Part shown: positions 1 through 64,000 of the stretch, in pieces
Position numbering within the stretch: position 1 is the first letter of the stretch
Layout of the letters: the number at the start of each line of letters is the position of its first letter
Virus record (IMG/VR): IMGVR_UViG_3300046473_000190
Coordinates: 1-64,000 of that record
From: a virus
Lineage: Duplodnaviria > Caudoviricetes
Length of the DNA stretch: 64,000 nucleotides
Reading direction: 5' to 3' (one strand)
Notes under the pieces: generated by a model
The model's input: only the letters and a program-made list of their open reading frames with translations
Databases searched by the model: none
What the model was told of the DNA's origin: nothing
Program-made: the position numbers and the translations under genes

Positions 1-114
1 CGCCTGCAGTCTTGATCCCCTGATCGTCACGCGCCGTGACGGTTTAACCGCCCCACTAACCATGGCAGCGCCTGCCGGGTACGGGCTGATAGCCCTAGCT
101 CGGAGCCTAACGCC

Positions 115-726
115 GTGGCTAATACACAGTCGCAGTACGGATTCGCCCATTTCGGCTATTTGCCTGGGTATGCCGTCGACTATCAATTGACCCAAGTTCC
201 CATCCGTCCGGCCTACTCGACGCAAATCGGGTTTGGCGATCCGGTCGTCAAAGAAGCGACTAATTCGGCTTTTATCGCCTTGGCGACGCCGACAACCGTT
301 ACGTCCAACGTCCTGATGGGCATTTTTCAGGGTTGTTGGTATACGCCAAGCGGCGGCGGCGCACCGATTTACTCGCCATTCTGGCCTGGAGCGCAGGGCG
401 GCACGGTCGCAACCGCGTACATCATTAACAGCCCAGGCGCCTTGTTCAGGGTCGCGTCTTACAGCGCCCCGCTCGGTTCCGGCACCATTGGCGAACTTGT
501 GAACTTCTCCGGCGGCGCCCCCAACACGACAGGCGGCGGCTTCTCGATCGCAACCATTGATCCCGGCACGGTTGCCACGGCTGGCACGACGGCTTCTGCC
601 CTGCCTTTCAAGATTGTGTCGCTCTATCCCGGCATCGGCAACGGGTCGGACCCGACCACTAACTACAATTGGGTAATCGTCGCATTCAACAGCCAGACCT
701 ACCGCACGTTGGGCGGTGGCCTGTAA
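115..726 (+). CDS. putative capsid-associated/decoration protein
   Basis: 203 aa G/T/A/P-rich ORF (GTG start after CGGAG), directly upstream of the major capsid gene; function from position only. Confidence 0.55.
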   Translation: MANTQSQYGFAHFGYLPGYAVDYQLTQVPIRPAYSTQIGFGDPVVKEATNSAFIALATPTTVTSNVLMGIFQGCWYTPSGGGAPIYSPFWPGAQGGTVATAYIINSPGALFRVASYSAPLGSGTIGELVNFSGGAPNTTGGGFSIATIDPGTVATAGTTASALPFKIVSLYPGIGNGSDPTTNYNWVIVAFNSQTYRTLGGGL

Positions 727-739
727 GGAGCAATGACCA

Positions 740-1654
740 ATGCCCGTCGCATTAGCAAACATTCGGTCGGAATTGCTTCCTGGACTGTTCGATGTCCGCG
801 GCAGTTACGACATGATCCCACGGCAGTGGGACCGAGTCTTCACGACACGCCAATCGAACATGGCGGTCGAACGCTCGACGCAAATGGCGTTCGTAGCGTT
901 GCCGTACCTCAAGGATGAGGGGGCGGCAACACAGTTCGACAACAACTCCGGCGAGCGATTTACGTGGGCGTTCGTGCATCTTGAGGTCGCGCTGGGTTAC
1001 GCAATCACGCGCAAGGCCATTGATGACCTGCTTTACAAGCAGCAGTTCAATCCGACCAATCTGAAGCTTCAAGAGGCTTTCGCGCAGTTCAAGGAAATTC
1101 AGGCGGCAAACGTCCTGAATCTTGGGCAGACTTATAACGCTTCCATCGTTGGCGATGGTGTGGCGCTGTTCTCGGCCTCACATCCGTTCGATGGCGGAAC
1201 CTGGGCCAATACCTCGACTGTGCCCAAGAGCCTCAACGAATCGACGCTGTTGGCCGATATGACCAACGTTCGCACCCAGTTCGTCAACGAACGCGGCTTG
1301 CGTATTCTGTCGCGTGCCAGGCGTCTTGTGGTGCCGCCGAACCTCGAGCCGATCGCTATTCGGTTGACCAAGACGGAGCTTCGACCTGGTACGGCCGACA
1401 ACGATGTGAACGCCATCCTGACGCTTTCGGGCGGTCTGCCGGAAGGCTTCATCGTTTTGGACTTCCTCACGAGCAACTTCGCGTGGTTCCTGACCACGAA
1501 CATCGAAGGGCTCATCCACATGCTGCGCGTGCCATACGAGAGCGACATGTGGGTTGACAATATTACTGACAACCTGCTCGTAAAGGCCTACGAGCGTTAC
1601 AGTTTCGGGTACAACGACCCACGTGCAGCGTGGGGCGAGTTCCCATCTTCGTAA
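740..1654 (+). CDS. major capsid protein (Mu gpT-like family)
   Basis: 304 aa, RBS AAGGAG; N-terminal ELLPGL, LVVPPNL, FLTSNFAWFL and C-terminal VKAYERYSFGYNDPR resemble gpT-like capsid proteins. Confidence 0.8.
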   Translation: MPVALANIRSELLPGLFDVRGSYDMIPRQWDRVFTTRQSNMAVERSTQMAFVALPYLKDEGAATQFDNNSGERFTWAFVHLEVALGYAITRKAIDDLLYKQQFNPTNLKLQEAFAQFKEIQAANVLNLGQTYNASIVGDGVALFSASHPFDGGTWANTSTVPKSLNESTLLADMTNVRTQFVNERGLRILSRARRLVVPPNLEPIAIRLTKTELRPGTADNDVNAILTLSGGLPEGFIVLDFLTSNFAWFLTTNIEGLIHMLRVPYESDMWVDNITDNLLVKAYERYSFGYNDPRAAWGEFPSS

Positions 1655-1677
1655 TGCGCGACTGACGGAGCGACCTT

Positions 1678-2949
1678 ATGGGTGACACTAATTTCCGCGG
1701 TCCCGTAGTCTCGATGGGGGCTCTCGAGGTCGAGAGCGGCACATCCGCTTCAATCCAGCCGTTCGACGGACCGAGCGGATCGTATCAGGGCTATGCGCTG
1801 CTTGATCCGCATGCTGTGTATCCTGCGACTGGGAATCCGGCTACGGCGCCGGCCTTTATGGTCAACCCGTCGCTGATCGGTGTTGATACCATTCCGCAGA
1901 CTTTCAACACGACGTTGCTTGGGGCGGCGCAGATCGGAACCATCGGTTCAACAGTCGCTCTAGCGACGGTCGCGGTGACGAACTTTTCGGCTGGCGCGGC
2001 TTCGATTGCTTTCGGTGTGCCGTTTATCCCGAGCGGCACGACAACGCCGATCAATGTCATTGCGCTGGATTTTGGCTTTACCACGGGCACGACGGTAGCC
2101 AATAGTTCCGTGGTGACTTGCCCGAATAATACGCTGTTCCAGGTTGGACAATGGGTTGTTCTGGGCAATGTGGCCAATGCGGCGGGTACGGCGAGCCTAA
2201 TCACGCAGGTGCAGTCGCTTGGCTCGACGGCGGGTGCCACGAGTTCCATTACGGTCGGTCCGAACCTGCCGGCGACAGCGCTTGGCATCCCTATCGGCGG
2301 GGCCAATGCGTTCGCCACGGGATTGGTGCCGCCCGCCTATCAGTTTGGGCCATCGGCCACAATTCCGAACGGAGTAACCAAGCATCTGGCGGCCGGTAAG
2401 TTGCGCGTTGCAAATCCGGCCGAGAATTGCGCTCGCGGTTTGCAGGTACAGGTATCCACCAACGCCGCATCCGGTGCGGGCGCTGTGACCATTACGGGTT
2501 ACGATATCTATCACAACCTGATGACCGAACAGATGACGGCTTCGGCCGGTACCACTCCGGTCTATGGCAAGAAGGCGTTCAAGTACATTTCATCCGGCGT
2601 GTTCACGGCCAATACGGGGACGGCCAATCTTAGCCTTGGCATTTCCGATGTGATGGGGTTGGCGTTCAAATGTGACTATGTGCAGCAATTGGAGTATTGG
2701 GCTGGCAACACGGCGTCGCTCAATAACGTCGGTTTCTCGGCGGCCTCCATGGTTGCGGCGACCAATACGACGTTGGACGTGCGCGGTGTGATCCAGTTGT
2801 CCGGCATTGGCGGCGGGTCGGCCCTGACAAATGCGGCGACGACTAACAACGTGCTGCGATTTACCGTTGCGCACGACGTACCGCCGTATGCTATGACGCT
2901 GACGACACCGAACAATCTCATGCAGATGTTCGGCACGACACAGGCTTAA
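1678..2949 (+). CDS. putative virion structural protein
   Basis: 423 aa T/G/A/V-rich, beta-type composition, immediately after the capsid gene. Confidence 0.5.
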   Translation: MGDTNFRGPVVSMGALEVESGTSASIQPFDGPSGSYQGYALLDPHAVYPATGNPATAPAFMVNPSLIGVDTIPQTFNTTLLGAAQIGTIGSTVALATVAVTNFSAGAASIAFGVPFIPSGTTTPINVIALDFGFTTGTTVANSSVVTCPNNTLFQVGQWVVLGNVANAAGTASLITQVQSLGSTAGATSSITVGPNLPATALGIPIGGANAFATGLVPPAYQFGPSATIPNGVTKHLAAGKLRVANPAENCARGLQVQVSTNAASGAGAVTITGYDIYHNLMTEQMTASAGTTPVYGKKAFKYISSGVFTANTGTANLSLGISDVMGLAFKCDYVQQLEYWAGNTASLNNVGFSAASMVAATNTTLDVRGVIQLSGIGGGSALTNAATTNNVLRFTVAHDVPPYAMTLTTPNNLMQMFGTTQA

Positions 2950-2963
2950 GAAGGAGCGATCCG

Positions 2964-3341
2964 ATGAAGGGCGCAAAAGGCCATCACCACGGCAAACGGC
3001 ACAAGAAAGCGGCCGGCGGCCGTGAAGAAATGTGGGTGTCCGGCAATCCTGACGTTAAGAAAGAGGCCGAAGGCAAGGAGCCTTACGACAAGGGCGACGA
3101 GAAGCGCGAAGGTCACGAGCCGAAAAAGCACGGCGGACGCGCCAAGCATCATCGCAAGGATGGCGGCAAGGTGCTCGGCCTGATGACCGGCGGCAATGTT
3201 CGCCCTCGGCTTGATCGTCCGGGCCGTAAGCGTGGCGGTGGGGTCGGTTCTGACCGCAGCCCGTTGTCGTCCGCGCATCGCACATCAGGTGCGGAATCGC
3301 ATCCGAAGTCAGAGGATAGTTACGGCGGGACGCCCAAGTAG
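2964..3341 (+). CDS. basic hypothetical protein with repeated xxGG motifs
   Basis: RBS AAGGAG; K/R/H/G-rich; KAAGG, KKHGG, RKDGG, RKRGG. Confidence 0.6.
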   Translation: MKGAKGHHHGKRHKKAAGGREEMWVSGNPDVKKEAEGKEPYDKGDEKREGHEPKKHGGRAKHHRKDGGKVLGLMTGGNVRPRLDRPGRKRGGGVGSDRSPLSSAHRTSGAESHPKSEDSYGGTPK

Positions 3342-3348
3342 GTGAATT

Positions 3349-3576
3349 ATGGCCAAATTGACGGCGGCGAAGCGCAACAGGCTGCCGGCGTCAACATTCG
3401 CCGGCCCGGACAGGTCGTACCCCATTAATGACCTGAGTCATGCCAGGGACGCGCTTGCAAGGGCGAGTGGCAATGCCGGGCCTGAGTTAAAAGCGCATAT
3501 CCGGGCTGCGGTGCATAAGAAATTTCCTGGCATCAAGCAGCATGACGAGGGCGCACATCCGAAGCGCCATAGTTAG
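3349..3576 (+). CDS. small phage protein, DUF6582-like
   Basis: LTAAKRNRLPASTFA..RSYPINDLSHARDAL motif, recalled as typical of this family. Confidence 0.5.
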   Translation: MAKLTAAKRNRLPASTFAGPDRSYPINDLSHARDALARASGNAGPELKAHIRAAVHKKFPGIKQHDEGAHPKRHS

Positions 3577-3588
3577 GAGAGGCGCTCC

Positions 3589-4218
3589 ATGCAGCCAACT
3601 GTCGTCCAATATGGCCTGATCGCCAGTTCAACCACGGTCATTGTCAACAATTACAGCACGGCAACCACCATATTGCCGCTGGTGAGCATTCCAGTGACGC
3701 TGGATGTGCAGCGCCGCGTCAACTTCACGTTTGCCGCCAACGAAAGTGCAAACACGTTTCGTATTGTCGGCCTCAACCAGGCCAATATGACGATCAGCGA
3801 AACGATAACCGGCAGCAATGCAACGCAGCGAGAAACGCTGCTGGACTACTTCAAGATTATTTCCATCACGGCGGCCAGCAATATCGGCGGGGCGGTGTCG
3901 GTTGGAACCGATTCGAACGGCGGCAGTCTGTGGAACATCGTCAATTGGCACGTTACGCCGGTCAACATCCAATATGCCTGCATCTTGTCCGGAACGCTCA
4001 ATGCGACGTTCACAATTCAATATACGTATGACGATCCGAATAACCTGCCGGTTGGCGTGACGGCGCCGCAGGCATTCAATCATCCAACGATAACCAACCA
4101 GACAGCCACGATTGACGGCTCGTCTAACGATCCGATTACGGCGTGGCGTTTGCTGATTAGCGGCGGAACCGCTACGATACGCGCGATCGGCATTCAAGCT
4201 GGGATTGGCGGACCGTAA
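3589..4218 (+). CDS. putative structural protein
   Basis: 209 aa beta-rich ORF, RBS AGGAG, tightly packed operon. Confidence 0.5.
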   Translation: MQPTVVQYGLIASSTTVIVNNYSTATTILPLVSIPVTLDVQRRVNFTFAANESANTFRIVGLNQANMTISETITGSNATQRETLLDYFKIISITAASNIGGAVSVGTDSNGGSLWNIVNWHVTPVNIQYACILSGTLNATFTIQYTYDDPNNLPVGVTAPQAFNHPTITNQTATIDGSSNDPITAWRLLISGGTATIRAIGIQAGIGGP

Positions 4219-4832
4219 TGGCGGATCCTATCGGAACCCAAGGCATTGCGCAGCAGCGCACAACCGGCGACGTCGATTTGGCGTTCGAGGGCGGGTTGGA
4301 CTTTGTGTCTCGCATAAACCTGCTGCAACAGAAGAAGGCCGAATACGAGCAGGCCTTGGTCGCGCTGCGATTGGGAACGACTGCCAAGGACGCCTTCGAC
4401 CAATCCAGAGAGAAACTGAAGGAAGCCGCTGATGCCCAGAAGGCTGCAGCGGCCATTCTGGCCGACGCTCGGGCTAAAGCCACTGAACTTGTGCAGGACG
4501 CGCAGGGGCAGGTGATGCGCCTGAAGGCCGACGCCCAGAAAGAGGCGGAACAGAAGGTAGCGGATGCGGAAACCGTTCGGCAGCGTGCCTTGCGCGAGGT
4601 GGACGATATGCGGAAGGAGGCCACGGAAACGTTGGCCAACGCCAAGCAAAAACTGAAGGATGTCAAAGCGGCTGATGCCGTGGCCAAGGCGGCAACAGAT
4701 GCGCATCGCAAGGCGGATGAGGCGGCAAGGGCCGCCGCTGCGGAGAGTGCGGACACGGCCGCCAAGTATCATGCTAAGATTGAGCGTCTGAATTCCATTT
4801 TGGCTGCGGAGTTAGCCTCAGAGAGCCGCTAA
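4218..4832 (+). CDS. coiled-coil hypothetical protein
   Basis: A/K/E/Q-rich heptad-like sequence; start overlaps previous stop (TAATG). Confidence 0.6.
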   Translation: MADPIGTQGIAQQRTTGDVDLAFEGGLDFVSRINLLQQKKAEYEQALVALRLGTTAKDAFDQSREKLKEAADAQKAAAAILADARAKATELVQDAQGQVMRLKADAQKEAEQKVADAETVRQRALREVDDMRKEATETLANAKQKLKDVKAADAVAKAATDAHRKADEAARAAAAESADTAAKYHAKIERLNSILAAELASESR

Positions 4833-7800
4833 ATGGACGCAAGCGGCAACAATTCCCCCGATCTGGTAGTAACGACGCAGGGAACCGGCCCCGGCGAGCT
4901 TGTTTGGCTGGCGTCTGGCCAGCAGATTGCCGTTTCCGGTATCAGTATCAGCGGCATCAGCATTTCCGCTGGCCCTCAAACCACGACGCAGGCGTCCACA
5001 GGTGTCACCGGCGCTTTCGTCTGGCTGGCCGGCAGTCAGACGATATCGGTTCAGATTTCCGGGATTGCGCCGACGACGACGGCCAGCGGGATGTCTGGGG
5101 TTACCGGCGTCCCAGTCTGGGTGGCTAATCCGGGGTCCGGTAGCGGGGCAACCGCGTCGGCGACGTCCCAGAGTGCGATGTCCACCGGGCTTGGTGTCTG
5201 GCTGGCGCCTACTCAGACGGTGACGGCGGCTATCTCTGGGGTGGCTCCGACGACCACGGCAAGTGGCTTATCGGGTATTACAGGCCTTCCGGTTTGGGTG
5301 GCGAACCCTGGTTCAGGCAGCGGCGCTACGGCCTCGGCAACGTCGCAGAGCGCGATGTCCACGGCCTTGGGGGTCTGGTTAGCCCAAACGCAAACGATGG
5401 CCTTGGTGTCCACCGTAGCGACGCTGTTGGGCACTGTGGCGGTGTCGCAGGTCGCAGCGGTCAGCCTATCGAGCATTGCCGCTACGACAACGGCTAGTGG
5501 ACTCTCCGGCGTTACCGGCCTGCCCGTATGGGTCGCGAATCCCAGTACCGGAAGCGGCGCTACCGCCACATCGCAAAGCGCCATGTCTACAGCGTTGGGG
5601 GTGTGGCTCGCACCTACTCAGACGATATCGCTGGTATCCACGATCGTAACCGTGCTTGGCACTGCCGTGGTGTCGGTGGTGCCTGGCCTGTCCGTTTCGG
5701 CTGTTGTCTCCGGCACCGTCTCGTTGGTGACCGTTTCGACAATTGGGACGCTTTTGGGAACCGTTGCCGTTTCGCAGGTGGCTGCGGTAAGTCTGTCGGG
5801 GGCGGGTGCAACTGTAACTCAATCGAGCCTCACGACTGGTATTCCCGTTATTTTTGTCCAGACGCAGACGCTGGGCGCAGTCAACACCATCATTACCATT
5901 CTCGGCACCCAGGTTGTCAGCGTTGTGCCGGGTTTGTCGGTTTCGGCCGTCGTGTCTGGCACGGTTTCGCTAGCCACTATTTCCGGAACGACCACGGCTT
6001 CGGGCCTGTCCGGTGTTACAGGTCTTCCCGTTTGGGTTGCCAATCCAGGTTCGGGCAGTGGGGCCACCGCGTCCGCGACTAGCCAGAGTGCGATGTCTAC
6101 CGCCTTGGGCGTGTGGCTGGCCCCAACCCAAACGATGACTGTCACCGCCTTGATTAGCGGTGTGACGCCAACGACGACGGCGTCGGGCCTTTCCGGTGTC
6201 ACTGCCTTGCCCGTCTGGGTCGCGAATCCTGGCTCTGGCAGTGGTGCAACGGCTAGCGCGACCAGCCAAAGCGCCATGTCAACCGCTCTTGGCGTCTGGC
6301 TGGCCCAGACGCAGACCATGGCTTTGGTATCGACCGTTGGCACCATCCTGAACATTACGGTCGTTTCCACAGTCGTGACGGTGCTCGGCACCGTGGCGGT
6401 GTCCCAAGTCGCTGCGGTAAGCATCTCGAGCGTGGTAGCCACCACAACGGCCAGCGGCCTGTCTGGTGTTACCGGTCTACCGGTCTGGGTCGCGAATCCG
6501 GGTTCCGGCAGTGGGGCCACTGCGAGTGCAACATCGCAAAGCGCAATGTCTACGGCATTGGGCGTGTGGCTTGCTCAGACGCAGACGCTGTCCTTGGTAT
6601 CTACGATCGTTACTATTCTCGGCACGCAGATCGTTTCTGTCGTTCCTGGCCTATCGGTTTCTGCGGTGGTTTCGGGCACTGTCTCGCTGGCGACTATTTC
6701 TGGAACCACGACCGCATCCGGATTGTCGGGCGTTACCGGCTTGCCGGTATGGGTAGCGAACCCGGGCAGCGGAAGCGGCGCGACCGCGTCAGCCACTAGC
6801 CAAAGTGCCATGTCTACCGCACTTGGGGTATGGCTCGCTCAAACACAGACGCTATCGCTTATTTCAACGATTGTGACGGTGTTGGGAACCGTCTTGGTTT
6901 CTGAGGCGGGACCGGTTTCAATCTCTGGCATTGTCGTTACCACCACGGCTAGCGGCCTGTCGGGTGTCACAGGTCTTCCGGTCTGGGTAGCGAACCCCGG
7001 CTCAGGCAGCGGTGCCACCGCGTCAGCCACATCGCAGAGTGCGATGTCGACTGCGTTGGGCGTTTGGCTAGCGCAGACACAGACCCTATCGCTGGTGTCC
7101 ACCATCGTAACTGTGCTTGGCACGGTGTTGGTCAGTGAAGCCGGGCCAATTTCCATCTCGGGCATTGTACCGACCACGACCGCGTCTGGCCTGTCCGGCG
7201 TCACCGGCCTACCGGTATGGCAGGTTGGCGGTGGCAGCGGGGCGACGGCGACGGCTACCTCTCAGAGCGCCATGTCCACGGCCCTCGGCGTTTGGCTAGC
7301 CCAAACTCAGACCATGTCGCTGGTTTCCACCATCGTGACGGTGCTTGGCACGCAGGTGGTAACGGTTGTTCCAGGGTTGTCGGTGTCGGCGGTGGTCAGT
7401 GGTACGGTGTCGCTTGTCACGGTGTCCACGGTAGCTACCATCGTAACCCTACTCGGCACTGTGCTTGTCTCTCAGGTTCCTGGGGCGAGTGTTACTATTG
7501 GCGGCGCTGGTGCCACAACGACGCAGTCGAGCCTAACGACCGGCATTCCGATTGTTTTTGTGCAGACGCAGACTATCGGGGCTGTCAATACCATTGTGAC
7601 CATCCTCGGCACGCAGGTTGTCTCAGTCGTGCCTGGATTGTCTGTCTCGGCCGTCGTCTCCGGTACGGTTTCTTTGGTGACCGTGTCTACTGTGGCGACC
7701 ATCGTGACCCTGCTTGGCACGGTGCAGATCAGCGGCACGATCATCAACAGTGGTGCCACCACGACGCAGTCGAGCCTGACGACCGGACTTCCCGTCATTT

Positions 7801-9095
7801 TCGTTCAGACGCAAACCATCTCGCTGGTTTCCACCATCGTGACTATCCTTGGCACGCAGGTTGTCAGTGTGGTGCCTGGATTGTCCGTGTCTGCCGTTGT
7901 TTCCGGCACGGTTTCGTTGGTTACCGTATCCACGGTTGCGACCATCGTAACTCTACTCGGCACGGTACTTGTTTCTCAAGTCAATGCCGGATCAGTTCAG
8001 ATCTCCGGCATTGTGCCAACGACCACGGCGTCCGGGCTTTCCGGTGTCACCGGCTTGCCGGTCTGGCTGGTTGGCGGTAGCGGCGCCGCTGCAACGGCGA
8101 CATCGCAGAGTGCCATGTCAACGGCACTGGGCGTGTGGTTAGCGCCGACGCAGACAATGACTGTGGCGATTCAGACACTGGCCGGTACGACGACGGCTTC
8201 CGGCTTGTCAGGCATTACTGGACTGCCGGTTTGGATCGGCAACACGGTATCCGTCAGCGTTTCCGTGTCGGTGTCCATCAGTGGGCCAGCGCCTGCAACT
8301 GCCACCAGCCAGAGCGCGATGTCTACCGCGTTGGGTGTTTGGCTTGCCCAGACCCAGACTATGGCTGTTGTTTCCACCGTCGCCACTATTGTAACGCTGC
8401 TTGGCGTGGTGGCTATTAGTGGCACGATTGTCAACAGTGGAGCGACGACGACTCAGTCTAGCCTGACGACAGGGTTGGCTGTGCTTTTTGTCCAAACGCA
8501 GACGATGGCGATCGTATCAACGGTTGGAACCCTTGTAACGCTTTTGGCCGGCTCGGTCACGGTGACCGGGTTCTCGGCCTTCTCTGTGATGTTTTCCTCG
8601 TTTTCCGCCGAACAGTCGACTGGCGTTACTATTCAGCAGTCGGCCCAGGTCCCGGTGAATATTGCGGGAACCATTCTGTTGGCCGCCGCCGCGTCATCGT
8701 CGGTTCTTACGCCGTTTACTATCAACGTCGGCACTACCGCCGCGACGGTGACAAGTGCGTGGTCTATTCCGGCCACCAACTTTCGGCTATACGCAGTCAA
8801 TATCTTTGTCACCGGAGCAGGCGCGACAACGCCCACGGCGGGGTATTTCCAAGTGGCTTACTCGAGTGCCGGCACGACGGGGACGGCTACATCGCCGGCC
8901 ATCCTCAGCACCAAGCCGCAATTGGTAAAAATACCGATAGGGTTTGGACCGGCCGCGTTGTCGGTCGGTATTGTCGGCGGCCAGTTGGATATCGGTGGCG
9001 GTCTTACTCAAACCATCATGCTGTGGTTCAACTATCCGGGAACGACGAATACGTCGGCAACGATGATGTTTAACCTCTTGGGGTATCTGTTCTAA
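4833..9095 (+). CDS. giant Ser/Thr/Val/Gly-rich modular repeat protein, putative virion fibre/surface protein
   Basis: 1420 aa; 11 copies of TSQSAMST(A/G)LGVWLA(P/Q)TQT, 6 of VVPGLSVSAVVSGTVSL, 4 of TQSSLTTG...FVQTQT; about ten charged residues in total. Confidence 0.8.
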   Translation: MDASGNNSPDLVVTTQGTGPGELVWLASGQQIAVSGISISGISISAGPQTTTQASTGVTGAFVWLAGSQTISVQISGIAPTTTASGMSGVTGVPVWVANPGSGSGATASATSQSAMSTGLGVWLAPTQTVTAAISGVAPTTTASGLSGITGLPVWVANPGSGSGATASATSQSAMSTALGVWLAQTQTMALVSTVATLLGTVAVSQVAAVSLSSIAATTTASGLSGVTGLPVWVANPSTGSGATATSQSAMSTALGVWLAPTQTISLVSTIVTVLGTAVVSVVPGLSVSAVVSGTVSLVTVSTIGTLLGTVAVSQVAAVSLSGAGATVTQSSLTTGIPVIFVQTQTLGAVNTIITILGTQVVSVVPGLSVSAVVSGTVSLATISGTTTASGLSGVTGLPVWVANPGSGSGATASATSQSAMSTALGVWLAPTQTMTVTALISGVTPTTTASGLSGVTALPVWVANPGSGSGATASATSQSAMSTALGVWLAQTQTMALVSTVGTILNITVVSTVVTVLGTVAVSQVAAVSISSVVATTTASGLSGVTGLPVWVANPGSGSGATASATSQSAMSTALGVWLAQTQTLSLVSTIVTILGTQIVSVVPGLSVSAVVSGTVSLATISGTTTASGLSGVTGLPVWVANPGSGSGATASATSQSAMSTALGVWLAQTQTLSLISTIVTVLGTVLVSEAGPVSISGIVVTTTASGLSGVTGLPVWVANPGSGSGATASATSQSAMSTALGVWLAQTQTLSLVSTIVTVLGTVLVSEAGPISISGIVPTTTASGLSGVTGLPVWQVGGGSGATATATSQSAMSTALGVWLAQTQTMSLVSTIVTVLGTQVVTVVPGLSVSAVVSGTVSLVTVSTVATIVTLLGTVLVSQVPGASVTIGGAGATTTQSSLTTGIPIVFVQTQTIGAVNTIVTILGTQVVSVVPGLSVSAVVSGTVSLVTVSTVATIVTLLGTVQISGTIINSGATTTQSSLTTGLPVIFVQTQTISLVSTIVTILGTQVVSVVPGLSVSAVVSGTVSLVTVSTVATIVTLLGTVLVSQVNAGSVQISGIVPTTTASGLSGVTGLPVWLVGGSGAAATATSQSAMSTALGVWLAPTQTMTVAIQTLAGTTTASGLSGITGLPVWIGNTVSVSVSVSVSISGPAPATATSQSAMSTALGVWLAQTQTMAVVSTVATIVTLLGVVAISGTIVNSGATTTQSSLTTGLAVLFVQTQTMAIVSTVGTLVTLLAGSVTVTGFSAFSVMFSSFSAEQSTGVTIQQSAQVPVNIAGTILLAAAASSSVLTPFTINVGTTAATVTSAWSIPATNFRLYAVNIFVTGAGATTPTAGYFQVAYSSAGTTGTATSPAILSTKPQLVKIPIGFGPAALSVGIVGGQLDIGGGLTQTIMLWFNYPGTTNTSATMMFNLLGYLF

Positions 9096-9105
9096 CCAGA
9101 AAGGA

Positions 9106-9438
9106 ATGACAATGAGCTATTCGACAGCAACCCCCGAGCAACAGGCGATCGTCAAGAACTTCGTCCTGCTCGAGCGCGCTGCTACCGTACAGATGTGGCA
9201 ATTAAACAACACCATTGCTGCCTTGGTGCAAAACTGGAACGCTAGCGTGTTGGGCATTCTGGGGTCGCCGCAGGGTATTTCAATCCCTGACGGGACGAGC
9301 TATGCCGGGGCGACGACGTTGACCGACACACAGGTGACGAACCTATTTGGCATTTTGCAGACCATGCAGACGACGAATTTTACGCCATCCAACGAGGCAT
9401 TGTTTGTCTTGGCGACCGGCCCGAATAATATGCTGTGA
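9106..9438 (+). CDS. hypothetical protein
   Basis: 110 aa ORF with RBS AAAGGA, in operon. Confidence 0.6.
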   Translation: MTMSYSTATPEQQAIVKNFVLLERAATVQMWQLNNTIAALVQNWNASVLGILGSPQGISIPDGTSYAGATTLTDTQVTNLFGILQTMQTTNFTPSNEALFVLATGPNNML

Positions 9439-9462
9439 TCATGATTGCGAAGGAGCGGGTAA

Positions 9463-10749
9463 TTGGCAGCCAATGCAACAGCGATCTGGCGTGTTCGGCC
9501 GAGCGGGAGCGACAATAACGGCGGGGGCTATGATCCCGGCATTGCTAGCGCCGGCACGGACTTTTCGCAACAGGACGCCGCGCAGGTTACGCAATCCGCT
9601 GGCGTCGTATCGACGGCCACGACGACACTGACGGATACCGGTGCGTCATTTACCTCCGCGCTGATCGGCAACGGCATCCGGGTGGCGGGTACCGGAATTA
9701 CGACGACTTACACCTTTATTACCGCGGTGCCGAGCGGGACGACGTTGACGTTGCAGACCTCACCGGGCACGACGGGAACTTCGGTAACCTACAATATCGG
9801 CGGCGGGTGGGCGACTTTTTGGACGAACACGGCACCACTGGTTCCGGGAAATATCGTTTATATTCTGGGTTCCGGCACGCCGAACCCGGCCGCGTATACT
9901 TATGACTTCACGCTGCCGTCCGGCGGCATGCCGGCCGTCAATGGCAATACAACGGCAGGCAGGATTTATTTTGTCAACGACCCGGCTACCCCCGGCTACA
10001 AGGCACCGCCAGACACGACGGGCGGCATGCCAGTCATCAAGATTGCAAACGGCAACGGTTTTAGCGCCGGCGGCGCATCATTTTATTCCGTATTCGGACT
10101 ATATTTGGTTTCCTTGATTGCTGGCAGCGGTGTTTTCGCCAGCCAAACCAACATGACGCTGTTTGGAACGGTTATCGATTTTTTTGGCAATGATTCATGG
10201 GGTACGGTCAACTGTCCTTATCTTACCACGCTGGGCTGCGAATTCTTTTCGTCGCAGGGCGGCACCGGAACGCGGTCCGCCATTCGGACTTATATCGACG
10301 CGACGATCATAAATTGCAATTTTCACGATCTGCCTGGACACGGCGTGCATATGACCGGAAACGCCACGATTAACGGAAGTGTGCTTGCAAAAAACGTCCT
10401 CAACGGGCTCTTGATGGATCAATCGCAGGGGACGGGAAACAACGACGCACAAAACAACACCATCGACGGCAATGCAGGTCATGGCATCGAGATTGTCGAT
10501 CAGGGCAGTGTCGCCTATGCGGTCATTCTCAATAACATCATCAGTAATCAAGTCGGCGCCGGGAAATTCGGCCTGACGGCCGACGTCGGGACGGCCGCGG
10601 CCAATACGCAGGTTGCGAATTTCATCGACTATAATGTGTATTACAATAATACCGCGAACTACAATGCAATCAACGCTAGTCCGCACGACACCGCGCTCGG
10701 TGTTGACCCATACGTAGCCTCGTCTACAGAAAACTATACGTTGAAGTAA
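9463..10749 (+). CDS. right-handed beta-helix (pectin-lyase-like) spike/fibre protein
   Basis: C-terminal repeats NCNFHDLPGHGV, NNTIDGNAGHGIEI, NNIISN, DYNVYYNN; TTG start after AAGGAG. Confidence 0.7.
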   Translation: MAANATAIWRVRPSGSDNNGGGYDPGIASAGTDFSQQDAAQVTQSAGVVSTATTTLTDTGASFTSALIGNGIRVAGTGITTTYTFITAVPSGTTLTLQTSPGTTGTSVTYNIGGGWATFWTNTAPLVPGNIVYILGSGTPNPAAYTYDFTLPSGGMPAVNGNTTAGRIYFVNDPATPGYKAPPDTTGGMPVIKIANGNGFSAGGASFYSVFGLYLVSLIAGSGVFASQTNMTLFGTVIDFFGNDSWGTVNCPYLTTLGCEFFSSQGGTGTRSAIRTYIDATIINCNFHDLPGHGVHMTGNATINGSVLAKNVLNGLLMDQSQGTGNNDAQNNTIDGNAGHGIEIVDQGSVAYAVILNNIISNQVGAGKFGLTADVGTAAANTQVANFIDYNVYYNNTANYNAINASPHDTALGVDPYVASSTENYTLK

Positions 10750-11447
10750 TGCCCAGCGTTCTCTCATACGCCAACGCCTTCCCGATGGACAACGTGCTGG
10801 CGCGAAATTTCAATGGCACAAGTGAATTCGCCTCTGCGGGAGCCACGGGCTCGGGTGCGCAAACAGGATTGACTGTCGCTTGGTGGGTTTATTTGAATGC
10901 GCTTCCGGCATCCGCTTTCGCCGGATTGATTACACTTTCGAATCCAACTTGGCTGTTTTATGTAGAGAGCAACGGAACTATTGCTTTCCAGACTGGAACC
11001 GTTACCGCAATGAACCTTGTCACGTGCAATCCGTGGCCAAGTGCGTCAACGCTCGCGGTCGGCCAATGGTATCATATGGCGGTGACGGGTGACGGGGCGA
11101 CAGTGACGCTTTATATAAATGGTGCGGTGAACGGGACGCCGCAGACCGTTACGAGTGCTTCTGGCACGAATTTCGGGGCGGCAATGTTTGCCGACGACCT
11201 CACGTCTACTACTCGATATGTACCTTGCCAGTTGGTTGATATCGCCATTTGGGATGTTTGCCTAAGCGCCGGTCAAGTGCTTTTGCTTGCGCACGGAGCG
11301 CGTGCAGCATCAATTGCAACGGGCCTGAAGAATAACTGGGTGATGACTGGAGCCTCGCCGGAACCGGATTCGGTTGGCGGAGCCAACGCGACACTCACCG
11401 GAACATCAACTTTGAACGGCGGCCCCGCTACGTTGGGGTTGGTGTGA
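10749..11447 (+). CDS. LamG/concanavalin A-like lectin domain protein
   Basis: TVAWWVY..., GQWYHMAVTGDGATVTLYING, DIAIWDVCLSAGQV. Confidence 0.8.
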   Translation: MPSVLSYANAFPMDNVLARNFNGTSEFASAGATGSGAQTGLTVAWWVYLNALPASAFAGLITLSNPTWLFYVESNGTIAFQTGTVTAMNLVTCNPWPSASTLAVGQWYHMAVTGDGATVTLYINGAVNGTPQTVTSASGTNFGAAMFADDLTSTTRYVPCQLVDIAIWDVCLSAGQVLLLAHGARAASIATGLKNNWVMTGASPEPDSVGGANATLTGTSTLNGGPATLGLV

Positions 11448-11716
11448 TGGCCGGCGTTCCACTTCCTCAACATTTATCTGGGCAGAGCCTGGTCTACAAC
11501 TATCTCTTTCCTGGCGGATTGCAGCCCTTGGCGACTGGGCTTTCTGTACTGTCCTATACGAAAGCCTTTCCGAACATTACGTTACCGCAGCATTTGTCTG
11601 GGCAAACAGCCGTGGAAAGCTATCTCTATCCAGGCGCATTGCAGCCGTTACAAATTGCTGCGCTTGCTGGATATCCTGTAACGTGGACTATCACCATCAC
11701 CATAACAATGGATTAG
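11444..11716 (+). CDS. small protein with internal duplication
   Basis: LPQHLSGQSLVYNYLFPGGLQPL repeated as LPQHLSGQTAVESYLYPGALQPL. Confidence 0.6.
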   Translation: MMAGVPLPQHLSGQSLVYNYLFPGGLQPLATGLSVLSYTKAFPNITLPQHLSGQTAVESYLYPGALQPLQIAALAGYPVTWTITITITMD

Positions 11717-11720
11717 ACAT

Positions 11721-13508
11721 ATGACTGCACAATACATGATCGTTCCTGCTGCTGGTGCCGAGCCCGCTGATGAATGGGTAAAGCTTGGCGTCGAGGCGCA
11801 GATGGGCAACCGCCCTGCTGATGCCGCCCGTCACTACCTCAAGGCCCTCGGCATTGATCCATCGCACGTCATTGCGACGCTCAACCACGGCATTACCCTA
11901 GCTACCCAGGGCGACCTTAACCAGGGAATGCTGACGCTGGAACGCGCCATGCTGTTCGATGATAAATCGGCCGCCGTGCGAATGAATTATGCTATGATGT
12001 GCCTTAACGCAGGCCGCATCGACGAGGCCATGAAATATGGCGAACTCGCCATCGAGATGGGGAAAACCGACGAAGGGAACCTTGGCAAGACGGCTCCCAA
12101 ACTGGTGATGGCGCTGATCCTGGGGGCTGCGGGTCATTCGGACAGAGCGGTTCCGCTGTATAATGAAATTCTCGATGACGAACCGGATCACCTTCAGGCC
12201 GGAATGAATTCCTGTTTTGCGCAAACTTTGACGTTTGCCACACCGGAAGATTTGTTGCGGCAGCGCAAGCGGTTTTATGACTCCGTCAAGTTCAAGGGTA
12301 CCGTCCGCCGGGTTCGCCACGACGAGGCATGGCCTCGTCCCTTGCGTGTTGGATATGTCGGGGGCGATTTCAAGCAGCATTCAGCCGCGATGATCTTCGG
12401 TAACGTATTGCTTAATCACGACAAAACGAGAGTCCTGCCGTATTTCTATTCGTCATTAGCGGTAAACCCGGATGCCGATCCGTGGTCGAAAGAGTTCAAG
12501 GCGGCGGCGGAAGACCGCTGGCGCGATATCGAAGGCAAGAGCGATGACGATACCGCTGACATGATCCGCGACGACAAGATCGATATTCTGGTTGACATCG
12601 CCGCCCATACCAGTGGCGGACGATTACCGATATTCGTGCGGAAACCGGCCCCTATCCAGGTCACGGCGTGGGGCTTTGCCCACGGGACGGGCGTGCCGGA
12701 AATCGACTACTTCTTTGCCGATGAGGTGTCCGTGCCGCAGGAGGAACGGCAGTGGTTTGCGGAAAAAATCTGGGATCTGCCGTGCCTGGTAACGTTCCGG
12801 AAGCCGAAATACGTGTTTAAGGAAAATTCGCTACTGCCGTATGCGGGTAATGGCTACATCACTTTCGGGTCATCGGCGCGTTACGAAAAGCTGTCCGAGG
12901 CGTGCCTGCGGTGTTTTGCCAAGATCCTGCATAGAGTGCCGGATTCTGTCTTGCGGCTGAAGGATAGCGCCTATGGCAGGCCCTATTCGATTCGTCGGGT
13001 TCTCGACATCATGAAGGGGTTCGACATTGGGCGGGAAAGAATTCAGTTCATCATCGGCTCGAGCCATGAGGAGCACTTGCAGGGTTATCGCAACAGCGAC
13101 TTGCAGCTAGACCCGTTCCCTCACGGCGGCGGCATTGTCAGCCTGGAGCAGCTTTACATGGGGCTGCCGATTATTACGCTCTATGGAACCCAATGCTCTG
13201 GCCGGAATACCGCAAGCGTGCTGACATGCATGGGGCGAGGCGACTGGATTGCCCGCTCGGAGGACGAATACGTCGAAAAGGCCGTCGCATTGGCTAACGA
13301 CATCGAAATGCTCCGATCCGCCAGAAAGACGCTGCGGAGCGAATTGATGGATTCGCCGGTGGTGAAAGACTATTGCAAGGTCGTCGAGCGGGCCTACCAG
13401 GCCATGTGGTGCAAGTATTGCGGCTATAATGTTCCGGCCGAGGATGCTAGTATGGCCGAGGAGCACACCGTCGTAAGGCTTAAGACGAAGAAGGAGATGG
13501 CGGGATGA
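11721..13508 (+). CDS. TPR-containing GT41 glycosyltransferase (OGT/SPINDLY-like)
   Basis: N-terminal TPR-like helices; LRVGYVGGDFKQHS, IDILVDIAAHTSGGRLPIFVRKPAPIQV, FGSSARYEKL, LDPFPHGGGIVSLEQLYMGLPIITL match GT41 motifs, including the conserved His and Lys. Confidence 0.9.
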   Translation: MTAQYMIVPAAGAEPADEWVKLGVEAQMGNRPADAARHYLKALGIDPSHVIATLNHGITLATQGDLNQGMLTLERAMLFDDKSAAVRMNYAMMCLNAGRIDEAMKYGELAIEMGKTDEGNLGKTAPKLVMALILGAAGHSDRAVPLYNEILDDEPDHLQAGMNSCFAQTLTFATPEDLLRQRKRFYDSVKFKGTVRRVRHDEAWPRPLRVGYVGGDFKQHSAAMIFGNVLLNHDKTRVLPYFYSSLAVNPDADPWSKEFKAAAEDRWRDIEGKSDDDTADMIRDDKIDILVDIAAHTSGGRLPIFVRKPAPIQVTAWGFAHGTGVPEIDYFFADEVSVPQEERQWFAEKIWDLPCLVTFRKPKYVFKENSLLPYAGNGYITFGSSARYEKLSEACLRCFAKILHRVPDSVLRLKDSAYGRPYSIRRVLDIMKGFDIGRERIQFIIGSSHEEHLQGYRNSDLQLDPFPHGGGIVSLEQLYMGLPIITLYGTQCSGRNTASVLTCMGRGDWIARSEDEYVEKAVALANDIEMLRSARKTLRSELMDSPVVKDYCKVVERAYQAMWCKYCGYNVPAEDASMAEEHTVVRLKTKKEMAG

Positions 13509-13825
13509 AACCTTGGCTGATTCTGGCGGGGGGTATCATTCTGGGCCTTTTGGCCCACAATGCTATGCCCGTCTTTGTCGATTATGTGTTTGCGGCCGAT
13601 GCGTCTGGCAGCAATACCCGGCCATTTGGGTCGTTTCCCGCTTTGACATTCGCCACCTTGCCGCCCGCGGTAACCGGGACGATGGCTTATATCAGTGACG
13701 GGGCGGCTGGAAACTGTGGCGACGGCACCTGCACGACGTTCGGCACCACTGTCACCGGCGGCGGAGGTTCGGTTAAAATACTGGCATGGTGGAATGGTAG
13801 CAACTGGACGCTGGTCGGTAAATGA
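13505..13825 (+). CDS. small hypothetical protein with N-terminal hydrophobic segment
   Basis: ATGA overlap; hydrophobic N-terminus; C-terminal WWNGSNW. Confidence 0.55.
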   Translation: MKPWLILAGGIILGLLAHNAMPVFVDYVFAADASGSNTRPFGSFPALTFATLPPAVTGTMAYISDGAAGNCGDGTCTTFGTTVTGGGGSVKILAWWNGSNWTLVGK

Positions 13826-14517
13826 CATCGAGTGGCACATTTAACTTTGTCCCATCGAACGGCGAACTTGTCCTCGCCGCATTCGAGCGCATTCAGGTGC
13901 GTGCGCCGGAGATACGGCAGGAACATATGTTTTCCGCCCGCCGTGAGTTGAACTTCATGTTCGCGCAATGGTCGAACAAGCAACCCAACCTTTGGGAAGT
14001 TCTTCGTACCCAAACCGTGCTGACGGCTGGGACCGCTACCTATGCGATCTCGCCGCAAACGGTCATGATCCTTGACGCCTCGATTGTGCTTAATATCGGC
14101 ACGCCATCGGAATCCCGTCGCTACATCACTCCGATCTCCCGCACTGAATACCTGAGTTACGCCAATCAGCAGACGCCGGGACCGCCGACTGTGTATTGGT
14201 TTGATCGCCTGATTTCGCCCACCATCACGTTTTATCCGGTGCCCGACAATGCTGGACCGTATACCTTCGACTACTTCACCTGTCTCCAGATGCAAGACGC
14301 CAACATGGCGGGCGGAGAGACGCCTAATGTTCCTTATCGTTGGTTCGATGCTATTGTCGCTGGCATGGCGCACCGTCTCGCGCGGATTTACGCGCCGCCG
14401 CTCGAGCAGATAAGGAAAGCGGACGCAGACGAGGCTTGGACGGTAGCGGCGACGCAGGATGTGGAATCGGTTCCTTTGGTATTAGCGCCCGGCTTGTCGG
14501 CCTATTACCGGAGATAG
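13822..14517 (+). CDS. head-tail adaptor/completion protein (podovirus gp4/tube A-like)
   Basis: 231 aa; AAFERIQV, WSNKQPNLWEV, ISRTEYLSYANQQTPGPPTVYWFDR; position. Confidence 0.6.
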   Translation: MTSSGTFNFVPSNGELVLAAFERIQVRAPEIRQEHMFSARRELNFMFAQWSNKQPNLWEVLRTQTVLTAGTATYAISPQTVMILDASIVLNIGTPSESRRYITPISRTEYLSYANQQTPGPPTVYWFDRLISPTITFYPVPDNAGPYTFDYFTCLQMQDANMAGGETPNVPYRWFDAIVAGMAHRLARIYAPPLEQIRKADADEAWTVAATQDVESVPLVLAPGLSAYYRR

Positions 14518-14520
14518 GGC

Positions 14521-15021
14521 ATGAGGCCGCATCCACGACGTGCCAGAACCGATGCCCGCAGTCCGCGGGCGTGGGGCACGTCTGACCGCAATGGTATGAT
14601 CGGCAACCAGGAAAACCTTGTCTGGCAATACGAGTGGGCCGGAACCCAACTTGTCAACAAGCGCGTTCTCGTTCATCCGGATGAATACGACACGCCTAAC
14701 CGCCAGCTTGGCACTATCATCCTGCCGCCCGATCCGGTGTCCATCCTCAATGCTCGGCCGGAACCGTATTACGTCGAAGAACAGACTATGCGTCTGACCC
14801 AGAGCGGTCAGGTGCGCATCCAGATGGATGGCCAAATCCGCCTTGAGAGCAACTTGCAGAATACACCGGCCGGGGTTCCGTTGGTGTTCGTTCCAGTGGA
14901 TCATTCAGGATTTGTGCCGCCCCCGCCCCCGCCACCCCCGCCGTCCATACCCGGGGAAGCGTTCCAGTCGCAGAACTACGGCAATCCGCCACAGTTTACC
15001 ATCTTCGGATTCAGGGGCTGA
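14521..15021 (+). CDS. conserved phage hypothetical protein with poly-Pro tail
   Basis: WQYEWAG...PPDPVSILNARPE motif; follows the adaptor gene. Confidence 0.6.
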   Translation: MRPHPRRARTDARSPRAWGTSDRNGMIGNQENLVWQYEWAGTQLVNKRVLVHPDEYDTPNRQLGTIILPPDPVSILNARPEPYYVEEQTMRLTQSGQVRIQMDGQIRLESNLQNTPAGVPLVFVPVDHSGFVPPPPPPPPPSIPGEAFQSQNYGNPPQFTIFGFRG

Positions 15022-15024
15022 CAA

Positions 15025-16872
15025 ATGCCAGGCTTCCGATGTTTCGGGGCGACTGGACAGGCACCGACAACGACATTTTTCGGGCCAGTGGCCGATCGCC
15101 TGACGATGGCAATGCCGTATCACCCAGATTTTACTAATGGGGTGGTAATCCAAGCCTATTCGGCGATGGATTACGTTAACAAGTGGCCGATTTTCAACAC
15201 CGACCAGATTAACACTGGCCTTGGCCCAGGGCCAAATCAGGACACGGTCAGTCTCGGTGGTTTCACCGTTGCGCCGGATGGCACCAATACCATGCAGAAG
15301 ATTGTCGAGTCTGCATCGGGTCCATCCCTGCACGGCCTGACGTCTGGGTGGAATTCGCAGATGTTCACCGGCGTTTATAAGCTTCGTAACGCCGTTATTG
15401 TCAAGGCAGCGGAGCGGACTCGTATCTGTCTAGGATTCAACTGCGCCACTTTCCAAAGTTTAGGCATCGGAACTGGCGTCAAGGCGGTCTTCGATCTTGC
15501 GGGCGGGCAGGTCGGAGTTGCACCGTTTGCGTTTGGCAATTTGAGTACCGACTCCGAAAAGACTTGGAATACCTCCGCGGCCAATTCCGTGGCTACGATA
15601 GCTCCGCTTGATGGTGGCGTTTATATCTGCATGCTCGACACGCCGATGGGCATCCAGCAGGGCGCACCCGGCGGCTTCATGTTTTCCACGTTTTACCTGG
15701 ACAGCGGTTCTGGCACGGCGGCGGAAAGTACGAACTACACCGGCGATGGTGCGTCCGGTGTTTATGCCTGGAAAAGCTGCCTGTTGCCGCCGGCGGCCTT
15801 TCGGCTCGGCAATCGAACTTTCTTTGACGACTTTACCGATCCGACGATGAGTAATATAGATCTCACCGACAGCCGGGCGCCCGGCTTCGATTGGTACATT
15901 CATGCCGTCTGGCCCTGTGATGGATTCAACTTGGCGACACCGACTCCGGCCGGTTGTTTCTCGCAAACCGGTTCGCTTCTAAAGATCACCAATCAACCAA
16001 CCGACGCCATCGGCATGATGGGCGCCTGCAACAAGGGCACTGATCCGGGCAATATCGGCGGTGTTGTCTGGCAGCGTCCATCGCCGGGACCGAATGTTGC
16101 AAACGCTTATACGGGAACGCGGGTGTTTCATCCTCCGATGCTCGTCGAGTCACGTCATGCCTGGAACTTCAACACGAACGCGACCGATCGCAACCATGTG
16201 TCATGGTGGACAACGTCCATTGAGCGTCTGTACAACCCGGCTGCCTACACTCCGGGAGGACAAAATTTCTCCGTCGAGAACGATTGGGCGGAATTTCAGC
16301 CGATCGGGCTCGGCACGCTGCCATCGCATTCGAACTTCGATGCAGGCACCACGACCGGCCTGAACGAATATATCCAGCAAGTCTTGGGCGGTTATGCTAT
16401 TTGGTATAGCGATTATGCATATGGAACGAACGCGATAGTTGCGTACCTCGGCGTGCTTTACCAGGCCCAGCAAAACAGCACAAACCAAGTTCCGTTGTCC
16501 AACCCCACATTCTGGCTGGCGTTTACCCCTCCGGGGAGTTCTGTTGTGCCTCTGACGCCGCCGGTATGTGATCCGACGCAGTTGAATACCTACGGAGTTC
16601 TTTGGGTGCCGTCTTCGGACGACGACCTTGGTCAGATGATCAATTTCTTTAACGGTGTCTGCACAGGCACTCTGACGGGGTTTTCAAATCTTTTCTGTCA
16701 CATTGCCTGGGGATGGAATGCCGGTCTGAACGACAACATCCCCCCTGGTTTTGCTCCGGCAAAGGGTATCACTGGACTTACCGCGGGCGATAGCCAAACG
16801 TATGCAATCCAGTACGATGGCGGGCCAACCGCAACCTACTCCATCGACTGGGTGTCGGTTACGCAGGATTAA
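15025..16872 (+). CDS. putative spike protein with GH16-like domain and CBM5/12-like insert
   Basis: APDGTNT motif; FFDDFTD; ENDWAE fits the ExDxxE motif; YGTNAIVAYLGVLYQAQQNSTNQVPLSNPTFW resembles a chitin-binding module. Confidence 0.55.
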   Translation: MPGFRCFGATGQAPTTTFFGPVADRLTMAMPYHPDFTNGVVIQAYSAMDYVNKWPIFNTDQINTGLGPGPNQDTVSLGGFTVAPDGTNTMQKIVESASGPSLHGLTSGWNSQMFTGVYKLRNAVIVKAAERTRICLGFNCATFQSLGIGTGVKAVFDLAGGQVGVAPFAFGNLSTDSEKTWNTSAANSVATIAPLDGGVYICMLDTPMGIQQGAPGGFMFSTFYLDSGSGTAAESTNYTGDGASGVYAWKSCLLPPAAFRLGNRTFFDDFTDPTMSNIDLTDSRAPGFDWYIHAVWPCDGFNLATPTPAGCFSQTGSLLKITNQPTDAIGMMGACNKGTDPGNIGGVVWQRPSPGPNVANAYTGTRVFHPPMLVESRHAWNFNTNATDRNHVSWWTTSIERLYNPAAYTPGGQNFSVENDWAEFQPIGLGTLPSHSNFDAGTTTGLNEYIQQVLGGYAIWYSDYAYGTNAIVAYLGVLYQAQQNSTNQVPLSNPTFWLAFTPPGSSVVPLTPPVCDPTQLNTYGVLWVPSSDDDLGQMINFFNGVCTGTLTGFSNLFCHIAWGWNAGLNDNIPPGFAPAKGITGLTAGDSQTYAIQYDGGPTATYSIDWVSVTQD

Positions 16873-16877
16873 CGCAG

Positions 16878-17474
16878 ATGAACCTCAAGCAATCAACGGC
16901 CTATACCCGCCTGTTCAATATGATCGCATCATCGGATCATCATTCGCCATTGACGGGGGCGGCGCCGGTCGTGAACCTTTCCAAGAGCGGAGTGGCATTT
17001 GCCGGCGCTGCCGGTGTGGTTAGCGAGGTTGGGGATGGCGTCTACAAGATCGTATTGACGGGGGTGGACACCAATACGGCTGGCGACTTGGCTTATTTCA
17101 TCACTGCGGCGAGCGGCGACGACAATACGTTCGTTGATCAGGTAACCCCGACTGTCTTCAACGACTTGAATATCGATGCCAGCGGCAACGTGTCGATCGC
17201 GTCCAGCATCAAGAAAAATGCGGCTCTGAATGGCTATATGTTCCTTATGACGAATTCGACGACGCACGTAGCGCAAACCGGATTGACGGTAACCGCGCAG
17301 CGCAGCCTTTCCGGTGCCGGTTTTGCGCCCTGCGCCAATGCCGTTACTGAACTCTCTCACGGGATTTACGCCATCAACCTAGCGGCGACGGACACCAACG
17401 CCAACTCGATCATGTATCGATTTACCGCGACTAACGCGGACGACTTGAATATACTAATGTTGACGCAGCCTTAA
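16878..17474 (+). CDS. putative structural protein with two internal repeats
   Basis: two similar halves (SEVGDGVYKIVLTGVDTN / TELSHGIYAINLAATDTN). Confidence 0.55.
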   Translation: MNLKQSTAYTRLFNMIASSDHHSPLTGAAPVVNLSKSGVAFAGAAGVVSEVGDGVYKIVLTGVDTNTAGDLAYFITAASGDDNTFVDQVTPTVFNDLNIDASGNVSIASSIKKNAALNGYMFLMTNSTTHVAQTGLTVTAQRSLSGAGFAPCANAVTELSHGIYAINLAATDTNANSIMYRFTATNADDLNILMLTQP

Positions 17475-17485
17475 TGGAACCTTAG

Positions 17486-18844
17486 ATGCCCGCCGCTCCC
17501 GGCACCATACCGGCACTGCCGCGATACCAGCCCGATGCCCTGCCGTTGGCTGGGACGGAGGTGTTGGAAATTGCTTCCAATTACACCGCTTACACGGCCG
17601 CGGTCAGCGGTGCCATGCCCCTGCAGGACGTGGTAGGCAAAACGCCGTCCATCATGTCAACCGCGGTTCCGGTTGCCGGCGACATGGTGGCCTTCTATCA
17701 ACTGTCGAGCGGCCTGCCGAGGGCCTGCTCGGTTGCCAACCTTGGCGTTCCAGCCGGGAACATTCCGTCTGGTGGCTCGACCCATCAAGTCTTGGCCAAG
17801 AATAGCGCGACGAACTTCGATACGGGTTGGTACAGCACCATCAGCCTCCTGGCGACGGCGTTCCAGACCACGACCTTGACGCAGAATGGTATTCTATACG
17901 GCAATGGCACGTCTTTGCTGGGAATAACCCCACAGGGAACATCGGGTTATTTCCTGGGCGGCAATGGCGCGGCGGCGCCGACATTCCAACAGGTCAACTT
18001 GACCACGGGCGCTACCGGCGTGCTGACGCAGACTTTTGGCGGCTTGGGCACGGCGTCCTTGGCCTCGCATGCGGTGATTCTCGGCAGCACGGGGGCGGCG
18101 GTGGCCGCAGCGGCACCAGGCAATGTCGGCCTCGCGCTGATTTCCAACGGCTCAACCAGCGATCCATCGTTTCAGGCGGTTCCGCTGACAACCGGGGTTT
18201 CCGGTGTGCTTCCGGTCGCCAACGGTGGCATCGGCACGTCTGTGCTAGCCTCACACGGGATTGTTCTCGGCAGCACAGGGGCCTATGCGGTCGTGCCGTC
18301 GACGACGGCCAACCTGTTTCTTGTCAGTGGCGGACCTACAGCCGACCCGATTTATACCACGGGCGGCTTTGGGCCAGCCGCCACGGCTGCGCTGGGCAAC
18401 ATTCCAGGCGCGACGGCCAGCACGCCGGCCGCAGCTGGCAGCATTGGCGAATATACGACGGCCAATTTAACGTCCGGCGGGGCATTGAGCCTTTCGACCG
18501 CGTCAGTGGCGACGACGCTCATCAGCCTTGCGCTTGGTTCCGGCGACTGGAATGTGTTCGGTTCGGTGACGTATTTTGCCACCAATACCACAACCAACGC
18601 CAAGATACTCGCTGCGGCCGTAAATAACCTGTCCAATGCCCTGCCGAACTTCACCTCGGGTGCCATCCATCAATTGGGTCTTGGCAGCGCGGGCTTGACC
18701 GCCATCCAAACAACCATTCTGCCCATCGGACCCGTGCAGTTCATTTCCAGCGCGGTACAAACGGCCTACCTTATTGCTGCGGTGAACTTCACTAACGCCA
18801 CCATGGGCGGCTTCGGCGTTATTGCGGCAAGGCGGGCACGCTGA
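17486..18844 (+). CDS. tail fibre-like protein
   Basis: G/T/A/S-rich with GVLPVANGGIG and GVLTQTFGGLG fibre repeats. Confidence 0.65.
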   Translation: MPAAPGTIPALPRYQPDALPLAGTEVLEIASNYTAYTAAVSGAMPLQDVVGKTPSIMSTAVPVAGDMVAFYQLSSGLPRACSVANLGVPAGNIPSGGSTHQVLAKNSATNFDTGWYSTISLLATAFQTTTLTQNGILYGNGTSLLGITPQGTSGYFLGGNGAAAPTFQQVNLTTGATGVLTQTFGGLGTASLASHAVILGSTGAAVAAAAPGNVGLALISNGSTSDPSFQAVPLTTGVSGVLPVANGGIGTSVLASHGIVLGSTGAYAVVPSTTANLFLVSGGPTADPIYTTGGFGPAATAALGNIPGATASTPAAAGSIGEYTTANLTSGGALSLSTASVATTLISLALGSGDWNVFGSVTYFATNTTTNAKILAAAVNNLSNALPNFTSGAIHQLGLGSAGLTAIQTTILPIGPVQFISSAVQTAYLIAAVNFTNATMGGFGVIAARRAR

Positions 18845-19566
18845 TGGCGTATGATTACACGGGATATATCACTTCGCTTGGCGGCCTCATGGTTGTCGCC
18901 ACGACGGACGTCAATTTCGCGCAGATCGTGCCGAATATCATTGATGACGCCGAACAGCGAATCTACCGTGAACTTGACTTGCTCAATACCGTGGTGCGGG
19001 ACTCGTCATCCGGATTTGCGCCGGGAACGCGCACGTTCAACCTTCCGGCCACGCTCGGCACATTCTACGTTGTCGATAGCCTCTATGCCATTACGCCTGC
19101 GTTGCAGACTACGCCGGACGCGGGCACGCGAAATATGCTGTTGCCGGTCAGCCGGTCGTACCTGGATGCCGCATTTCCCAGCATCAATGGGTCCGGCATG
19201 CCGACCTACTTCGCCATGACGACGCAAACCTCGCTCATTGTTGGCCCGTGGCCAGACGCGCTCTATCAGGCGGAAGTCGTTGGAACCATCCATCCAGCGT
19301 CGTTATCGCCGACGAATACGACCACCATCCTGACCCAGTATCTGCCCGACCTGTTCTTGGCTGCCTCGATGGTGTTTGGCGCGGCTTATTTGCAGAATTA
19401 CGGTGCCGCCCAAGCCGTGGACAACCCTGGCATGGGCATTACGTGGGAATCTCACTATCAGGCGCTGAAGCAATCCGCTGCGGTTGAGGAGGCTCGAAAA
19501 AAGTTCAACGCCGAGGGGTGGTCATCAAAGCAGCCATCACAGATTGCCACGCCCCCAAGGACATAA
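18844..19566 (+). CDS. putative tail tube/adaptor protein
   Basis: 240 aa; IIDDAEQRIYRELDL, GMPTYFA, YLPDLFLAAS; located before tail collar and gp10-like genes. Confidence 0.55.
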   Translation: MAYDYTGYITSLGGLMVVATTDVNFAQIVPNIIDDAEQRIYRELDLLNTVVRDSSSGFAPGTRTFNLPATLGTFYVVDSLYAITPALQTTPDAGTRNMLLPVSRSYLDAAFPSINGSGMPTYFAMTTQTSLIVGPWPDALYQAEVVGTIHPASLSPTNTTTILTQYLPDLFLAASMVFGAAYLQNYGAAQAVDNPGMGITWESHYQALKQSAAVEEARKKFNAEGWSSKQPSQIATPPRT

Positions 19567-19569
19567 GCC

Positions 19570-20268
19570 ATGTCGGAACCAACCACTCCAAATATTGGCC
19601 TTATCGTACCCAACACGGGAGATTTGCCGGGAGCTTGGGGCACCTCGGCCGTCAATCCGAACATGTCGGCCATTGACGGGCTGTTCGGTGGAACGGTGAC
19701 TCTCACGCTGTCTGGAGCAACCACGGTCACTTTGACATCGTCCACGGCAGTATTGACGCCCGCAGGCGGACCGTTCCAGCAGAACAATGCCTGTATTTTT
19801 ATTACGGGCTCGCAGAGTGCCAATGCGGTTATCAAGTTCAGTCAGCCGGGACGGTATATCGTCAACAACCAAATTTTTAATGCTCCGCCGAGCGACCTCT
19901 ATGTGCAACTTTCCCCGGCTACAGGGACAGGCCGTTCCATTGGAGCGCCAGCCGGCCAGAAAATAACTGTGTTTTTCGATGGCGCTCATATGGATTACGT
20001 GGACTCGTTCCCCATAGGGGGGTTGCTGCCGGTCTTTACGGGAAACCCGTCCGAGGAGCCGCCATGGTGGGCGGCGTGCTCGACCTCCCCGTTCCTTTTT
20101 TGCAATGGGAGTGTTTACAATGTCGTTGATTATCCAGCGCTTGGTGCAATGCTAGGCAGCGCTTATGGCGGCAATGGTGTGACAACGTTCGCCGTTCCGA
20201 CAGCCAATAGCACGTTTATCACGCACGCCGCTCAAGGTCTCGATTCCTTCATTTATATCAAGACATGA
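19570..20268 (+). CDS. tail collar domain protein
   Basis: FLFCNGSVYNVVDYPALGAMLGSAYGGNGVTTFAVP matches the phage tail collar motif. Confidence 0.8.
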   Translation: MSEPTTPNIGLIVPNTGDLPGAWGTSAVNPNMSAIDGLFGGTVTLTLSGATTVTLTSSTAVLTPAGGPFQQNNACIFITGSQSANAVIKFSQPGRYIVNNQIFNAPPSDLYVQLSPATGTGRSIGAPAGQKITVFFDGAHMDYVDSFPIGGLLPVFTGNPSEEPPWWAACSTSPFLFCNGSVYNVVDYPALGAMLGSAYGGNGVTTFAVPTANSTFITHAAQGLDSFIYIKT

Positions 20269-20274
20269 CCGCAG

Positions 20275-22308
20275 ATGCCCTATGGAGCCGTTCAACTCGT
20301 GCCTGGCGTGGATGTGGAGAGGACCCCTACCACGTCGAAGGCTGGCATTAATGTAAGCCAACTGATTCGTTTCAGGGCGGGTATGGTTCAAAAACTGGGT
20401 GGCTGGTCCGCTTTGTATCCGAATGCCATCTCCGGAGTGCCGCGCGAACTGCACGCTTGGCAAGACCTGAACTCCGTCGATCATCTCGGCATTGGCGCGA
20501 CAACCGGTCTGTATGTGCTGACAAACGGCCAGCCGATCACCATTACGCCGCTGTCCACCACGACGAACCCGGCCGTGAACTTCTCGACGGTCATGAATAC
20601 TTCTGTCGTGACTATCGTCGATGCGGGGGCCACGAACCTGTCGACGGACGACATGGTCGTCCTTAATACGCCGGTTTCGGTCGGCGGAATTGTGCTATCG
20701 GGGGCCTATCCGATCGCCAGCGTAGGTGCGGGTTCCTACACGATTACGTCGGCTACGCCAGCGACGGGAACCGTCAACAACGGTGGTGCCGTTCCGCTAT
20801 TCACGACAACGAGCGGGTCCGATATTGTTACGGTTACCCTGAACGACCACGGGGTGGTTGCCGGAAGCTTTGTTGTCTTTACGGCATCAACGACCGGTAA
20901 CGGCGTTACGATCCAGGGGCTGTATACGGTTCAGGCCAAAGTCGACATTAACAATTTTACCATCTCGATTGACGGTCTTGCCACGGCATCGAGCGGGTTT
21001 TCGATGAACGGCGGCAATGCGCAGTTCGTCTATTATCTTACGGTTGGACCGGCGGGCGCCTCAATGGGTTATGGCGCGGGCGGGTATGGCAGCGGCGGCT
21101 ATGGTGTCGGCACGACGACGGCCCAGACGGGTACGCCTATTACGGCTACCGATTGGACGAGCGACAATTGGGGTGAGATTTATCTAGCCTGCCCGTCCGG
21201 TGGGCCGGTCTTTTCGTGGGATCCAACGACAGGTCATCAAACGGCCGGTCCCGTAAATGGTGCGCCGCCTTACAATGGCGGTATCTTCGTGTCCCAGACC
21301 CAGCAGATCCTCGTCTGTTGGGGGTCGACGGTGCCGGAAGCCATCGGTAGCGTCCAGGATCCTCTAACGGTTTCGTGGTCGACGGTCGGGGACTTTAATA
21401 ATTTTCAAGTGCTGACGACGGACCAGGCTGGCAGTTTCCGCATTCCTATCGGTTCCAAGTGCATGGGCGGGATGGCGGTAGCCAACCAGGATCTCATCTG
21501 GACCGACGTCGACGTCTGGGCGATGAACTACCTCGGGCCGCCTTTGGTGTTTGGGTTCAATAAGATAGGTGGCGGTGCAGGATTGATTTCCTCGCATGCG
21601 GCGCAGCAATTGCGCGGCAATGTCTACTGGATGGGACCGTCCAATTTCTACTCGCTGACGACGAATGGCGTGGCCGTCACGCCGTGCCCGGTCTGGGACT
21701 TCGTGTTTCAGAACCTCAATACAGCCTTTCAGCGGAACATTCGGGCGATGGCGAACACACCGTTTAACGAGGCCGGATGGCTATTCCCTTCGGCTGCCAG
21801 TGAAAGCGGGGAATGCGATAGCTACGTTAAATACAACATTGTGGAACAATGCTGGGATTACGGAACCCTGCCGCGATCGGCATGGACTGACGAAAACGTC
21901 TACGGCAATGGCAACCCGATCGGGGCGACGCCGTCCGGGATTATTTATCAGCATGAGACGACAAACGATGCCGCTGGAGGTCCGCTGGCGGCGAGTTTCA
22001 CCACCGGATATTTCTATATCTCCGAGGGTGAGGATTTCGCCTTTGTCGACCAGATCCTGCCGGATTTCAAATGGGGGTTCCTCGATGATGGCGCTGGTGC
22101 GCAAATCCAGTTGTCATTCAATGTGGTTAACTACCCTGGCGACACGCCGCAGACGTTCGGGCCATACACCGTGACACAACAGACACAGTATATTATGGTG
22201 CGGTGCCGGGGTAGGCAGATGTCGTTCACGGTGGCATCGAACGATGTCGGAACGTGGTGGCGGCTAGGATACATTCGCTACCGTTTTGCTGCTTCCGGCA
22301 GGAGATGA
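20275..22308 (+). CDS. tail stabilisation/nozzle protein (P22 gp10 / tube B-like)
   Basis: 677 aa; IRFRAGMVQKLGGW, SWSTVGDF...AGSFRI, IWTDVDVWAM; position. Confidence 0.65.
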   Translation: MPYGAVQLVPGVDVERTPTTSKAGINVSQLIRFRAGMVQKLGGWSALYPNAISGVPRELHAWQDLNSVDHLGIGATTGLYVLTNGQPITITPLSTTTNPAVNFSTVMNTSVVTIVDAGATNLSTDDMVVLNTPVSVGGIVLSGAYPIASVGAGSYTITSATPATGTVNNGGAVPLFTTTSGSDIVTVTLNDHGVVAGSFVVFTASTTGNGVTIQGLYTVQAKVDINNFTISIDGLATASSGFSMNGGNAQFVYYLTVGPAGASMGYGAGGYGSGGYGVGTTTAQTGTPITATDWTSDNWGEIYLACPSGGPVFSWDPTTGHQTAGPVNGAPPYNGGIFVSQTQQILVCWGSTVPEAIGSVQDPLTVSWSTVGDFNNFQVLTTDQAGSFRIPIGSKCMGGMAVANQDLIWTDVDVWAMNYLGPPLVFGFNKIGGGAGLISSHAAQQLRGNVYWMGPSNFYSLTTNGVAVTPCPVWDFVFQNLNTAFQRNIRAMANTPFNEAGWLFPSAASESGECDSYVKYNIVEQCWDYGTLPRSAWTDENVYGNGNPIGATPSGIIYQHETTNDAAGGPLAASFTTGYFYISEGEDFAFVDQILPDFKWGFLDDGAGAQIQLSFNVVNYPGDTPQTFGPYTVTQQTQYIMVRCRGRQMSFTVASNDVGTWWRLGYIRYRFAASGRR

Positions 22309-22309
22309 C

Positions 22310-22684
22310 ATGGCATCGGCCGACGAAGTCAATTCGACGCTCAAGAATCTCGTCAGCAATGTCGGGTTGCTTGTCAACGGCACGGCTTTGATTAATGCGG
22401 TTAACGCCATATCCAGCACATTGGCGACGTCGTTGGCGACGGTGCATGGTTTTGGCGGATCGGCAGTCATGCCGGCGGCAGTTGCTTCCGTGGTTATTGG
22501 CAACGCGCAGTTGGCCAGCACAGGGGTTATAAGTTTTTCACCTGGGAACACCGGGGCGGCCACGACGGTTTTTACGGCCGGCGTATATGTCGGGCCGATT
22601 ACGGCCGGAAGCTTCTCGCTGGTTGTCAATACCGGATCGTCTGTATCGTCCGGCTTATTCTACTATGTCGGCTATAACCCATAA
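22310..22684 (+). CDS. hypothetical protein
   Basis: ORF 22286..22684; ATG at 22310 follows the previous stop. Confidence 0.55.
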   Translation: MASADEVNSTLKNLVSNVGLLVNGTALINAVNAISSTLATSLATVHGFGGSAVMPAAVASVVIGNAQLASTGVISFSPGNTGAATTVFTAGVYVGPITAGSFSLVVNTGSSVSSGLFYYVGYNP

Positions 22685-22696
22685 GGAGCACGACAA

Positions 22697-23350
22697 GTGC
22701 CGCTAAATAAGTCGGGTTCGGAAGGCGCGTTCAAGCAGAACGTCAAGACGCTGATGGGCGAGGTCGGCAAGTCGCCACATGTCCAAAGCCGCTCTCAGGC
22801 CCTCGCGATCGCATATGCCACCAAGCGGCGCGGTCGAGCCATGGGCGGAATTGCTTCCAACCCTTTCACGCTGCGCAATGTGGTACGGCGCGAGATGCAT
22901 ACGGGGCCGATCATGTCGGCCGTACCGGGACGTACCGACAAGCACGCGATGAACGTGCCCTCCGGTTCCTACGTCGTTCCCGCCGACGTCGTTTCGCATC
23001 TCGGGCAGAACAATACGTCCGCGGGCATGCAGGTTTTGCACAAGGAGCTCCACGGTGGTCCCTATGGCGGACCGGGGGCTAAGACACCGAAGATAAAAGG
23101 GCTCGGGCTACCGAAGCCGCCCAAGATGTCGATGGCCAATAAGGGAGGACGCAAGAACGACCATCATATGGGGTCGCCGGTTCCAGTCATGACGGCAGGC
23201 GGGGAGTACGTCATTCCTCCCGAGATTGTCCTGCAGTTTGGCAATGGTGATCTCAAGCGTGGTCATGCTGAATTGGACAAACGCATCATGAACCTGCGAA
23301 AGAAGCACATTCAAACCCTCCGGAAGCTTCCGCCCCCGGCCAAATCATGA
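22697..23350 (+). CDS. conserved phage hypothetical protein with xxGG motifs
   Basis: RBS AAGGAG; GRTDKHAMNVPSGSYVVPADVVSHLG and GGEYVIPPEIV repeats. Confidence 0.65.
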   Translation: MPLNKSGSEGAFKQNVKTLMGEVGKSPHVQSRSQALAIAYATKRRGRAMGGIASNPFTLRNVVRREMHTGPIMSAVPGRTDKHAMNVPSGSYVVPADVVSHLGQNNTSAGMQVLHKELHGGPYGGPGAKTPKIKGLGLPKPPKMSMANKGGRKNDHHMGSPVPVMTAGGEYVIPPEIVLQFGNGDLKRGHAELDKRIMNLRKKHIQTLRKLPPPAKS

Positions 23351-23901
23351 CGGCAGCGTTACCCCCAGTACGTGTCGGGACGCGCGCAGACGAAGCGGAC
23401 ATGATGGCTTTGTGTCATGAACTCCACGAGGACAATGGCCTGTTCGAGATGGAGGATTCTAAGGTGCTGGAAATGCTCGATCGCGCCTATAATCGGCAGG
23501 GCGGTGTGATCGGCATCATCGACGGCGACGGCGAAATCGCGGGAGCCATCTACATGACAATATCGTCAATGTGGTATCGGTCCGTGGAACATCTCGAGGA
23601 ATTATTCAATTTTGTCAGGCCAAAGTATCGGAATACGAAGGCTGCAAAAGCCTTGGTGCAGTTTGCCAAGACATGCAGCGACAAGACCGGGTTGCCTTTG
23701 ATGATCGGCGTCGTCACGAACAAGCGGCTTGAGGCCAAAGTGCGGCTTTACCGGCAGGAATTGGGAATGCCGACGGGGGCATTCTTCATCTACGGCGTCA
23801 AGCAATGGGCGAACGAGAGCGTGATGGACCAGCGCGATTTGTGGCGCGTGCATCGCGGTAAGAAACGTGGCAACGGCCACGCTGAATCTGAGGCAAAATA
23901 A
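23347..23901 (+). CDS. GNAT-like acetyltransferase
   Basis: ADEADMMAL..., EELFNFVRPKYRNTKAAKALVQFA. Confidence 0.6.
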   Translation: MTAALPPVRVGTRADEADMMALCHELHEDNGLFEMEDSKVLEMLDRAYNRQGGVIGIIDGDGEIAGAIYMTISSMWYRSVEHLEELFNFVRPKYRNTKAAKALVQFAKTCSDKTGLPLMIGVVTNKRLEAKVRLYRQELGMPTGAFFIYGVKQWANESVMDQRDLWRVHRGKKRGNGHAESEAK

Positions 23902-26900
23902 ATGGGTATACCCGCCAAAACTGGGAATTCGTCTACCGGCCCCAGCGCATCGGGGACTGCTGCGCTTAATTCTGTGCTGCCGCAGGTTCAGCAATACCTC
24001 AATCCGGCGACCAATCCCTACACCCCAGTTTTTCAGCAAAGCGCTCAACAGAATCCTGAGCAGTTGTCGGCGGTGGGAAATTACAATACCGCCTTCGGGG
24101 CGGCCAATACGGGACTTGGTACATACGGGGAGGCACAGTCGCTTGCCGAAGGCGCGGCACAGCCGCTTACGCAGGCCGAGATCGACCAGTATTTTAATCC
24201 GTATGTGAACGATGTCGTTAATGCGGCGCAACGACAATTTACTCTGCAAAATGCGCAGCAGCAGAACCAAGTGGTTGGCAACGAGACGGCGCAGGGAGCG
24301 CTGGGAGGAAATAGAACTGCGGTTGCGGGAGCCCTAACGGCCGGACAACAGGCGGCGGCAGAAGATCCGATTATCGCCGGAATGCTGCAAGCGGGCTACA
24401 CGCAGCAGGAAGCAATGGCCGCCCAGCAATACCAACAGATACCGTTAGCTGCCGCGTCGGCATTGCAAGGGATTGGTGCCGGTCAGGAAGGTGCGGCTGG
24501 CAATATAGCCAATTTGGGCATGGGCCAATACGGCCTTGGCACTCAACAGCAGCAATATTATACGCCGGGAGCGCCAACTACAGCCACGTTAAATGCGCTC
24601 TATGCCGAGCAACTGGCCAAGTATGGCTATCCGATCCAGCTTACGAATATGGCGGCCGGTGACATTGGCGGTCTCGCCGCAGCCTATGGCTCTAATACCA
24701 CGACGACGCCGCCCCCGCCCAGTCTTATCAGCGGTTTGGCTGGTGCTGGTACTTTCGGGTTGGGATTGGGCGCATTGGGGCAGGCGGGTGCCTTTGCGCC
24801 ACTTGCGGCTATGATTTCGACGGGCGGTCGTGTGCAGGGCAGGCGCGCGGGCGGCGCGGTTCTTCCGGAATCGCCTAGGACATTGCATGCTCAGCAACGG
24901 CAATTGCTTGAGGGACATCGCCGCGTGCAGATGTTCCCGCATGGCAGCAAGGAGTTGTCCTTGCCGTCCGGCATGCGTCGCGTCGAGGCACATAGCGGCG
25001 TGTTCCACTATAATCCGGATAAGGTTTCCGAGGCTGAAATACACAAGCATGCCAAGGCGGGAACAGAGCATCATTTGCTGGATCTCGGCCCTTATTCCAA
25101 GCAGGACATCATGCACCGCGTTCGGGGCGGTGAAGCCCCTGTCGCTGTTGTCGAGCGGCATCCTGATGGGACCGAGGTGCGTGCTGCAGTTGGAACGCGT
25201 GTTACGGCGGCCGAACAGGCTGCGCATATGGAGCGCACGAAGTCGCCCGGACATCGCATTCACGTCGAGGATGTTCGCCATACACTAGCCAAGCGGGCAG
25301 ACGGCGGCCGCGTGCAGGGGTTACTGACAGGCGGCGTTCCGGCAATGCCCTATGGCGCGAGCCCCATGAGTGGTCTTGGGCCGGTGCCTTATGCTGGCGG
25401 CGGCAGCTACGTTCCACAAGGCGCGGTAGTGAATATTCCAAGGCCGCAGGCTGCGCCGCCCATGCCGGAGCAGCAAGACGACGCCTCCAAGATGTTCACG
25501 CAGGCGCTGCAAATGTCTAAGCTGGGCAGCGGTAGCGGTAGCGGCCCAGGACTGGCGACAACGCTAGCCAACAAGTTTGATCCATTCAGTGAGGCCGATC
25601 TGAATTATGCGGCGGAGATGTCGTCCGCAGGCGGACGGGTGCCGCGCGCTTATGGCGGCTTGGCTACGCCATCGTCCAATCGCATCAATGTGCCGATGCG
25701 CGGCGGCTTCGGCATGCCGTCATTTATGTCGCGTGGCGGATTAGCAGAGGGTGGCACGCCGGATGATGACATAGCGACGGCGGGCTTGGTAGCAGCAGCG
25801 GATACAGGCTTGGCGTCAGAGTTCGCTGGTCCGCCGCAGCAGGTTGCGGCATTAAATACTCCCGCCACCGCTCCCGCCGCGTCCGGTCCCACGCCTGGGC
25901 TGGTAGCGGCACCACCCGTGACTGCCGATGTTCCATTGCCACAGCCTCGGCCAAAAGAAGCTGATGAACCACCTAAGCCCTGGCGGGTAGCCGCCAATGA
26001 ATGGACGAAGGCTGGCATGTCGGAGAACGGCGTGGCTGGCGTGCTTGCCAACGTCAAGGACGAGAGCAATTTCGACTCGACGTTGCGTCACCCTGATCAG
26101 CCGCACTGGGGCGGTGAGGCCCATTTTGCGCACGGATTGTACCAAGAGGGTGGCCAGGAGTGGAACAATTACGCCAACTGGCTGCGGAATACGCATCCAG
26201 GCGCGGATTGGCGAGATCCAAAGCTTCAGTCCGAGTTTACTGCACAAAACCTCAAGAACAACTATCCCCAAGTCTGGGACAAGATGGCCAATGCCAAGAC
26301 CAAGGAAGAAGCCGCCCAGGCTTTCGTTTCCGGTTATCTGAAACCTGCCGCTCACTTTGAGAATGCCCGTCTGAGCAAGTATGCCGCCGGCGTTCCCGAT
26401 TCTGAGGACTACGAAAAGATGGCATTCAACACCACGCCTGTTGGCCAACAGCGTGGGTTAATGACTACGACGACCGACGCAGGCGGCATCCCCGGCGTAA
26501 CGCCAATCAAAGCATCGGATATTTCCGGCAAGGCCAAGCCAGACAAGACCGACATTGCGTTGTCGCTGATGGCGGCGGGCCTTGGCATGATGGGGTCGCG
26601 TTCGCCGTATGCCGGTGTGGGTATCGGCCAAGGCGGATTGCAGGGCATCGGGACTTACGAGGCGTTGCATAAGCAGCGGGTGGGCGAGGCTGAACATCAA
26701 GCGCAGTTGGAGATGAATGCTGCCGCCCTCAATCAGCATCCGCAGATGCAGCAGCTACTTTTTGCGCAACAGAAAGCGCAGCAGGAACGGCTATTCGCGC
26801 AACAGCAGCAAATGGAAGAAAAGAAGGCTGCGGATGTACGCGCCTTAGAGGCAATGAAGGAATCGAAACAGCCTCGCACTATTGTCGACTCACAGACTGG

Positions 26901-27990
26901 CATGGTTCGCAATGTTGTTCCGCGAGGGGATGGTACGTTTGAAGATATTATGACCCATGATGTTATAGGGACGCCAAGGGGGCAAACGCCGACCCCGACG
27001 CAGACGCCCCGGAATCCGACGCAACCAATGCCGTCTAATCCGCGCAATGCTTCGGTTACCGCGCCCACTCAATTGGTAAGCGCCGATCCTGGATTTAGGG
27101 TGAGAAATAGCCAATTCGTCGAATCCGGTCAAAGTTTTAACTATGCCAGCGGTGATACGCCTCACATTGAAAAGGGTATGGTTGTTCCAGAACCGCAGGC
27201 GATTGGCGGCAATTCCGTCGATTCGCTAAAGACCGATGCAAAGACTTATCTGCAGACAGGTAAATTGCCGCCGGTTAGCAGGGGCGCGAGCCCGGTAGCC
27301 GTTTCCCAGCAAGCTTATCAGCGAGCAGTCAAGAATTACGCCAATGCTGTGGCGTCGTCTCTTGGCATGACACATGATCAAGTTGCCGAGACAATGCGGC
27401 AAGGCGGGATGATGCCCCGGTTTATCTTGGGTCCGGCTGGGCAGGCCACGGTGTCTCTCGGCACTGCGGTCCGGCATCTGGATACGCTTAGGGAATTCGC
27501 AAAGGCGTGGGATGCGAATGACGTTCAAACGGTTAATCGTCTGCGCACCACAATTTCCAGAGAATTCGGTGATGATGCGGCGACGAATCTTGACACGGTC
27601 GGCAAGATTGTTGGACCGGAAATCATCAAGGCCATTGGTGTTGCCGGGGCAGGAACGGCAGAAGAGCGCGCAGGGGCGGCAGCGCAATTCAGCACTATAG
27701 CCAGCGGCAAGCAGATGCTAGGGGCCATTGACGTTACACAGAAACTGCTTAGTGGTCAGTTAGAAGGCAAGAAGCGACAGGCGGCGGCATCCGGGGTCTC
27801 CGAGGAGACATTCAAGAACCTTATCGGTGATCGGCCTTATGAAATCCTAACGGGTATCGATAAGGGAACGACGAAGGAAACAGAAGGCGCGCAAGCCGCC
27901 CCGAGTGCGCCAAAAGTTGGCGATGTTGTTAAAGGGTATAAATTCAAGGGGGGCAATCCGTCCGACAAGAATAATTGGGAAAAACAGTAA
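23902..27990 (+). CDS. large internal virion/ejection protein with phage tail-lysozyme domain
   Basis: 1362 aa; Q/A/G-rich N-terminus; GMSENGVAGVLANVKDESNFD...GLYQ...AAQAFVSGYLKP (~25996-26385) is lysozyme-like. Confidence 0.7.
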   Translation: MGIPAKTGNSSTGPSASGTAALNSVLPQVQQYLNPATNPYTPVFQQSAQQNPEQLSAVGNYNTAFGAANTGLGTYGEAQSLAEGAAQPLTQAEIDQYFNPYVNDVVNAAQRQFTLQNAQQQNQVVGNETAQGALGGNRTAVAGALTAGQQAAAEDPIIAGMLQAGYTQQEAMAAQQYQQIPLAAASALQGIGAGQEGAAGNIANLGMGQYGLGTQQQQYYTPGAPTTATLNALYAEQLAKYGYPIQLTNMAAGDIGGLAAAYGSNTTTTPPPPSLISGLAGAGTFGLGLGALGQAGAFAPLAAMISTGGRVQGRRAGGAVLPESPRTLHAQQRQLLEGHRRVQMFPHGSKELSLPSGMRRVEAHSGVFHYNPDKVSEAEIHKHAKAGTEHHLLDLGPYSKQDIMHRVRGGEAPVAVVERHPDGTEVRAAVGTRVTAAEQAAHMERTKSPGHRIHVEDVRHTLAKRADGGRVQGLLTGGVPAMPYGASPMSGLGPVPYAGGGSYVPQGAVVNIPRPQAAPPMPEQQDDASKMFTQALQMSKLGSGSGSGPGLATTLANKFDPFSEADLNYAAEMSSAGGRVPRAYGGLATPSSNRINVPMRGGFGMPSFMSRGGLAEGGTPDDDIATAGLVAAADTGLASEFAGPPQQVAALNTPATAPAASGPTPGLVAAPPVTADVPLPQPRPKEADEPPKPWRVAANEWTKAGMSENGVAGVLANVKDESNFDSTLRHPDQPHWGGEAHFAHGLYQEGGQEWNNYANWLRNTHPGADWRDPKLQSEFTAQNLKNNYPQVWDKMANAKTKEEAAQAFVSGYLKPAAHFENARLSKYAAGVPDSEDYEKMAFNTTPVGQQRGLMTTTTDAGGIPGVTPIKASDISGKAKPDKTDIALSLMAAGLGMMGSRSPYAGVGIGQGGLQGIGTYEALHKQRVGEAEHQAQLEMNAAALNQHPQMQQLLFAQQKAQQERLFAQQQQMEEKKAADVRALEAMKESKQPRTIVDSQTGMVRNVVPRGDGTFEDIMTHDVIGTPRGQTPTPTQTPRNPTQPMPSNPRNASVTAPTQLVSADPGFRVRNSQFVESGQSFNYASGDTPHIEKGMVVPEPQAIGGNSVDSLKTDAKTYLQTGKLPPVSRGASPVAVSQQAYQRAVKNYANAVASSLGMTHDQVAETMRQGGMMPRFILGPAGQATVSLGTAVRHLDTLREFAKAWDANDVQTVNRLRTTISREFGDDAATNLDTVGKIVGPEIIKAIGVAGAGTAEERAGAAAQFSTIASGKQMLGAIDVTQKLLSGQLEGKKRQAAASGVSEETFKNLIGDRPYEILTGIDKGTTKETEGAQAAPSAPKVGDVVKGYKFKGGNPSDKNNWEKQ

Positions 27991-30197
27991 TGGCCGAGGA
28001 TGGGCCATGGAATGATTTTACGTCTGCGGCTGACGACGGGCCGTGGAAGGATTTTGCGTCGCCAAAATCCGCCCCGCATTTGATGCCGCATACAGTTGGC
28101 GAGGCCGTCAGTGGCGCGGCTGCGCCAATAATGGACATTCCCTCGACTTACCAGGAAACAATCAAGGGGTCTCTCGAACGGGCTGGGCATGGTGTCGAGC
28201 AGATTAAAACCGGACAGCCGTGGGAGGTTGCCAAAGGTGCCGGCAACATTGCATTAGGCGGTCTTGGCTATCTCACTGCCCCGATCAGTGCCCCGCTGCA
28301 CAGCATTGTTAACAAGCCGATTGCAACAGCTACTAAGCCGGTTCTTGGTGAAGCCGGTAGCGAGTTTGCGGGCAACCTAGCCGAAGCTGGGGCAGGGTTT
28401 GCCTTACCGGTTCCCAAAGGTATTCCTCGCATGGCCAAGGCCTTGCCGGAAGAAGTCGGCTTTGGCGTTACCGGGAGCGAGGCGGATCTGACGGGTGTAG
28501 GCCGCCAGATCGAACAAAATGCCATTCGCAATAGAAAACCGCAGGCTACGGCGTGGGCGGAGCAACGAGAGGATCAACTCGCGCGATCCAGGAATATTGT
28601 CGCCGAAGGGTTGCATCCTGAAGGCGAACAACTTGCCACGACACCGCAGGAAGCCGGGACGTCAGTTTCAAATATCGTTCAGCAGGCGGAGCAGAAAGCA
28701 AAATCCGGCGTTGATGCGCTCTACAAGACTGCCGCCGACCAGCCGGGAATGATCCATCGCCGTGTTTTTGAGGGCATTGGTGACGATATCAAAGCCGATC
28801 TGTATCAAGCCGAAAATCCAGTCGTTGTGTCAGAAATAACGACACCGCACGCCTCGCAAATGGTGGATTATCTTGACAATAAGATTTCCGCATTACTTGC
28901 ACCCAGAAATAAGGCGATCCCGGCACCAACGGAAACTATTGCGGGCATTAACCTGAATGGTGTCGATCAATTGCGGAGAGAACTTGCGACGTTCCGTGAC
29001 GCTTCTTTCCGTGGCGGAACGGGTGCGGACCAAACTGCGACGCAAGAGGTTTTGAAGGCGTTTGACAAGCGAGTTGATCAAGCGGTCAATTCGCCGTTGT
29101 TTACGGGCGACGCAAAAGCGATTCAAGCGTGGAACGATGCACGGGCCGCGCATGCCGATTACCGTTCCACGTTCGGCGGCGGACGGTCGCGAGATCCGGT
29201 CGGCAAGGTCGTGCAGAACATTCTGGGTGACAACGTTAAGGAGCCGATGGAGCCAACCAAGGTTATCGACCAACTGAGTAAGATTGCGGTAGCAAACCGT
29301 GTTAAGACTATTGTTGGGGGCGATGGTTCGCCCGGATGGACTGCCGTCAAGCAAGCGACATTCCGTGATCTTGTGGAAGCGGGCGAGGGTCAGACTGCTT
29401 TTGGCACGGCCAAATCGGCAGAACGACTCAGTAAATTCCTCAATAGCGATGCCGCAGCGGTAATGTATTCACCGGCAGAGACGGCGACCCTGCGCGAATA
29501 TGCGGCCATGCTGCGCCGGATTACGCCACGCCGGGGGGAATATCAACCATCAGCGCCTGGGATTACCGATGCTATTGGTACGATCACAAAACGAATTGCA
29601 GCAGGGATTGGGGCGGCTATAGGCTACAAATTGACCGGGGGAGTCGGCGGGGAACTCGCTGGGGCAGCCGTCGGTCATGGGGTTGAAACCGCTCATCAGG
29701 CAATGCTAGCGCGGCTTTCTAGGCGCCTTCCATTGGTTGCCCCGCAGATGCAACAATGGTCGCGCGCTCAGTCGGCGTTAGCTGCGGCTAAGAATGCGCC
29801 AACCGCTCCTGACTTGGCTATCCGTGCCGCCCGCGCGTCGTCGGCGCTGGAAAAGACCTTGTCAGGGATTGAACAGGAATTTCGGATGCTGCAATCGCCG
29901 GCTCCGGCAGGCGCAGGCGAGCAGAACCAACAGAACGTTCCAGGGCCACCACCCCAAAAGAAACACGGCGGCCGCATAGGCGAAAAGCAAAACCCTGCCC
30001 ATGGCGGTCATATAAGGGAAAAATTTAAACTATCCCACGCCTCAGTCGGCTACATGGCCCAGTCTACCCACTTGCCGCAAAAGTGCAGCGGATGTATCAT
30101 GTTCCTGCCCCAGTCAGGGTGTACGCTTGTGCAATCGCCCATCAAAGCAGGTGGATGGTGTCGGCGGTTTGAGACGCGAAAAGGAGGGACGCGATGA
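27975..30197 (+). CDS. putative DNA ejection protein with C-terminal HiPIP-like domain
   Basis: helical A-rich protein with N-terminal DGPWNDF repeats; C-terminus QKCSGCIMFLPQSGCTLVQSPIKAGGWCRRF. Confidence 0.65.
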   Translation: MGKTVMAEDGPWNDFTSAADDGPWKDFASPKSAPHLMPHTVGEAVSGAAAPIMDIPSTYQETIKGSLERAGHGVEQIKTGQPWEVAKGAGNIALGGLGYLTAPISAPLHSIVNKPIATATKPVLGEAGSEFAGNLAEAGAGFALPVPKGIPRMAKALPEEVGFGVTGSEADLTGVGRQIEQNAIRNRKPQATAWAEQREDQLARSRNIVAEGLHPEGEQLATTPQEAGTSVSNIVQQAEQKAKSGVDALYKTAADQPGMIHRRVFEGIGDDIKADLYQAENPVVVSEITTPHASQMVDYLDNKISALLAPRNKAIPAPTETIAGINLNGVDQLRRELATFRDASFRGGTGADQTATQEVLKAFDKRVDQAVNSPLFTGDAKAIQAWNDARAAHADYRSTFGGGRSRDPVGKVVQNILGDNVKEPMEPTKVIDQLSKIAVANRVKTIVGGDGSPGWTAVKQATFRDLVEAGEGQTAFGTAKSAERLSKFLNSDAAAVMYSPAETATLREYAAMLRRITPRRGEYQPSAPGITDAIGTITKRIAAGIGAAIGYKLTGGVGGELAGAAVGHGVETAHQAMLARLSRRLPLVAPQMQQWSRAQSALAAAKNAPTAPDLAIRAARASSALEKTLSGIEQEFRMLQSPAPAGAGEQNQQNVPGPPPQKKHGGRIGEKQNPAHGGHIREKFKLSHASVGYMAQSTHLPQKCSGCIMFLPQSGCTLVQSPIKAGGWCRRFETRKGGTR

Positions 30198-30481
30198 ATT
30201 GGGAACTTTTCTGGATAGCGTTTGGAATAACTAGCATTTTGCTGACGGTTTTCTCAATGGCTGACCCGCGTTATTAAAAAATGACCCAGAATGAGGTGAT
30301 GGATCAGTTGGATCGTCTTGCGACTCAAGCCAATCAAGAGAGTTTCGAATCGCGTTCGCACGAGATAGCAGCTGGCGAACGCGCTTTATATTTAATCGGA
30401 CTCATCAAAAAGCAATTCGATAAATTCGGTTTTGACGGATGGGATGAAGAAATAGAATGACCGTGCAGTCCATCAAGGCAG

Positions 30482-30748
30482 GTGGGTGGTGTCAGCGGTT
30501 TGATGAGGGGAACCATGCCCCGGCTGAATGAAGGCGACCTGGCCCGCGTCAAGACACAGGAATTGGACGATTCGTGGCCGACCATGATTGAGATTGTGGC
30601 TTATTTCGGTGAGGGGCGGCGCAGGCGCCGTTCCGTCGAGATATCGGCTGCGCAGTTCTTCGGTACGGACGGCTATGGCGCGCCAATGGGCGGGGACCAG
30701 CTTATTCATGTGGTCAACCAACTGCGGAGATTGGGGCCAAAAAGGTAA
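30482..30748 (+). CDS. hypothetical protein
   Basis: 88 aa ORF, start uncertain. Confidence 0.45.
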   Translation: MGGVSGLMRGTMPRLNEGDLARVKTQELDDSWPTMIEIVAYFGEGRRRRRSVEISAAQFFGTDGYGAPMGGDQLIHVVNQLRRLGPKR

Positions 30749-30754
30749 GGGCCA

Positions 30755-31255
30755 ATGGGACGATCTATCGGCATCCTGATTGTGTTCGGGATTGTACTCG
30801 TCATCATCGTATTCGTGGCGCTGGCCTTCGGGTCTGCTCTGCCGGGTGATGCCCGCGATCTCGGTCAATGGGAGGATAGCGACCCTGCGGTGAAGGCTTG
30901 GTTTCAGGCTCTAGTACAGCCCGATACAATTGTTCCCGGTAGTCCAGGCACATCGTGTTGTGGCGAGGCCGATGCATATTACGTCGATGTCAGCGTGCAG
31001 CGGGACCGGATTATAGCGACGATCAGCGATGACCGCGACGATAAAAAGTTACAGCGGTTTCATGAGAAAAATGGCACGCAGTACGTGGTGCCGCCAGCCA
31101 AGATTGTCGGTGCAGAGCAACGGGCGGGCAATCCGACTGGTCGCGCCGTGATATTTCTGGGATCGGTAAGTTTAGCTTTTCCCGGCGAGGCGGTGACGGG
31201 GGATCGGAGTAAGCAACGTCAAGTATTATGCTTTGTCGATAACAGCGCGTTTTAG
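30755..31255 (+). CDS. secreted/membrane hypothetical protein
   Basis: hydrophobic N-terminus; SCCGEADAY and VLCFV motifs. Confidence 0.6.
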   Translation: MGRSIGILIVFGIVLVIIVFVALAFGSALPGDARDLGQWEDSDPAVKAWFQALVQPDTIVPGSPGTSCCGEADAYYVDVSVQRDRIIATISDDRDDKKLQRFHEKNGTQYVVPPAKIVGAEQRAGNPTGRAVIFLGSVSLAFPGEAVTGDRSKQRQVLCFVDNSAF

Positions 31256-31270
31256 CGGTCCGCCATATCA

Positions 31271-31654
31271 TTGTCACCTCGGAATGCTTATATGTGGCCC
31301 ATGGACTGGTGGATCTCAGACACTGACCAAATCCTGGTCGCGATTGCCAGATTACAGTCTGCCGTGAGTGCTCTGCAAAGAAGCGTAAACTCAGTCCTTC
31401 AAAAGGAGAATCAAATGGCTATCGACCTTACTAGCATGACCGCAGAGGTGGCAAATAATACCAGTGTTACCGGTTCGGTTGTGACGCTTTTGAACAACCT
31501 GACCGCGATTATCAAGGCCATTCCGCCATCGACGGACCCGGTCACGCAGGCGGCTCTTGACGAGTTGTCCACGACGCTTGCCGCAAACGACACGGCCGCG
31601 GCCGCAGCTGTTGTGCAAAATACGCCCAGCGCGTCGGCAAAGGCCCCTCGGTAA
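31271..31654 (+). CDS. hypothetical coiled-coil protein
   Basis: ORF with a strong internal RBS (AAGGAG) before ATG 31415; true start uncertain. Confidence 0.55.
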   Translation: MSPRNAYMWPMDWWISDTDQILVAIARLQSAVSALQRSVNSVLQKENQMAIDLTSMTAEVANNTSVTGSVVTLLNNLTAIIKAIPPSTDPVTQAALDELSTTLAANDTAAAAAVVQNTPSASAKAPR

Positions 31655-31655
31655 C

Positions 31656-32135
31656 GTGCATACCAGCGACGCGGGCAGGAAGTTCATCGAAGGGTGGGAA
31701 GGTTTATACCTTCACACCTACGATGACGGCACTGGGGTTCTAACCATCGGCTATGGTCACACCTCGGCGGCTGGTCCGCCGCACGTCTACCATGGCATGA
31801 CGATTACGGCAGCGCAGGCTGACCAGATTCTCGCGTCCGATTTGGCCGCTGTGGAACTTGACGTTAATCATTTCGTCAAGGTGCCAATCAATCAGAACCA
31901 ATATGATGCTCTTGTCAGCTTTGACTTCAACACGGGGGCGCTCGGGCGATCCAATGTGCTGCGTTCGGTCAATTCCAATAGATTCACGGAAGTTCCCGCC
32001 GACCTGATGATGTGGGTCCGTGGCGGCGGCCGTGTTATGCAAGGACTTGTCAACCGCCGGAGGGCCGAGTCAATACTGTTCATGAAGCTAATGGCACCTG
32101 CCTTGGGAGGCAAAACAGCTCGTCGTGAACGATGA
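31656..32135 (+). CDS. endolysin, GH24 lysozyme
   Basis: IEGWEGLYLHTYDDGTGVLTIGYGHT (E-x8-D-x5-T triad), NQNQYDALVSFDFNTG, GLVNRRRAE; GTG start. Confidence 0.92.
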   Translation: MHTSDAGRKFIEGWEGLYLHTYDDGTGVLTIGYGHTSAAGPPHVYHGMTITAAQADQILASDLAAVELDVNHFVKVPINQNQYDALVSFDFNTGALGRSNVLRSVNSNRFTEVPADLMMWVRGGGRVMQGLVNRRRAESILFMKLMAPALGGKTARRER

Positions 32136-32665
32136 GCGAATTGTTGCTTCAATTTTCAACAAGCCCTGCTTTTGCTTCAAGCATCATTCGACGACTTACC
32201 CATTCTCCCTTTTCGCACGTGGATATAATCCTTCCGGGAGAGGGATTGCTGGGCGTAAGTGGCCCAGACAACGATATTGGTGATCCAGGCGGCGTGATGA
32301 TACGGTCGTTTAATGCGTGGCCCTATCTCACGCTGCCCAAAGTAGCCAAATTGCGAGGGCCGGAAGATAAAATACGCACGGCTATTGACTGGACGCGTTC
32401 TCAAATCGGCAAGCCGTTCGACCATGCAGCCTTATGGCATTTTCTCGATGATTTGGCTGAGAAGCCTAAACGAAATTGGCGGGATGAGAACAGTTGGATT
32501 TGCAGTGAAATTAGCTGTAGAGCCATTGAAATCAGTGGCTTACTCTCATACAGTCTTTTAGCGATAAAGGAACGTATTAGCCCCGGCGATCTTTTGTTGA
32601 TCGTCAACCCACTTATGAGCGAGGGGAACATCAATGAATTTCTCGGCATTGGATTGGACAAATAG
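32132..32665 (+). CDS. permuted papain-like (YiiX/NlpC-P60) protein
   Basis: HSPFSHVDI, SQIGKPFD, WICSE: His before Cys order. Confidence 0.7.
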   Translation: MSELLLQFSTSPAFASSIIRRLTHSPFSHVDIILPGEGLLGVSGPDNDIGDPGGVMIRSFNAWPYLTLPKVAKLRGPEDKIRTAIDWTRSQIGKPFDHAALWHFLDDLAEKPKRNWRDENSWICSEISCRAIEISGLLSYSLLAIKERISPGDLLLIVNPLMSEGNINEFLGIGLDK

Positions 32666-33128
32666 TGCTGTGTACCAATACCTTATCGAGCATATGCACG
32701 ATGGTTGCTGCACGTCTTGGCCGTTTGGAAGAACGCGCGGCAATTACGGAATCATTCGGGTTCCTCGAATGGGAGGCAGGTTTAACGGCATGGTAAGGAC
32801 CGGCCGTCTGGTTTGTGAGTTGATGCACGGGTCTGCGCCGGAAGACAAGCCATTCGCCCGACATCTATGTGGCAAAGGGCATCTTGGTTGTTTTAATGCT
32901 GAATGCTTGGTATGGGGTTCAAAGCAGGAAAATGAAGATGATAAGCGTATCCATGGTACTGTTTTGACTGGCGAAAGGCATAATATGGCAAAACTGAATT
33001 GGGAAAAAGTTCATGCGATTCGCGCTGCTAAGGGAAAAATAACGCAGAGAGAACTTGCCGAAAAATTTGAAGTGTGTCTTGGTACTATAGCGGTAATCCA
33101 TCAGAATAAAAATTGGATTGAAGCATAA
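32634..33128 (+). CDS. HNH endonuclease with C-terminal HTH
   Basis: RLVCELMHG, ARHLCG..GCFN..CLVWGSKQEN..D, HNMAKL, TQRELAEKF; lower GC. Confidence 0.8.
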   Translation: MNFSALDWTNSAVYQYLIEHMHDGCCTSWPFGRTRGNYGIIRVPRMGGRFNGMVRTGRLVCELMHGSAPEDKPFARHLCGKGHLGCFNAECLVWGSKQENEDDKRIHGTVLTGERHNMAKLNWEKVHAIRAAKGKITQRELAEKFEVCLGTIAVIHQNKNWIEA

Positions 33129-33353
33129 ATGCGCATCAAGCTTACCACGGCTTCTCCTGGCGAGCAGCAAGCGGCGTTTAATGCCGTTTATTGGGATTTG
33201 GTGGCGCTCGTCAAAGAGTTGCCGGGAATTGCACAGATTCCAGCCTCCAATAAACTCAATAGTGTAGAGGGCCGTGCGCAACTCATGAAGATCATTGACG
33301 ATGGCTTGGCCGCCGCCGAGAAGTATCGGGCGGCTTCACTACAAAAATCATAG
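33129..33353 (+). CDS. hypothetical protein
   Basis: 74 aa ORF abutting neighbours. Confidence 0.5.
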   Translation: MRIKLTTASPGEQQAAFNAVYWDLVALVKELPGIAQIPASNKLNSVEGRAQLMKIIDDGLAAAEKYRAASLQKS

Positions 33354-33360
33354 GTTGGTC

Positions 33361-33675
33361 ATGCCCACAGTCGATCCACAGGTACGGTTTTGGGTTGGCA
33401 TTGTCATCACCATTGCGGTTGGTATCTCGCAAGGCACTGTTAGCCTGACGAATGCGATTCCGGCCGGCTTAATTCCCAGTGTGACGGCATGGGCAGGGAT
33501 TTTAGCCTTTATCGGCTCTGCCCTCCTGACTGGACTCAATGCTCTTGCCTCGACAACCAAGAGCCGTTTGGCAAGTGCGGTGGCTGTTCCGGAAGTAGTG
33601 AGAATCGAGACGACATCGGCACATCAGGCTGACGCTGGCGGCGACAAGGTGGTAGAAGTTCCAAAGCAAACCTAG
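33361..33675 (+). CDS. holin-like membrane protein
   Basis: two hydrophobic helices; in lysis region. Confidence 0.5.
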   Translation: MPTVDPQVRFWVGIVITIAVGISQGTVSLTNAIPAGLIPSVTAWAGILAFIGSALLTGLNALASTTKSRLASAVAVPEVVRIETTSAHQADAGGDKVVEVPKQT

Positions 33676-33684
33676 GAGATTGTC

Positions 33685-34086
33685 ATGCTACAGACATTGA
33701 ATACGCGCCGCGGGGCGCTTTCCAAGATCGCAGTCGTCGGGGCGGCCATAACCGCGGGCACCGGCATGGGCAGCGTCGCTACCTGCAGTTCTACGGGCGG
33801 CGTTGTCATCAATCCGGATGTGATTGACGCAATCCAGAAAGCGGTCGCGACGGCCTGCGGGTTTGTGCCTGCGGTTTCGACACTGGTCGCCATCGTAGCG
33901 GCGTCGTTTCCGGCTGTAGCCGGTGTAGCCACGATTGCGGATACGGTGCTGGAACAGATCGCCGCCCTGCTTTGCACGGCTTATACGTCGGCCCAGGTGT
34001 CTGGCCAACTCAAGGGTGTTCCCATGGCGGGAACAGTGCCGATCCACGGCTTGCACGTCGTTAACGGCAAGATCGTTGCGTTCTGA
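33685..34086 (+). CDS. membrane hypothetical protein
   Basis: RBS AGGAG; twin-Arg-like N-terminus; hydrophobic. Confidence 0.55.
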   Translation: MLQTLNTRRGALSKIAVVGAAITAGTGMGSVATCSSTGGVVINPDVIDAIQKAVATACGFVPAVSTLVAIVAASFPAVAGVATIADTVLEQIAALLCTAYTSAQVSGQLKGVPMAGTVPIHGLHVVNGKIVAF

Positions 34087-34286
34087 TGAGCAATTGGGCG
34101 TTTGAACTGTTCCTCAATGCGGAAGGGCTGTCCGCCGAGGAAAAGGCGCAGGTCGAAGCGGCATTACCGGCGTTGAACGAGATGATCACGCTCGTTAACG
34201 CCAATAGGCCGTTTCTGGAAAAAATGCTGCAATTGTGGGCCATTGTCGGGCCGGCAGCGCAAACTGTGTCCAGCCACCTCAAATAG
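34086..34286 (+). CDS. hypothetical protein
   Basis: 66 aa, overlaps previous stop. Confidence 0.5.
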   Translation: MSNWAFELFLNAEGLSAEEKAQVEAALPALNEMITLVNANRPFLEKMLQLWAIVGPAAQTVSSHLK

Positions 34287-34293
34287 GTGACCC

Positions 34294-35091
34294 ATGCCGT
34301 TGATGTTCGGCAAGACCCCCGCCGTACCTGACGCGGTTAAACTCAAGTTCGCCACCTATTTCGATGCCACGGAATTGCCGAAGCCGCCGCCGGTCTATGG
34401 CGTGGCAAATCATAGCCTAGTCAACACCTGGCCGATGTTCGGTAATACGACCTATGGCGACTGCGTATGGGCAGGGGCGGCCCACGAAACGATGCTCTGG
34501 GTGCGGGAGGGCGGCAGCAGGGTGTTATTCACCGATAGCACTGTCCTATCCGATTATTCGGCCGCAACCGGCTTTATCCCCTCGCAGCCAGCCACCGACC
34601 AGGGCACTAACATGGCGGAGGCCGCGGCCTACCGCCAGAAAACCGGCATCGTGGATGCAAGCGGATTACGGCACAAAGTCGGGCCGTATGTTGCGCTCGA
34701 GGCCGGTAACCTGCAGCAAGTGACCTTGGCCTCGTACCTGTTCTCCGTGGCCGCGATCGGGGTTCTGGTTCCGCAAAGCGCGGTGAAACAGTTCGAATCG
34801 GCCCAGCCGTGGAGTGTTGTCAGCACCAATACCAAGATCGTAGGCGGCCATTACGTGCCGGTCGTCGGCCGCAACAGCAGTGGGCATTACATCGTGGTGA
34901 CGTGGGGCCGCCTGCAGGCGGCGGAACCAGCGTGGATCGAGAGATATATGGACGAGGGATTGGCCTATCTGTCCCTTGAACGGCTACGGAATGGCATATC
35001 CCCGTTGGGGTTCGATGAGGGAAGGTTGGAACAGGACTTGAACAACATCCACCTAGCCTTGAACGACAATGGTTCGGTGGTTGCAGCATAG
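34294..35091 (+). CDS. papain-fold (C1-like) cysteine peptidase
   Basis: GNTTYGDCVWAGAAH (Cys), GGHYVPVVG (His), IVVTWG. Confidence 0.65.
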   Translation: MPLMFGKTPAVPDAVKLKFATYFDATELPKPPPVYGVANHSLVNTWPMFGNTTYGDCVWAGAAHETMLWVREGGSRVLFTDSTVLSDYSAATGFIPSQPATDQGTNMAEAAAYRQKTGIVDASGLRHKVGPYVALEAGNLQQVTLASYLFSVAAIGVLVPQSAVKQFESAQPWSVVSTNTKIVGGHYVPVVGRNSSGHYIVVTWGRLQAAEPAWIERYMDEGLAYLSLERLRNGISPLGFDEGRLEQDLNNIHLALNDNGSVVAA

Positions 35092-35100
35092 GAGGGAAAG

Positions 35101-35388
35101 ATGGGTTGGTTTTTTCTGTTGGCGTTGATCGCAACCAGCGGCGGTGGTACGGGAAAATTACCGGAGCCGCTTAGTAAAATACCGCTCAGCTGCATTGGCG
35201 CGTTGCAAATAAGCGACGACGCTTTCGTTGATTGTCGTGTTCTTTCAATGGAAAGAGAGTTGTATAATCGTGGTTGCTATAACGCCGATCATTCCAATCA
35301 ATGCAACGCACGCTATCAGGCACGATTGGAGGTATTGGCTCTTAGGGCAATTAACGATGCAGGTGAGGCTAAAAGCAAAATAAAATGA
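35101..35388 (+). CDS. small secreted Cys-containing protein
   Basis: RBS AGGAGG; signal-like N-terminus. Confidence 0.5.
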   Translation: MGWFFLLALIATSGGGTGKLPEPLSKIPLSCIGALQISDDAFVDCRVLSMERELYNRGCYNADHSNQCNARYQARLEVLALRAINDAGEAKSKIK

Positions 35389-35891
35389 CGGTTTCGGTAT
35401 TCATTCTGCGCGGCGGCATCCTCCCCGGTGGGGCGGACGGTGTAGTCTCCTCGGCCGGAATGGATGCGCTAGGCAGGCAACTGGCGGCGATCCATGGCGT
35501 AATCGTCAAGGTGTATAACTGGGGGCAGTGGCAGACTGTCGCATGGGATTTGTGGCGGGCGCAGGCAGCAAGCAATAAGATTATTCTTATCGGATATTCA
35601 GGGGGCGGGTGGTGTGCGACGCTCCTCGCGGATTTGCCTAATAAGCCAGCGATAGACCTGATGGTCGTCTATGACCCGTCGCCGGCCAGGCAGATGAAGC
35701 CCATTGGCCCAAACGTCAAACGGGCCATTTGCTACCATAATCAGCATCCCCTCATGTTTGGCTTGGGCGGCGGCGTCCTGACCGGAACCACGGCGATCGA
35801 AACGATCGATATCGCCGAACAGCACTTGGCCGTACAGTACGACCAAAAGCTGCATAATCATACCATAGACGCGGTTCGCAGTCTGTTCTAA
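35385..35891 (+). CDS. alpha/beta hydrolase-like protein
   Basis: IILIGYSGGG nucleophile elbow; VVYDP; HLAV. Confidence 0.6.
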   Translation: MTVSVFILRGGILPGGADGVVSSAGMDALGRQLAAIHGVIVKVYNWGQWQTVAWDLWRAQAASNKIILIGYSGGGWCATLLADLPNKPAIDLMVVYDPSPARQMKPIGPNVKRAICYHNQHPLMFGLGGGVLTGTTAIETIDIAEQHLAVQYDQKLHNHTIDAVRSLF

Positions 35892-35900
35892 AACACCATT

Positions 35901-36314
35901 ATGGTTGAGGATTGCGGTAGCCTGACCGCGCGGATTACCGCGCTGGAAAAGATGCTTGACGAACGCGAGGATCGCACGAAAGAGCGGTTTATCGCGTTGG
36001 ACAAGAATATTACCGTTGCGATGATGGCCGCGGATAAGGCCGTCGGCAAGGCTGAGATGGCGACCGAAAAAAGGTTCGAGGGGGTCAATGAGTTCCGTTC
36101 AACCTTGGCCGACCAAGCGGCGACACTCCTGCCACGGGCAGAGTTTCAGGTACAGCACAAGTCGCTGTTGGATAAAATCGATGGGCTGGACGCGAGACTA
36201 GCGGCAATGGAAAACTCTGCAGCCAATATCCAGGGTCGCATATGGGCCATAGGAGCGATCTGGTCGATTTTTGTCGTGGCCGTATCCATCGGCGTGCGGT
36301 TTATAGGGCATTGA
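35901..36314 (+). CDS. coiled-coil protein with C-terminal membrane anchor
   Basis: EKRFEGVNEFRSTLAD; C-terminal hydrophobic helix. Confidence 0.6.
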   Translation: MVEDCGSLTARITALEKMLDEREDRTKERFIALDKNITVAMMAADKAVGKAEMATEKRFEGVNEFRSTLADQAATLLPRAEFQVQHKSLLDKIDGLDARLAAMENSAANIQGRIWAIGAIWSIFVVAVSIGVRFIGH

Positions 36315-36315
36315 T

Positions 36316-36525
36316 ATGAACCCCATAGTCATCACCCTCGTCCTCACGATCGGGATGCCGCCGAATGTCCCGGACATTCAACTGAGACTGAAAGAACCCT
36401 CGATTGAGATATGCCTGAGCGACGCCAAGGAGTTTCTTATGCGTGGCGTGCCCAAGACGGCCAAGGACGCGATTGGCGTAGCCGCCGCATGTCTTGTGCC
36501 GAAAGACGTAAACACCGAGTTATGA
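36316..36525 (+). CDS. hypothetical protein
   Basis: 69 aa, last gene of + strand block. Confidence 0.5.
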   Translation: MNPIVITLVLTIGMPPNVPDIQLRLKEPSIEICLSDAKEFLMRGVPKTAKDAIGVAAACLVPKDVNTEL

Positions 36526-36527
36526 GA

Positions 36528-36962
36528 CTAGAATCGCGGCCGGTAAGCAAGTGCGTGGTGGTGGGCGCAATAGGGGCGGTTCTCGAGTAGATCCGCCGTC
36601 GGGTCGCCGCAGTAAGCAGCTTCTGCCGTCATCCAGCGACAGGTGTGGTTTTCAAGTTCCATGATTCCGATGGCGCGCCATCCCATGCGCTCGGACGGCG
36701 GCAATGGGGCGGGTGGCTTGGCTTTGGGTTTATACGGCCCCCGTGGCCCCCGCACATGCAGTGAAGGAGGTTTGGGCGGCTTTGAGGGTCGCGCTGGGGC
36801 TCTGATACCCAACCGAAAGGCTTTTCCTACGACAGAGTTGCGAGAAAGCGGCGCACTAAAAGCCTCGCTGAGAGCCAAGGCGGCCTCGCCGCGGCTTTGG
36901 CCCATATCCAACATCGCCCGTAGGGCGGCTATAGCGTCGTCAGTCCACACGAAGTCGGTCAT
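36528..36962 (-). CDS. gcrA: GcrA cell-cycle regulator homologue
   Basis: WTDDAIAAL...SRNSVVGKAFRLG and C-terminal IMELENHTCRW...YCG...PYCAHHHALAY. Confidence 0.88.
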   Translation of the reverse strand: MTDFVWTDDAIAALRAMLDMGQSRGEAALALSEAFSAPLSRNSVVGKAFRLGIRAPARPSKPPKPPSLHVRGPRGPYKPKAKPPAPLPPSERMGWRAIGIMELENHTCRWMTAEAAYCGDPTADLLENRPYCAHHHALAYRPRF

Positions 36963-37121
36963 GGGGCCCTCTAGATTAAACCAATGGGTGGGCGTCTCTG
37001 GGCGATTGGAAGGCATTGCGGGGAAAAGCGAGCCATCGGCCGATCCACGGACACGGGGGTCAAGGGGGGCTAGACGGAAAATGCCCAAGGTGACCGATGG
37101 CTCAGTTTCAACGTACCACGC

Positions 37122-37325
37122 TTACGCTACGCACACAACCTGCCAGACCGGCCATTTTGGCTGACAGGCATTGGCCTGTATCCGGCCACTCTTGTCCCAA
37201 TCGCCGAATCGCTCGGAGAATGGGGCGTAATGCTTCAAACGGTCTTGCTTCGCGTGAGGTGACGGACCGGCTGTGATGACGGTAGCCGCTAGCAGAGACG
37301 CGGCAATGGCGATGAGTGTTTTCAT
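37122..37325 (-). CDS. small secreted hypothetical protein
   Basis: RBS AGGAGG; signal peptide-like N-terminus. Confidence 0.5.
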   Translation of the reverse strand: MKTLIAIAASLLAATVITAGPSPHAKQDRLKHYAPFSERFGDWDKSGRIQANACQPKWPVWQVVCVA

Positions 37326-37671
37326 GTTCCCCTCCTGAGTAACCGTGGCTTGTCGTATCGCCTTTCGATTTTATAGCCGTATGGCTTCAAGGTTTTTGGC
37401 GTCTCGTTTTCAAGGCCCAAATCAGCCAGTAATTCTTGTAAGGATTGGTAGGGCCCTGCAGAGAGTTCTTGCCAATTCCAAAACCAGCCTAATTTATTTT
37501 TCAATGTTCCCTCCACCATTTTTGGATAAGCATATACAGCGTGGCGGCTAGCCACCCCGCGAAGAAGGCCACGAACGCGATGTTCAAGGCAATGCTGGCG
37601 TTAAGGGTCATTTCTAGCCTCCGTTGACGCCCCACACAAAAGCATATATTCTATTAAGGGTCAAGCGCGAA

Positions 37672-38148
37672 TTACAAATCCACGTCCCAATCATCATCTC
37701 GCATTAAGCTTTCGTCCGCCTTGTATTTCGTAGCTGTCTTTTCGGATTGATTCTCTCGCTGGAAATGGGTCTTGGCGTATTCGACATTTTGCTTTCTGAG
37801 CCACCACATGATTTCCGGCGACGGATTGGCAGGCTCGGGGGCATTGTCAGGCGGCCATTCATTGTAAATCGCGCGATACTTATGGGCTACCCACCCCGCC
37901 TTATAGCCACGTTCTCGAGCGATTGACAGCAACCCGGCGTATGTCAGGATTCTGGCCTCGTCCGGCGGTGTGACGCCACCATTCAACATGGCGTGCTTTA
38001 TAACGCGGACGGATCGGGCTACCCGGCTGCCGCAGGCGTTGCAGCGCAGTTGCTTTCCTTTTGGGACGGTGATTTCTGCGTGGTGATGGCAGGAGACACA
38101 GATTATAAACATTGACGTGGAACCAATATTTGCCCCGTAGACCGCCAA
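37672..38148 (-). CDS. Zn-finger protein resembling the C-terminus of phage superfamily-2 helicases
   Basis: CVSC...CNAC; IARERGYKAGWVAHKYRAIYNEWP; no helicase core in the ORF. Confidence 0.5.
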   Translation of the reverse strand: MAVYGANIGSTSMFIICVSCHHHAEITVPKGKQLRCNACGSRVARSVRVIKHAMLNGGVTPPDEARILTYAGLLSIARERGYKAGWVAHKYRAIYNEWPPDNAPEPANPSPEIMWWLRKQNVEYAKTHFQRENQSEKTATKYKADESLMRDDDWDVDL

Positions 38149-39035
38149 ATTTCACAGAACCGAGCTGCATCAGCACCAAAATAGCTGATGACTATTCCTT
38201 TTGTTGGGGAGGTTGCCGCCGACTGTCCGGTTGGAGGGTAAAAGTTTGGCCGACCATTTACAATGCAATGTGCTTGAACCAATTGAGGAATTTGGGTGTA
38301 AAACCATTTTGACGACATGCTGGCAACATTCAAGCAGGTAACTGCATTAGTCACGTTGCCTTGTCTCAGTTCACTACAGAGGCGCAAGATGAATTGGCCG
38401 GCACTGCCCTCACCTCGTCCATAAGGCGGATTGAGCCAAACAGACCCCCGCCAAGGAAGAGTCAAATCCAATCCATTCGTTTGCCGTGTATAGAATAGCT
38501 TAGCTTTAATGAATTTTCCGTTAACTGCAACAGATGTGGCCGGGTCAGTGTAAATTTCCCCGCCTAAAGACAAACGACCTAACTCTACTAAATCTTCCGG
38601 CGTGTACCATTCGTCCGTCAAGGAACTGTTTTGCAGTTGTTTGGCCGTTATTTCCAGTCGGTTCTTAATCGGAAGACGAGATAACAGCGAAATTTGGCCG
38701 TTAACCTCGACCGCATGAGGACTAAGATTTTCCGGACCCCAAACTGAATACGGAATTTCAGGCAATTCTGTCGCAATATCCACCTGAGGATGAGAAAATC
38801 CCCTTTCCATCAGTAAGATTATATATTCCAAAATTTCGTCATTAGCGTTATAAAATTCTTTCCCTCTGATGAGGTGCCGCTCAAAATATCGGTGCAACCG
38901 TACCTCATCGTCGATTGTTCCCGGCATAGCGCAAATGCTTTCGAAGCCGTATTGAGCATGCTGCTTTAAGCGTTTGCCCGCATCTTGCGCATAACCTATT
39001 TTGAGTTCTTCATTCCGTTGCGCAAAGTATAGCAT
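38103..39035 (-). CDS. GIY-YIG (T5orf172/MUG113-like) domain fused to phage Dam-type N6-adenine methyltransferase
   Basis: LYFAQ..LKIGYA...RLKQH..EVRLHRYF..GKEFY, then DEWYTP..DPAT..WRGSVWLNPPYG; RBS GGAGG before ATG 39035; visibly lower GC. Confidence 0.75.
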   Translation of the reverse strand: MLYFAQRNEELKIGYAQDAGKRLKQHAQYGFESICAMPGTIDDEVRLHRYFERHLIRGKEFYNANDEILEYIILLMERGFSHPQVDIATELPEIPYSVWGPENLSPHAVEVNGQISLLSRLPIKNRLEITAKQLQNSSLTDEWYTPEDLVELGRLSLGGEIYTDPATSVAVNGKFIKAKLFYTRQTNGLDLTLPWRGSVWLNPPYGRGEGSAGQFILRLCSELRQGNVTNAVTCLNVASMSSKWFYTQIPQLVQAHCIVNGRPNFYPPTGQSAATSPTKGIVISYFGADAARFCEIWRSTGQILVPRQCL

Positions 39036-39036
39036 T

Positions 39037-39207
39037 TTAATCCCTCCTACTGTTCCTTTCGAGCGCCGCCAAAGCACGGCAAATCATGTTGTCTTTGCTG
39101 AGTGGGCCCAACTCGTAAACGCCAAGAGCGATGTCGTCTAAAGCCTCGCGCAGGCGGGTTATTTCCTTCTTGAGGGCGAGGCGTTCTAAGTAGCGTTCTT
39201 TGTCCAT
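39037..39207 (-). CDS. small hypothetical protein (56 aa)
   Basis: read manually: MDKERYLERLALKKEITRLREALDDIA...; below ORF-track cutoff. Confidence 0.5.
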   Translation of the reverse strand: MDKERYLERLALKKEITRLREALDDIALGVYELGPLSKDNMICRALAALERNSRRD

Positions 39208-39603
39208 TAGCGCACCTTAAATGTCTTACCTTCCCCCTTGCTTTCTCGCCCAACAAAGCCTCCCCGCACTCTAGCCTTTAAGGCTAGAACGCGCCGGTTT
39301 TTAATTGACGTCCCGGCCGTCCCTTTCGGTCCACTCGACGCCTGCCGCTAAACGGCATTCCAATATCCTTTCTTCCGCCTTGGTCTGAGTCCCAAGGACG
39401 TTCCCCTTAATAACAGGGGCTGCGCTTATGATTGCCGGTGACCCGCTTTCAATGACTGCCGTGCAAGACGAGCAGCCGAGGAGCTGTCTCAGTCAGACGG
39501 CAGATAGTCGATAAGCGCCTATATTCCCGTTGCGCTTTGCGGAATTTAATTGTATATGGGGATATTCATCCATATCGATCCGCCGCAACGGGTTGATAAC
39601 TAG

Positions 39604-39641
39604 CGGCCCGGCGATGGAAGACGTCGGGCCGTTTTCTTTCT
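39604..39641 (+). terminator. intrinsic terminator-like hairpin
   Basis: CGGCCCG...CGGGCCG stem followed by TTTTCTTTCTT. Confidence 0.5.
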
Positions 39642-39672
39642 TACGCCTGTCATGGCGCGTTGTAAAGAACGA

Positions 39673-40137
39673 TCACTCCGCACGGTCGACGACTTCGTCC
39701 CATGCGGATATTCGCTTCTTGGTTCGTTCGTCGAGAATCCATCTTTGTCTTGCCATTCGCCGCGTTCGTTCAAGTACGCTGTCAGGTTCCATCCCCGCCA
39801 TATCACAGACTTTTCTGAGGTCCACGCTGTCGGTAGTCAGCCACTTACGTGCCTCATCCCGGATGCGAATCGAGTCGGAAAGTGCGCGTTCTCTGGCGTG
39901 CGCGAGGACTTCGTTGGGAAAGTCCCGTTTGAAAACATTCGCTAAATCAGCAAGGTTTTTCGGCTTTTCCCCTTTCTTTAAACACTTGGCGAGTATCAAG
40001 CTTCGCGCGGCAAGGGTAAGAGCCTTGTCGGTGAACGGACGGATTGTTTTGGGACGCATTGTGGCGTCGTTGATGGCTTGGTTGATGACAGAACACCATA
40101 AAGCCCTACAACGCTCGGCTTCCATATCTGCACTCAT
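39673..40137 (-). CDS. hypothetical protein
   Basis: RBS AGGAG; LWCSVINQAINDA...ARKWL..DSVDLRKVCDMAG. Confidence 0.6.
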   Translation of the reverse strand: MSADMEAERCRALWCSVINQAINDATMRPKTIRPFTDKALTLAARSLILAKCLKKGEKPKNLADLANVFKRDFPNEVLAHARERALSDSIRIRDEARKWLTTDSVDLRKVCDMAGMEPDSVLERTRRMARQRWILDERTKKRISAWDEVVDRAE

Positions 40138-40259
40138 TTAATTTCTCCTATGGGTTATCGTGGCTATCAGAAACTATGATGGCCAAGATGTAAAATCACT
40201 TGTTTGTGAGATTGTTTGCTGCTAGAAAGACGACAGCGCAACAAACGTGACGAACGTTT

Positions 40260-41411
40260 TTGAGCAAACAGCAAGAGTTCGCCGAGGCTCGACAGCAATT
40301 TGAAGGGCGCATTCTCGCCCTGCAAGAATATATTCTTGTTCTTGAACGCCAAGCCCGCGAGATGCAGCGAGCCCTGCACAAGTCGGGGACTATCCGCCAA
40401 TCGGTATTGGGCCTGTCCGAAGCAATGCCCGAGCCGCCCAAGTTCATCCCTACCGCCCGTCACGAATCCGCATCGGAAGCCATTGTCCTTATGGCCACGG
40501 ATTGGCAATGGGGCGAGGTGGTGGACCTCGAGGCGATGGACGGGGTGAATTGCTACAACGTTGAAATCGCACGCAAAAGGGCGGAGCGGTTCTTCAAGAC
40601 TGCATTGGAACTGAGCACGGAATACTGGTCGGGCCCGCCGCCGCAGCGGCTGATCCTCGTTCTTGGCGGCGACCTGATATCGGGCGAGATCCATGAGGAA
40701 CTGGCAAAAACCAACGAGCTGCTGAGTCTACCGGCACTCAAGGATGTTACGGGTTACATCATCGCCGGAATCAATCTGCTGCTGGACAAGCTCGGTTGCC
40801 CTATCGATGTTATCGTTATTCCCGGCAATCATGGCCGAACGACGCGCCGGCCGGAAAGCAAGCAAAATGCCCTTACAAGCTATGATAACTTGGTCGGAGA
40901 CTTTGTGGAGTTGTACTATCAATCCAGCAAGCGGAAGCGGTGTCCCAAGTTCTATACTCCCGCTTCAGGCGATGCCCTGTTATCATTATTTGGCTGGAAC
41001 TTCCTCATTACCCACGGCGACCGTATGGGTTCGCGTGGCGGTACCGGATTTGGCGGGGCCATCTACACCATCGCGCGCGGGTTCAAGCGATTGACGCAGG
41101 ATTATGCGGCTCGGCGTATTCAGCTGGATTACATTCTTTGCGGCCATTTTCATTCGAGTTATAAGCTGGACGAGGGGTACAGTTCGGCAAGCCTCGTCGG
41201 TCCTTCCGAGTTCAGCCGCGATTGGCGCATGGTGCCCCAACCCGCAAGTCAACTATTCCTTGCCGTGCATCCCAAGCGCGGCGTGACCCTCGTTAGGGAT
41301 ATCCACGTCGGACACCCCAGCGAGGGTACGATTTACCAAGGGCCCAAGGACGTTACCACGCGAATGCCCTCGTCCAGCATTCCGAAAGTCAGCCCCAGGA
41401 GGTTAACGTGA
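40260..41411 (+). CDS. calcineurin-like metallophosphoesterase with N-terminal coiled coil
   Basis: TDWQWGE, GGDLISG, PGNHGR, HGD, GHFH motifs. Confidence 0.8.
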   Translation: MSKQQEFAEARQQFEGRILALQEYILVLERQAREMQRALHKSGTIRQSVLGLSEAMPEPPKFIPTARHESASEAIVLMATDWQWGEVVDLEAMDGVNCYNVEIARKRAERFFKTALELSTEYWSGPPPQRLILVLGGDLISGEIHEELAKTNELLSLPALKDVTGYIIAGINLLLDKLGCPIDVIVIPGNHGRTTRRPESKQNALTSYDNLVGDFVELYYQSSKRKRCPKFYTPASGDALLSLFGWNFLITHGDRMGSRGGTGFGGAIYTIARGFKRLTQDYAARRIQLDYILCGHFHSSYKLDEGYSSASLVGPSEFSRDWRMVPQPASQLFLAVHPKRGVTLVRDIHVGHPSEGTIYQGPKDVTTRMPSSSIPKVSPRRLT

Positions 41412-41577
41412 TCGAGATAAAGTATGATGATGTTTCTGAGGCCATGCTAGTGATAGATAAAGAAAAGGACTTAGGTTTCTGCGTTACGAAGCTATTCTTT
41501 ACGGATCATGAGTTTAGGGAGTTTGTCGAAATGTTGGCCGATAGCTTTAACGCCCTGCAAATCCAGGAAGGCACCAC

Positions 41578-42000
41578 ATGAAACTTGAAGGCTTACCCGT
41601 CATTGACGCCAAGGAACCGATATTGTTCACGGTGACCAAGCGGGATGTCAAAATAGGCGGTCTTAAGGAACCGGACAGTTGCGCGATGGCGCTGGCGTGC
41701 AAGCGCGAACATCACTCTAAGGATGTCCGAATCCACCTAAACTACTCATATGTCTTGGAAAAAGACCACTGGGTACGCTATCGCACGCCCGCCTGCGTCA
41801 CGAGGGAGATTGTGGCGTTCGACCGGGGTGGCGCTTTCGACCCTGGCGAATATATGCTGCTGGTTCCGTACAAGTCTGACCGGCTTTTGGTGAGAAGCCC
41901 CCGTAAACGCCCAATCAAACGGGTGTCATCGAAGCGGTATATGCATATCACGGCGAATGTCCGAACCCGGCCGGCCCTTACGACGCGGGTAATCGACTAG
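41578..42000 (+). CDS. hypothetical protein
   Basis: 140 aa ORF with AGGAAGG RBS. Confidence 0.55.
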   Translation: MKLEGLPVIDAKEPILFTVTKRDVKIGGLKEPDSCAMALACKREHHSKDVRIHLNYSYVLEKDHWVRYRTPACVTREIVAFDRGGAFDPGEYMLLVPYKSDRLLVRSPRKRPIKRVSSKRYMHITANVRTRPALTTRVID

Positions 42001-42216
42001 ATGGCAAGTCATGGACAAGGACGGTCAGCCCAGTGAGAAAAAGCCCGGTTCCAGCTATACGCCGGACCCGCCATGGGCAGATCGTGATGTCGGGGATGAT
42101 GACGAACAGCGAACGAGAAAGCGAAAGCCGAAGGCGGCACCGAAGCAATGCCGCATCCGAAAACGGAACTCACCCCCTCGTGTGCTTGCTGACGACGGCC
42201 CTTAAGCCGTAAACGC

Positions 42217-42468
42217 TTAACGTTTGGCGAGGCCTCTCAGTGCTTTTTCAAGATGTGGCGGGTTTAATTCAGCCTGTGATAGCCGTTGATTACGAGAGTC
42301 CTCATAAAAGCGCGTTGCCGCCTCATACAAGCCGATTTCGTTCTCGATGGCCTGCCTGATGAAGGCACCACGGGACATGCGCTTGGGCATTACGCGGTTG
42401 ATTCGCGCAATGGTTCCGGCCTCGAGGCCGACTAATACCTTGTCCTCAACGAATCCCCGGCGGCCCAT
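42217..42468 (-). CDS. putative ribbon-helix-helix DNA-binding protein
   Basis: KVLVGLEAGTIARINRVMPKRMSRGAFIRQAIENEI. Confidence 0.45.
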   Translation of the reverse strand: MGRRGFVEDKVLVGLEAGTIARINRVMPKRMSRGAFIRQAIENEIGLYEAATRFYEDSRNQRLSQAELNPPHLEKALRGLAKR

Positions 42469-42540
42469 TTATTTTCCTTTCGCGCTTGACAGTAAATAGC
42501 CTATATGCTTTTATGTGGGGCTTCAAGGGGAGCAAATCAA

Positions 42541-42732
42541 ATGGCATATCCGAAGCGCTTTTGTGTGAAATACGAGTCCAAAACTTGGTTTGTTTGGGAC
42601 CGCAGACTAAAAGAAGAAGCTGGCCCGCCGGTGAGAACTCGAGCGGAAGCTAGACAAAAAGCTTGGCGATACAACGCCATATCGTACTTGGAAGGAACGC
42701 TCCTGTCATCTAATACTGGCAAAGCGTCATGA
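42541..42732 (+). CDS. hypothetical protein
   Basis: ATG after GGGGAG; follows the duplicated element. Confidence 0.5.
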   Translation: MAYPKRFCVKYESKTWFVWDRRLKEEAGPPVRTRAEARQKAWRYNAISYLEGTLLSSNTGKAS

Positions 42733-43079
42733 CAGCCAAAATCCGCACATTTCGCTACGTCCGCCTTGACGACGTGTCGGCCTATCTAGAGCTTGGGTGG
42801 ATATCGCCCGAAGTTCGCCCGCACCCGCATATGGACAGGTATCGCGTCATTATGGAATGGCCGCATGATCGGGAGGCCATCGAGCCGATGGGCCAGTTTG
42901 AGGCTGGCGCGTTCCTGCGCGACCAGCGATGGGATCGGGGCGAGATCGCCCCGTTTCGTTCGATTGCCGATATTGCCAATCGGATAGCGGACAAGATGGT
43001 TGCCGACATGGAATACGAACGGGCGGCCGAGGATGCGCAGCGCCGACAAGATGCGGCGGATGGTTTCGATGACGAATGA
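42729..43079 (+). CDS. hypothetical protein
   Basis: ATGA overlap; 116 aa. Confidence 0.5.
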   Translation: MTAKIRTFRYVRLDDVSAYLELGWISPEVRPHPHMDRYRVIMEWPHDREAIEPMGQFEAGAFLRDQRWDRGEIAPFRSIADIANRIADKMVADMEYERAAEDAQRRQDAADGFDDE

Positions 43080-43089
43080 GGAGGGGACA

Positions 43090-43722
43090 ATGAATCCTAT
43101 GAATTCAGGAGAAACCGCTGAACTCGTGACTGCATTGGCAAAAGCGCAAGCTGTTATGCCGCCGGTGCCCTTCAATAAGAAGGTGGATTTTGTTTCCAAG
43201 AACGGAAGCCGCCGAAAATACAGCTATGCCGATTTGACGGCGATATTTTCTGTTACCAAAAAGCCCTTGGGCGATAATGGTCTTTCGGTGACACAAACGA
43301 CTGCGATACAAGACGAAAGAATTATTCTTACGACCACGCTTTGGCATACTTCAGGTCAATGGATTGCCAGCGAATTTCCCTTGCGGGCCGGGTTGGAACC
43401 GCAGGAGTTTGCGTCTTTACTGACCTATAACAAGCGGTACCAATATTGCGCACTTTTAGGTGTTAGCGCCGATGAGGACGACGACGGCGAGGCCACGCGC
43501 AAGAGCAATGGTGCTGCGGTCGTGCCGACCGGCGAGGTTCTGAGCGAGGAACAGTGTCAAACGCTTGTGGCTGCGCTTGAGGCTCGCAAAATGCCGGTTA
43601 AGCGGCTGATGAAATACGTTTCCACCGTCTTTGGCGATGAACTGACGGAGGTGGCCGACATTCCTGCGGAACTTTACGAACAATGCCTGAAGAAAATTCA
43701 GAAGCAGGAGACGGCCGAGTGA
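43090..43722 (+). CDS. erf: ERF-family single-strand annealing protein
   Basis: ELVTALAKAQ, YSYADL, QEFASLLTYNKRYQYCALLGVSADEDDDG. Confidence 0.88.
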   Translation: MNPMNSGETAELVTALAKAQAVMPPVPFNKKVDFVSKNGSRRKYSYADLTAIFSVTKKPLGDNGLSVTQTTAIQDERIILTTTLWHTSGQWIASEFPLRAGLEPQEFASLLTYNKRYQYCALLGVSADEDDDGEATRKSNGAAVVPTGEVLSEEQCQTLVAALEARKMPVKRLMKYVSTVFGDELTEVADIPAELYEQCLKKIQKQETAE

Positions 43723-44411
43723 TTGAGCAACGCACGCCGGAATGGCACGCGCTTAGGCTCGGCAAGCTAACTGCGAGCCGTATCGCCGACGCGACGGCCC
43801 GCACCAAAACTGGCTGGGGCGCCAGTCGCGCCAATTACATGGCTGAATTATTGACTGAGCGCCTGACAGGGCAACCCTATCCACAATATCGCAATGCCGC
43901 CATGGATTGGGGCACCCAGACGGAGCCTGAGGCTCGCACGGTCTATGAGTTCGAGCGCAACGTGACGGTCGAGGAGGTTGGGTTTGTTCCGCACTCGCGT
44001 ATTGCGATGTCGGGCGCATCTCCTGATGGGTTGGTAGGCAAGGGGCTTGACCAAGAGTGGGGGCTGGTCGAATTCAAGTGTCCGAATACGAGCACTCACA
44101 TTGCCGTCTTGCTGGGCGAGGGAGGGATGGACCCGGCCTATACCAAGCAGGTCCAATGGCAGATGGCTTGCTGTCCCGGTAGGAAGTGGTGCGATTGGGT
44201 GAGTTATGATCCACGGCTGCCAGCAGCAATGCGGATAGTGATCGTTCGTGTGCCGCGTGATGACAAGATGATTGCCAAGCTCGAGGCTGAAGTTACTGAG
44301 TTCCTTGCTGAATTGGCCACCAAGCAAATCCAATTATTGGAACGGTATGCCAACCGCCGGTCCCCTGACAGCCTGATGGAACAATTGCGGCAATCGGCGG
44401 CTGTCGCATGA
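43719..44411 (+). CDS. YqaJ/lambda exonuclease-family recombination nuclease
   Basis: QRTPEWHALRLGKLTAS, AMDWGTQTEPEAR, GASPDGLV, EFKCP, QVQWQM. Confidence 0.9.
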   Translation: MIEQRTPEWHALRLGKLTASRIADATARTKTGWGASRANYMAELLTERLTGQPYPQYRNAAMDWGTQTEPEARTVYEFERNVTVEEVGFVPHSRIAMSGASPDGLVGKGLDQEWGLVEFKCPNTSTHIAVLLGEGGMDPAYTKQVQWQMACCPGRKWCDWVSYDPRLPAAMRIVIVRVPRDDKMIAKLEAEVTEFLAELATKQIQLLERYANRRSPDSLMEQLRQSAAVA

Positions 44412-44565
44412 CTATTGAGCAGTGGGCGGCCGAAGAAAAACGCAAAATAAATCAATTTGTCTACGATTGGCAAGAGTTTAGCAAGGTGTATGTAGGGCCA
44501 AAGGCAAGGTCGCGGTCTTATTCGGAGTGGCTTCAAATCTATCGAGATCGTTTCATTTGGAAGAT

Positions 44566-44895
44566 ATGATGCGGAATATCAGCGACCAGGATGTAGAGAC
44601 GGCTTTCGACTGGCTGCGCGAGAATGCATCTGCGGCGGCCAAGGCCAGGGCGGAGCGGGTCTATTTAGAGGCTTTTTCTAAGTCGCTTAAGGCCTTGTTG
44701 ATGCAGAATAGCGATAAGAAGTCGATTTCCGAACAAGAGCGCGATGCTTATGCGGCTCCAACATACCTTAAACACTTGCAGGCGCTCAAGGAAGCGGTGT
44801 TCGAAGACGAGAAAATAAGGTTTTTGCGCGAGGCCGCGCTGGCTAAAGTCGACGCTTGGAGAAGTGCCTCGGCTAATGAACGGGTGCGGGTATGA
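44566..44895 (+). CDS. hypothetical helical protein
   Basis: AKARAERVYLE..KSLKALLM..EQERDAYA. Confidence 0.55.
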   Translation: MMRNISDQDVETAFDWLRENASAAAKARAERVYLEAFSKSLKALLMQNSDKKSISEQERDAYAAPTYLKHLQALKEAVFEDEKIRFLREAALAKVDAWRSASANERVRV

Positions 44896-45245
44896 GGTCG
44901 GTTCCCCAATGGCACGGTCGCACTGACGACTCGCCCATACCTTTACGGGTACGTTTACGGGTATGGGAACGCTGCGAAGGGTGTTGCACGTCCTGTTCTC
45001 GCAAGATTCATGTTGGGCAAAAATGGGAACTTGACCACGGCATGCCTCTCATTCTCGGTGGGGCGCACGCTGAGAACAACCTGCGCGTCATATGCGATTG
45101 GTGCCACAAGGCCAAAACGCGCACCGAGCAGGCTCGCAAGGCCAAGGCGGACCATGTAGCGAAACGGCATGCAGGGATTAGGAAACGGCGGTCTTTTCGG
45201 GCTTGGCGCAAATTTGACGGTACGATTGTCCATGCTGACGACTAA
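44892..45245 (+). CDS. HNH endonuclease
   Basis: CTSC..WELDHGMPLILGG.HAENNLRVICDWCHKAKT. Confidence 0.88.
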   Translation: MRSVPQWHGRTDDSPIPLRVRLRVWERCEGCCTSCSRKIHVGQKWELDHGMPLILGGAHAENNLRVICDWCHKAKTRTEQARKAKADHVAKRHAGIRKRRSFRAWRKFDGTIVHADD

Positions 45246-45376
45246 TTCCCCGACGTGGCGGGGCCCCAATGCTCCGGGGGTAGCCACGACAGAGTCCAGC
45301 GGGCGGTGACTCTGTTTCGGAAACAACACCCGCAGCGGCGGCGCTTATCTCCTGTGAGTGGCCGCCGCAACTCAAT

Positions 45377-45476
45377 TGTGATGTCGTCACAAAATGTATG
45401 ATTGTTCGATAATGGCTGTTGACAGTAGAGGGTTTATTGCCCTATAGTGGTTTCATCAGAACGGGAGATGGACATG
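45377..45476 (+). promoter_or_regulatory. repeat P1: operator + sigma70-type promoter + RBS
   Basis: TGTGA-N5-TCACA; TTGACA(45419)-18 nt-TATAGT(45443); GGGAGATGGACATG. Confidence 0.8.
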
Positions 45477-45608
45477 AGCAAAGCAAAACCCTGCAAACCC
45501 TGCAAACTCTGTAAACTCTGTAAGCGCCCCACTCTAGCTAAGGATCAAATCTGCGACCGGCATTATATGGATAAGCCTCGCAGTCTCCCGCTGCCGTCAC
45601 GCAAATGA
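45474..45608 (+). CDS. mini-gene, 44 aa Cys/Lys-rich
   Basis: MSKAKPCKPCKLCKLCKRPTLAKDQICDRHY...; directly after P1. Confidence 0.6.
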   Translation: MSKAKPCKPCKLCKLCKRPTLAKDQICDRHYMDKPRSLPLPSRK

Positions 45609-45632
45609 ACCCCCACCCAACAGGAGACGGAC

Positions 45633-45743
45633 ATGACAGACAACCTATTCGACCTAGTCCTTCAGATGCGCGCCGAACAAGCCAAAAAAGACCAAGAAGC
45701 CAAGGACGCCATCGAGCAGGAAAAGAAGGCACGGGCGCGCTAA
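45633..45743 (+). CDS. mini-gene, 36 aa, ends RAR*
   Basis: leader CAACAGGAGACGGACATG; stop codon lies in J1 loop. Confidence 0.65.
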   Translation: MTDNLFDLVLQMRAEQAKKDQEAKDAIEQEKKARAR

Positions 45744-45772
45744 TGCGCCCCAACCAACAGGAGATGGACATG
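45732..45772 (+). repeat. cassette junction J1 (hairpin with stop codon in loop + RBS)
   Basis: CGGGCGCGCTAATGCGCCCC-AA-CCAACAGGAGATGGACATG. Confidence 0.9.
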
Positions 45773-45841
45773 TTGGCCTTGGGCGACATGGTATCTTATG
45801 GTTCCCCAAAGTATCTTAGTGGCGCCTTATGGCTCCGATGA
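45770..45841 (+). CDS. mini-gene, 23 aa (possibly a remnant)
   Basis: starts at J1 ATG. Confidence 0.4.
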   Translation: MLALGDMVSYGSPKYLSGALWLR

Positions 45842-45863
45842 ATGCCATAAAACACGCCGCAAA

Positions 45864-45962
45864 TGTGATGTCATCACAAAATGTATGATTGTTTGGATAT
45901 GGCTGTTGACATAGAGGGTCTATCGCCCTATAGTGGTTTCATCAGAACAGGAGATGGACATG
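45864..45962 (+). promoter_or_regulatory. repeat P2: operator + sigma70-type promoter + RBS
   Basis: TGTGAT-GTC-ATCACA; TTGACA(45906)-17 nt-TATAGT(45929); CAGGAGATGGACATG. Confidence 0.85.
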
Positions 45963-46154
45963 ACCAAGATTGAAAAGCAAGTCTGGAACAAGACCCACCG
46001 CGATTACCGCTCAATTATCAATGGCGAGCGCTACGTGATGCAATACAACTCACAAAGTGGCGGCAGCGAATTGGTTCCCTTGTCCTCTTGCCGCAAAGTC
46101 ACCGAAGCTTACGAGGAATTGAGCCACCGTGCCGGTATTGTGGCCGCCGACTAA
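45960..46154 (+). CDS. mini-gene, 64 aa
   Basis: starts at P2 ATG: MTKIEKQVWNKTHRDYRSIINGERYV... Confidence 0.7.
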   Translation: MTKIEKQVWNKTHRDYRSIINGERYVMQYNSQSGGSELVPLSSCRKVTEAYEELSHRAGIVAAD

Positions 46155-46166
46155 CAGGAGAGGGAC

Positions 46167-46346
46167 ATGACCAATCAGGAAATCATCGACAACCTCTACG
46201 AAGCCCTTAATGGCCTGAGCATCGGCTGGCAAATGACTAATCTGAAGGACGAGGCCAAACGCCAACACCTGCAGGCTCCGGTAAATGCGGCTATCGCAGC
46301 AGTTTCACAGGTTATCGCCGAGTTCGAGAATGGTCGGGCGCGCTAA
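46167..46346 (+). CDS. mini-gene, 59 aa, ends RAR*
   Basis: leader AACAGGAGAGGGACATG; stop codon lies in J2 loop. Confidence 0.65.
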   Translation: MTNQEIIDNLYEALNGLSIGWQMTNLKDEAKRQHLQAPVNAAIAAVSQVIAEFENGRAR

Positions 46347-46375
46347 TGCGCCCCATCCAACAGGAGACGGACATG
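46335..46375 (+). repeat. cassette junction J2
   Basis: CGGGCGCGCTAATGCGCCCC-AT-CCAACAGGAGACGGACATG; 39/41 identical to J1. Confidence 0.9.
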
Positions 46376-46540
46376 ACCGCAACAGATGATCGCCGCAACC
46401 TTGTTGAGTTGTTTGATCTTGCCCGCAATATCGCCGGTTTGGATGAACGCTCAATTATGGCAATGGACCTGCATACTCTCCGAGCCACATTGCGAGAATA
46501 CCGCGATCTGGCTCGCGTCATGCTGGAAACAGTTACATAA
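46373..46540 (+). CDS. mini-gene, 55 aa
   Basis: starts at J2 ATG. Confidence 0.65.
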   Translation: MTATDDRRNLVELFDLARNIAGLDERSIMAMDLHTLRATLREYRDLARVMLETVT

Positions 46541-46541
46541 A

Positions 46542-46769
46542 ATGACCCCCACCGAATTCCGCTCCGCTCTAGCCGCCCTTAACCTCTCTCAGGTAGGGGC
46601 GGCTAGAGCATGGGGAGTCAACCCGCGCACTGTTCGCGATTGGGCAGACATGAGAGGGAAGGGTCCACCACCACCTATTCCAGCACTGCTCTCGGAGGTA
46701 GTTTGGCTGCGGAATAATGTTCCAGACTATGCTGAGCGGTTTGTTCTCAGCAGAGCGATAAAAATGTGA
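46542..46769 (+). CDS. small XRE-like HTH protein
   Basis: MTPTEFRSALAALNLSQVGAARAWGVNPRTVRDW; stop codon overlaps the P3 operator. Confidence 0.75.
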   Translation: MTPTEFRSALAALNLSQVGAARAWGVNPRTVRDWADMRGKGPPPPIPALLSEVVWLRNNVPDYAERFVLSRAIKM

Positions 46770-46862
46770 TGCCGTCACAAAATGTATGATTGTTGGATAT
46801 GGCTGTTGACATAGAGGGTCTATCGCCCTATAGTGGTTTTATCAGAACGGGAGATGGACATG
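46765..46862 (+). promoter_or_regulatory. repeat P3: operator + sigma70-type promoter + RBS
   Basis: TGTGA-N5-TCACA; TTGACA(46806)-17 nt-TATAGT(46829); near-identical to P2. Confidence 0.85.
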
Positions 46863-47039
46863 ACCGAACTAGACCTCGACCAAGTATTACTCCCGCAAGT
46901 CGCACAGCTTGCAGAAGCGGGTGGCGGGTGGGCAAACTGGAATGATCTTCCCGGCGGCGACGAATGGGTACAAGGCGCAATAGACCGTGGCTTGCTGCGC
47001 TACGAAGACGGCTTCGTGCAACTGGCAGCCAAATCATGA
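46860..47039 (+). CDS. mini-gene, 59 aa
   Basis: starts at P3 ATG. Confidence 0.65.
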   Translation: MTELDLDQVLLPQVAQLAEAGGGWANWNDLPGGDEWVQGAIDRGLLRYEDGFVQLAAKS

Positions 47040-47104
47040 CTTCACATCTCGGATTAACGGGATGGCAACTTGGATCAGCAGGACCAACAGAACAGGAGAT
47101 GGAC

Positions 47105-47245
47105 ATGACCCGCTACCAAGTCACCGAAGGCAAAAACAGGAATTGGGCAGTTCTCGACACCACCACCAATGCCCTCGTATTTGAAAGCGACTCTCGGCTG
47201 CTCACTTACGACAAACAAGAAGAGTTAACCCAGCGGGCGCGCTAA
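47105..47245 (+). CDS. mini-gene, 46 aa, ends RAR*
   Basis: leader AACAGGAGATGGACATG; stop codon lies in J3 loop. Confidence 0.65.
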   Translation: MTRYQVTEGKNRNWAVLDTTTNALVFESDSRLLTYDKQEELTQRAR

Positions 47246-47278
47246 TGCGCCCCTCTAAACCAACAGGAGACGGACATG
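47234..47278 (+). repeat. cassette junction J3
   Basis: CGGGCGCGCTAATGCGCCCC-TCTAAA-CCAACAGGAGACGGACATG. Confidence 0.9.
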
Positions 47279-47425
47279 AATGACGAACGCAAAATAATCA
47301 AATATCTCGGTTACACCATCGAGCCAGAGAATAGCGGGAACCTATCAATCTACCGCTTTGGCTACCTGACTAGCTTTCGCAGCATTGATGAATGCATGCG
47401 CTACATCGAATGGAAGGAGGCATAG
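47276..47425 (+). CDS. mini-gene, 49 aa
   Basis: starts at J3 ATG: MNDERKIIKYLGYTIE... Confidence 0.65.
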   Translation: MNDERKIIKYLGYTIEPENSGNLSIYRFGYLTSFRSIDECMRYIEWKEA

Positions 47426-47427
47426 CC

Positions 47428-47547
47428 ATGAAGGATAACGCCAAGCTCGTGATCCGTGCCGCGCTCTACGCTGCCTTAGGCTGGGGCGTGATTGCCTTAG
47501 TCATTCTCAGTACGGGCGCACATTACGACATTTGGCATGCGAGGTGA
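47428..47547 (+). CDS. mini membrane peptide, 39 aa
   Basis: RBS AAGGAGG; one hydrophobic helix. Confidence 0.5.
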   Translation: MKDNAKLVIRAALYAALGWGVIALVILSTGAHYDIWHAR

Positions 47548-47646
47548 GACGCTGGTAGCATCAAAGGGATGAGGTGTTGCTTAACCGCAACACTTTCCTA
47601 ATATTGTTGCGTAGATAGCCGTCAAGGTGGTAAAGTTTAAGGCGCC

Positions 47647-48117
47647 ATGACAGACACGCTCGATATCAATCGCCCAAAACAAAACACCAAGACGCAAGTA
47701 CGCCGTGCTGGTAAGGCTAAGCTAGCCCTCATGCTAGAGGCCACAAGAGGCCTAGATATCAGCAAGTTAGCCGTAGACCATTTGGTCGATGTGCTAGAGT
47801 TCTATGCCCGAATGTGTAACGCCGATCCGTCAAATATGGCCTCATGGATGGATAAGCGAGCTGCAGTAGCCGCTAGGTTAGCACCGTATCAATCGCCCAC
47901 ATTTCAGGCTATTTCCGTAACGGGAAATCAGCAGGATCAGGCCAAACTCGCGCAAATGAGCGATGCGGAGTTAGCTATGGCGCTGAAAGCACGGGCTGAA
48001 GACCTCGGGATGGAAGTTAAGATACGGTCAAAGCTGGAGTATCGGGCGAAACACTTCGCGCGGACGATAGACGAAGAGATCCTCAATGGCCCGCAGCGGG
48101 AAGAGAACGAAGGTTGA
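47647..48117 (+). CDS. putative terminase small subunit
   Basis: AAARLAPYQSPTFQAISV motif; upstream of large terminase. Confidence 0.55.
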   Translation: MTDTLDINRPKQNTKTQVRRAGKAKLALMLEATRGLDISKLAVDHLVDVLEFYARMCNADPSNMASWMDKRAAVAARLAPYQSPTFQAISVTGNQQDQAKLAQMSDAELAMALKARAEDLGMEVKIRSKLEYRAKHFARTIDEEILNGPQREENEG

Positions 48118-48145
48118 CACCGTGCCAATAACGGTGTCATAAATA
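48114..48145 (+). promoter_or_regulatory. operator-like perfect inverted repeat overlapping TTGACA
   Basis: TGACACCGT-gccaata-ACGGTGTCA just before ATG 48151. Confidence 0.55.
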
Positions 48146-48150
48146 GTGCC

Positions 48151-48447
48151 ATGACTAAGATAGGTCCATACGAGGCGCAGCTTCGTTCCCAACGAGAGAC
48201 GGCATGGCAGGATCAGAGCCAGACAGAACGGCGCTCAGGGCGGTTGCGGTCTGCGCCAAGTGCGGTGTCTACGCCTTCACAATCCGCATCGATGTCTGTG
48301 GCGGCGATCGAGCCCATTGCATCGGCTGCGGTCAAGCGTGGGAGGCCCCGGATTGGCTCGCCCAAAACAATCCACCCCCAGCCTTGGAAGGCAATGGGCA
48401 TGTCTCGCCGCACTTGGTATCGCCGGAAGCGAGAAGGCGCATGTTAG
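48151..48447 (+). CDS. small DNA-binding protein (AT-hook-like + HTH-like)
   Basis: KRGRPRIG; PWKAMGMSRRTWYRRK. Confidence 0.55.
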   Translation: MTKIGPYEAQLRSQRETAWQDQSQTERRSGRLRSAPSAVSTPSQSASMSVAAIEPIASAAVKRGRPRIGSPKTIHPQPWKAMGMSRRTWYRRKREGAC

Positions 48448-48751
48448 CGTCAGAGCGACAAGCGCGCTGGCGGGCGGCGCGGAAGGCAAAGGCCAAGGGG
48501 GAAGCGTGACGGTTGAAATACCCATAGGCTACCCGGTTTCGGTGAAACGCCATAAAATACAACAGGGTCAATAGCTTTCTCATGATGACATATCACCAAC
48601 GGCAGTTTCGGCAATGACGGTCCAGCTAATGATAAATAGCCTTCTCATAGGCTTTGCCATAGGCGTCGTATTAGCCTTGGCATTTTTTTGGATACAAAAT
48701 AATGGATATCTTTGAGATGCATAATCCCATACACATCTGGCGGTTCCGGCA

Positions 48752-50065
48752 ATGACGGTTGAGCTGCTGGCGGGCGACTGCCTCGAGCTATTGCCGGCAT
48801 TGGCCGGGAACAGCGTGGATTCGTGCGTGACCGATCCGCCGTATCATTTGACCAGCATTGTTAAGAGATACAGTGCTCCCGATGCCGCTCCTTCAAGAGA
48901 TAAGCGCGGAATTAGCGGACCATTTGTGGGAGTTTCATCCGGCTTCATGGGCAAGCAATGGGATGGCGGGGACATAGCGTTTCGGCCCGATGTCTGGCGC
49001 GAGGTGTATCGTGTCCTCAGGCCTGGCGCGCACCTCTTAGCCTTCGGCGGCACGCGCACCTATCACCGCCTGGCCTGCGCGATCGAGGATGCGGGGTTCG
49101 AGATACGCGATACGATCATGTGGGTTTACGGGAGCGGATTTCCCAAAAGTCATTCCGTCAGCGTTGCGATAGACAAATCAAACGGCGTTGCTCCGCGTAG
49201 TAAAGCTTTCAACATGAAGGGACGCGGCGACCGCGCCGAAGAAATGGACACTAATGGGCGCGAGTTTCTGCCACCATATGAAGCAACAACAGAGGCCGCC
49301 CGCCAATGGCAAGGCTGGGGCACTGCGCTTAAGCCCGCATGCGAGCCAGTCGTGCTCGCCCGCAAGCCGCTCTCGGAAAAGACGGTGGCGGCCAATGTGC
49401 TGCGGTGGGGAACCGGGGCGATAAATGTGGACGGGTGTCGAATTGAGACGAACGGCGAAGACAGATCAGCGCGATATAACAATAAGCCGCCGTTAGGTGA
49501 AGGCGACAACGTTAAATTTGGCAAGAGAGACGAAGTGTGGATCGCTCCAGAAGGCCGTTGGCCTGCCAATCTCATCCATGACGGCAGCGAGGAAGTGCTG
49601 GCGGGGTTTCCTGAGAGCGACGGAGGGGCCGTCTCCGACTATAATTGGAACGAAAGCAATAACGACAATCCTACACACGTAACCCGTAACATTAAGAGCG
49701 GAATTCATTTTGGCGACTCCGGCTCTGCCGCCCGCTTCTTTTATACGTCAAAAGCGGATCAAGACGATAGGTTGGGCAGTTGTCATCCAACGGTGAAACC
49801 GCTGGACTTGATGCAATACCTTGTCCGGCTGGTGACACCGCCCAAGGGCCTCGTCCTTGATCCGTTTGCCGGTACTGGCACAACCGGCGAGGCGGCGTTT
49901 CGGGAGGGGATGCGTGCGGTGCTGATCGAGCGCGAGGCGGAGTATCAAGCGGACATCAAGCGGCGCATAGCGATGCTGCTGGGCGGGCCGGAGGAGCGGG
50001 CGCGCGAGGCCATCAAGGAGCGCATGAAGGACAAGCCGCGGGATGATGGGCCGTTATTCGCATGA
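48752..50065 (+). CDS. DNA N6-adenine/N4-cytosine methyltransferase (beta class)
   Basis: VTDPPY near N-terminus; HPTVKP; VLDPFAGTGTT near C-terminus. Confidence 0.92.
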   Translation: MTVELLAGDCLELLPALAGNSVDSCVTDPPYHLTSIVKRYSAPDAAPSRDKRGISGPFVGVSSGFMGKQWDGGDIAFRPDVWREVYRVLRPGAHLLAFGGTRTYHRLACAIEDAGFEIRDTIMWVYGSGFPKSHSVSVAIDKSNGVAPRSKAFNMKGRGDRAEEMDTNGREFLPPYEATTEAARQWQGWGTALKPACEPVVLARKPLSEKTVAANVLRWGTGAINVDGCRIETNGEDRSARYNNKPPLGEGDNVKFGKRDEVWIAPEGRWPANLIHDGSEEVLAGFPESDGGAVSDYNWNESNNDNPTHVTRNIKSGIHFGDSGSAARFFYTSKADQDDRLGSCHPTVKPLDLMQYLVRLVTPPKGLVLDPFAGTGTTGEAAFREGMRAVLIEREAEYQADIKRRIAMLLGGPEERAREAIKERMKDKPRDDGPLFA

Positions 50066-50298
50066 AAGCCGATGACCAAATCTTTACCACTCCCGGCGTT
50101 GTTTTAAATCGCATTGCGTCGGTGTTCCACTGTCCGAAGGATCGGATTGAGGAGGTATTGGAGGAACTTATGGAGCGGCCGATAGAGAGGGCGGCGGGGT
50201 CCGAGGCCAGGCTAGCGGTTATTCGGCGGGCTTTGAACACGCCGGAGGCAGCGAGTGTGATTGAGATGGCGCAGGTGTTTTGGGATGGGGCGAAGTGA
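50062..50298 (+). CDS. hypothetical protein
   Basis: ATGA overlap; 78 aa. Confidence 0.5.
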   Translation: MKADDQIFTTPGVVLNRIASVFHCPKDRIEEVLEELMERPIERAAGSEARLAVIRRALNTPEAASVIEMAQVFWDGAK

Positions 50299-52025
50299 AT
50301 ATTCAGATTGATACTCAAGCTCTGATTGACGAATGCGATCGCCGCAAGGCCATCGAGGCGCAGTCGCAGTATGGTTACTACGACAGTGTAGGAATACGAC
50401 AGTGTGGGTTAATAGCGTTCGTGCGGTATTTCTGGCCGGTGCTCGAGCCCGATGCGCCGTTCATCGATGGCTGGCCGCTCTGGGCGATGTGCGAGCATTT
50501 GGAGGCCATCACGCGGGGCGACATCATTCGGCTACTGATTAATGTGCCGCCTGGTTTTATGAAGTCCATGCTGACGAACATATTCTGGCCGGCGTGGGAG
50601 TGGGGGGCGATGGGGCATTCGAGCTATCGCTATGTGTGTTTTAGTTATTCGGCCTCGCTGACGGAGCGCGACAACGACAAGTTCCGGGTGTTGGTGGCGT
50701 CGGAGAGGTATCAGGCGCTATATGGGCCGGTTCGCATTGAGGCGGAACGTGCCATCACGCTGGAGAACAAGACGATAACGAAGGTGAAGAATGTCAGGAC
50801 GGGATGGAAGCTCGCTTCATCGGTCGGTGGTGTGGGTACCGGCGAGCGCGGGGACAGGGTCATCATCGATGACCCTCACAACGTTGTGGAATCGGAGTCG
50901 GAAATCGTTAGAGGTGAGACTATCCGATGGTTCCGGGAGTCTGTCAGTTCCCGACTCAATAATCTTGACACTGGGGCCATTGTCGTCATCGGACAGCGTG
51001 TTCACCAGTATGACGTATCTGGCATTATCCAGTCTCAGGATTTCGACTACGAGCATTTGATGATTCCGTGGGAGTTGGATCGGGATCGGGTGGTGGACGA
51101 GGACGGCAAGCCGTTTGAGACAGCGATAGGCTGGTATGATCCGCGGTTGGACGACGAGGACGGGGAAGAGGAACCGGCATGGCTGGACAGGTTCAGCGAA
51201 AGGGCGATGGATCGGACGCGGCTGGAGATCGGGCCGTATGCGTGGGCGGCGCAGTACCAGCAATCGCCTGCGCCGCGTGGTGGCGGATTATTCAAGCGTC
51301 ATTGGTGGAGGCCGTGGGAAACGAGCGACGGGCGGTATCCCCTTTTCAGCTATGTGATTGCGAGCCTGGACGTTGCTGTAACCGAAAAAGCGGAGAATAA
51401 TCCCAGCGGATTTACGGTATGGGGGATATTTCAGCCGGATGACAGCGAGAACCCGGCCATTATGCTGATTGACGCCTGGCGCAAGCGATTGAACATGCAT
51501 GGCGATCCGTCGCCGCGGATTATCACGGAAATCCCGCAGATCGGCGACGACCGGCAGACAGTGATTAATCGCAACGTAGCCTGGAAGCGGCGGACGAGCG
51601 AGGGCTGGGGACTGGTTGAATGGGTAGCTTATACGTGCCGGGTGAGGTGCGCGGATTTGCTGTTGATTGAATGCGAGAAGGGCGGCATTGTTGCGGCGCA
51701 GGAGATGCAGCGGCTTTACGGCGGGGAGAATTGGTCGGTGCATTTGCAGCCTGTGAAGGGGGACAAGCATGCGCGGGCGATGGCCGTTGTTCCGACATTT
51801 TCGCAGGGCAAGGTATATGCGCCGACCAAGGACTGGGCCGAGATGGTGATTGACGAGATGGAAGCGTTTCCGAAGCATCGCTATGACGACTTGACGGACT
51901 CGACCACGCAGGCCATTCGGTATTTCCGGGATGCCGGATTGGCGCGGACGGACGAGGAAATCCAAGCGGAGGTCTACGAGCGCGTGCGGCACAAGCCGCA
52001 ACCGAAGGCTCTTTATCCGGTGTAA
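50295..52025 (+). CDS. terL: terminase large subunit
   Basis: LLINVPPGFMKS (Walker A), GDRVIIDDPH (Walker B), YQQSPAPRGG, SLDVA, HRYDDLTDS nuclease motifs. Confidence 0.92.
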   Translation: MNIQIDTQALIDECDRRKAIEAQSQYGYYDSVGIRQCGLIAFVRYFWPVLEPDAPFIDGWPLWAMCEHLEAITRGDIIRLLINVPPGFMKSMLTNIFWPAWEWGAMGHSSYRYVCFSYSASLTERDNDKFRVLVASERYQALYGPVRIEAERAITLENKTITKVKNVRTGWKLASSVGGVGTGERGDRVIIDDPHNVVESESEIVRGETIRWFRESVSSRLNNLDTGAIVVIGQRVHQYDVSGIIQSQDFDYEHLMIPWELDRDRVVDEDGKPFETAIGWYDPRLDDEDGEEEPAWLDRFSERAMDRTRLEIGPYAWAAQYQQSPAPRGGGLFKRHWWRPWETSDGRYPLFSYVIASLDVAVTEKAENNPSGFTVWGIFQPDDSENPAIMLIDAWRKRLNMHGDPSPRIITEIPQIGDDRQTVINRNVAWKRRTSEGWGLVEWVAYTCRVRCADLLLIECEKGGIVAAQEMQRLYGGENWSVHLQPVKGDKHARAMAVVPTFSQGKVYAPTKDWAEMVIDEMEAFPKHRYDDLTDSTTQAIRYFRDAGLARTDEEIQAEVYERVRHKPQPKALYPV

Positions 52026-52178
52026 TCATGCTGGAATACACATCGAGCGGTTATACGTCTGAGGTCGAGTGGTGTTTGAGTGCATGGAAGCCGATGCTCT
52101 ATGAGTTCCCCGTTCCGTGGCCGGAGGGTACGGGGGCGTGTGTATGGTCGAGCTATGTTGTTTTGCCACGGTGATTGA

Positions 52179-52688
52179 ATGGGCCCCTACGAGGCATCGC
52201 TGCGTCAGGCGACGATAGAGCGGCGGCGGCGGCTGACGTTTCCGCAGCGGAAGGAAACGGAATGCCGGACAATCTTGTCTTGTACTTTCTCACCGCGGTC
52301 ATGTTCAGTTTTGCCGTCGTTGCCACCATCGGTCATTTCGTCCGGTAAGCCTCGATTGACCATTCATGCCGTCAAGGCGCGGGTGGCGGCGGCTTTCGGG
52401 ATATCCACGAAGAACAAGCGGATTTGGTTGCAAAGGCGCAGTGAGCGGATGTATAGCTCCCGGAATGTCGCGATGGCGTTGGCGAGGGAATTGGTTCCTG
52501 ACGCATCGTTTACGAAAATAGCACGGGCTTTTGGCGAGAGGTCTCATTGCACGGTTTTGCGGGCGTGCCGGTCGGTGGAAAGCCGGTGCAAAACGGATGA
52601 TGAATTCAGTTCGATGGTGTGGGGGTTACGGACGATATTGCGGGAGAATTTCGAGAGTGGAGAGGGGAATGGTCAAGAGACGGACTAG
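52179..52688 (+). CDS. protein with DnaA C-terminal (domain IV) HTH-like domain
   Basis: VKARVAAAFGIS..SRNVAMALARELVPDASFTKIARAFGERSHCTVLRACRSVE. Confidence 0.75.
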   Translation: MGPYEASLRQATIERRRRLTFPQRKETECRTILSCTFSPRSCSVLPSLPPSVISSGKPRLTIHAVKARVAAAFGISTKNKRIWLQRRSERMYSSRNVAMALARELVPDASFTKIARAFGERSHCTVLRACRSVESRCKTDDEFSSMVWGLRTILRENFESGEGNGQETD

Positions 52689-52938
52689 CAAGCGGCGGCC
52701 CGGCGGCGGCCGCCGGTCGGTGGGGCCGTATCGAGGGGTTCGGGAAACCATTACGCTTCGCATTACGGCGGACGTTGACGGGGGAATAAGGCAACATGCG
52801 AAGGCAAGGGGGTGGTCGATGGCGCAATCGGCCGAGCATTTGTTGCGGGAAGCGTTGGGGCTGGATGTTTACGAACTCGTTCACCGGGAGGTAAAAGATG
52901 GCATCACCGATTATATTGAGCGCGAAGCCGCTGAGTGA
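52666..52938 (+). CDS. ribbon-helix-helix protein
   Basis: RETITLRITADVDGGIRQHAKARGWSMAQSAEHLLREAL; start uncertain within ORF 52531..52938. Confidence 0.55.
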   Translation, partial: GMVKRRTSKRRPGGGRRSVGPYRGVRETITLRITADVDGGIRQHAKARGWSMAQSAEHLLREALGLDVYELVHREVKDGITDYIEREAAE

Positions 52939-53146
52939 AGCGCAGCGGGCTTGCGTGGACTTGCTCGAGGAGGCGCTGGGGGAGGCGCGCGCGGGAGTAA
53001 TCTATAGCATTGGCATTATTGCCTGCATGAAGACGGGCTATGCTACTGTCGTGGCGGGTCCGCATGCAGCGGACTTGAATCTGGGCTGCGACAGCCTGAA
53101 GAAGAAGATTCTGGCGGCTGTCGAGGAGGGGAACCGCAAGCTTTAG
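52898..53146 (+). CDS. hypothetical protein
   Basis: 82 aa ORF. Confidence 0.55.
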   Translation: MASPIILSAKPLSEAQRACVDLLEEALGEARAGVIYSIGIIACMKTGYATVVAGPHAADLNLGCDSLKKKILAAVEEGNRKL

Positions 53147-53242
53147 GGGGTTGCCGTGGCGGCCTATTACAACGAGAATGTCCCGCAAGTCGCGGCAGAA
53201 TTCATAATGGCGGCAATGCCGTGAACATGCTAGGAGGAGAGA

Positions 53243-53470
53243 ATGAAAGACATTGTTGAGGAACTGCGGACGGCGGCCCATGCACGAGCACTGGCCAATG
53301 TTGGCGAGCCGGTTCCCTATGATCCGGCATTAGGGGCGCTGCTTTACAATGCAGCGGCCGAAATCGAACGGCTGCGCGGGGGCCTGAATGTGCCGCAGCA
53401 AATTGCGGTCTCGTATTCCGAATTGGTCAAAGACCTGAAACACCACTTGCGCGGCGAAATCGATGGCTGA
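53243..53470 (+). CDS. hypothetical protein
   Basis: RBS AGGAGGAG; DIVEELR...AAAEIERLR. Confidence 0.6.
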   Translation: MKDIVEELRTAAHARALANVGEPVPYDPALGALLYNAAAEIERLRGGLNVPQQIAVSYSELVKDLKHHLRGEIDG

Positions 53471-53660
53471 CCGACCCACTAGGGATGAGATTGTCAAGGT
53501 GTTGCGCGATCTTGGCAACCTGCCTGCAGGCAAGTCCTATTGGGGGCCGGGAGATGGTCCAGACAATGACGGAATGTGGTGTATCGATTGGGTAGGATGG
53601 CCGATTTCTGATTATTTACTAGCGGCGGCTGACGAGATCGAGAAAGCGAAAGATGGCTGA
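53463..53660 (+). CDS. hypothetical protein
   Basis: overlapping starts/stops; AAADEIE motif shared with the previous ORF. Confidence 0.5.
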   Translation: MADRPTRDEIVKVLRDLGNLPAGKSYWGPGDGPDNDGMWCIDWVGWPISDYLLAAADEIEKAKDG

Positions 53661-55881
53661 CCCGGCCCAAGGAATTAGCGTTGTCATCGGCGATGATGAA
53701 GCCGATCCGGTCCGGATTGATCCGGTTACCGGCACGGTGGAGCACGATCAGGCCGACGGCAGCGTTATTGTCGAACTGGACAAGGTACGGAAGAATCGGG
53801 AAGGGCAGGCCTTCGACGCTAATCTGGCCGAGAGGATGGACGATAACGAGCTTTCCCGCATTGGCAACGAATTGCACCAGGCTATTTCGGACGATAACGA
53901 TTCCCGCGGGAACTGGCTCGAGATAAGGGCGCGGATTATTGATTTCTGTGGCCTGCAGATCAAGGAGCCGCGGGCCAATGTGGGCGATACGTCAGCGGCC
54001 GTCGAGGGGATGTCCACGGTAACCAATCCCTTGTTGCTCGAAGGCATATTGAAGGGATGGGCTAATGCCCAAGCGGAACTTCTCCCGAGCGAAGGTCCAG
54101 CCAAGATCGACGAACAAGACCACGAAACGCCGCAAAGCGATGAACTCGCGGAGGCATTGGAACGCGATTTTAATTACTACCTCACGGTCACGGCCACGGA
54201 ATATTATCCGGATACCAGTCACATGCTCTTGTGGGGTGTCTATCTTGGAGGGTCTGGATTTAAGAAGATTTATCGTTGCCCTATGCGACGACGTCCCGTC
54301 TCCGAAAGCGTTAGCCCTGAAAATCTCATAGTTTCTGATACCATGAAGGACATGCGATCGTGTGCGCGCATTACGCACCAGATCGAAATGCGCCAGTCCA
54401 TCATGCAGCGCATGAAGCTTTTGGGGGCCTATCGAGATACGCCGGCCACGACGCCGTCGCCGCCGACATCGACTGCGGTGGCGCAAGCGGTTGCGGGTGT
54501 TCAGGGAACCAGTCCGTCGCCGAGCGGGAAGCGGGAAGCGGATCGGCCATACATGCTTTGGGAATGCCAATGCGAACTTGATTTGCCGGATTATGCGCCC
54601 AGCGGGTTCAAGGGCGAGGGCATTCCGTTGCCGTATCTGGTGACGCTGGACAAGGACAGCCGGGAGGTCTTGGCAATTCGCCGGGATTGGAACGAGGACG
54701 ATGAGGACGCGCAGAGAAAGAGGCTCTACGTCAAGTATCCTTATGTTCCGGGCCCTGGTTTTTACGGCACTGGTCTTGGGCATATTCTTGGTAATTGCTC
54801 TGCTGCAATGACGGCGGCCTGGCGTGAGGCGCTGGATGCGGGGATGTTTGCGAATTTCCCGGCGTTTCTGTTGGCAAAGCTCGGTGGCCGGCAAAATACG
54901 TCCGATTATCGTCTGGCGGCCGGGACCGGCACCGCCATCGAAACCAATGGCATGCCGATCGGCAACGTAGTGACCAACCTGCCGTATCGCGATGTCACGT
55001 CCGGATTATTGACCCTGATCGACAAGATTACCGCGCAGGCGAAGGAACTTGGCGGCACGGCCGACATTCCGGCCTCGGAGGGTGTGGCCAATGTGCCGGT
55101 AGGAACCATGCTGGCGTCGATCGAGCAGGCGACGAAGGTCATGAGTGCCGCCCACAAGGGCATGCATCAGGCGCAGGCCGAAGAATTGCAGATGCTGGTG
55201 GACTTGTTTCGCGATCATCCGGAAGATTTTTGGCAACAGAACAAGAAATGCAAAGGATTTTGGGATGAAGCCAAGTTCAGGGCCGCCCTGGAGAATTGCT
55301 CCTTGGTGCCGCGAAGCGATCCGAACACTCCCTCGCACATCCATCGTGTTGCCAAGGCACTCGCCTTGGTTCAGATGCTCAACTCACCGGCCTTGGCTCA
55401 AGTCATGTCGGCCAAAGAGGTTGCTTTACGGGCGCTGGCCGTGTTGCGGGAGGATCCGACGAACCTGATTGTCGACCCGATGCCGCAGCCTGCGGGCGGG
55501 CAGGGAGCCGCGGCCGACCCGTTGGTCGGGCAGGCGCGCATGCTGTCGGCGCAAGCGCAGATTGCCAAAGTGCAGCAGGAGGGCCAGCAGGGTCAGATCA
55601 AGACGCAATTGGATCAGCAAAAACTGCAGGTCCAGAAGGATATCGCCACATCGCAATTGGCGCGCGAGTTCGTCATTCATCGCGGCGATCAGGTTAAGGA
55701 AGAGGCGGCGCAGCAGCATGTGCAGCATGAGGCCGATCGCGAACATGGGCTGGGAACGGCGCAATACGGACTCGATGTTGCCCGGCTGGGGTACGAACGG
55801 CAACAGGCCGACAGGGAACACGCCCTGAATGTTCACGAGGCATTGAATCCGCCGGAACCCGCCAAGCCGAAAAGCAAATGA
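53653..55881 (+). CDS. portal protein
   Basis: 742 aa downstream of terL; FNYYLT, GSGFKKIY, YVPGPGFYGTGLGHILG; helical Q-rich C-terminal barrel. Confidence 0.8.
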   Translation: MADPAQGISVVIGDDEADPVRIDPVTGTVEHDQADGSVIVELDKVRKNREGQAFDANLAERMDDNELSRIGNELHQAISDDNDSRGNWLEIRARIIDFCGLQIKEPRANVGDTSAAVEGMSTVTNPLLLEGILKGWANAQAELLPSEGPAKIDEQDHETPQSDELAEALERDFNYYLTVTATEYYPDTSHMLLWGVYLGGSGFKKIYRCPMRRRPVSESVSPENLIVSDTMKDMRSCARITHQIEMRQSIMQRMKLLGAYRDTPATTPSPPTSTAVAQAVAGVQGTSPSPSGKREADRPYMLWECQCELDLPDYAPSGFKGEGIPLPYLVTLDKDSREVLAIRRDWNEDDEDAQRKRLYVKYPYVPGPGFYGTGLGHILGNCSAAMTAAWREALDAGMFANFPAFLLAKLGGRQNTSDYRLAAGTGTAIETNGMPIGNVVTNLPYRDVTSGLLTLIDKITAQAKELGGTADIPASEGVANVPVGTMLASIEQATKVMSAAHKGMHQAQAEELQMLVDLFRDHPEDFWQQNKKCKGFWDEAKFRAALENCSLVPRSDPNTPSHIHRVAKALALVQMLNSPALAQVMSAKEVALRALAVLREDPTNLIVDPMPQPAGGQGAAADPLVGQARMLSAQAQIAKVQQEGQQGQIKTQLDQQKLQVQKDIATSQLAREFVIHRGDQVKEEAAQQHVQHEADREHGLGTAQYGLDVARLGYERQQADREHALNVHEALNPPEPAKPKSK

Positions 55882-56357
55882 CAAAACTATGCAATACGGG
55901 CTGGGAGGCCGATCGGCTTTACAAGAATTCGGTCACGGCAACATTTACGACACCGAGTCATCCGATCAATCTCCAGGGCTACCGCTTCAAGCTGGCGATG
56001 ATCCCGAGCGACGCCCCGTTCATCGGTACCTATGCCAGCGCGCAAGTATTGTTCTGGTGCGCCGTATTCGGGATTCAGAACACCGACGATTGGGGTTCGG
56101 TTGTGTTGGCGGACGCGACCGGCGCCAAGCAGAACCTCCACGGTGGGGCGACTGCCAACACCAACATCATAGCGGTATCGATTCTCAAGGCATCGCCCTG
56201 GACAAGCGCCGTGAATGATTACATTGCCGAGTCCGGCTGGTCGATCACGGTGCCGCCAAAATCTACGGTGCAGATGTTTGCGGCACACGCGGGGCAGGGG
56301 CCGGTGGATTTTGAGGTCCAGGGCGGATTGATCTATGGCGCAGTGGGAGGTACGTGA
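55878..56357 (+). CDS. hypothetical protein
   Basis: ATGA overlap; 159 aa. Confidence 0.55.
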   Translation: MTKLCNTGWEADRLYKNSVTATFTTPSHPINLQGYRFKLAMIPSDAPFIGTYASAQVLFWCAVFGIQNTDDWGSVVLADATGAKQNLHGGATANTNIIAVSILKASPWTSAVNDYIAESGWSITVPPKSTVQMFAAHAGQGPVDFEVQGGLIYGAVGGT

Positions 56358-56656
56358 TGGGCATTCTGGCTGATATCAAAGCATTTTTTCATTCCCTGTT
56401 CGGTCGCTTGCCGCTGACGGACCAGGAAAAGGCCGCCGCGCTTCAGAAGAAGGCGATGGAATTCGGCGAAGAACTGGACTGGCGGCATTCCATTGTGGAT
56501 CTAATGAAATTGACGGGGCAGGACAGTAGCCTGGCCGCAAGGGCAAGATTGGCCAAGGAGGTGGGGTTCGTCGGTCAGTTCACCGGCACCGCCGACGAAA
56601 ACGAATGGCTTTATGAGGAGGTCTGGTCTCGGTTGGGGTTAAAGGATTTTCCGTGA
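56354..56656 (+). CDS. DUF3597-like protein
   Basis: LDWRHSIVDLMKLTGQDSSLAARARLAKEVGF..G.ADENEWL. Confidence 0.7.
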   Translation: MMGILADIKAFFHSLFGRLPLTDQEKAAALQKKAMEFGEELDWRHSIVDLMKLTGQDSSLAARARLAKEVGFVGQFTGTADENEWLYEEVWSRLGLKDFP

Positions 56657-56901
56657 ATCGGCTGGAAATCGTGTTGGTGTGTGTCTTATTTATCTGGGGC
56701 GCAGCATTTTTGGTTTTTGCAGTTGGCCCTTATTTCTTTTAAGGACGGTCAGGTGATGACGCCGTTATGGTTCTGGGCGGACGAGTATTGCGAAGCCGTG
56801 GCACGAAGTTATGTCAGAATTTGCAATGCTGGCGGGTCGTGCGGGAACGGTATCGAATGGTCTGTGCCCAAGAAATGGATGAGACCCTTTGAAAAAGACG
56901 A

Positions 56902-57762
56902 ATGGCTGTGGCAATGGCTTTGAAAACCAAGCAATGCAAGCACGGCAAATTCACCTACTACGACAACGATCGTTATATCGGCAAGCAATTGGACGTTCTT
57001 GGCTATTACAGCGAGAATGAAGTGCAGCTTCTGCTGAAGTTGGGGGGAGTTAATTTTGGTGTGGTTATTGATGTTGGGGCTAATATCGGCGCGCTGACGG
57101 TTCCGTTGGCCAAGGTCATCGACAAGGTTTATGCGTTCGAGCCGCAGCCGGCAATTTATGACTTGCTGTGCGCCAATATCATGCAGAACAACCTGACGAA
57201 CGTAATTGCGAAAAAGGCGGCGGTTGGGTCCAAAAGCGGAGTAGCGGAAGTGCCGCGGTATGACATGGATGCTCCCGATATGAACACGGGAGCGGTTGCC
57301 GTCGTGCCAATTCCGAAGGGAATAGAGATACCGGACGAGGCCGTTGTGGTGCCGATGGAAAAACTGGACAATCTGGTTCGTACCCGATGGCCCGTCAGGC
57401 TGATAAAAATCGACGTCGAGGGCATGGAAAGCGATGTTCTCAAAGGCGCGAAACGAATTATTACGAATGACAGGCCCGTGCTTTATCTCGAAAATAATAC
57501 GCCTGGGACGCCGGAATCGAAGGCGCTCATCCAGCAGATCATGGATATGGGTTATCAGTTGGAATGGCATTTGCCGGTTCTGGAATGTTTGACGAACGCC
57601 ACGCACCGGACGCTGACATTGTCCTCGAACATGGTCTGCGTAACGCCGCGGCACGTGGTGAGTAGTGCTCACGGGCCGGATTTCCATCCGATCACTAGCC
57701 CGGACGACAATTGGCACAATATTCCAAGTTATGCGCAGGCCATTGCGGCATGTGCGGGGTAG
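56902..57762 (+). CDS. FkbM-family SAM methyltransferase
   Basis: VIDVGANIG, VYAFEPQP, LIKIDVEGMESDVLKGA. Confidence 0.9.
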   Translation: MAVAMALKTKQCKHGKFTYYDNDRYIGKQLDVLGYYSENEVQLLLKLGGVNFGVVIDVGANIGALTVPLAKVIDKVYAFEPQPAIYDLLCANIMQNNLTNVIAKKAAVGSKSGVAEVPRYDMDAPDMNTGAVAVVPIPKGIEIPDEAVVVPMEKLDNLVRTRWPVRLIKIDVEGMESDVLKGAKRIITNDRPVLYLENNTPGTPESKALIQQIMDMGYQLEWHLPVLECLTNATHRTLTLSSNMVCVTPRHVVSSAHGPDFHPITSPDDNWHNIPSYAQAIAACAG

Positions 57763-57807
57763 TGGTAAATATGAAATTCACCTTGCAAGGCTTGAAGGAC
57801 ACGCTAG

Positions 57808-58683
57808 ATGGCCCATCCGTATAACGAGCACAGAGCGCATAAGGTCGAACACCGCCGCATGCATCTTTTTCGGGCGGCTGGCGGCGGCATTGACGAGCAC
57901 GCCGAGCGGCACGAAAAGGACGACGAGCTTGGTGAGGCCGTCAAGCGCGAGTCCAAGAAAGAGCGTGCCCAAAAGGCTCATGGCGGGGCCGTCAAGGTCC
58001 GCTTGGACAAGCGGGCTCGTGGTGGCGGCACCGGCAAGCTGGAACCGCAGAACCAACGCAAGATTAAAAAGATTTCCCCCGGAAAGCCGACCCCGCAGAT
58101 GCGAGCGGCCGGCGGCCGAGCCAAGCACAAAGGAAAAGGCAAGGGGCATACTACGGTCAATGTGGTTATGCCGCCTCATGCTGGCGGTGGCGCGCCCCCG
58201 ATGATGCCGCCCGGCGGCATGCCGCCGCCGCGGCCCCCTGTTCCTGCGGCCCCGATGGGCGCTGGGGCCCTCCCCCCTGGCGTAGCGCCTCCACCGGGTG
58301 TTCTACCGGGCGCCGCAGGTCCGCCCATGATGCCGCCCCGTCCCGGCATGCCTCCCATGATGCCTCCTCGCGGCATTGGCGGGCGCACCTATGCCAAGGG
58401 CGGGAAGATCGAGGCCGACGAGGGCGGCAAGCACAAGACGGGCGCCAAGGACGGTCCCGCTTGGAAAACCGGCATTCGGGCCGGTACGCAGCCGCATCCT
58501 CATTCCCCCGGCAAGAACGATCAGAACGACATTCGCAACACCAAGCCGATCACCTATGCCACGGGCGGTCCGGTCGAGCATCCGCTTAAGGGCGGCATGG
58601 CGCCGTTCCCCGGCGCAGGCGGCGGCTTGGGCCGCTTGAGGAAGGAACATCGGGCGGAGAAGAATTACGCTAGGCCCAAATGA
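57808..58683 (+). CDS. basic, Pro-rich disordered protein with many xxGG motifs
   Basis: RAAGG twice, KAHGG, RARGG, YAKGG, YATGG; central PPMMPP tract. Confidence 0.7.
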   Translation: MAHPYNEHRAHKVEHRRMHLFRAAGGGIDEHAERHEKDDELGEAVKRESKKERAQKAHGGAVKVRLDKRARGGGTGKLEPQNQRKIKKISPGKPTPQMRAAGGRAKHKGKGKGHTTVNVVMPPHAGGGAPPMMPPGGMPPPRPPVPAAPMGAGALPPGVAPPPGVLPGAAGPPMMPPRPGMPPMMPPRGIGGRTYAKGGKIEADEGGKHKTGAKDGPAWKTGIRAGTQPHPHSPGKNDQNDIRNTKPITYATGGPVEHPLKGGMAPFPGAGGGLGRLRKEHRAEKNYARPK

Positions 58684-58910
58684 TGTCCGAGTATCGGGAG
58701 ACCAGGTCTGCCGTTGAATTTTTCCGTCCCGACCATCCGATGATGCCGATTACGGTGCGGCAGCGGTTGGAAGAAAGACGCACGAAATACCTGTCCGATC
58801 TTGAATATGCGATGGATTGGAACGATTTCCAGAAAAGAATCGGCGTCATCAACGGGTTGGGCGAGGCCATTTCGGTGTGTGTCGAGGCCGAGGATGCGTT
58901 GCGAGGATAA
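58680..58910 (+). CDS. hypothetical protein
   Basis: DWNDFQKRIGVINGL; precedes the GroES-like gene. Confidence 0.6.
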   Translation: MMSEYRETRSAVEFFRPDHPMMPITVRQRLEERRTKYLSDLEYAMDWNDFQKRIGVINGLGEAISVCVEAEDALRG

Positions 58911-59351
58911 ATGAGCGTCACATCACATCGTAAGCTGCGCGACATAGCAGAAGCGCAGGTGGAGGGGGGCGATGTCAAGCAAGCCACACTCGCCGCGGTT
59001 GGCGATTATTCTGGCATCCGGGTCGGTCCATATCGAGTGCTGGTTGCCGTTGCCATCCGTCCCGCTAAACAAGGACTCCTATGGTTGCCCGACAAAGCGC
59101 AGGTCGAGGATCGCTTCCAGGGCAAATCCGGGTTGGTTCTCAAGGTTGGGCCGGGGGCTTTTACCGATACGGCAGCGCATAAGTTCCATGGTTTTATCGT
59201 CAAGGAAGGCGATTGGGTTGGCTTTACGGCCAGTGACGGGCGGGAAGTATTCAAAACCGACCCGGATAGTCCTTCGGATGGGACGCCGTGCCGATTGTTC
59301 TGGGATCAGGATATCAGCATGTGGCTTGAGCATCCGTTCCTGATTTATTGA
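58911..59351 (+). CDS. GroES/Cpn10-like co-chaperonin
   Basis: YRVLV..RPAKQGLLWLPDK..GLVLKVGPGAF..VKEGDWV. Confidence 0.75.
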   Translation: MSVTSHRKLRDIAEAQVEGGDVKQATLAAVGDYSGIRVGPYRVLVAVAIRPAKQGLLWLPDKAQVEDRFQGKSGLVLKVGPGAFTDTAAHKFHGFIVKEGDWVGFTASDGREVFKTDPDSPSDGTPCRLFWDQDISMWLEHPFLIY

Positions 59352-59359
59352 GGTTGTCA

Positions 59360-60400
59360 ATGGCTGACGAACCGGAAATCGAAGTTCAGATTGAGGACAA
59401 TCCACCGCCGACGTCTCAGGTGGAAGTCCCCCCTGAGAAGGCCGCAGCGGCACCAAAGACCGACCCCGTTGCCGAACTCAAGGCACAGGTCGAAACGGCC
59501 CAAGCCGAGCGGGAACGTGAACGCCAGGGACGGCAGGAAGCCGATCGCCAAGCACAGGCCGACCGTGCTGCTCGCGCTGCGGCGGAACGGGATGCCGAGA
59601 CAGTCCGCAGCGAGATTTCCGAAACGCGGTTATCGTCGGTGGATGCCGGAATTGCGGCGGCCAATGCCGAAATCGCTGCAGCGGAAAATGATTCGATCTC
59701 CGCGCAGGAAGCCGGCGACTGGAAACGGAATACAGAAGCCGTAAAGCGGCTTGCTCGTGCCGAAGCCACGCGAATGCGGCTCGAGGAGGCCAAGAGTGAT
59801 CTTGAATCCCAACGCACGTCGCTTGAGGAACGCCCGCAACGCACGCAACGGCAGGACGCTCCGGCTGCTTCATCTGATCCTGTCGAGGTATTTATTTCGG
59901 GGCGCGCATCGGAAACGCAACGATGGTTGCGTGCCCATCCAGAACACGCTCGAGCATTGGCGATGACGATAGCCGGACAGGCGTCGGTCGAGGAGCAACG
60001 GCGCAGCGCCAAGGTCAATGCGGCTCATAATGATGCCATGGGTGAGGGATTTGCGCCGGACACGCCGGAGTATTTCGCCCACGTTGAGGAGTTTCTGGGC
60101 ATGAATAAGAAGGAACCGGAGCCTGCCAAGACTGCGGCAGTTCCCAAGAAAGCGGCCGCGCTTGTCGCGCCGGTCTCATCGGCCGACGGTGGCGCGATGA
60201 ACGGCAATTCGTCCGTGGTGAAACTCAGTCAGCGGGAGGCTATGGCGGCGCAGGATGGAACGCTGATTTGGAACTATCCGGATCCCACAGGACAGAATCG
60301 CTGGAAAAAGGGCGAACCGATTGGCATTCAGGAAATGGCCCGTCGTAAGCGTGAAGGCATGAAACAGGGCCTTTATGACAAGACGTGGCTCGAGCAATGA
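59360..60400 (+). CDS. putative capsid scaffolding protein
   Basis: acidic N-terminus, long coiled coil, C-terminal KLSQRE..MA motif; position after GroES-like gene. Confidence 0.55.
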   Translation: MADEPEIEVQIEDNPPPTSQVEVPPEKAAAAPKTDPVAELKAQVETAQAERERERQGRQEADRQAQADRAARAAAERDAETVRSEISETRLSSVDAGIAAANAEIAAAENDSISAQEAGDWKRNTEAVKRLARAEATRMRLEEAKSDLESQRTSLEERPQRTQRQDAPAASSDPVEVFISGRASETQRWLRAHPEHARALAMTIAGQASVEEQRRSAKVNAAHNDAMGEGFAPDTPEYFAHVEEFLGMNKKEPEPAKTAAVPKKAAALVAPVSSADGGAMNGNSSVVKLSQREAMAAQDGTLIWNYPDPTGQNRWKKGEPIGIQEMARRKREGMKQGLYDKTWLEQ

Positions 60401-60474
60401 GCGGCAAACGCGATATATCGTGGGATGATCCTGTGTCGGCTGTCGCACCGACCCCTATGGGAATGGAGTTAATT

Positions 60475-61062
60475 ATGTCTGAAGAACAAGACACACCTGA
60501 ACGTCGTCCGAGAGGCCGTCCGCGCAATCAGACGCGAGAGACAACGCGCGGCGAAGGGGCGTTTATCGGACGCGGCGGCGAGACACTGACGCGGTCCCGC
60601 AAGGGTGGCATCGATCCATACCATGTTCCGTCCGAAATCGTCCCAGAGGGATGGTCGTACCAGTGGAATGCGGTGACGATTTACAACAATCCCGATTTGC
60701 TGGTCGGGCAGCAAATGCAGATGTCGGAAAACGGTTGGCGTCCTGTGCCCGCCGAACGGCATCCCGGCCGCTATGTGCCGTTCAACAAGACGGGCGATAT
60801 CGTTCGCGACGGCATGCGGCTTGAGGAACGCCCCATCGGCATGACGGAACAGGCAAGAGCCGAAGAAGTCGCGGCGGCCATGCAGCAAATGCGCGATCGG
60901 GACGAAAGCCTGATGGGCAGCAAGGCCAATGTCCGCGGTGCCATGAAAAACGGATTTGAGATGAACCCCGGACGCTATCGCGGCACAGGCGGTAGTTTGC
61001 GGATGAGTATTGATCCTGGCGTGGACATTCCGGCTCCAAGCCATAAAACTGTCGACAAATAA
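60475..61062 (+). CDS. conserved head-module hypothetical protein
   Basis: VPEGWSYQW..ENGWRPVPAERHP..DGMRLEERP. Confidence 0.6.
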   Translation: MSEEQDTPERRPRGRPRNQTRETTRGEGAFIGRGGETLTRSRKGGIDPYHVPSEIVPEGWSYQWNAVTIYNNPDLLVGQQMQMSENGWRPVPAERHPGRYVPFNKTGDIVRDGMRLEERPIGMTEQARAEEVAAAMQQMRDRDESLMGSKANVRGAMKNGFEMNPGRYRGTGGSLRMSIDPGVDIPAPSHKTVDK

Positions 61063-61071
61063 GAGGTTGTC

Positions 61072-62001
61072 ATGAAACTGGTTATTTCGCTGGCGACGCG
61101 CGGTCGCCCGCAGCAATTGATTGACACCCTCACCAAGGACATCGCAACGATCAGCCAGGAAAATACGGTCCTGATGGTTCAAGTCGATGCCGACGACGCG
61201 CAAACCATCATGATGCTGCGGAACATGGCGCTTGATAAGCGTGTGCAAGTCAGCGTGAAGGAGCGCGAGGACACCATTGCGGCCAAATGGAATCGGGCGC
61301 TTGAGGAACCGGCCGATCTTTATATGATCAAAGGAGATGATGATCCGCTGACGGGCAAGGATGTCGACAGCAAGCTGTTGGAGGCCGCCAAAGCTTTCCC
61401 GGACGGCCTTGGCATGGTTTATGGGCACTATGCCAACCTGTCGTTTCCCGGTGTGATGTGTGTGACGGCGGGCGTCACGGAACGGCTTCAGTGCATCATG
61501 CCGGAACATTTCCCGTATTGGTTCTGCGATCATTGGATGGACGATCTGGCGCGCATGATTGGGCGCATTGCCTTTGCCGATGTGCGGACGGATCAAAGCC
61601 AAGCCAAGCCGACACAGGAATGCCGGGAGCCGTTCTGGTGGGCGACTTGGTTTGATGCTGCGGCTGAACTTCGTCACGTTATCGCTGACGATCTTATCGC
61701 CAATCTCAAGGACGAGCCGTGGCGCAAGAAGATGTACAAGGCCAATTACCCTTGGATCGACATGCGGTCTCGTATGATTAATGACGGGGTACGCATGAAC
61801 GCACGCCAACTGGAGTGGATGAACGGCCAACCGCTGTCACTCAAGGACGAGCGGTATCAGCGAGTGAAGGAAAAGGCCATTGCGCGGGTGCCGGAAATGC
61901 TAGCGATGATGGATAAGAAGGACGAGGCGGCCAAATTCGCCGAAATCCTCTATCCGTCGCCTACCATTGCGGCCTTGCCGCGTGCCATCGGGGCCGTTTG
62001 A
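61072..62001 (+). CDS. GT-A fold (GT2-like) glycosyltransferase
   Basis: SLATRGRP, VDADD, AAKWNRA, IKGDDD (DxD-like), WFCDHW. Confidence 0.65.
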   Translation: MKLVISLATRGRPQQLIDTLTKDIATISQENTVLMVQVDADDAQTIMMLRNMALDKRVQVSVKEREDTIAAKWNRALEEPADLYMIKGDDDPLTGKDVDSKLLEAAKAFPDGLGMVYGHYANLSFPGVMCVTAGVTERLQCIMPEHFPYWFCDHWMDDLARMIGRIAFADVRTDQSQAKPTQECREPFWWATWFDAAAELRHVIADDLIANLKDEPWRKKMYKANYPWIDMRSRMINDGVRMNARQLEWMNGQPLSLKDERYQRVKEKAIARVPEMLAMMDKKDEAAKFAEILYPSPTIAALPRAIGAV

Positions 62002-62148
62002 TGAATTGGCGTTCGGCTGAGAGCGATCCCCCTCCGCGGTATGCCGTTGTCGAGGTCAGTCGCGACAGGATAAAGACTTTGGACACGCTAATTTACAATC
62101 CACAGACCGAAAACTGGAACTTAAAGGGTCTTTATTGGCGATATCCAG

Positions 62149-63522
62149 ATGCACGGGCCGCTTAAGGATAGGCTTGTACTTTGCCATGGGTGCTTTGACC
62201 TATTGCATTTGGGTCATATACGCCATTTGCAGGAGGCAAGAGCCCTTGGTGATCGTCTGATTGTCAGCGTGACGGCGGATCGGCACGTTCAAAAGGGCCT
62301 AGGACGCCCGCATTTCAGCGAAAATGAGCGTGTCGAGGCGCTAAAGGCGCTGGATTGCGTGGACGATGCCTTTGTGTGCCAGTTTGGGACGGGCGCGGAG
62401 GTGATCGAGGCCATTCGGCCTGCCGTTTACTGCAAGGGCATTGATTACGCCGATCAGGTGGCTACGAATCCCTATACGCAGGCTGAAATTGCTACGGTAA
62501 CCGCTTATGGCGGCGAGTTTCACGTCACCAAGGCGCAGAAGTACTCGTCGTCGCGGCTGTTGAACGCGCAACGGCTGTCATCCGAGGCGGCGGAATATCT
62601 AGCGGGCGTTCGCAGTAGGGGGTTTCTCTCCGAAATCAAGGATGCGATGGCAAAAGCCGACGAATTGACCATCGGCTTTGTCGGGGAACAGATCATCGAC
62701 GAATATCGCTATGTCAGAGCCCTTGGGAAGCCTTCCAAGGAGTTTATTCTGGCTACGGTGGCGGACCACACCGAGCAATACAACGGCGGCGTAGAGGCCG
62801 CAGCGGCCCAATGTGAGTGGCGCGGGGCAAAAATCGTAACGGCGGGGGAACCGCTGACCAAGGTTCGGTATGTCGATGCGGATTTCAACAAGAAGCTGTT
62901 CGAGGTTTATTCGGGTCATAGTGTCGGTCTCGAGGGCGCTGCTCGTGATACCTTTCGCAGTCTGTTATGGGATGCTGTTCGTACTTGTGATTTACTGGTG
63001 GTCTTTGATTTCGGCCATGGCTTGTTTGGGGCAATTGAACGGGCGCAAATCAACGAAGCGCGGTGCGTTGCCGTCAACGTACAGACGAACGCCGGGAACG
63101 TAGGATTCAATCCCGTGGTCAAGTATCAGCAGGCTAACTTGGTCTGCATTGACGAACCGGAAGCACGGTTTGCGACGCGGCGGCAGTGGGAACCGATGAT
63201 TGACGTGCTTGGGGGTTTGTCGAGGCACTTCATGGGTGCTAAAATCATGGTGACACATGGACGACAAGGCGCAGTCGTTTGGAATGACTTGGCGCAATGC
63301 ATCACACAAATCCCAGCTTTTGCTACTCAAAACGCTGATACAATTGGTGCCGGAGACGCCTTTCTTTCGGCCGCTGCACCGCTGGTTGCTGTGGGCCTTG
63401 ACTCGGAGATTGCTGCGTTCGTTGGCAATGTGGCAGGTGCGCTCAAAACACAAATTATCGGACATCGACGGCATGTTACGCGAACCGAACTGATGACGAA
63501 TGTGGAGGCGTTGTTGGCATGA
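62149..63522 (+). CDS. bifunctional cytidylyltransferase / PfkB-family sugar kinase (HldE/RfaE-like, reversed domain order)
   Basis: HGCFDLLHLGHIRHL (HxGH), YCKGIDY; DFGHG, DTIGAGDAF. Confidence 0.85.
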   Translation: MHGPLKDRLVLCHGCFDLLHLGHIRHLQEARALGDRLIVSVTADRHVQKGLGRPHFSENERVEALKALDCVDDAFVCQFGTGAEVIEAIRPAVYCKGIDYADQVATNPYTQAEIATVTAYGGEFHVTKAQKYSSSRLLNAQRLSSEAAEYLAGVRSRGFLSEIKDAMAKADELTIGFVGEQIIDEYRYVRALGKPSKEFILATVADHTEQYNGGVEAAAAQCEWRGAKIVTAGEPLTKVRYVDADFNKKLFEVYSGHSVGLEGAARDTFRSLLWDAVRTCDLLVVFDFGHGLFGAIERAQINEARCVAVNVQTNAGNVGFNPVVKYQQANLVCIDEPEARFATRRQWEPMIDVLGGLSRHFMGAKIMVTHGRQGAVVWNDLAQCITQIPAFATQNADTIGAGDAFLSAAAPLVAVGLDSEIAAFVGNVAGALKTQIIGHRRHVTRTELMTNVEALLA

Positions 63523-63896
63523 CACTGATAGCAAAACGTTCCCTCTTGGCCGGGATGATGTCGCTATTGGGTGCTCCGGCCATTGTCCATGCCCAAAACA
63601 TCATGCCGGTGAAGAAGCCGTCGTTGGCTTTGCCGTTGGATTATGAGTTGTTAGCTGCGGATTTTATATTGCCCTATGATGTGGTTTTGCGCCTTGGTGG
63701 TGGGGATGGTGCCGCAGGGCGTCGGTTGCTTGACCGCTGGATTGCTGGCGTACAAAGCGTTATTGAGGCGGAGCGTCGGCAGCAGGCGGACTTGCGCGAA
63801 GTGCTTGACATGGTCAACGGCACCGCCGGATACGGGAAGGCAGTGGGCGGGTGGAATATGGCAGGGACGGTGAAGGTGTATGACATGAAGACTTGA
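63519..63896 (+). CDS. hypothetical protein with Tat-like N-terminal signature
   Basis: KRSLLAGMMSLLGAPAIVHAQNIMPVK. Confidence 0.55.
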   Translation: MTLIAKRSLLAGMMSLLGAPAIVHAQNIMPVKKPSLALPLDYELLAADFILPYDVVLRLGGGDGAAGRRLLDRWIAGVQSVIEAERRQQADLREVLDMVNGTAGYGKAVGGWNMAGTVKVYDMKT

Positions 63897-64000
63897 ACGA
63901 GGCGTCTATGTGGTCCCCTCCAGATGAAGCCTCGTCCAGCAGGGGCGGGCGGCAGCGCCGAACAACGCAGCCGTCCGCCACTTGACACCGGATAAAGGAT

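Follow-up and report, generated by a model that had tools for sequence, protein, structure and literature searches.

A phage GT41 glycosyltransferase and its giant Ser/Thr-rich partner: a candidate system for O-glycosylation of a virion fibre

Introduction

In an uncultivated phage of 73 kb from soil or groundwater (IMGVR_UViG_3300046473_000190), a predicted protein glycosyltransferase of family GT41 is encoded a few genes downstream of a giant, almost charge-free protein, which raises the question of whether the enzyme decorates that protein with sugar. An earlier note on this DNA had proposed as much. Here we examine the proposal in the window, meaning the whole stretch of 64,000 nucleotides analysed (positions 1-64,000 of the record), and in relatives of both genes. 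A clear GT41 profile match and a co-occurrence that holds from either partner support the proposal, and on the sequence evidence we consider it fairly likely that the locus belongs to a system with which the phage O-glycosylates a fibre protein of its own virion.

Gene content of the structural block

The genes described here are co-oriented on the plus strand (Table 1). The block that the earlier note placed between the capsid genes and the head-tail adaptor is present, and the head protein that marks its upstream limit is 90% identical to that of another phage in our set, L007. The LamG lectin named in the same note was recovered by its Laminin_G_3 match, which supports the fold and leaves it a putative lectin; its further PHROG matches are virion structural and baseplate families, and homologues are present in L003 and L011. 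The gene read as encoding a beta-helix protein exists as well, but because its Beta_helix score is sub-threshold (24 bits against a cut-off of 25.9), the fold is plausible but weak. A role as spike or fibre accessory is possible for this protein; in L018, L019 and L020 a homologue (39-44% identity) is encoded between the giant gene and GT41. A family search with the 110-aa ORF gave no match, while a domain homologous to the 90-aa ORF is encoded directly 5' of GT41 in L015 and L018 (BLAST, 53% and 43% identity).

Table 1. Features of the locus and of the sugar gene cluster (window positions)
Feature	Position	Strand	Basis or remark
Major head protein	740..1654	+	PHROG_371, E 4.7e-7; upstream limit of structural block
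Giant S/T-rich repeat protein, 1420 aa, putative virion fibre and glycosylation substrate	4833..9095	+	ORF, composition
Repeat body of giant protein	5073..8522	+	~15 units of 56-168 aa, shuffled modules
C-terminal knob domain of giant protein	8583..9092	+	~150-170 aa, ends in GYLF; alignments, AF2
110-aa low-charge ORF	9106..9438	+	
428-aa low-charge protein, weak right-handed beta-helix signal	9463..10749	+	Beta_helix 24 bits
232-aa LamG/concanavalin-like domain protein	10749..11447	+	Laminin_G_3, E 2.9e-19
90-aa low-charge ORF	11444..11716	+	BLAST
TPR-GT41 protein glycosyltransferase (predicted), 595 aa	11721..13508	+	PF13844 and TPR families
106-aa low-charge ORF between GT41 and adaptor	13505..13825	+	
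Head-tail adaptor, SU10-type	13822..14517	+	SU10_adaptor, E 1.3e-10; downstream limit of block
HldE-like bifunctional sugar nucleotidyltransferase/kinase	62149..63522	+	CTP_transf_like 3e-16 and PfkB 3e-10

The giant repeat protein and its knob

The description of the giant product as Ser/Thr-rich, repetitive and nearly free of charge is accurate: Ser and Thr make up 31.4% of its residues, charged residues number ten (D3 E4 K2 R1, 0.7%), and His and Cys are absent. It is also rich in Val, Thr, Ala, Gly and Ile. Tandem repeats with a period of 234/243 are found in the DNA of the gene, and the family-wide repeat core, profiled from 199 W-centred repeats of 16 proteins, reads TTT..Q...[S/T]G..VWLAPTQT; the repeat listing of the giant protein contains no GXY triplet periodicity. 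At a pLDDT of ~30, the AlphaFold model of the repeat body carries no confidence. This composition is a trait of the family, the bodies of 75 relatives having a median Ser plus Thr content of 26.7% and 1.9% charged residues.

The C-terminal knob (AF2 pLDDT 73) was compared with solved structures. The highest scores (VIA Z 10.4-9.5) are those of a nanovirus coat protein, 4-1BBL (Z 10.3, rmsd 3.0, 125 residues aligned) and APRIL (Z 9.5), followed by the C1q domain of Caprin-2 (Z 8.8), the receptor-binding protein of phage 1358 (Z 8.6) and BclA knobs (Z 7.7-8.0). Since the jelly rolls of viral coat proteins score just as high (Z 10.4), the modelled knob is assigned to a fold class only, as a predicted compact beta jelly roll of ~130-150 aa and TNF/C1q-like type. 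It matches 185 representative proteins and is C-terminal in every one; the giant proteins make up a single family, whose TNF/C1q-like knob has GYLF at its end. In its fold the knob is similar to the tips of trimeric fibres, to TNF ligands and to BclA, so that the modelled protein may trimerise, and knob fold and gene position together point to a virion protein.

The GT41 enzyme

The downstream enzyme matches PF13844 (Glyco_transf_41) strongly, at 131.6 bits (cut-off 25; E 3.6e-38), with two separate matched stretches at profile positions 80-222 and 375-540. About 4-5 TPRs occupy residues ~15-165 and the catalytic domain residues ~199-573. Its closest solved relative is Arabidopsis SPINDLY (7y4i, E 7e-69), to whose connector and catalytic lobes (SPINDLY 408-851) residues 135-573 align continuously; TtOGT (5djs, 3e-49) and human OGT (1e-42) follow, the latter aligning in two stretches only, of which that at query residues 387-573 is the better.

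The earlier note had called the catalytic motifs intact, and this is true of the catalytic Lys, His, Ser and Asp, but the Thr pair at the donor phosphates and the Tyr at the donor-size position are replaced. The donor-phosphate Lys, K665 in SPINDLY (human OGT K842), whose loss abolishes SPINDLY activity (PMC9715652), is K390 in the phage enzyme, and SPINDLY D491, H495, S496 and H728 correspond to D216, H220, S221 and H452. Across 18 viral homologues (42-70% identity), K390, D216, H220, S221 and the Gly-rich loop are invariant, with Gln at position 452 in 4 of the 18; K390 is kept in 20 close homologues as well. The Thr pair (SPINDLY T748/T749; human OGT T921/T922) is replaced by I472 and V473, in a viral clade that reads [VI][VT] just after the Gly-rich loop, and its loss is a subfamily deviation that the viral proteins have in common with 7 alphaproteobacterial sequences. 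In SPINDLY, T748 contacts the donor phosphate and its mutation strongly lowers activity (PMC9715652). Y744, the donor-size position critical for GDP-fucose use, is H468, invariant in the monophyletic viral clade to which the enzyme belongs. Because T748 has become Ile/Val in the viral proteins and Y744 has become His, the phage enzyme could behave unlike any GT41 studied so far. We rejected a SPINDLY orthologue (O-fucosyltransferase) on the change of Y744 to H468, and an OGT orthologue on F166, E389, H468 and Gly-Ile-Val at human H498, Y841, C917 and H920-T921-T922, these equivalences being drawn through the SPINDLY alignment and PMC9715652.

Genomic linkage of the two genes

When IMG/VR was searched from the enzyme, all 16 contigs with enough upstream DNA proved to carry a charge-free, S/T-rich ORF upstream on the same strand (365-1855 aa, 1-4% DEKR, 24-32% S/T). 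This ORF directly adjoins GT41 in six of them (L004, L007, L008, L012, L013, L014) and lies at most 5.2 kb away in the others; loci without it either are truncated upstream or are second copies of GT41 on a contig in which such an ORF is present. Searching from the knob, all 8 viral contigs carry GT41, as do 8 of 14 metagenome contigs, 0-1.7 kb downstream; the other six end within 1.6 kb of the knob, leaving 8 of 8 informative contigs with the enzyme. Direct adjacency was seen again in metagenome contigs L105-L108, and several linked phages share no further detectable genes with the window. The pair seen in the earlier note thus recurs in relatives when approached from either partner. Of the checks suggested in that note, the profile search and the co-occurrence test both turned out in its favour, and the absence of linkage in relatives that it had named as a refutation was not observed. 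The co-occurrence is near-obligate, and together with the family-wide composition its recurrence is more than chance. Among 50,697 GenBank phage records, none holds a GT41 of this type or the knob, and it appears that this enzyme family (OGT/SPINDLY-type GT41) had no earlier report in phages.

Sugar genes and the likely donor

A sugar gene cluster, which starts with the HldE-like gene, runs from 62.1 kb to ~71 kb of the record and so extends past the window. It encodes a GmhA-like isomerase, the HldE-like kinase/nucleotidyltransferase, a small E1 alpha/beta-like TPP enzyme and a radical SAM/SPASM enzyme, with a GT1-like transferase and a SAM methyltransferase as extras in this phage. Here the cluster stands at the right end and the capsid genes at the left end; in a close relative (G002), it directly precedes the capsid genes. 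In whole records, radical SAM genes occur in 5 of 5 and HldE-like and GmhA-like genes in 4 of 5 each, every record of at least 90% completeness being among those that have them; the latter two are adjacent in G005. HldE-like homologues adjoin GT41 or the giant gene in L006, L008, L011, L013, L014 and L024, and HldE halves, E1 alpha, E1 beta and radical SAM genes lie beside the pair in these six and in L009 and L026. In a Rhodospirillales MAG, a GT41 with the same signature sits beside a swapped-order HldE-like gene and radical SAM, epimerase and TPP genes.

Given that HldE-like, GmhA-like, TPP and radical SAM genes accompany the pair, we take the probable donor to be a nucleotide sugar of heptose type that the phage makes itself. 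The HldE-like protein, whose domain order is swapped and which is split in some phages, has rfaE_dom_II and rfaE_dom_I as best NCBIfam matches (100.8 against a cut-off of 181.5 bits, and 49 against 345), and the GmhA-like SIS protein best matches gmhA/phosphoheptose isomerase (69-70 bits against cut-offs of 209-276, TIGR00441 among them). As these scores fall well under the equivalog cut-offs, heptose should be read as the nearest named chemistry only. No GmhB-type phosphatase was found, and the TPP and radical SAM company suggests a modified or larger sugar. The GT1-like enzyme, rather than GT41, could be the user of the phage-made sugar, and the radical SAM/SPASM enzyme could act on protein instead of sugar. 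The earlier statement that the donor cannot be read from sequence thus needs amending, for the pathway gives a partial indication.

A proposed mechanism

During late expression, the enzymes of the sugar cluster would produce, in the cytoplasm of the host, an activated nucleotide sugar of the heptose type that may be branched or otherwise modified. The TPR domain of GT41 would grip the extended repeats of the giant protein, its presumed acceptor, and the catalytic domain would attach the sugar to hydroxyls of Ser and Thr within the TTT...[S/T]GxxVWLAPTQT repeats. The modified protein would then trimerise via its knob and be fixed to the particle by the short segment at its N-terminus, forming a long fibre with a coat of glycans; these may provide the solubility and surface chemistry missing from the nearly charge-free polypeptide. 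Many unrelated phages also carry the fibre, GT41 and activated-sugar genes, which suggests that these phages sugar-coat their own fibre.

Alternative explanations

GC-rich tandem DNA repeats can be suspected of having left the giant ORF as a nonfunctional open frame, and the 234-243 bp repeats, the long ORFs overlapping in other frames and the lack of any Pfam or PHROG match for the product would fit; however, the GC3 of the ORF (0.67) agrees with that of its neighbours, the knob and an N-terminal motif outside the repeats are conserved (20-67% identity) over 16 loci and 185 representative clusters, and the knobs, predicted to fold, are always in frame with charge-free bodies. We regard a mere repeat artefact as effectively refuted by the in-frame conservation, GC3 and knob fold, and give it almost no credence. 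A different target for the enzyme is easier to imagine, with the giant ORF a mere cassette neighbour and sugar going to other low-charge S/T-rich virion proteins (spikes, LamG, capsid decoration) or to host proteins. Many outer virion proteins here are likewise S/T-rich and charge-poor, several loci have 1-4 other low-charge genes between the two partners, and OGT and SPINDLY are multi-substrate enzymes (PMC9715652). Yet the intervening genes differ between phages, whereas the giant knob protein accompanies GT41 throughout, directly adjoining it in the six viral loci and in L105-L108, and knob-anchored searches always return GT41; we judge this account unlikely.

Two further accounts take the weight off glycosyl transfer. 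Fibre chaperones (tail-fibre assembly proteins) are typically encoded immediately downstream of fibre genes, just where GT41 sits relative to the fibre-like gene, and the TPR-GT41 protein might be a mainly non-catalytic chaperone or assembly factor, with the sugar cluster serving, for example, host envelope modification. Loss of the Thr pair that binds phosphate in SPINDLY and OGT and the little or no in vitro activity of TtOGT and XcOGT (PMC9715652) would suit such a role, but the invariance of Lys, His, Ser, Asp and Gly-rich loop in the viral sequences is as expected for an enzyme, and sugar-activation genes co-localise with GT41 in phages and in the cellular cluster, making a chaperone quite improbable. 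Very improbable, too, is a main part for the radical SAM/SPASM enzyme, by epimerisation or C-methylation as in proteusin-type peptides, with GT41 and the sugar genes secondary. In favour of this reading, no other member of the module is as well conserved as the radical SAM protein (50-74% identity), the peptide maturase SkfB comes out as its nearest solved relative, albeit at a weak E of 4.4e-5, and the giant protein is of a hydrophobic, beta-rich type. Against it, the giant protein has no Cys for thioether links, and neither a leader nor a recognition element of RiPP type was found; the gene's place among HldE-like, GmhA-like and E1-like genes, and beside an NAD-dependent sugar epimerase gene in the cellular cluster, fits sugar chemistry better. 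We thus favour O-glycosylation of the giant protein by GT41.

Comparison with known systems

The sugar genes recall the ADP-heptose pathway of the Gram-negative LPS core (HldE/GmhA), in which their best NCBIfam matches lie, but differ from it in their low scores, reversed domain order, missing GmhB and additional TPP and radical SAM enzymes. In its architecture, the putative fibre resembles the BclA/F-BclA filaments of the Bacillus exosporium and Ena-tip fibres, which are long repeat filaments ending in a trimeric TNF/C1q-like knob. BclA filaments are heavily O-glycosylated; their repeats are collagen-like GXY triplets, unlike the beta-rich phage units, and the glycosyltransferases differ. In mycobacteriophages, phage-encoded glycosyltransferases reportedly O-glycosylate the phage's own virion proteins; these are said to belong to families other than GT41 and to target short extensions at the C-termini of capsid and tail-tube subunits. 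To our knowledge, those systems lack a TPR-GT41, a dedicated giant substrate and a phage-encoded sugar-activation pathway of the present type. Mycobacteriophage virion glycosylation is treated by Freeman et al. (2023, Cell Host Microbe 31:1216, as cited in PMC11256854).

Closer parallels lie in bacteria and plants. TibC heptosylates Ser in beta-helical autotransporter repeats from ADP-heptose, and such BAHTs (TibC/AAH) hyper-O-glycosylate long, imperfect, beta-rich adhesin repeats with HldE-made ADP-heptose (PMC4358343); they are, in contrast, an iron-binding dodecameric family distinct from GT41 that uses the host LPS heptose pool, and for the phage a heptose donor is a presumption. Caulobacter FlmG, a 596-aa TPR and GT-B enzyme, binds flagellins through its TPR domain and O-glycosylates them in the cytoplasm (PMC7591256). 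The phage enzyme, as read from its gene, shares the size, soluble cytoplasmic nature and N-terminal TPR, C-terminal GT-B layout, and we propose that it too modifies a filament subunit before assembly with a donor from a dedicated pathway, whereas FlmG is cellular, its donor pseudaminic acid and its substrate flagellin. The protein O-fucosyltransferase SPINDLY (GT41; 7y4i, 8dtf) has the same TPR plus bilobal GT-B plan without the OGT intervening domain, the same conserved catalytic residues, and a non-His residue (L439, phage F166) at one further position. The phage enzyme departs from it in its small number of TPRs, in Gly-Ile-Val for T747-T749, His for Y744, Ala and Glu for N661 and A664, and Arg at position 387; because these donor-site residues are replaced, a GDP-fucose donor is not implied. 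Unlike SPINDLY, it is phage-encoded and paired with one dedicated, putative substrate gene.

Organisation of the genes

The IMG/VR record IMGVR_UViG_3300046473_000190 comprises 72,964 bp, with a CheckV completeness of about 100%, and its bases 1-64000 form the window. All listed genes of the proposed glycosylation module and of the structural block lie on the + strand. In G002, a close relative of this phage, the sugar cluster is located immediately upstream of the capsid genes, so that a single uninterrupted late block there takes in the sugar and head genes together with the giant ORF and GT41; the window's record would have the same block only if its two ends join, and IMG/VR classes it as linear, without end repeats. 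No tRNA genes were found in this phage's DNA, and as to the host there are hints only, namely alphaproteobacterial sister sequences of the GT41 and one Pyrinomonadaceae-labelled 9-kb MAG contig.

Features of the module and the structural block (window positions unless stated; L027 is record 62000-72964)
Feature	Position	Strand	Remark
Major head protein	740-1654	+	
Several small ORFs of the head region	after the major head protein	+	
Giant ORF	4833-9095	+	
Four low-charge ORFs	9106-11716	+	
TPR-GT41	11721-13508	+	
106-aa ORF	13505-13825	+	between GT41 and adaptor
SU10-type adaptor	13822-14517	+	followed by tail genes
Terminase	50280-52025	+	
Portal	53653-55881	+	
Sugar cluster	from 62149, beyond window end	+	
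HldE-like protein	62149-63522	+	cytidylyltransferase-like domain, then PfkB
GmhA-like SIS protein	L027, just past the window		best match gmhA, 69 bits
E1 alpha-like and E1 beta-like TPP pair	record 64776-65890 (L027:2777-3891), beyond the window		195 and 176 aa
Radical SAM/SPASM enzyme	L027		
GT1-like transferase	L027		
SAM methyltransferase	L027		

The earlier note had described a giant S/T-rich, nearly charge-free repeat protein accompanied by a beta-helix protein, a LamG protein and a TPR-GT41 enzyme. The enzyme is borne out by a strong Pfam family HMM match (131.6 bits), the LamG call is solid (E 2.9e-19), and the translated composition of the giant protein agrees with the description: its 1420 residues include T 241, V 213, S 205, A 167 and G 165, only D3 E4 K2 R1 as charged residues, and neither His nor Cys. 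For the beta-helix protein a signal is present at a sub-threshold level (24 vs 25.9 bits). The beta-helix-like and LamG proteins gave no informative match in PDB sequence searches, and the small neighbouring ORFs had no family match in relaxed Pfam scans.

Almost every protein presumed to belong to the outer virion of this phage is strongly charge-depleted (D+E+K+R 4-8%) and rich in S/T (17-22%), the charge-poor proteins being found at window 115-726, 1678-2949, 3589-4218, 9106-11716, 13505-13825, 17486-18844, 19570-20268 and 22286-22684, while its capsid, adaptor and enzymes contain 17-33% charged residues. The entire particle surface, beyond the giant protein alone, seems to have been selected against charge.

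Linkage of the enzyme and the giant protein

When IMG/VR was scanned with an alignment, 24 loci around GT41 homologues were retrieved; a single-protein scan of viral contigs returned none. In 16 of the 24 loci, GT41 has a charge-free S/T-rich ORF upstream on its own strand, which directly adjoins it in six (L004, L007, L008, L012, L013, L014) and is at most 5.2 kb away elsewhere. The other eight are uninformative, six ending too soon upstream (L010, L015, L020, L021, L022, L023) and two (L016, L024) being second GT41 copies whose giant ORF is elsewhere on the contig. The pair is thus present in 16/16 informative loci, and the absence of genomic linkage in relatives, named in the earlier note as a possible refutation, was not found. 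Since no other detectable genes are shared with the window's structural block in L005, L008, L011-L014, L017-L019, L025 and L026, the pair moves as a cassette.

The linkage was also approached from the C-terminal knob of the giant protein, with patterns built on a five-sequence alignment subset, the wider alignment being too divergent. In IMG/VR the knob patterns hit 8 contigs, each already known to carry GT41, and in metagenome contigs they hit 14 short ones, 8 of which have GT41 0-1.7 kb downstream of the knob while the remaining 6 end within 1.6 kb of it; because the patterns were built on known members, the test is of limited independence. No counter-example was encountered among 2.9 million viral and 241 million metagenome contigs.

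The giant protein family

The charge-free ORFs beside GT41s constitute one protein family, as their last ~150 residues can be aligned across all of them, with a PAGKxFR motif and a terminal GYLF(P). A knob profile search of 1.84 billion representatives retrieved 185 proteins (109 at E <= 1e-10), and the knob is C-terminal in all. The bodies of these proteins have a median S+T of 26.7% and a median charged content of 1.9%, with a maximum of 6.6%, which argues that charge depletion is a selected trait of the family.

In the window, the giant protein consists of an N-terminal segment of 80 residues, ~15 repeat units of 56-168 residues assembled from a few shuffled modules, and a non-repetitive C-terminal domain. 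Its repeat peptides include TTTASGLSGVTGLPVWVANP and ATSQSAMSTALGVWLAQTQT, and a core TTT..Q...[S/T]G..VWLAPTQT is conserved over 199 repeats from 16 proteins. Most family members share a short N-terminal motif, ..VAxDxxGGxxYQxVKLxxG... An N-terminal anchor, a repeat shaft of variable length (365-1855 aa) and a C-terminal knob correspond to the usual anatomy of phage fibres. The giant protein has no evident signal peptide, which fits modification by a cytoplasmic enzyme.

The gene has a GC3 of 0.67, similar to that of its neighbours, and the idea that the giant ORF is an artefact of DNA repeats was considered and rejected. Other-frame ORFs inside it (window 7217-8080, +, 287 aa; 5819-6520, -, 233 aa) are most likely by-products of GC-rich repeats and not genes. 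The window's protein also starts ~35 residues later than its closest homologues (window 4833-4880 vs L003:3140 and L007:4410, both IMG/VR loci) and mostly lacks their N-terminal segment MADPxGRNSPP...GG.DAS.NLQPL; the end that would attach to the virion may be a shortened one, or the annotation may have used another start.

The knob was modelled by AlphaFold with the family alignment as an all-beta jelly roll (pLDDT 73, pTM 0.67). VIA-align comparisons, which would place the model in a fold class only, gave TNF-family ligands (4-1BBL, Z 10.3, rmsd 3.0, 125 residues; APRIL, 9.5), small viral coat jelly rolls (Z 10.4), C1q domains (Z 8.8), the lactococcal phage 1358 receptor-binding protein (8.6), a cyanophage A4 tail chain (9.5), and the BclA and F-BclA knobs (Z 7.7-8.0). 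Foldseek returned the same fold class, including a cyanophage short-tail-fibre domain, BxpB, Bdellovibrio fibre tips, CD40L and RANKL, and the ESM Atlas gave unnamed viral clusters only, all below 0.9. When repeats and knob were modelled together, the repeats remained at pLDDT ~30, a level at which shaft fold and S/T exposure cannot be read from the model.

The GT41 enzyme and its donor pocket

The best solved relative of the enzyme is Arabidopsis SPINDLY (E 7e-69, query 135-573 vs SPINDLY 408-851), followed by Thermobaculum TtOGT (3e-49), human OGT (1e-42), XcOGT (4e-24) and, weakly, HMW1C. Phage residues were assigned by alignment to those analysed in the SPINDLY structure paper (PMC9715652).

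Donor-site residues of SPINDLY and their counterparts in the phage GT41
SPINDLY	Role or context	Phage
K665	essential	K390, kept
D491, H495, S496	active site	D216, H220, S221, kept
H728	stacks on base	H452, kept
Y744	proposed to set pocket size and donor choice	H468
T747-T749	phosphate contacts	G471-I472-V473
N661	phosphate contact	A386
A664	near donor; Tyr841 in human OGT	E389
N662	outside the residues analysed in PMC9715652	R387

The position of Y744 is Cys in OGT, Tyr in XcOGT and TtOGT, and Phe in HMW1C (PMC9715652). Among 87 homologues compared, the signature [A/G/W]R[Y/F/H]EK ... H ... G[G/A]G[V/I][V/T] occurs in 18/18 viral sequences of 42-70% identity, and cellular SPINDLY-like proteins typically have NN..K ... 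Y/F ... (T)TT at the same positions. In FastTree analysis the 18 form one clade (SH 100) nested in a 28-member clade (SH 99), which also holds a second small viral group and seven alphaproteobacterial sequences with the His/Gly-loop signature. The closest cellular match in 185,579 species-representative genomes is only 35-39% identical. Judged by its sequences, the viral clade has the look of a functional enzyme kept by purifying selection, with a donor pocket that, on the aligned residues, is different from that of every characterised GT41. Orthology with SPINDLY and orthology with OGT were both rejected because the donor-site residues differ.

Several related phages carry two GT41 paralogues, one beside the giant ORF and the other among sugar genes: L011 and L016 (one 79-kb contig), L005 and L024 (one 47-kb contig), and L013 (2939-4774 and 9986-11773). 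The L024 enzyme belongs to a separate viral GT41 clade, ~33% identical to the enzyme of the window.

Sugar genes and the probable donor

The best NCBIfam matches of the HldE-like protein are rfaE_dom_II (100.8 bits) and rfaE_dom_I (49 bits), both under cut-off. Its domain order, nucleotidyltransferase first and kinase second, is reversed relative to E. coli HldE, and several phages encode its two parts as separate genes that flank or follow GT41 (window 62149-63522 compared with L014:11647-12976, L006:7464-8345 and L008:6650-7114). In L006, L008, L009, L011, L013, L014, L024 and L026, genes homologous to the two HldE halves, to E1 alpha and E1 beta and to the radical SAM gene adjoin GT41 and the giant ORF; the order is giant, GT41, nucleotidyltransferase, kinase in L014, and radical SAM, nucleotidyltransferase, giant, GT41, E1 alpha, E1 beta in L008. 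Across five whole viral records, radical SAM was matched in all five, the HldE-like gene in four, and the GmhA-like gene in four, including 3/3 records at least 90% complete. The GT1-like transferase, the one extra glycosyltransferase confirmed in the sugar cluster, and the methyltransferase are not conserved alongside the module.

The E1-like pair, conserved with the module, is about half the size of PDH E1 subunits; it may make a ketose-phosphate precursor or add a two-carbon branch to the sugar. We infer that this pathway supplies GT41 with its donor, which would be a heptose-type sugar activated with a nucleotide and possibly modified further, heptose being the nearest named chemistry. The earlier note held that the donor cannot be read from sequence; for the sugar class, the pathway travelling with the pair points to a probable heptose-type donor.

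A cellular counterpart is found in the Rhodospirillales MAG JAJFII010000017.1 (L090:3320-21325), where a GT41 with the phage-like donor-site signature shares a gene cluster with radical SAM, NAD-dependent sugar epimerase, swapped HldE-like, TPP enzyme, methyltransferase and B12-radical SAM genes. Neither a charge-free giant ORF nor an obvious S/T-rich acceptor was found near this cluster, in which the phage sugar module may have its bacterial ancestor or counterpart.

Significance and comparison with known systems

All evidence for the proposed glycosylation module is computational. Tentatively, and with our own judgement leaning somewhat against it, we propose a widespread mobile glyco-fibre cassette, in which the viral-clade GT41 and a phage-made heptose-type (possibly branched or methylated) nucleotide sugar hyper-O-glycosylate a dedicated, almost uncharged trimeric fibre protein of up to 1855 aa, giving tailed phages that infect soil and groundwater bacteria a mucin-like glycoprotein appendage. 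If true, this would be the first GT41 using a donor other than a UDP/GDP-hexose, and no dedicated glycosylation module of enzyme, substrate and donor would have been described in phages before. The sugar-activation pathway, the TPR-GT41 transferase and the giant dedicated acceptor would make a self-contained three-part module that shifts among unrelated phage backbones, offering a defined enzyme-substrate pair for the study of GT41 donor and acceptor choice and pointing to a donor beyond the known UDP-GlcNAc, GDP-fucose and UDP-glucose set. It also raises the protein-chemistry question of how a 1400-residue polypeptide with ten charged residues stays soluble and functions, and suggests that environmental phages may bear mucin-like glycan appendages, with possible effects on how they adsorb and persist in soil and groundwater.

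Virion glycosylation affects immune recognition and stability and is, to our knowledge, known from few phages only. Its occurrence in phages is already on record (Freeman et al., 2023, as cited in PMC11256854). Full-text literature searches returned no phage GT41, no dedicated giant acceptor family and no linked heptose-type sugar pathway. Neither the GT41 nor the knob had a tblastn match in 50,697 GenBank phage records, and the window DNA had no match in GenBank phages, where the radical SAM gene found distant matches only (20-32% identity) and the HldE-like gene matched through its nucleotidyltransferase domain only, in cyanophages. In metagenomes, by contrast, the module is abundant, with at least 539 GT41 homologues and 185 knob clusters.

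Among known systems, BclA, a glycosylated protein, resembles the giant protein in the fold of its knob. The proposed mechanism is supported by two further analogies: in FlmG, a TPR+GT-B enzyme, the TPR domain binds the filament subunit that is glycosylated in the cytoplasm (PMC7591256), and TibC transfers heptose from ADP-heptose to Ser residues of beta-rich autotransporter repeats (PMC4358343).

Follow-up and report, generated by a model that had tools for sequence, protein, structure and literature searches.

Three tandem operons of small genes

The array described here (45373-47547) lies in the genome of an uncultured phage (a 72,964-bp record, ~73 kb), from which a 64-kb stretch, referred to below as the window, was analysed at its full length; all features given are on the plus strand (+). 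Apart from one methylase fragment, this genome showed no likeness to known phages; its portal is SU10-type, and most of its structural genes have no PHROG match. The array occupies an island with a recombination/HNH module on one side and packaging genes on the other, and a Red-like recombination pair (ERF/YqaJ) is found 1–2 kb upstream. No prophage copy was detected in 185,579 species genomes. At its 5′ side, the array adjoins a structured RNA motif of the Proteo-phage-1 type (Rfam RF03044, 45248..45337), which reached 41.9 bits (E 1.7e-5; gathering score 42). This motif marks the left border and is conserved as such in every relative, with scores of 41–44 bits. Folding placed a GC-rich hairpin at 45335..45368, whose loop is an exact 9-nt complement of the leader used within the array (an anti-Shine-Dalgarno stretch); as read from the sequences of the relatives, this loop is present there with a covarying stem. 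The right border, a conserved inverted repeat (47571..47593) found in all four relatives, may be a terminator or a packaging-related site. Beyond it, a conserved 156-aa gene with no family match (47647..48117), located upstream of the methylase and large terminase genes, served as our anchor for finding relatives.

Eleven ORFs, c1–c11 (44, 36, 23, 64, 59, 55, 75, 59, 46, 49 and 39 aa), lie nearly end to end across the region. The initial annotation had reported about 11 short ORFs of 23–75 aa, and all eleven are present, with two of the start coordinates one base off. They are arranged in three tandem operons, named here after their promoter repeats P1–P3. Operon P1 contains c1 (45474..45608), which is Cys-rich and carries four tandem 9-nt repeats, followed by c2 (45633..45743) and c3 (45770..45841). 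Behind P2, c4 (45960..46154, with its stop codon within the next leader), c5 (46167..46346), c6 (46373..46540) and the XRE-type HTH gene c7 (46542..46769) follow one another with spacers of 1–26 nt. Operon P3 consists of c8 (46860..47039), c9 (47105..47245, behind a leader at 47091-47107), c10 (47276..47425) and c11 (47428..47547), a hydrophobic, likely membrane peptide that has its own Shine-Dalgarno sequence and no shared leader.

All-against-all BLASTP revealed no similarity between the ORFs outside translated leader and promoter stretches, in agreement with the initial annotation. A coding signal was present in nine of the eleven in both off-frame comparisons, together with phage-like codon usage; c8 was borderline and c1 atypical in codon usage. 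Searches of Pfam and PHROG returned no family for the cassettes, and c4, c5, c6, c8 and c10 showed no sequence similarity to solved proteins, anti-CRISPRs included. The c4 gene is an orphan except for a frameshifted copy in one related locus (L117), whose many frameshifts make its assembly quality doubtful. For c5, a confident model predicts a two-helix hairpin, which is a generic helical hairpin fold, and a small family of nine distant homologues was found. The C-terminal tail is longer in these homologues, whereas in c5 a junction (J2, described below) takes its place. The ten small ORFs other than c7 are real genes, mostly orphans, and we infer that they most likely encode anti-defence or other host-takeover proteins; several of them (23–46 aa) are below typical anti-CRISPR size.

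Promoter repeats, leaders and hairpin-stop junctions

The operons are headed by three repeats of ~100 bp (45373-45476, 45860-45962 and 46761-46862), already noted in the initial annotation as ~99-bp promoter repeats at the heads of sub-blocks and found only in the array within the 73-kb genome. Each contains a perfect −35 hexamer, a 17–18 nt spacer and a −10 hexamer matching at five of six positions; this 11/12 fit to the sigma-70 consensus is reached only by P1–P3 in the 64-kb window, of which they are the best three. On this basis, P1–P3 are predicted to be strong constitutive sigma-70-type promoters. In P1 (about 45373..45473), the −35 and −10 elements lie at 45419-45424 and 45443-45448, with a predicted transcription start near 45455; the corresponding elements are at 45906-45911 and 45929-45934 in P2 (about 45860..45959) and at 46806-46811 and 46829-46834 in P3 (about 46761..46859). 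An inverted repeat with arms of 4–7 nt and a variable 7-nt centre abuts or overlaps the −10 element in all three promoters (45429-45446, 45915-45932 and 46815-46832), to which it is restricted within the window. Together with the HTH gene c7, this repeat in every core promoter is the key feature that the initial annotation had overlooked.

The promoter unit has a sole palindrome besides, a distal 15-bp element centred near −70 (45377-45391, 45864-45878 and 46765-46779, the last overlapping the c7 stop), which as RNA would form a weak 5-bp hairpin with no T-run. It is confined to the clade of this array, L113 and L117, and has no place in the acr-aca-like explanation given below.

Nine of the ORFs stand behind the same 17-nt leader, as had been proposed, with zero mismatches to its degenerate pattern (45460, 45619, 45756, 45946, 46153, 46359, 46846, 47091 and 47262). 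A search of the window that allowed up to two mismatches yielded no further copies (0.04 expected by chance), nor did one of the complete 72,964-bp record that allowed up to one. In the 52-nt spacer between c8 and c9, a possible decayed leader can be read by eye at 47056..47069.

A 20-nt hairpin-stop element occurs in three identical copies (45732, 46335 and 47234; chance 0.01), all of them in the array when the entire 73-kb genome is considered. It folds at about −13 kcal/mol into a 6-bp GC stem whose loop contains the stop codon, bearing out the original description of three such junctions, in each of which a leader follows: J1 (45732..45772; element 45732-45751, leader 45756-45772), J2 (46335..46375; element 46335-46354, leader 46359-46375) and J3 (47234..47278; element 47234-47253, leader 47262-47278). 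Direct reading of the sequence gave 39 identical positions out of 41 for J1 and J2, and the shared Arg-Ala-Arg-stop ends of c2, c5 and c9, contributed by J1, J2 and J3, consist of the same three codons and stop. At the c1/c2 junction (45600..45635), remnant first codons of a c7-type HTH gene are fused to the leader; this 38-bp junction also occurs in L113, again between unrelated ORFs, and alignment matched the junctions to genuine starts of c7. Judging from these alignments, the junctions are best read as scars, in which the opening codons of an HTH gene, together with a stop/start overlap, would have become fused to a leader, with the hairpin conserved independently.

Elsewhere, the GC hairpin was found in five distinct viral contigs and in L153, six further phage loci in all, always between small ORFs, and had 0 matches in 596 Gb of prokaryote genomes; in L163, it precedes a series of small genes, the last of which is an XRE HTH gene. 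It measures ~18–20 nt and ends 19–23 nt before a start codon, with the outer 3 bp constant; covariation in the inner 3 bp amounts to one compensatory flip of a base pair. In size, in having a stem of two 3-bp halves and in its spacing from the start codon, the hairpin agrees with the published text on the Aca1 RNA motif, compared by description (PMC13551039).

Since leader positions outside the Shine-Dalgarno sequence are conserved across distant loci, and the loop of the upstream RNA hairpin is complementary to the leader, one may also consider that an RNA-binding regulator of host or phage origin recognises the leader, in which two purine-rich motifs stand close together, as well as the hairpins, or that these serve as a decoy for such a regulator, the ORFs being secondary or untranslated. 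This is very improbable given the phage codon usage of nine ORFs, the membership of c5 in a conserved protein family with a confident predicted fold, and the tiling of ORFs across the region with hardly any spacers.

A conserved module with different cargo in related phages

At no fewer than eight further phage loci, the promoter-repeat/leader/HTH module is found with small ORFs that differ from those of the array. A c7-family gene comes last after unrelated small ORFs in L113, L117, L120, L144, L118, L119, L153, L022 and L179, usually with an overlapping stop and start. Loci with upstream sequence have a closely similar leader and, directly adjoining the −10 element, an inverted repeat whose arms are conserved and whose centre varies; core repeats equivalent to those of P1–P3, some of them perfect, are present in L022, L179, L118, L119 and L153. 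In L116, c7, the core repeat and the distal palindrome are missing together.

Four close relatives have their flanks (70–90% identical), promoters and leaders in common and carry different cassettes. Between the same borders, their arrays range from 0.9 to 3.9 kb, and the only cassettes held in common, in differing combinations, are c4, c7 and a 24-aa membrane peptide. Homology blocks stop at leaders, inside c7, or at the 38-bp junction with different genes on both sides, and for L116 and L117 the common block extends precisely as far as the start codon of the second leader. The left part of L144 resembles this array at 99.4% and its right part L113 at 97.3%, with the switch inside c7. This locus may be an assembly chimera over a 45-nt identical stretch.

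Relatives thus keep promoters and leaders with different ORFs, and their homology blocks end at a leader or junction, indicating that conserved regulatory sequences act as crossover points. The initial annotation had proposed cassette shuffling at shared junctions and named, as evidence that would count against it, relatives with the same cassettes in the same order or a junction that never flanks different genes; neither was found. What stands of that proposal is that conserved regulatory sequences form the breakpoints between relatives; the hairpin-stop junction, however, is not the general joint, accounting for three of the ten junctions in the array and being absent from the three closest relatives.

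A strong form of that proposal would be a dedicated plug-in system, in which the hairpin-stop-leader is a recombination site and ERF/YqaJ actively excise and insert mini-genes in the manner of integrons or PeSL minicircles. Junctions and leaders flanking unrelated ORFs within and between genomes, the nearby Red-like pair, the recurrence of the GC hairpin in other phages and the PeSL precedent (PMC2839356) are in line with this idea. Against it, besides the restricted occurrence of the hairpin junction, many breakpoints lie away from the hairpin, in promoters, inside c7 or at ORF 3′ ends, and the genome has no integrase (PF00589 profile, 0 matches across 72,964 bp, with working positive controls). 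Moreover, six other samples contain the array in the same order at 100% identity; the shuffling is accordingly evolutionary rather than programmed, and nothing observed points directly to ongoing recombination. For Red-type recombination, a homology of 17–20 nt is also short. Nothing in the sequences speaks for an active or programmed exchange, and we consider such a system decidedly improbable.

Turnover at repeated regulatory sequences has parallels elsewhere. As in the PeSL of T4-type phages (PMC2839356, PMC4122927), repeated composite regulatory sequences flank orphan genes in a hyperplastic region and mark the breakpoints of indels and replacements that distinguish related phages; they contain a sigma-70-like promoter that leads into a Shine-Dalgarno sequence and start codon, and a GC-rich hairpin is involved. 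Unlike PeSL, the array belongs to a phage that is not T4-like, its hairpins are separate from the promoter unit and have no T-run or other terminator features, and its module includes a candidate autorepressor gene and operator. PeSL-like shuffling at regulatory repeats would, if our reading is true, occur outside T4-type phages as well. Lambdoid nin-type regions likewise have boundary sequences that form mosaic joints between swapped small genes. The array resembles them in its short conserved gene-boundary sequences and its position between replication/recombination and late genes, and differs in that complete regulatory elements (promoter, putative operator and leader) and regulator-gene remnants are involved, far better conserved than the flanking genes. 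An integron cassette array, also a row of small unrelated ORFs with hairpin-forming repeats between them, was rejected: an IntI-type tyrosine recombinase is absent (PF00589, 0 matches, whole genome), the hairpins are 18–20 nt long and are not attC, and there are three internal promoters instead of one.

The c7 gene and an acr-aca-like organisation

The final gene of operon P2, c7, encodes a candidate Aca-like autorepressor. Its predicted structure is a five-helix XRE-like fold (pLDDT 80); conservation among relatives covers the N-terminal ~50 aa, and the C-terminal ~25 aa have been exchanged between them. In the PDB profile search, the three best-scoring matches were all Aca1, at weak scores (E 0.09–0.12), and hhalign aligned c7 with JBD30 Aca1 over 36 columns (probability 91%, E 1e-6, 31% identity). 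Foldseek matched c7 to HigA2, Aca2, Aca1, Aca7, Aca10, 434 Cro and P2 C, with E values of 0.07–2 for HigA2 and Aca1/2/7/10 and with HigA2 antitoxin chains as the best, and Pfam gave only sub-threshold matches to HTH_23 and MerR. These results hint at a distant relationship to Aca1, the homology being weak and the similarity marginal.

XRE HTH proteins also act as Cro-like regulators and antitoxins. The HigA2 matches, the gene order and the operator logic would all suit type II toxin-antitoxin-like units in HigBA order, with a small toxin upstream, an HTH antitoxin downstream and autorepression through a palindrome. We regard such units as highly unlikely: the gene upstream of the HTH gene differs at nearly every locus with the HTH N-domain conserved, leaving no co-conserved cognate toxin; the HTH C-terminus in L144 is exchanged next to an unchanged upstream ORF; and no upstream ORF matches a toxin family.

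In early regions, such as those of the T7 A1-A3 promoters and the SPO1 host-takeover module, tiny genes typically stand behind strong host-type promoters. With this layout, the Foldseek matches to 434 Cro and P2 C, and no cassette with known anti-defence homology, the array could be an ordinary early or moron region of mixed housekeeping genes under a Cro-like regulator, with no anti-defence role and with repeats arising from recent promoter/RBS duplication. However, the leader is identical at 17 of 17 positions (two degenerate positions aside) despite flanking genes that are 70–82% identical, exceeding what recent duplication would lead one to expect, and an HTH gene that is always last after hypervariable cargo, combined with a repeat inside the core promoter, is a specific Aca signature. 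We consider an ordinary early region rather unlikely.

An inverted repeat in the core promoter is the signature of Aca control (PMC9410906), and one Aca can control up to three adjacent operons, with RNA motifs between genes (Feussner et al. 2026, PMC13551039). Like acr-aca operons, for example acrIF1-aca1 of Pseudomonas phage JBD30, the array combines a predicted strong constitutive promoter that has an inverted repeat in its core with one or more small variable genes and then a small HTH gene, which aligns with the Aca1 HTH. As described for acr-aca (PMC13551039), a single regulator apparently serves up to three adjacent operons, and a ~20-nt hairpin lies ~20 nt before start codons, also between genes. 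Differences from acr-aca are that c7, marginally similar to Aca1, has no counterpart of its N-terminal extension, the operator sequence is different, a second, unrelated distal palindrome is present, and nine of the cistrons carry the same 17-nt leader; no cargo gene is a known anti-CRISPR, and the array is known from sequence alone. The hairpin junction, which the initial annotation took as the organising principle, gives way to an acr-aca-like design of core-repeat promoters, variable small genes and the terminal HTH gene c7.

Our preferred explanation, which we consider probable, is an accessory island of three c7-repressed, acr-aca-like operons of likely anti-defence or host-takeover genes, grown by unit addition and scar-forming deletion. 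Transcription of each operon would start from its own copy of one near-consensus host-type promoter; a c7 dimer would bind the core-promoter inverted repeat and shut off all three operons following an initial burst, extending acr-aca logic to neighbouring operons. Every cistron would be inherited together with the module's own 5′ leader, which would supply a strong ribosome-binding site. Growth would proceed by adding whole promoter/small-gene/HTH units via homologous recombination at shared promoter, leader and HTH sequences, and redundant HTH-plus-promoter segments would be deleted afterwards, each deletion leaving as its scar the old stop/start overlap and first HTH codons, joined to the next leader.

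If this explanation is true, the array holds ten candidate anti-defence or host-takeover proteins, with about a dozen more in sister loci, and the combination of a core-repeat promoter, a fixed leader and a c7-family HTH gene would provide a handle for searching metagenomes, paralleling the use of aca genes as a route to anti-CRISPRs. The recently described multi-operon and RNA-level Aca control would then include a distant Aca1-like family, present in phages that are uncultured and apparently lytic, and a sequence-documented route of island assembly and trimming, by tandem accretion and then scar-forming deletion, would be at hand.

The GC hairpins located ~19–23 nt before three start codons are possible RNA operators of c7. 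A broader proposal, in which both the 17-nt leader and the GC hairpins are c7 RNA operators, so that c7 would act on DNA at the three promoters and on mRNA cistron by cistron, and in which scars represent a general growth rule for anti-defence islands, is doubtful though not far-fetched. The Proteo-phage-1 RNA beside the array, with the adjacent hairpin loop complementary to the leader, may add a further layer of control.

Array composition and genomic setting

The array at 45373–47547 contains nine copies of a 17-nt leader, all within 45460–47278 (chance expectation 0.04). Allowing up to two mismatches revealed no additional copy in the window, nor did allowing one in the full 72,964-bp IMG/VR virus record (CheckV call "complete"), whose first 64 kb make up the window. 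A 20-nt hairpin-stop element is present in three identical copies, and its fold, at about −13 kcal/mol, puts the stop codon in the loop; together with the leader it forms the junctions J1–J3 at 45732, 46335 and 47234. Three repeats of ~100 bp head the sub-blocks, each with a perfect −35 element, a 17–18 nt spacer and a −10 element matching at five of six positions, and they are the only sequences in the 64-kb window that match the promoter consensus at 11 of 12 positions. The region is tiled by eleven ORFs of 23–75 aa (c1–c11), among which no mutual similarity was found beyond the translated repeats. These counts (9, 3, 3 and 11) confirm the leaders, hairpin-stops, promoter repeats and dissimilar ORFs described in the initial annotation.

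With a codon model built from fifteen long genes of this phage, a coding signal was detected in both off-frame comparisons for 9/11 ORFs, with c1 failing and c8 borderline. The only cassette with codon usage clearly unlike that of the phage is c1, in which four tandem 9-nt repeats (~45485–45522) encode a Lys/Pro/Leu-Cys motif.

Within every promoter repeat, an inverted repeat lies between the −35 and −10 elements, overlapping the latter; its arms are conserved; the central 7 nt vary both among copies and among phages. A distal 15-bp palindrome of unlike sequence (45377–45391, 45864–45878 and 46765–46779) has its centre ~70 nt before each predicted start site and is confined to the clade of the window and the related loci L113 and L117; a search of IMG/VR returned L113 as its sole real match, with two others (L114, L115) attributable to chance. 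CRP half-sites are separated by a 6-nt spacer. The half-sites of the distal palindrome are CRP-like with a spacer of 5 nt, not 6, and assignment as a CRP site was not adopted. A hairpin in the 5′ untranslated region that would sequester the Shine-Dalgarno sequence was likewise rejected, since its 5′ arm would be missing from a transcript that begins at the predicted start site.

Upstream of the array are genes for an ERF annealing protein, a YqaJ exonuclease, a 122-aa ORF and an HNH endonuclease, and downstream are a conserved 156-aa gene, a DNA methylase, the large terminase and an SU10-type portal. The whole phage genome lacks a tyrosine integrase, and an integron was therefore rejected as an explanation. 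A DNA search of the phage GenBank collection revealed no close relatives. In IMG/VR, the leader pattern gave 97 isolated matches, which is the chance level, and no second array, while the exact hairpin gave four isolated matches, which we grouped among the chance-only scans.

Cassette turnover between conserved borders

Relatives with the same flanks were located through the 156-aa protein, first L113 and then, from the protein database, L116 (a 73-kb contig) and L117. The HNH gene, an RNA motif and an inverted repeat before the 156-aa gene are common to all of them at 70–90% identity, and the span between these shared borders measures 2.4 kb in the window, 1.85 kb in L113, 0.86 kb in L116 and 3.9 kb in L117. 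Promoter repeats recur in the relatives, as does the leader (two copies in L116, five in L117 and one in L113), and a second promoter-and-leader type is present in L113 and L117. Only three pieces of cargo are held in common: c4 (window and L117), a 24-aa membrane peptide (L116 and L117), and c7, an XRE-type helix-turn-helix (HTH) gene at 46542–46769, which is carried by the window, L113, L117 (two copies), L120 and the short contig L144.

Among the relatives, the ends of homology blocks coincide with regulatory sequences: the block shared by L116 and L117 ends at the start codon of the second leader, the c4 block begins within the 5′ untranslated leader, and a 38-bp junction common to the window and L113 has different ORFs on either side. 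These block ends, together with the differing cargo, support the proposal that cassettes turn over at conserved regulatory sequences. L144 matches the window at 99.4% identity through c4, c5, c6 and the 5′ portion of c7, then matches L113 at 97.3% through the 3′ portion of c7 and beyond; either recombination took place naturally within c7, or the contig is a chimera assembled across 45 nt of identical sequence. A contig from a sister run (L146) has L113-type cargo running into a window-like 156-aa gene. Colinear sequence at 99.97–100% identity to the window is present in six JGI contigs from other samples, indicating that the array is stable over short time spans.

In the ENA contig L117 (2118–6000), many cassette ORFs, including the c4 homologue, are broken by frameshifts or early stops, which could reflect long-read assembly error or genuine decay of the island.

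A candidate Aca-like regulator and junctions read as deletion scars

The c7 protein matches phage transcriptional regulators and HTH_23 weakly in Pfam and PHROGs; its family has a conserved N-terminal part of ~50 residues and an exchangeable C-terminal part of ~25. With a profile built from eight family members, the three best PDB sequences were Aca1 (E ~0.1), and comparison with the JBD30 Aca1, taken from the phage collection, gave 91% probability over 36 columns. An AlphaFold model of c7 (pLDDT 80) returned matches with weak E-values to HigA2, Aca2, Aca1, Aca7, Aca10 and Cro.

The c7-family gene is always the final gene after small variable genes, its start codon usually overlapping the stop of the preceding gene. 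Two more distant phages (L118, L119) carry the core-promoter repeat, a near-identical leader and unrelated cargo before a c7-family gene; two IMG/VR contigs (L022, L179) have the core repeat with perfect 7-nt arms, a near-identical leader and again unrelated cargo; and an unrelated 44-kb phage (L153), discovered through a homologue of c5, has a divergent module whose cargo is otherwise unrelated. In L116, loss of c7 is accompanied by loss of both the core repeat and the distal palindrome. The promoter-leader pattern matched 11 times in 596 Gb of prokaryote genomes, none of the matches being accompanied by a c7-like gene, so that neither a prophage nor a host assignment resulted. Small variable genes, a terminal HTH gene and an inverted repeat in the core promoter have been published as the hallmark of acr-aca operons (PMC9410906), and the c7 module shows the same feature set; one Aca is reported to serve up to three adjacent operons (PMC13551039). 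We consider it fairly probable that the island has the architecture of three tandem Aca-like operons, each of which would be autoregulated.

The junctions can be placed within this architecture. When a start codon within the hairpin loop is used as the alignment point, genuine c7-family genes agree over their first codons with J1–J3, the c1/c2 boundary, the junction in L113 and two in L153, all of which then switch to the leader; this argues that the junctions are scars of a deleted HTH gene and the promoter following it. The upstream gene retains its stop codon because that stop overlapped the HTH start; in L120, the three codons and stop that end c2, c5 and c9 in the window run across the start codon of a c7 gene that is intact. 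One c7 copy in L117 has an internal deletion and looks like an intermediate of scar formation. All aligned homologues of c5 (8/8) have C-terminal tails longer than that of c5, indicating that J2 replaced its native end. The initial annotation had proposed a plug-in cassette system in which the junction supplies recombination homology; a junction-driven system of this kind was not borne out, and the mechanism is better described by growth of the island through accretion and shrinkage through scar-forming deletion, in which loss of an HTH gene with the following promoter would leave a junction behind.

The hairpin is more than a scar. A degenerate pattern of hairpin plus Shine-Dalgarno sequence was found in five distinct further viral contigs, every time between small ORFs, one of them with a run of small genes after the hairpin ending in an XRE HTH gene, and a scan of 596 Gb of genomes from bacteria and archaea found no match. 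A single compensatory pair flip separates the two stem variants; the outer three pairs are constant, the inner pairs vary, and the hairpin ends 19–23 nt before the start codon. Compared by description only, this size, pair pattern and start-codon distance fit the Aca1 RNA motif (PMC13551039).

Apart from the weak HTH matches of c7, Pfam and PHROGs searches of c1–c10 gave no useful homology. In homology searches c4 was an orphan; c5 has nine distant homologues and a confident two-helix hairpin fold, for which fold searches returned generic helical hairpins with no informative structural match, and five cassettes had no meaningful match in the PDB. The function of the cargo was accordingly judged from context only, and an anti-defence role is less probable than the operon architecture itself. 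An atlas search with c8 gave nothing above noise level. Residues 23–46 of c8 (46926–46997) resemble one armadillo-repeat unit of designed armadillo proteins, a likeness that we rejected as a probable artefact, its low E-values being summed over repeats with no single stretch passing.

Elements at the array borders

Between the HNH gene and the array, immediately before the first promoter repeat, lies a match to the Proteo-phage-1 RNA motif (RF03044) with a GC hairpin after it (45248–45368). It scores 41.9 bits against an Rfam threshold of 42, and all relatives keep the motif at 41–44 bits (L113 1550–1675, L116 5331–5455, L117 3400–3525). Nine nucleotides in the loop of the GC hairpin, 3′ of the RNA, are exactly complementary to the array leader. 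Across the relatives and two unrelated, array-less contigs (L131, L143) the stem covaries and the loop retains a pyrimidine anti-Shine-Dalgarno core; in the latter two, a terminator-like T-run follows. L131 and L143 were the only true RNA homologues recovered from metagenomes with a 20-nt upstream-RNA anchor, the other matches being mostly chance hits in one soil bacterial gene. Given the HNH-terminase neighbourhood, this element could be a small-RNA terminator, a leader regulator or a DNA-level packaging site.

At the other border, a conserved inverted repeat (47571–47593) with a short T-rich stretch after it, just 5′ of the 156-aa gene and also present in L113, L116 and L117, could be an array terminator or a packaging-related site.

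Another variable zone separates the HNH gene from the RNA motif (L113 1300–1546, L116 5140–5322, L117 ~2250–2940) and contains a family of small coiled-coil ORFs, with none in the window, one each in L113 and L116, and three or four tandem copies, some frameshifted, in L117. Among or beside the packaging genes, a protein with a DnaA C-terminal-type HTH is encoded in the window (52179–52688), in relatives (L116 9383–9877; L117 from 12167, running past the locus end at 12429) and in the unrelated phage L153 (7080–7709).
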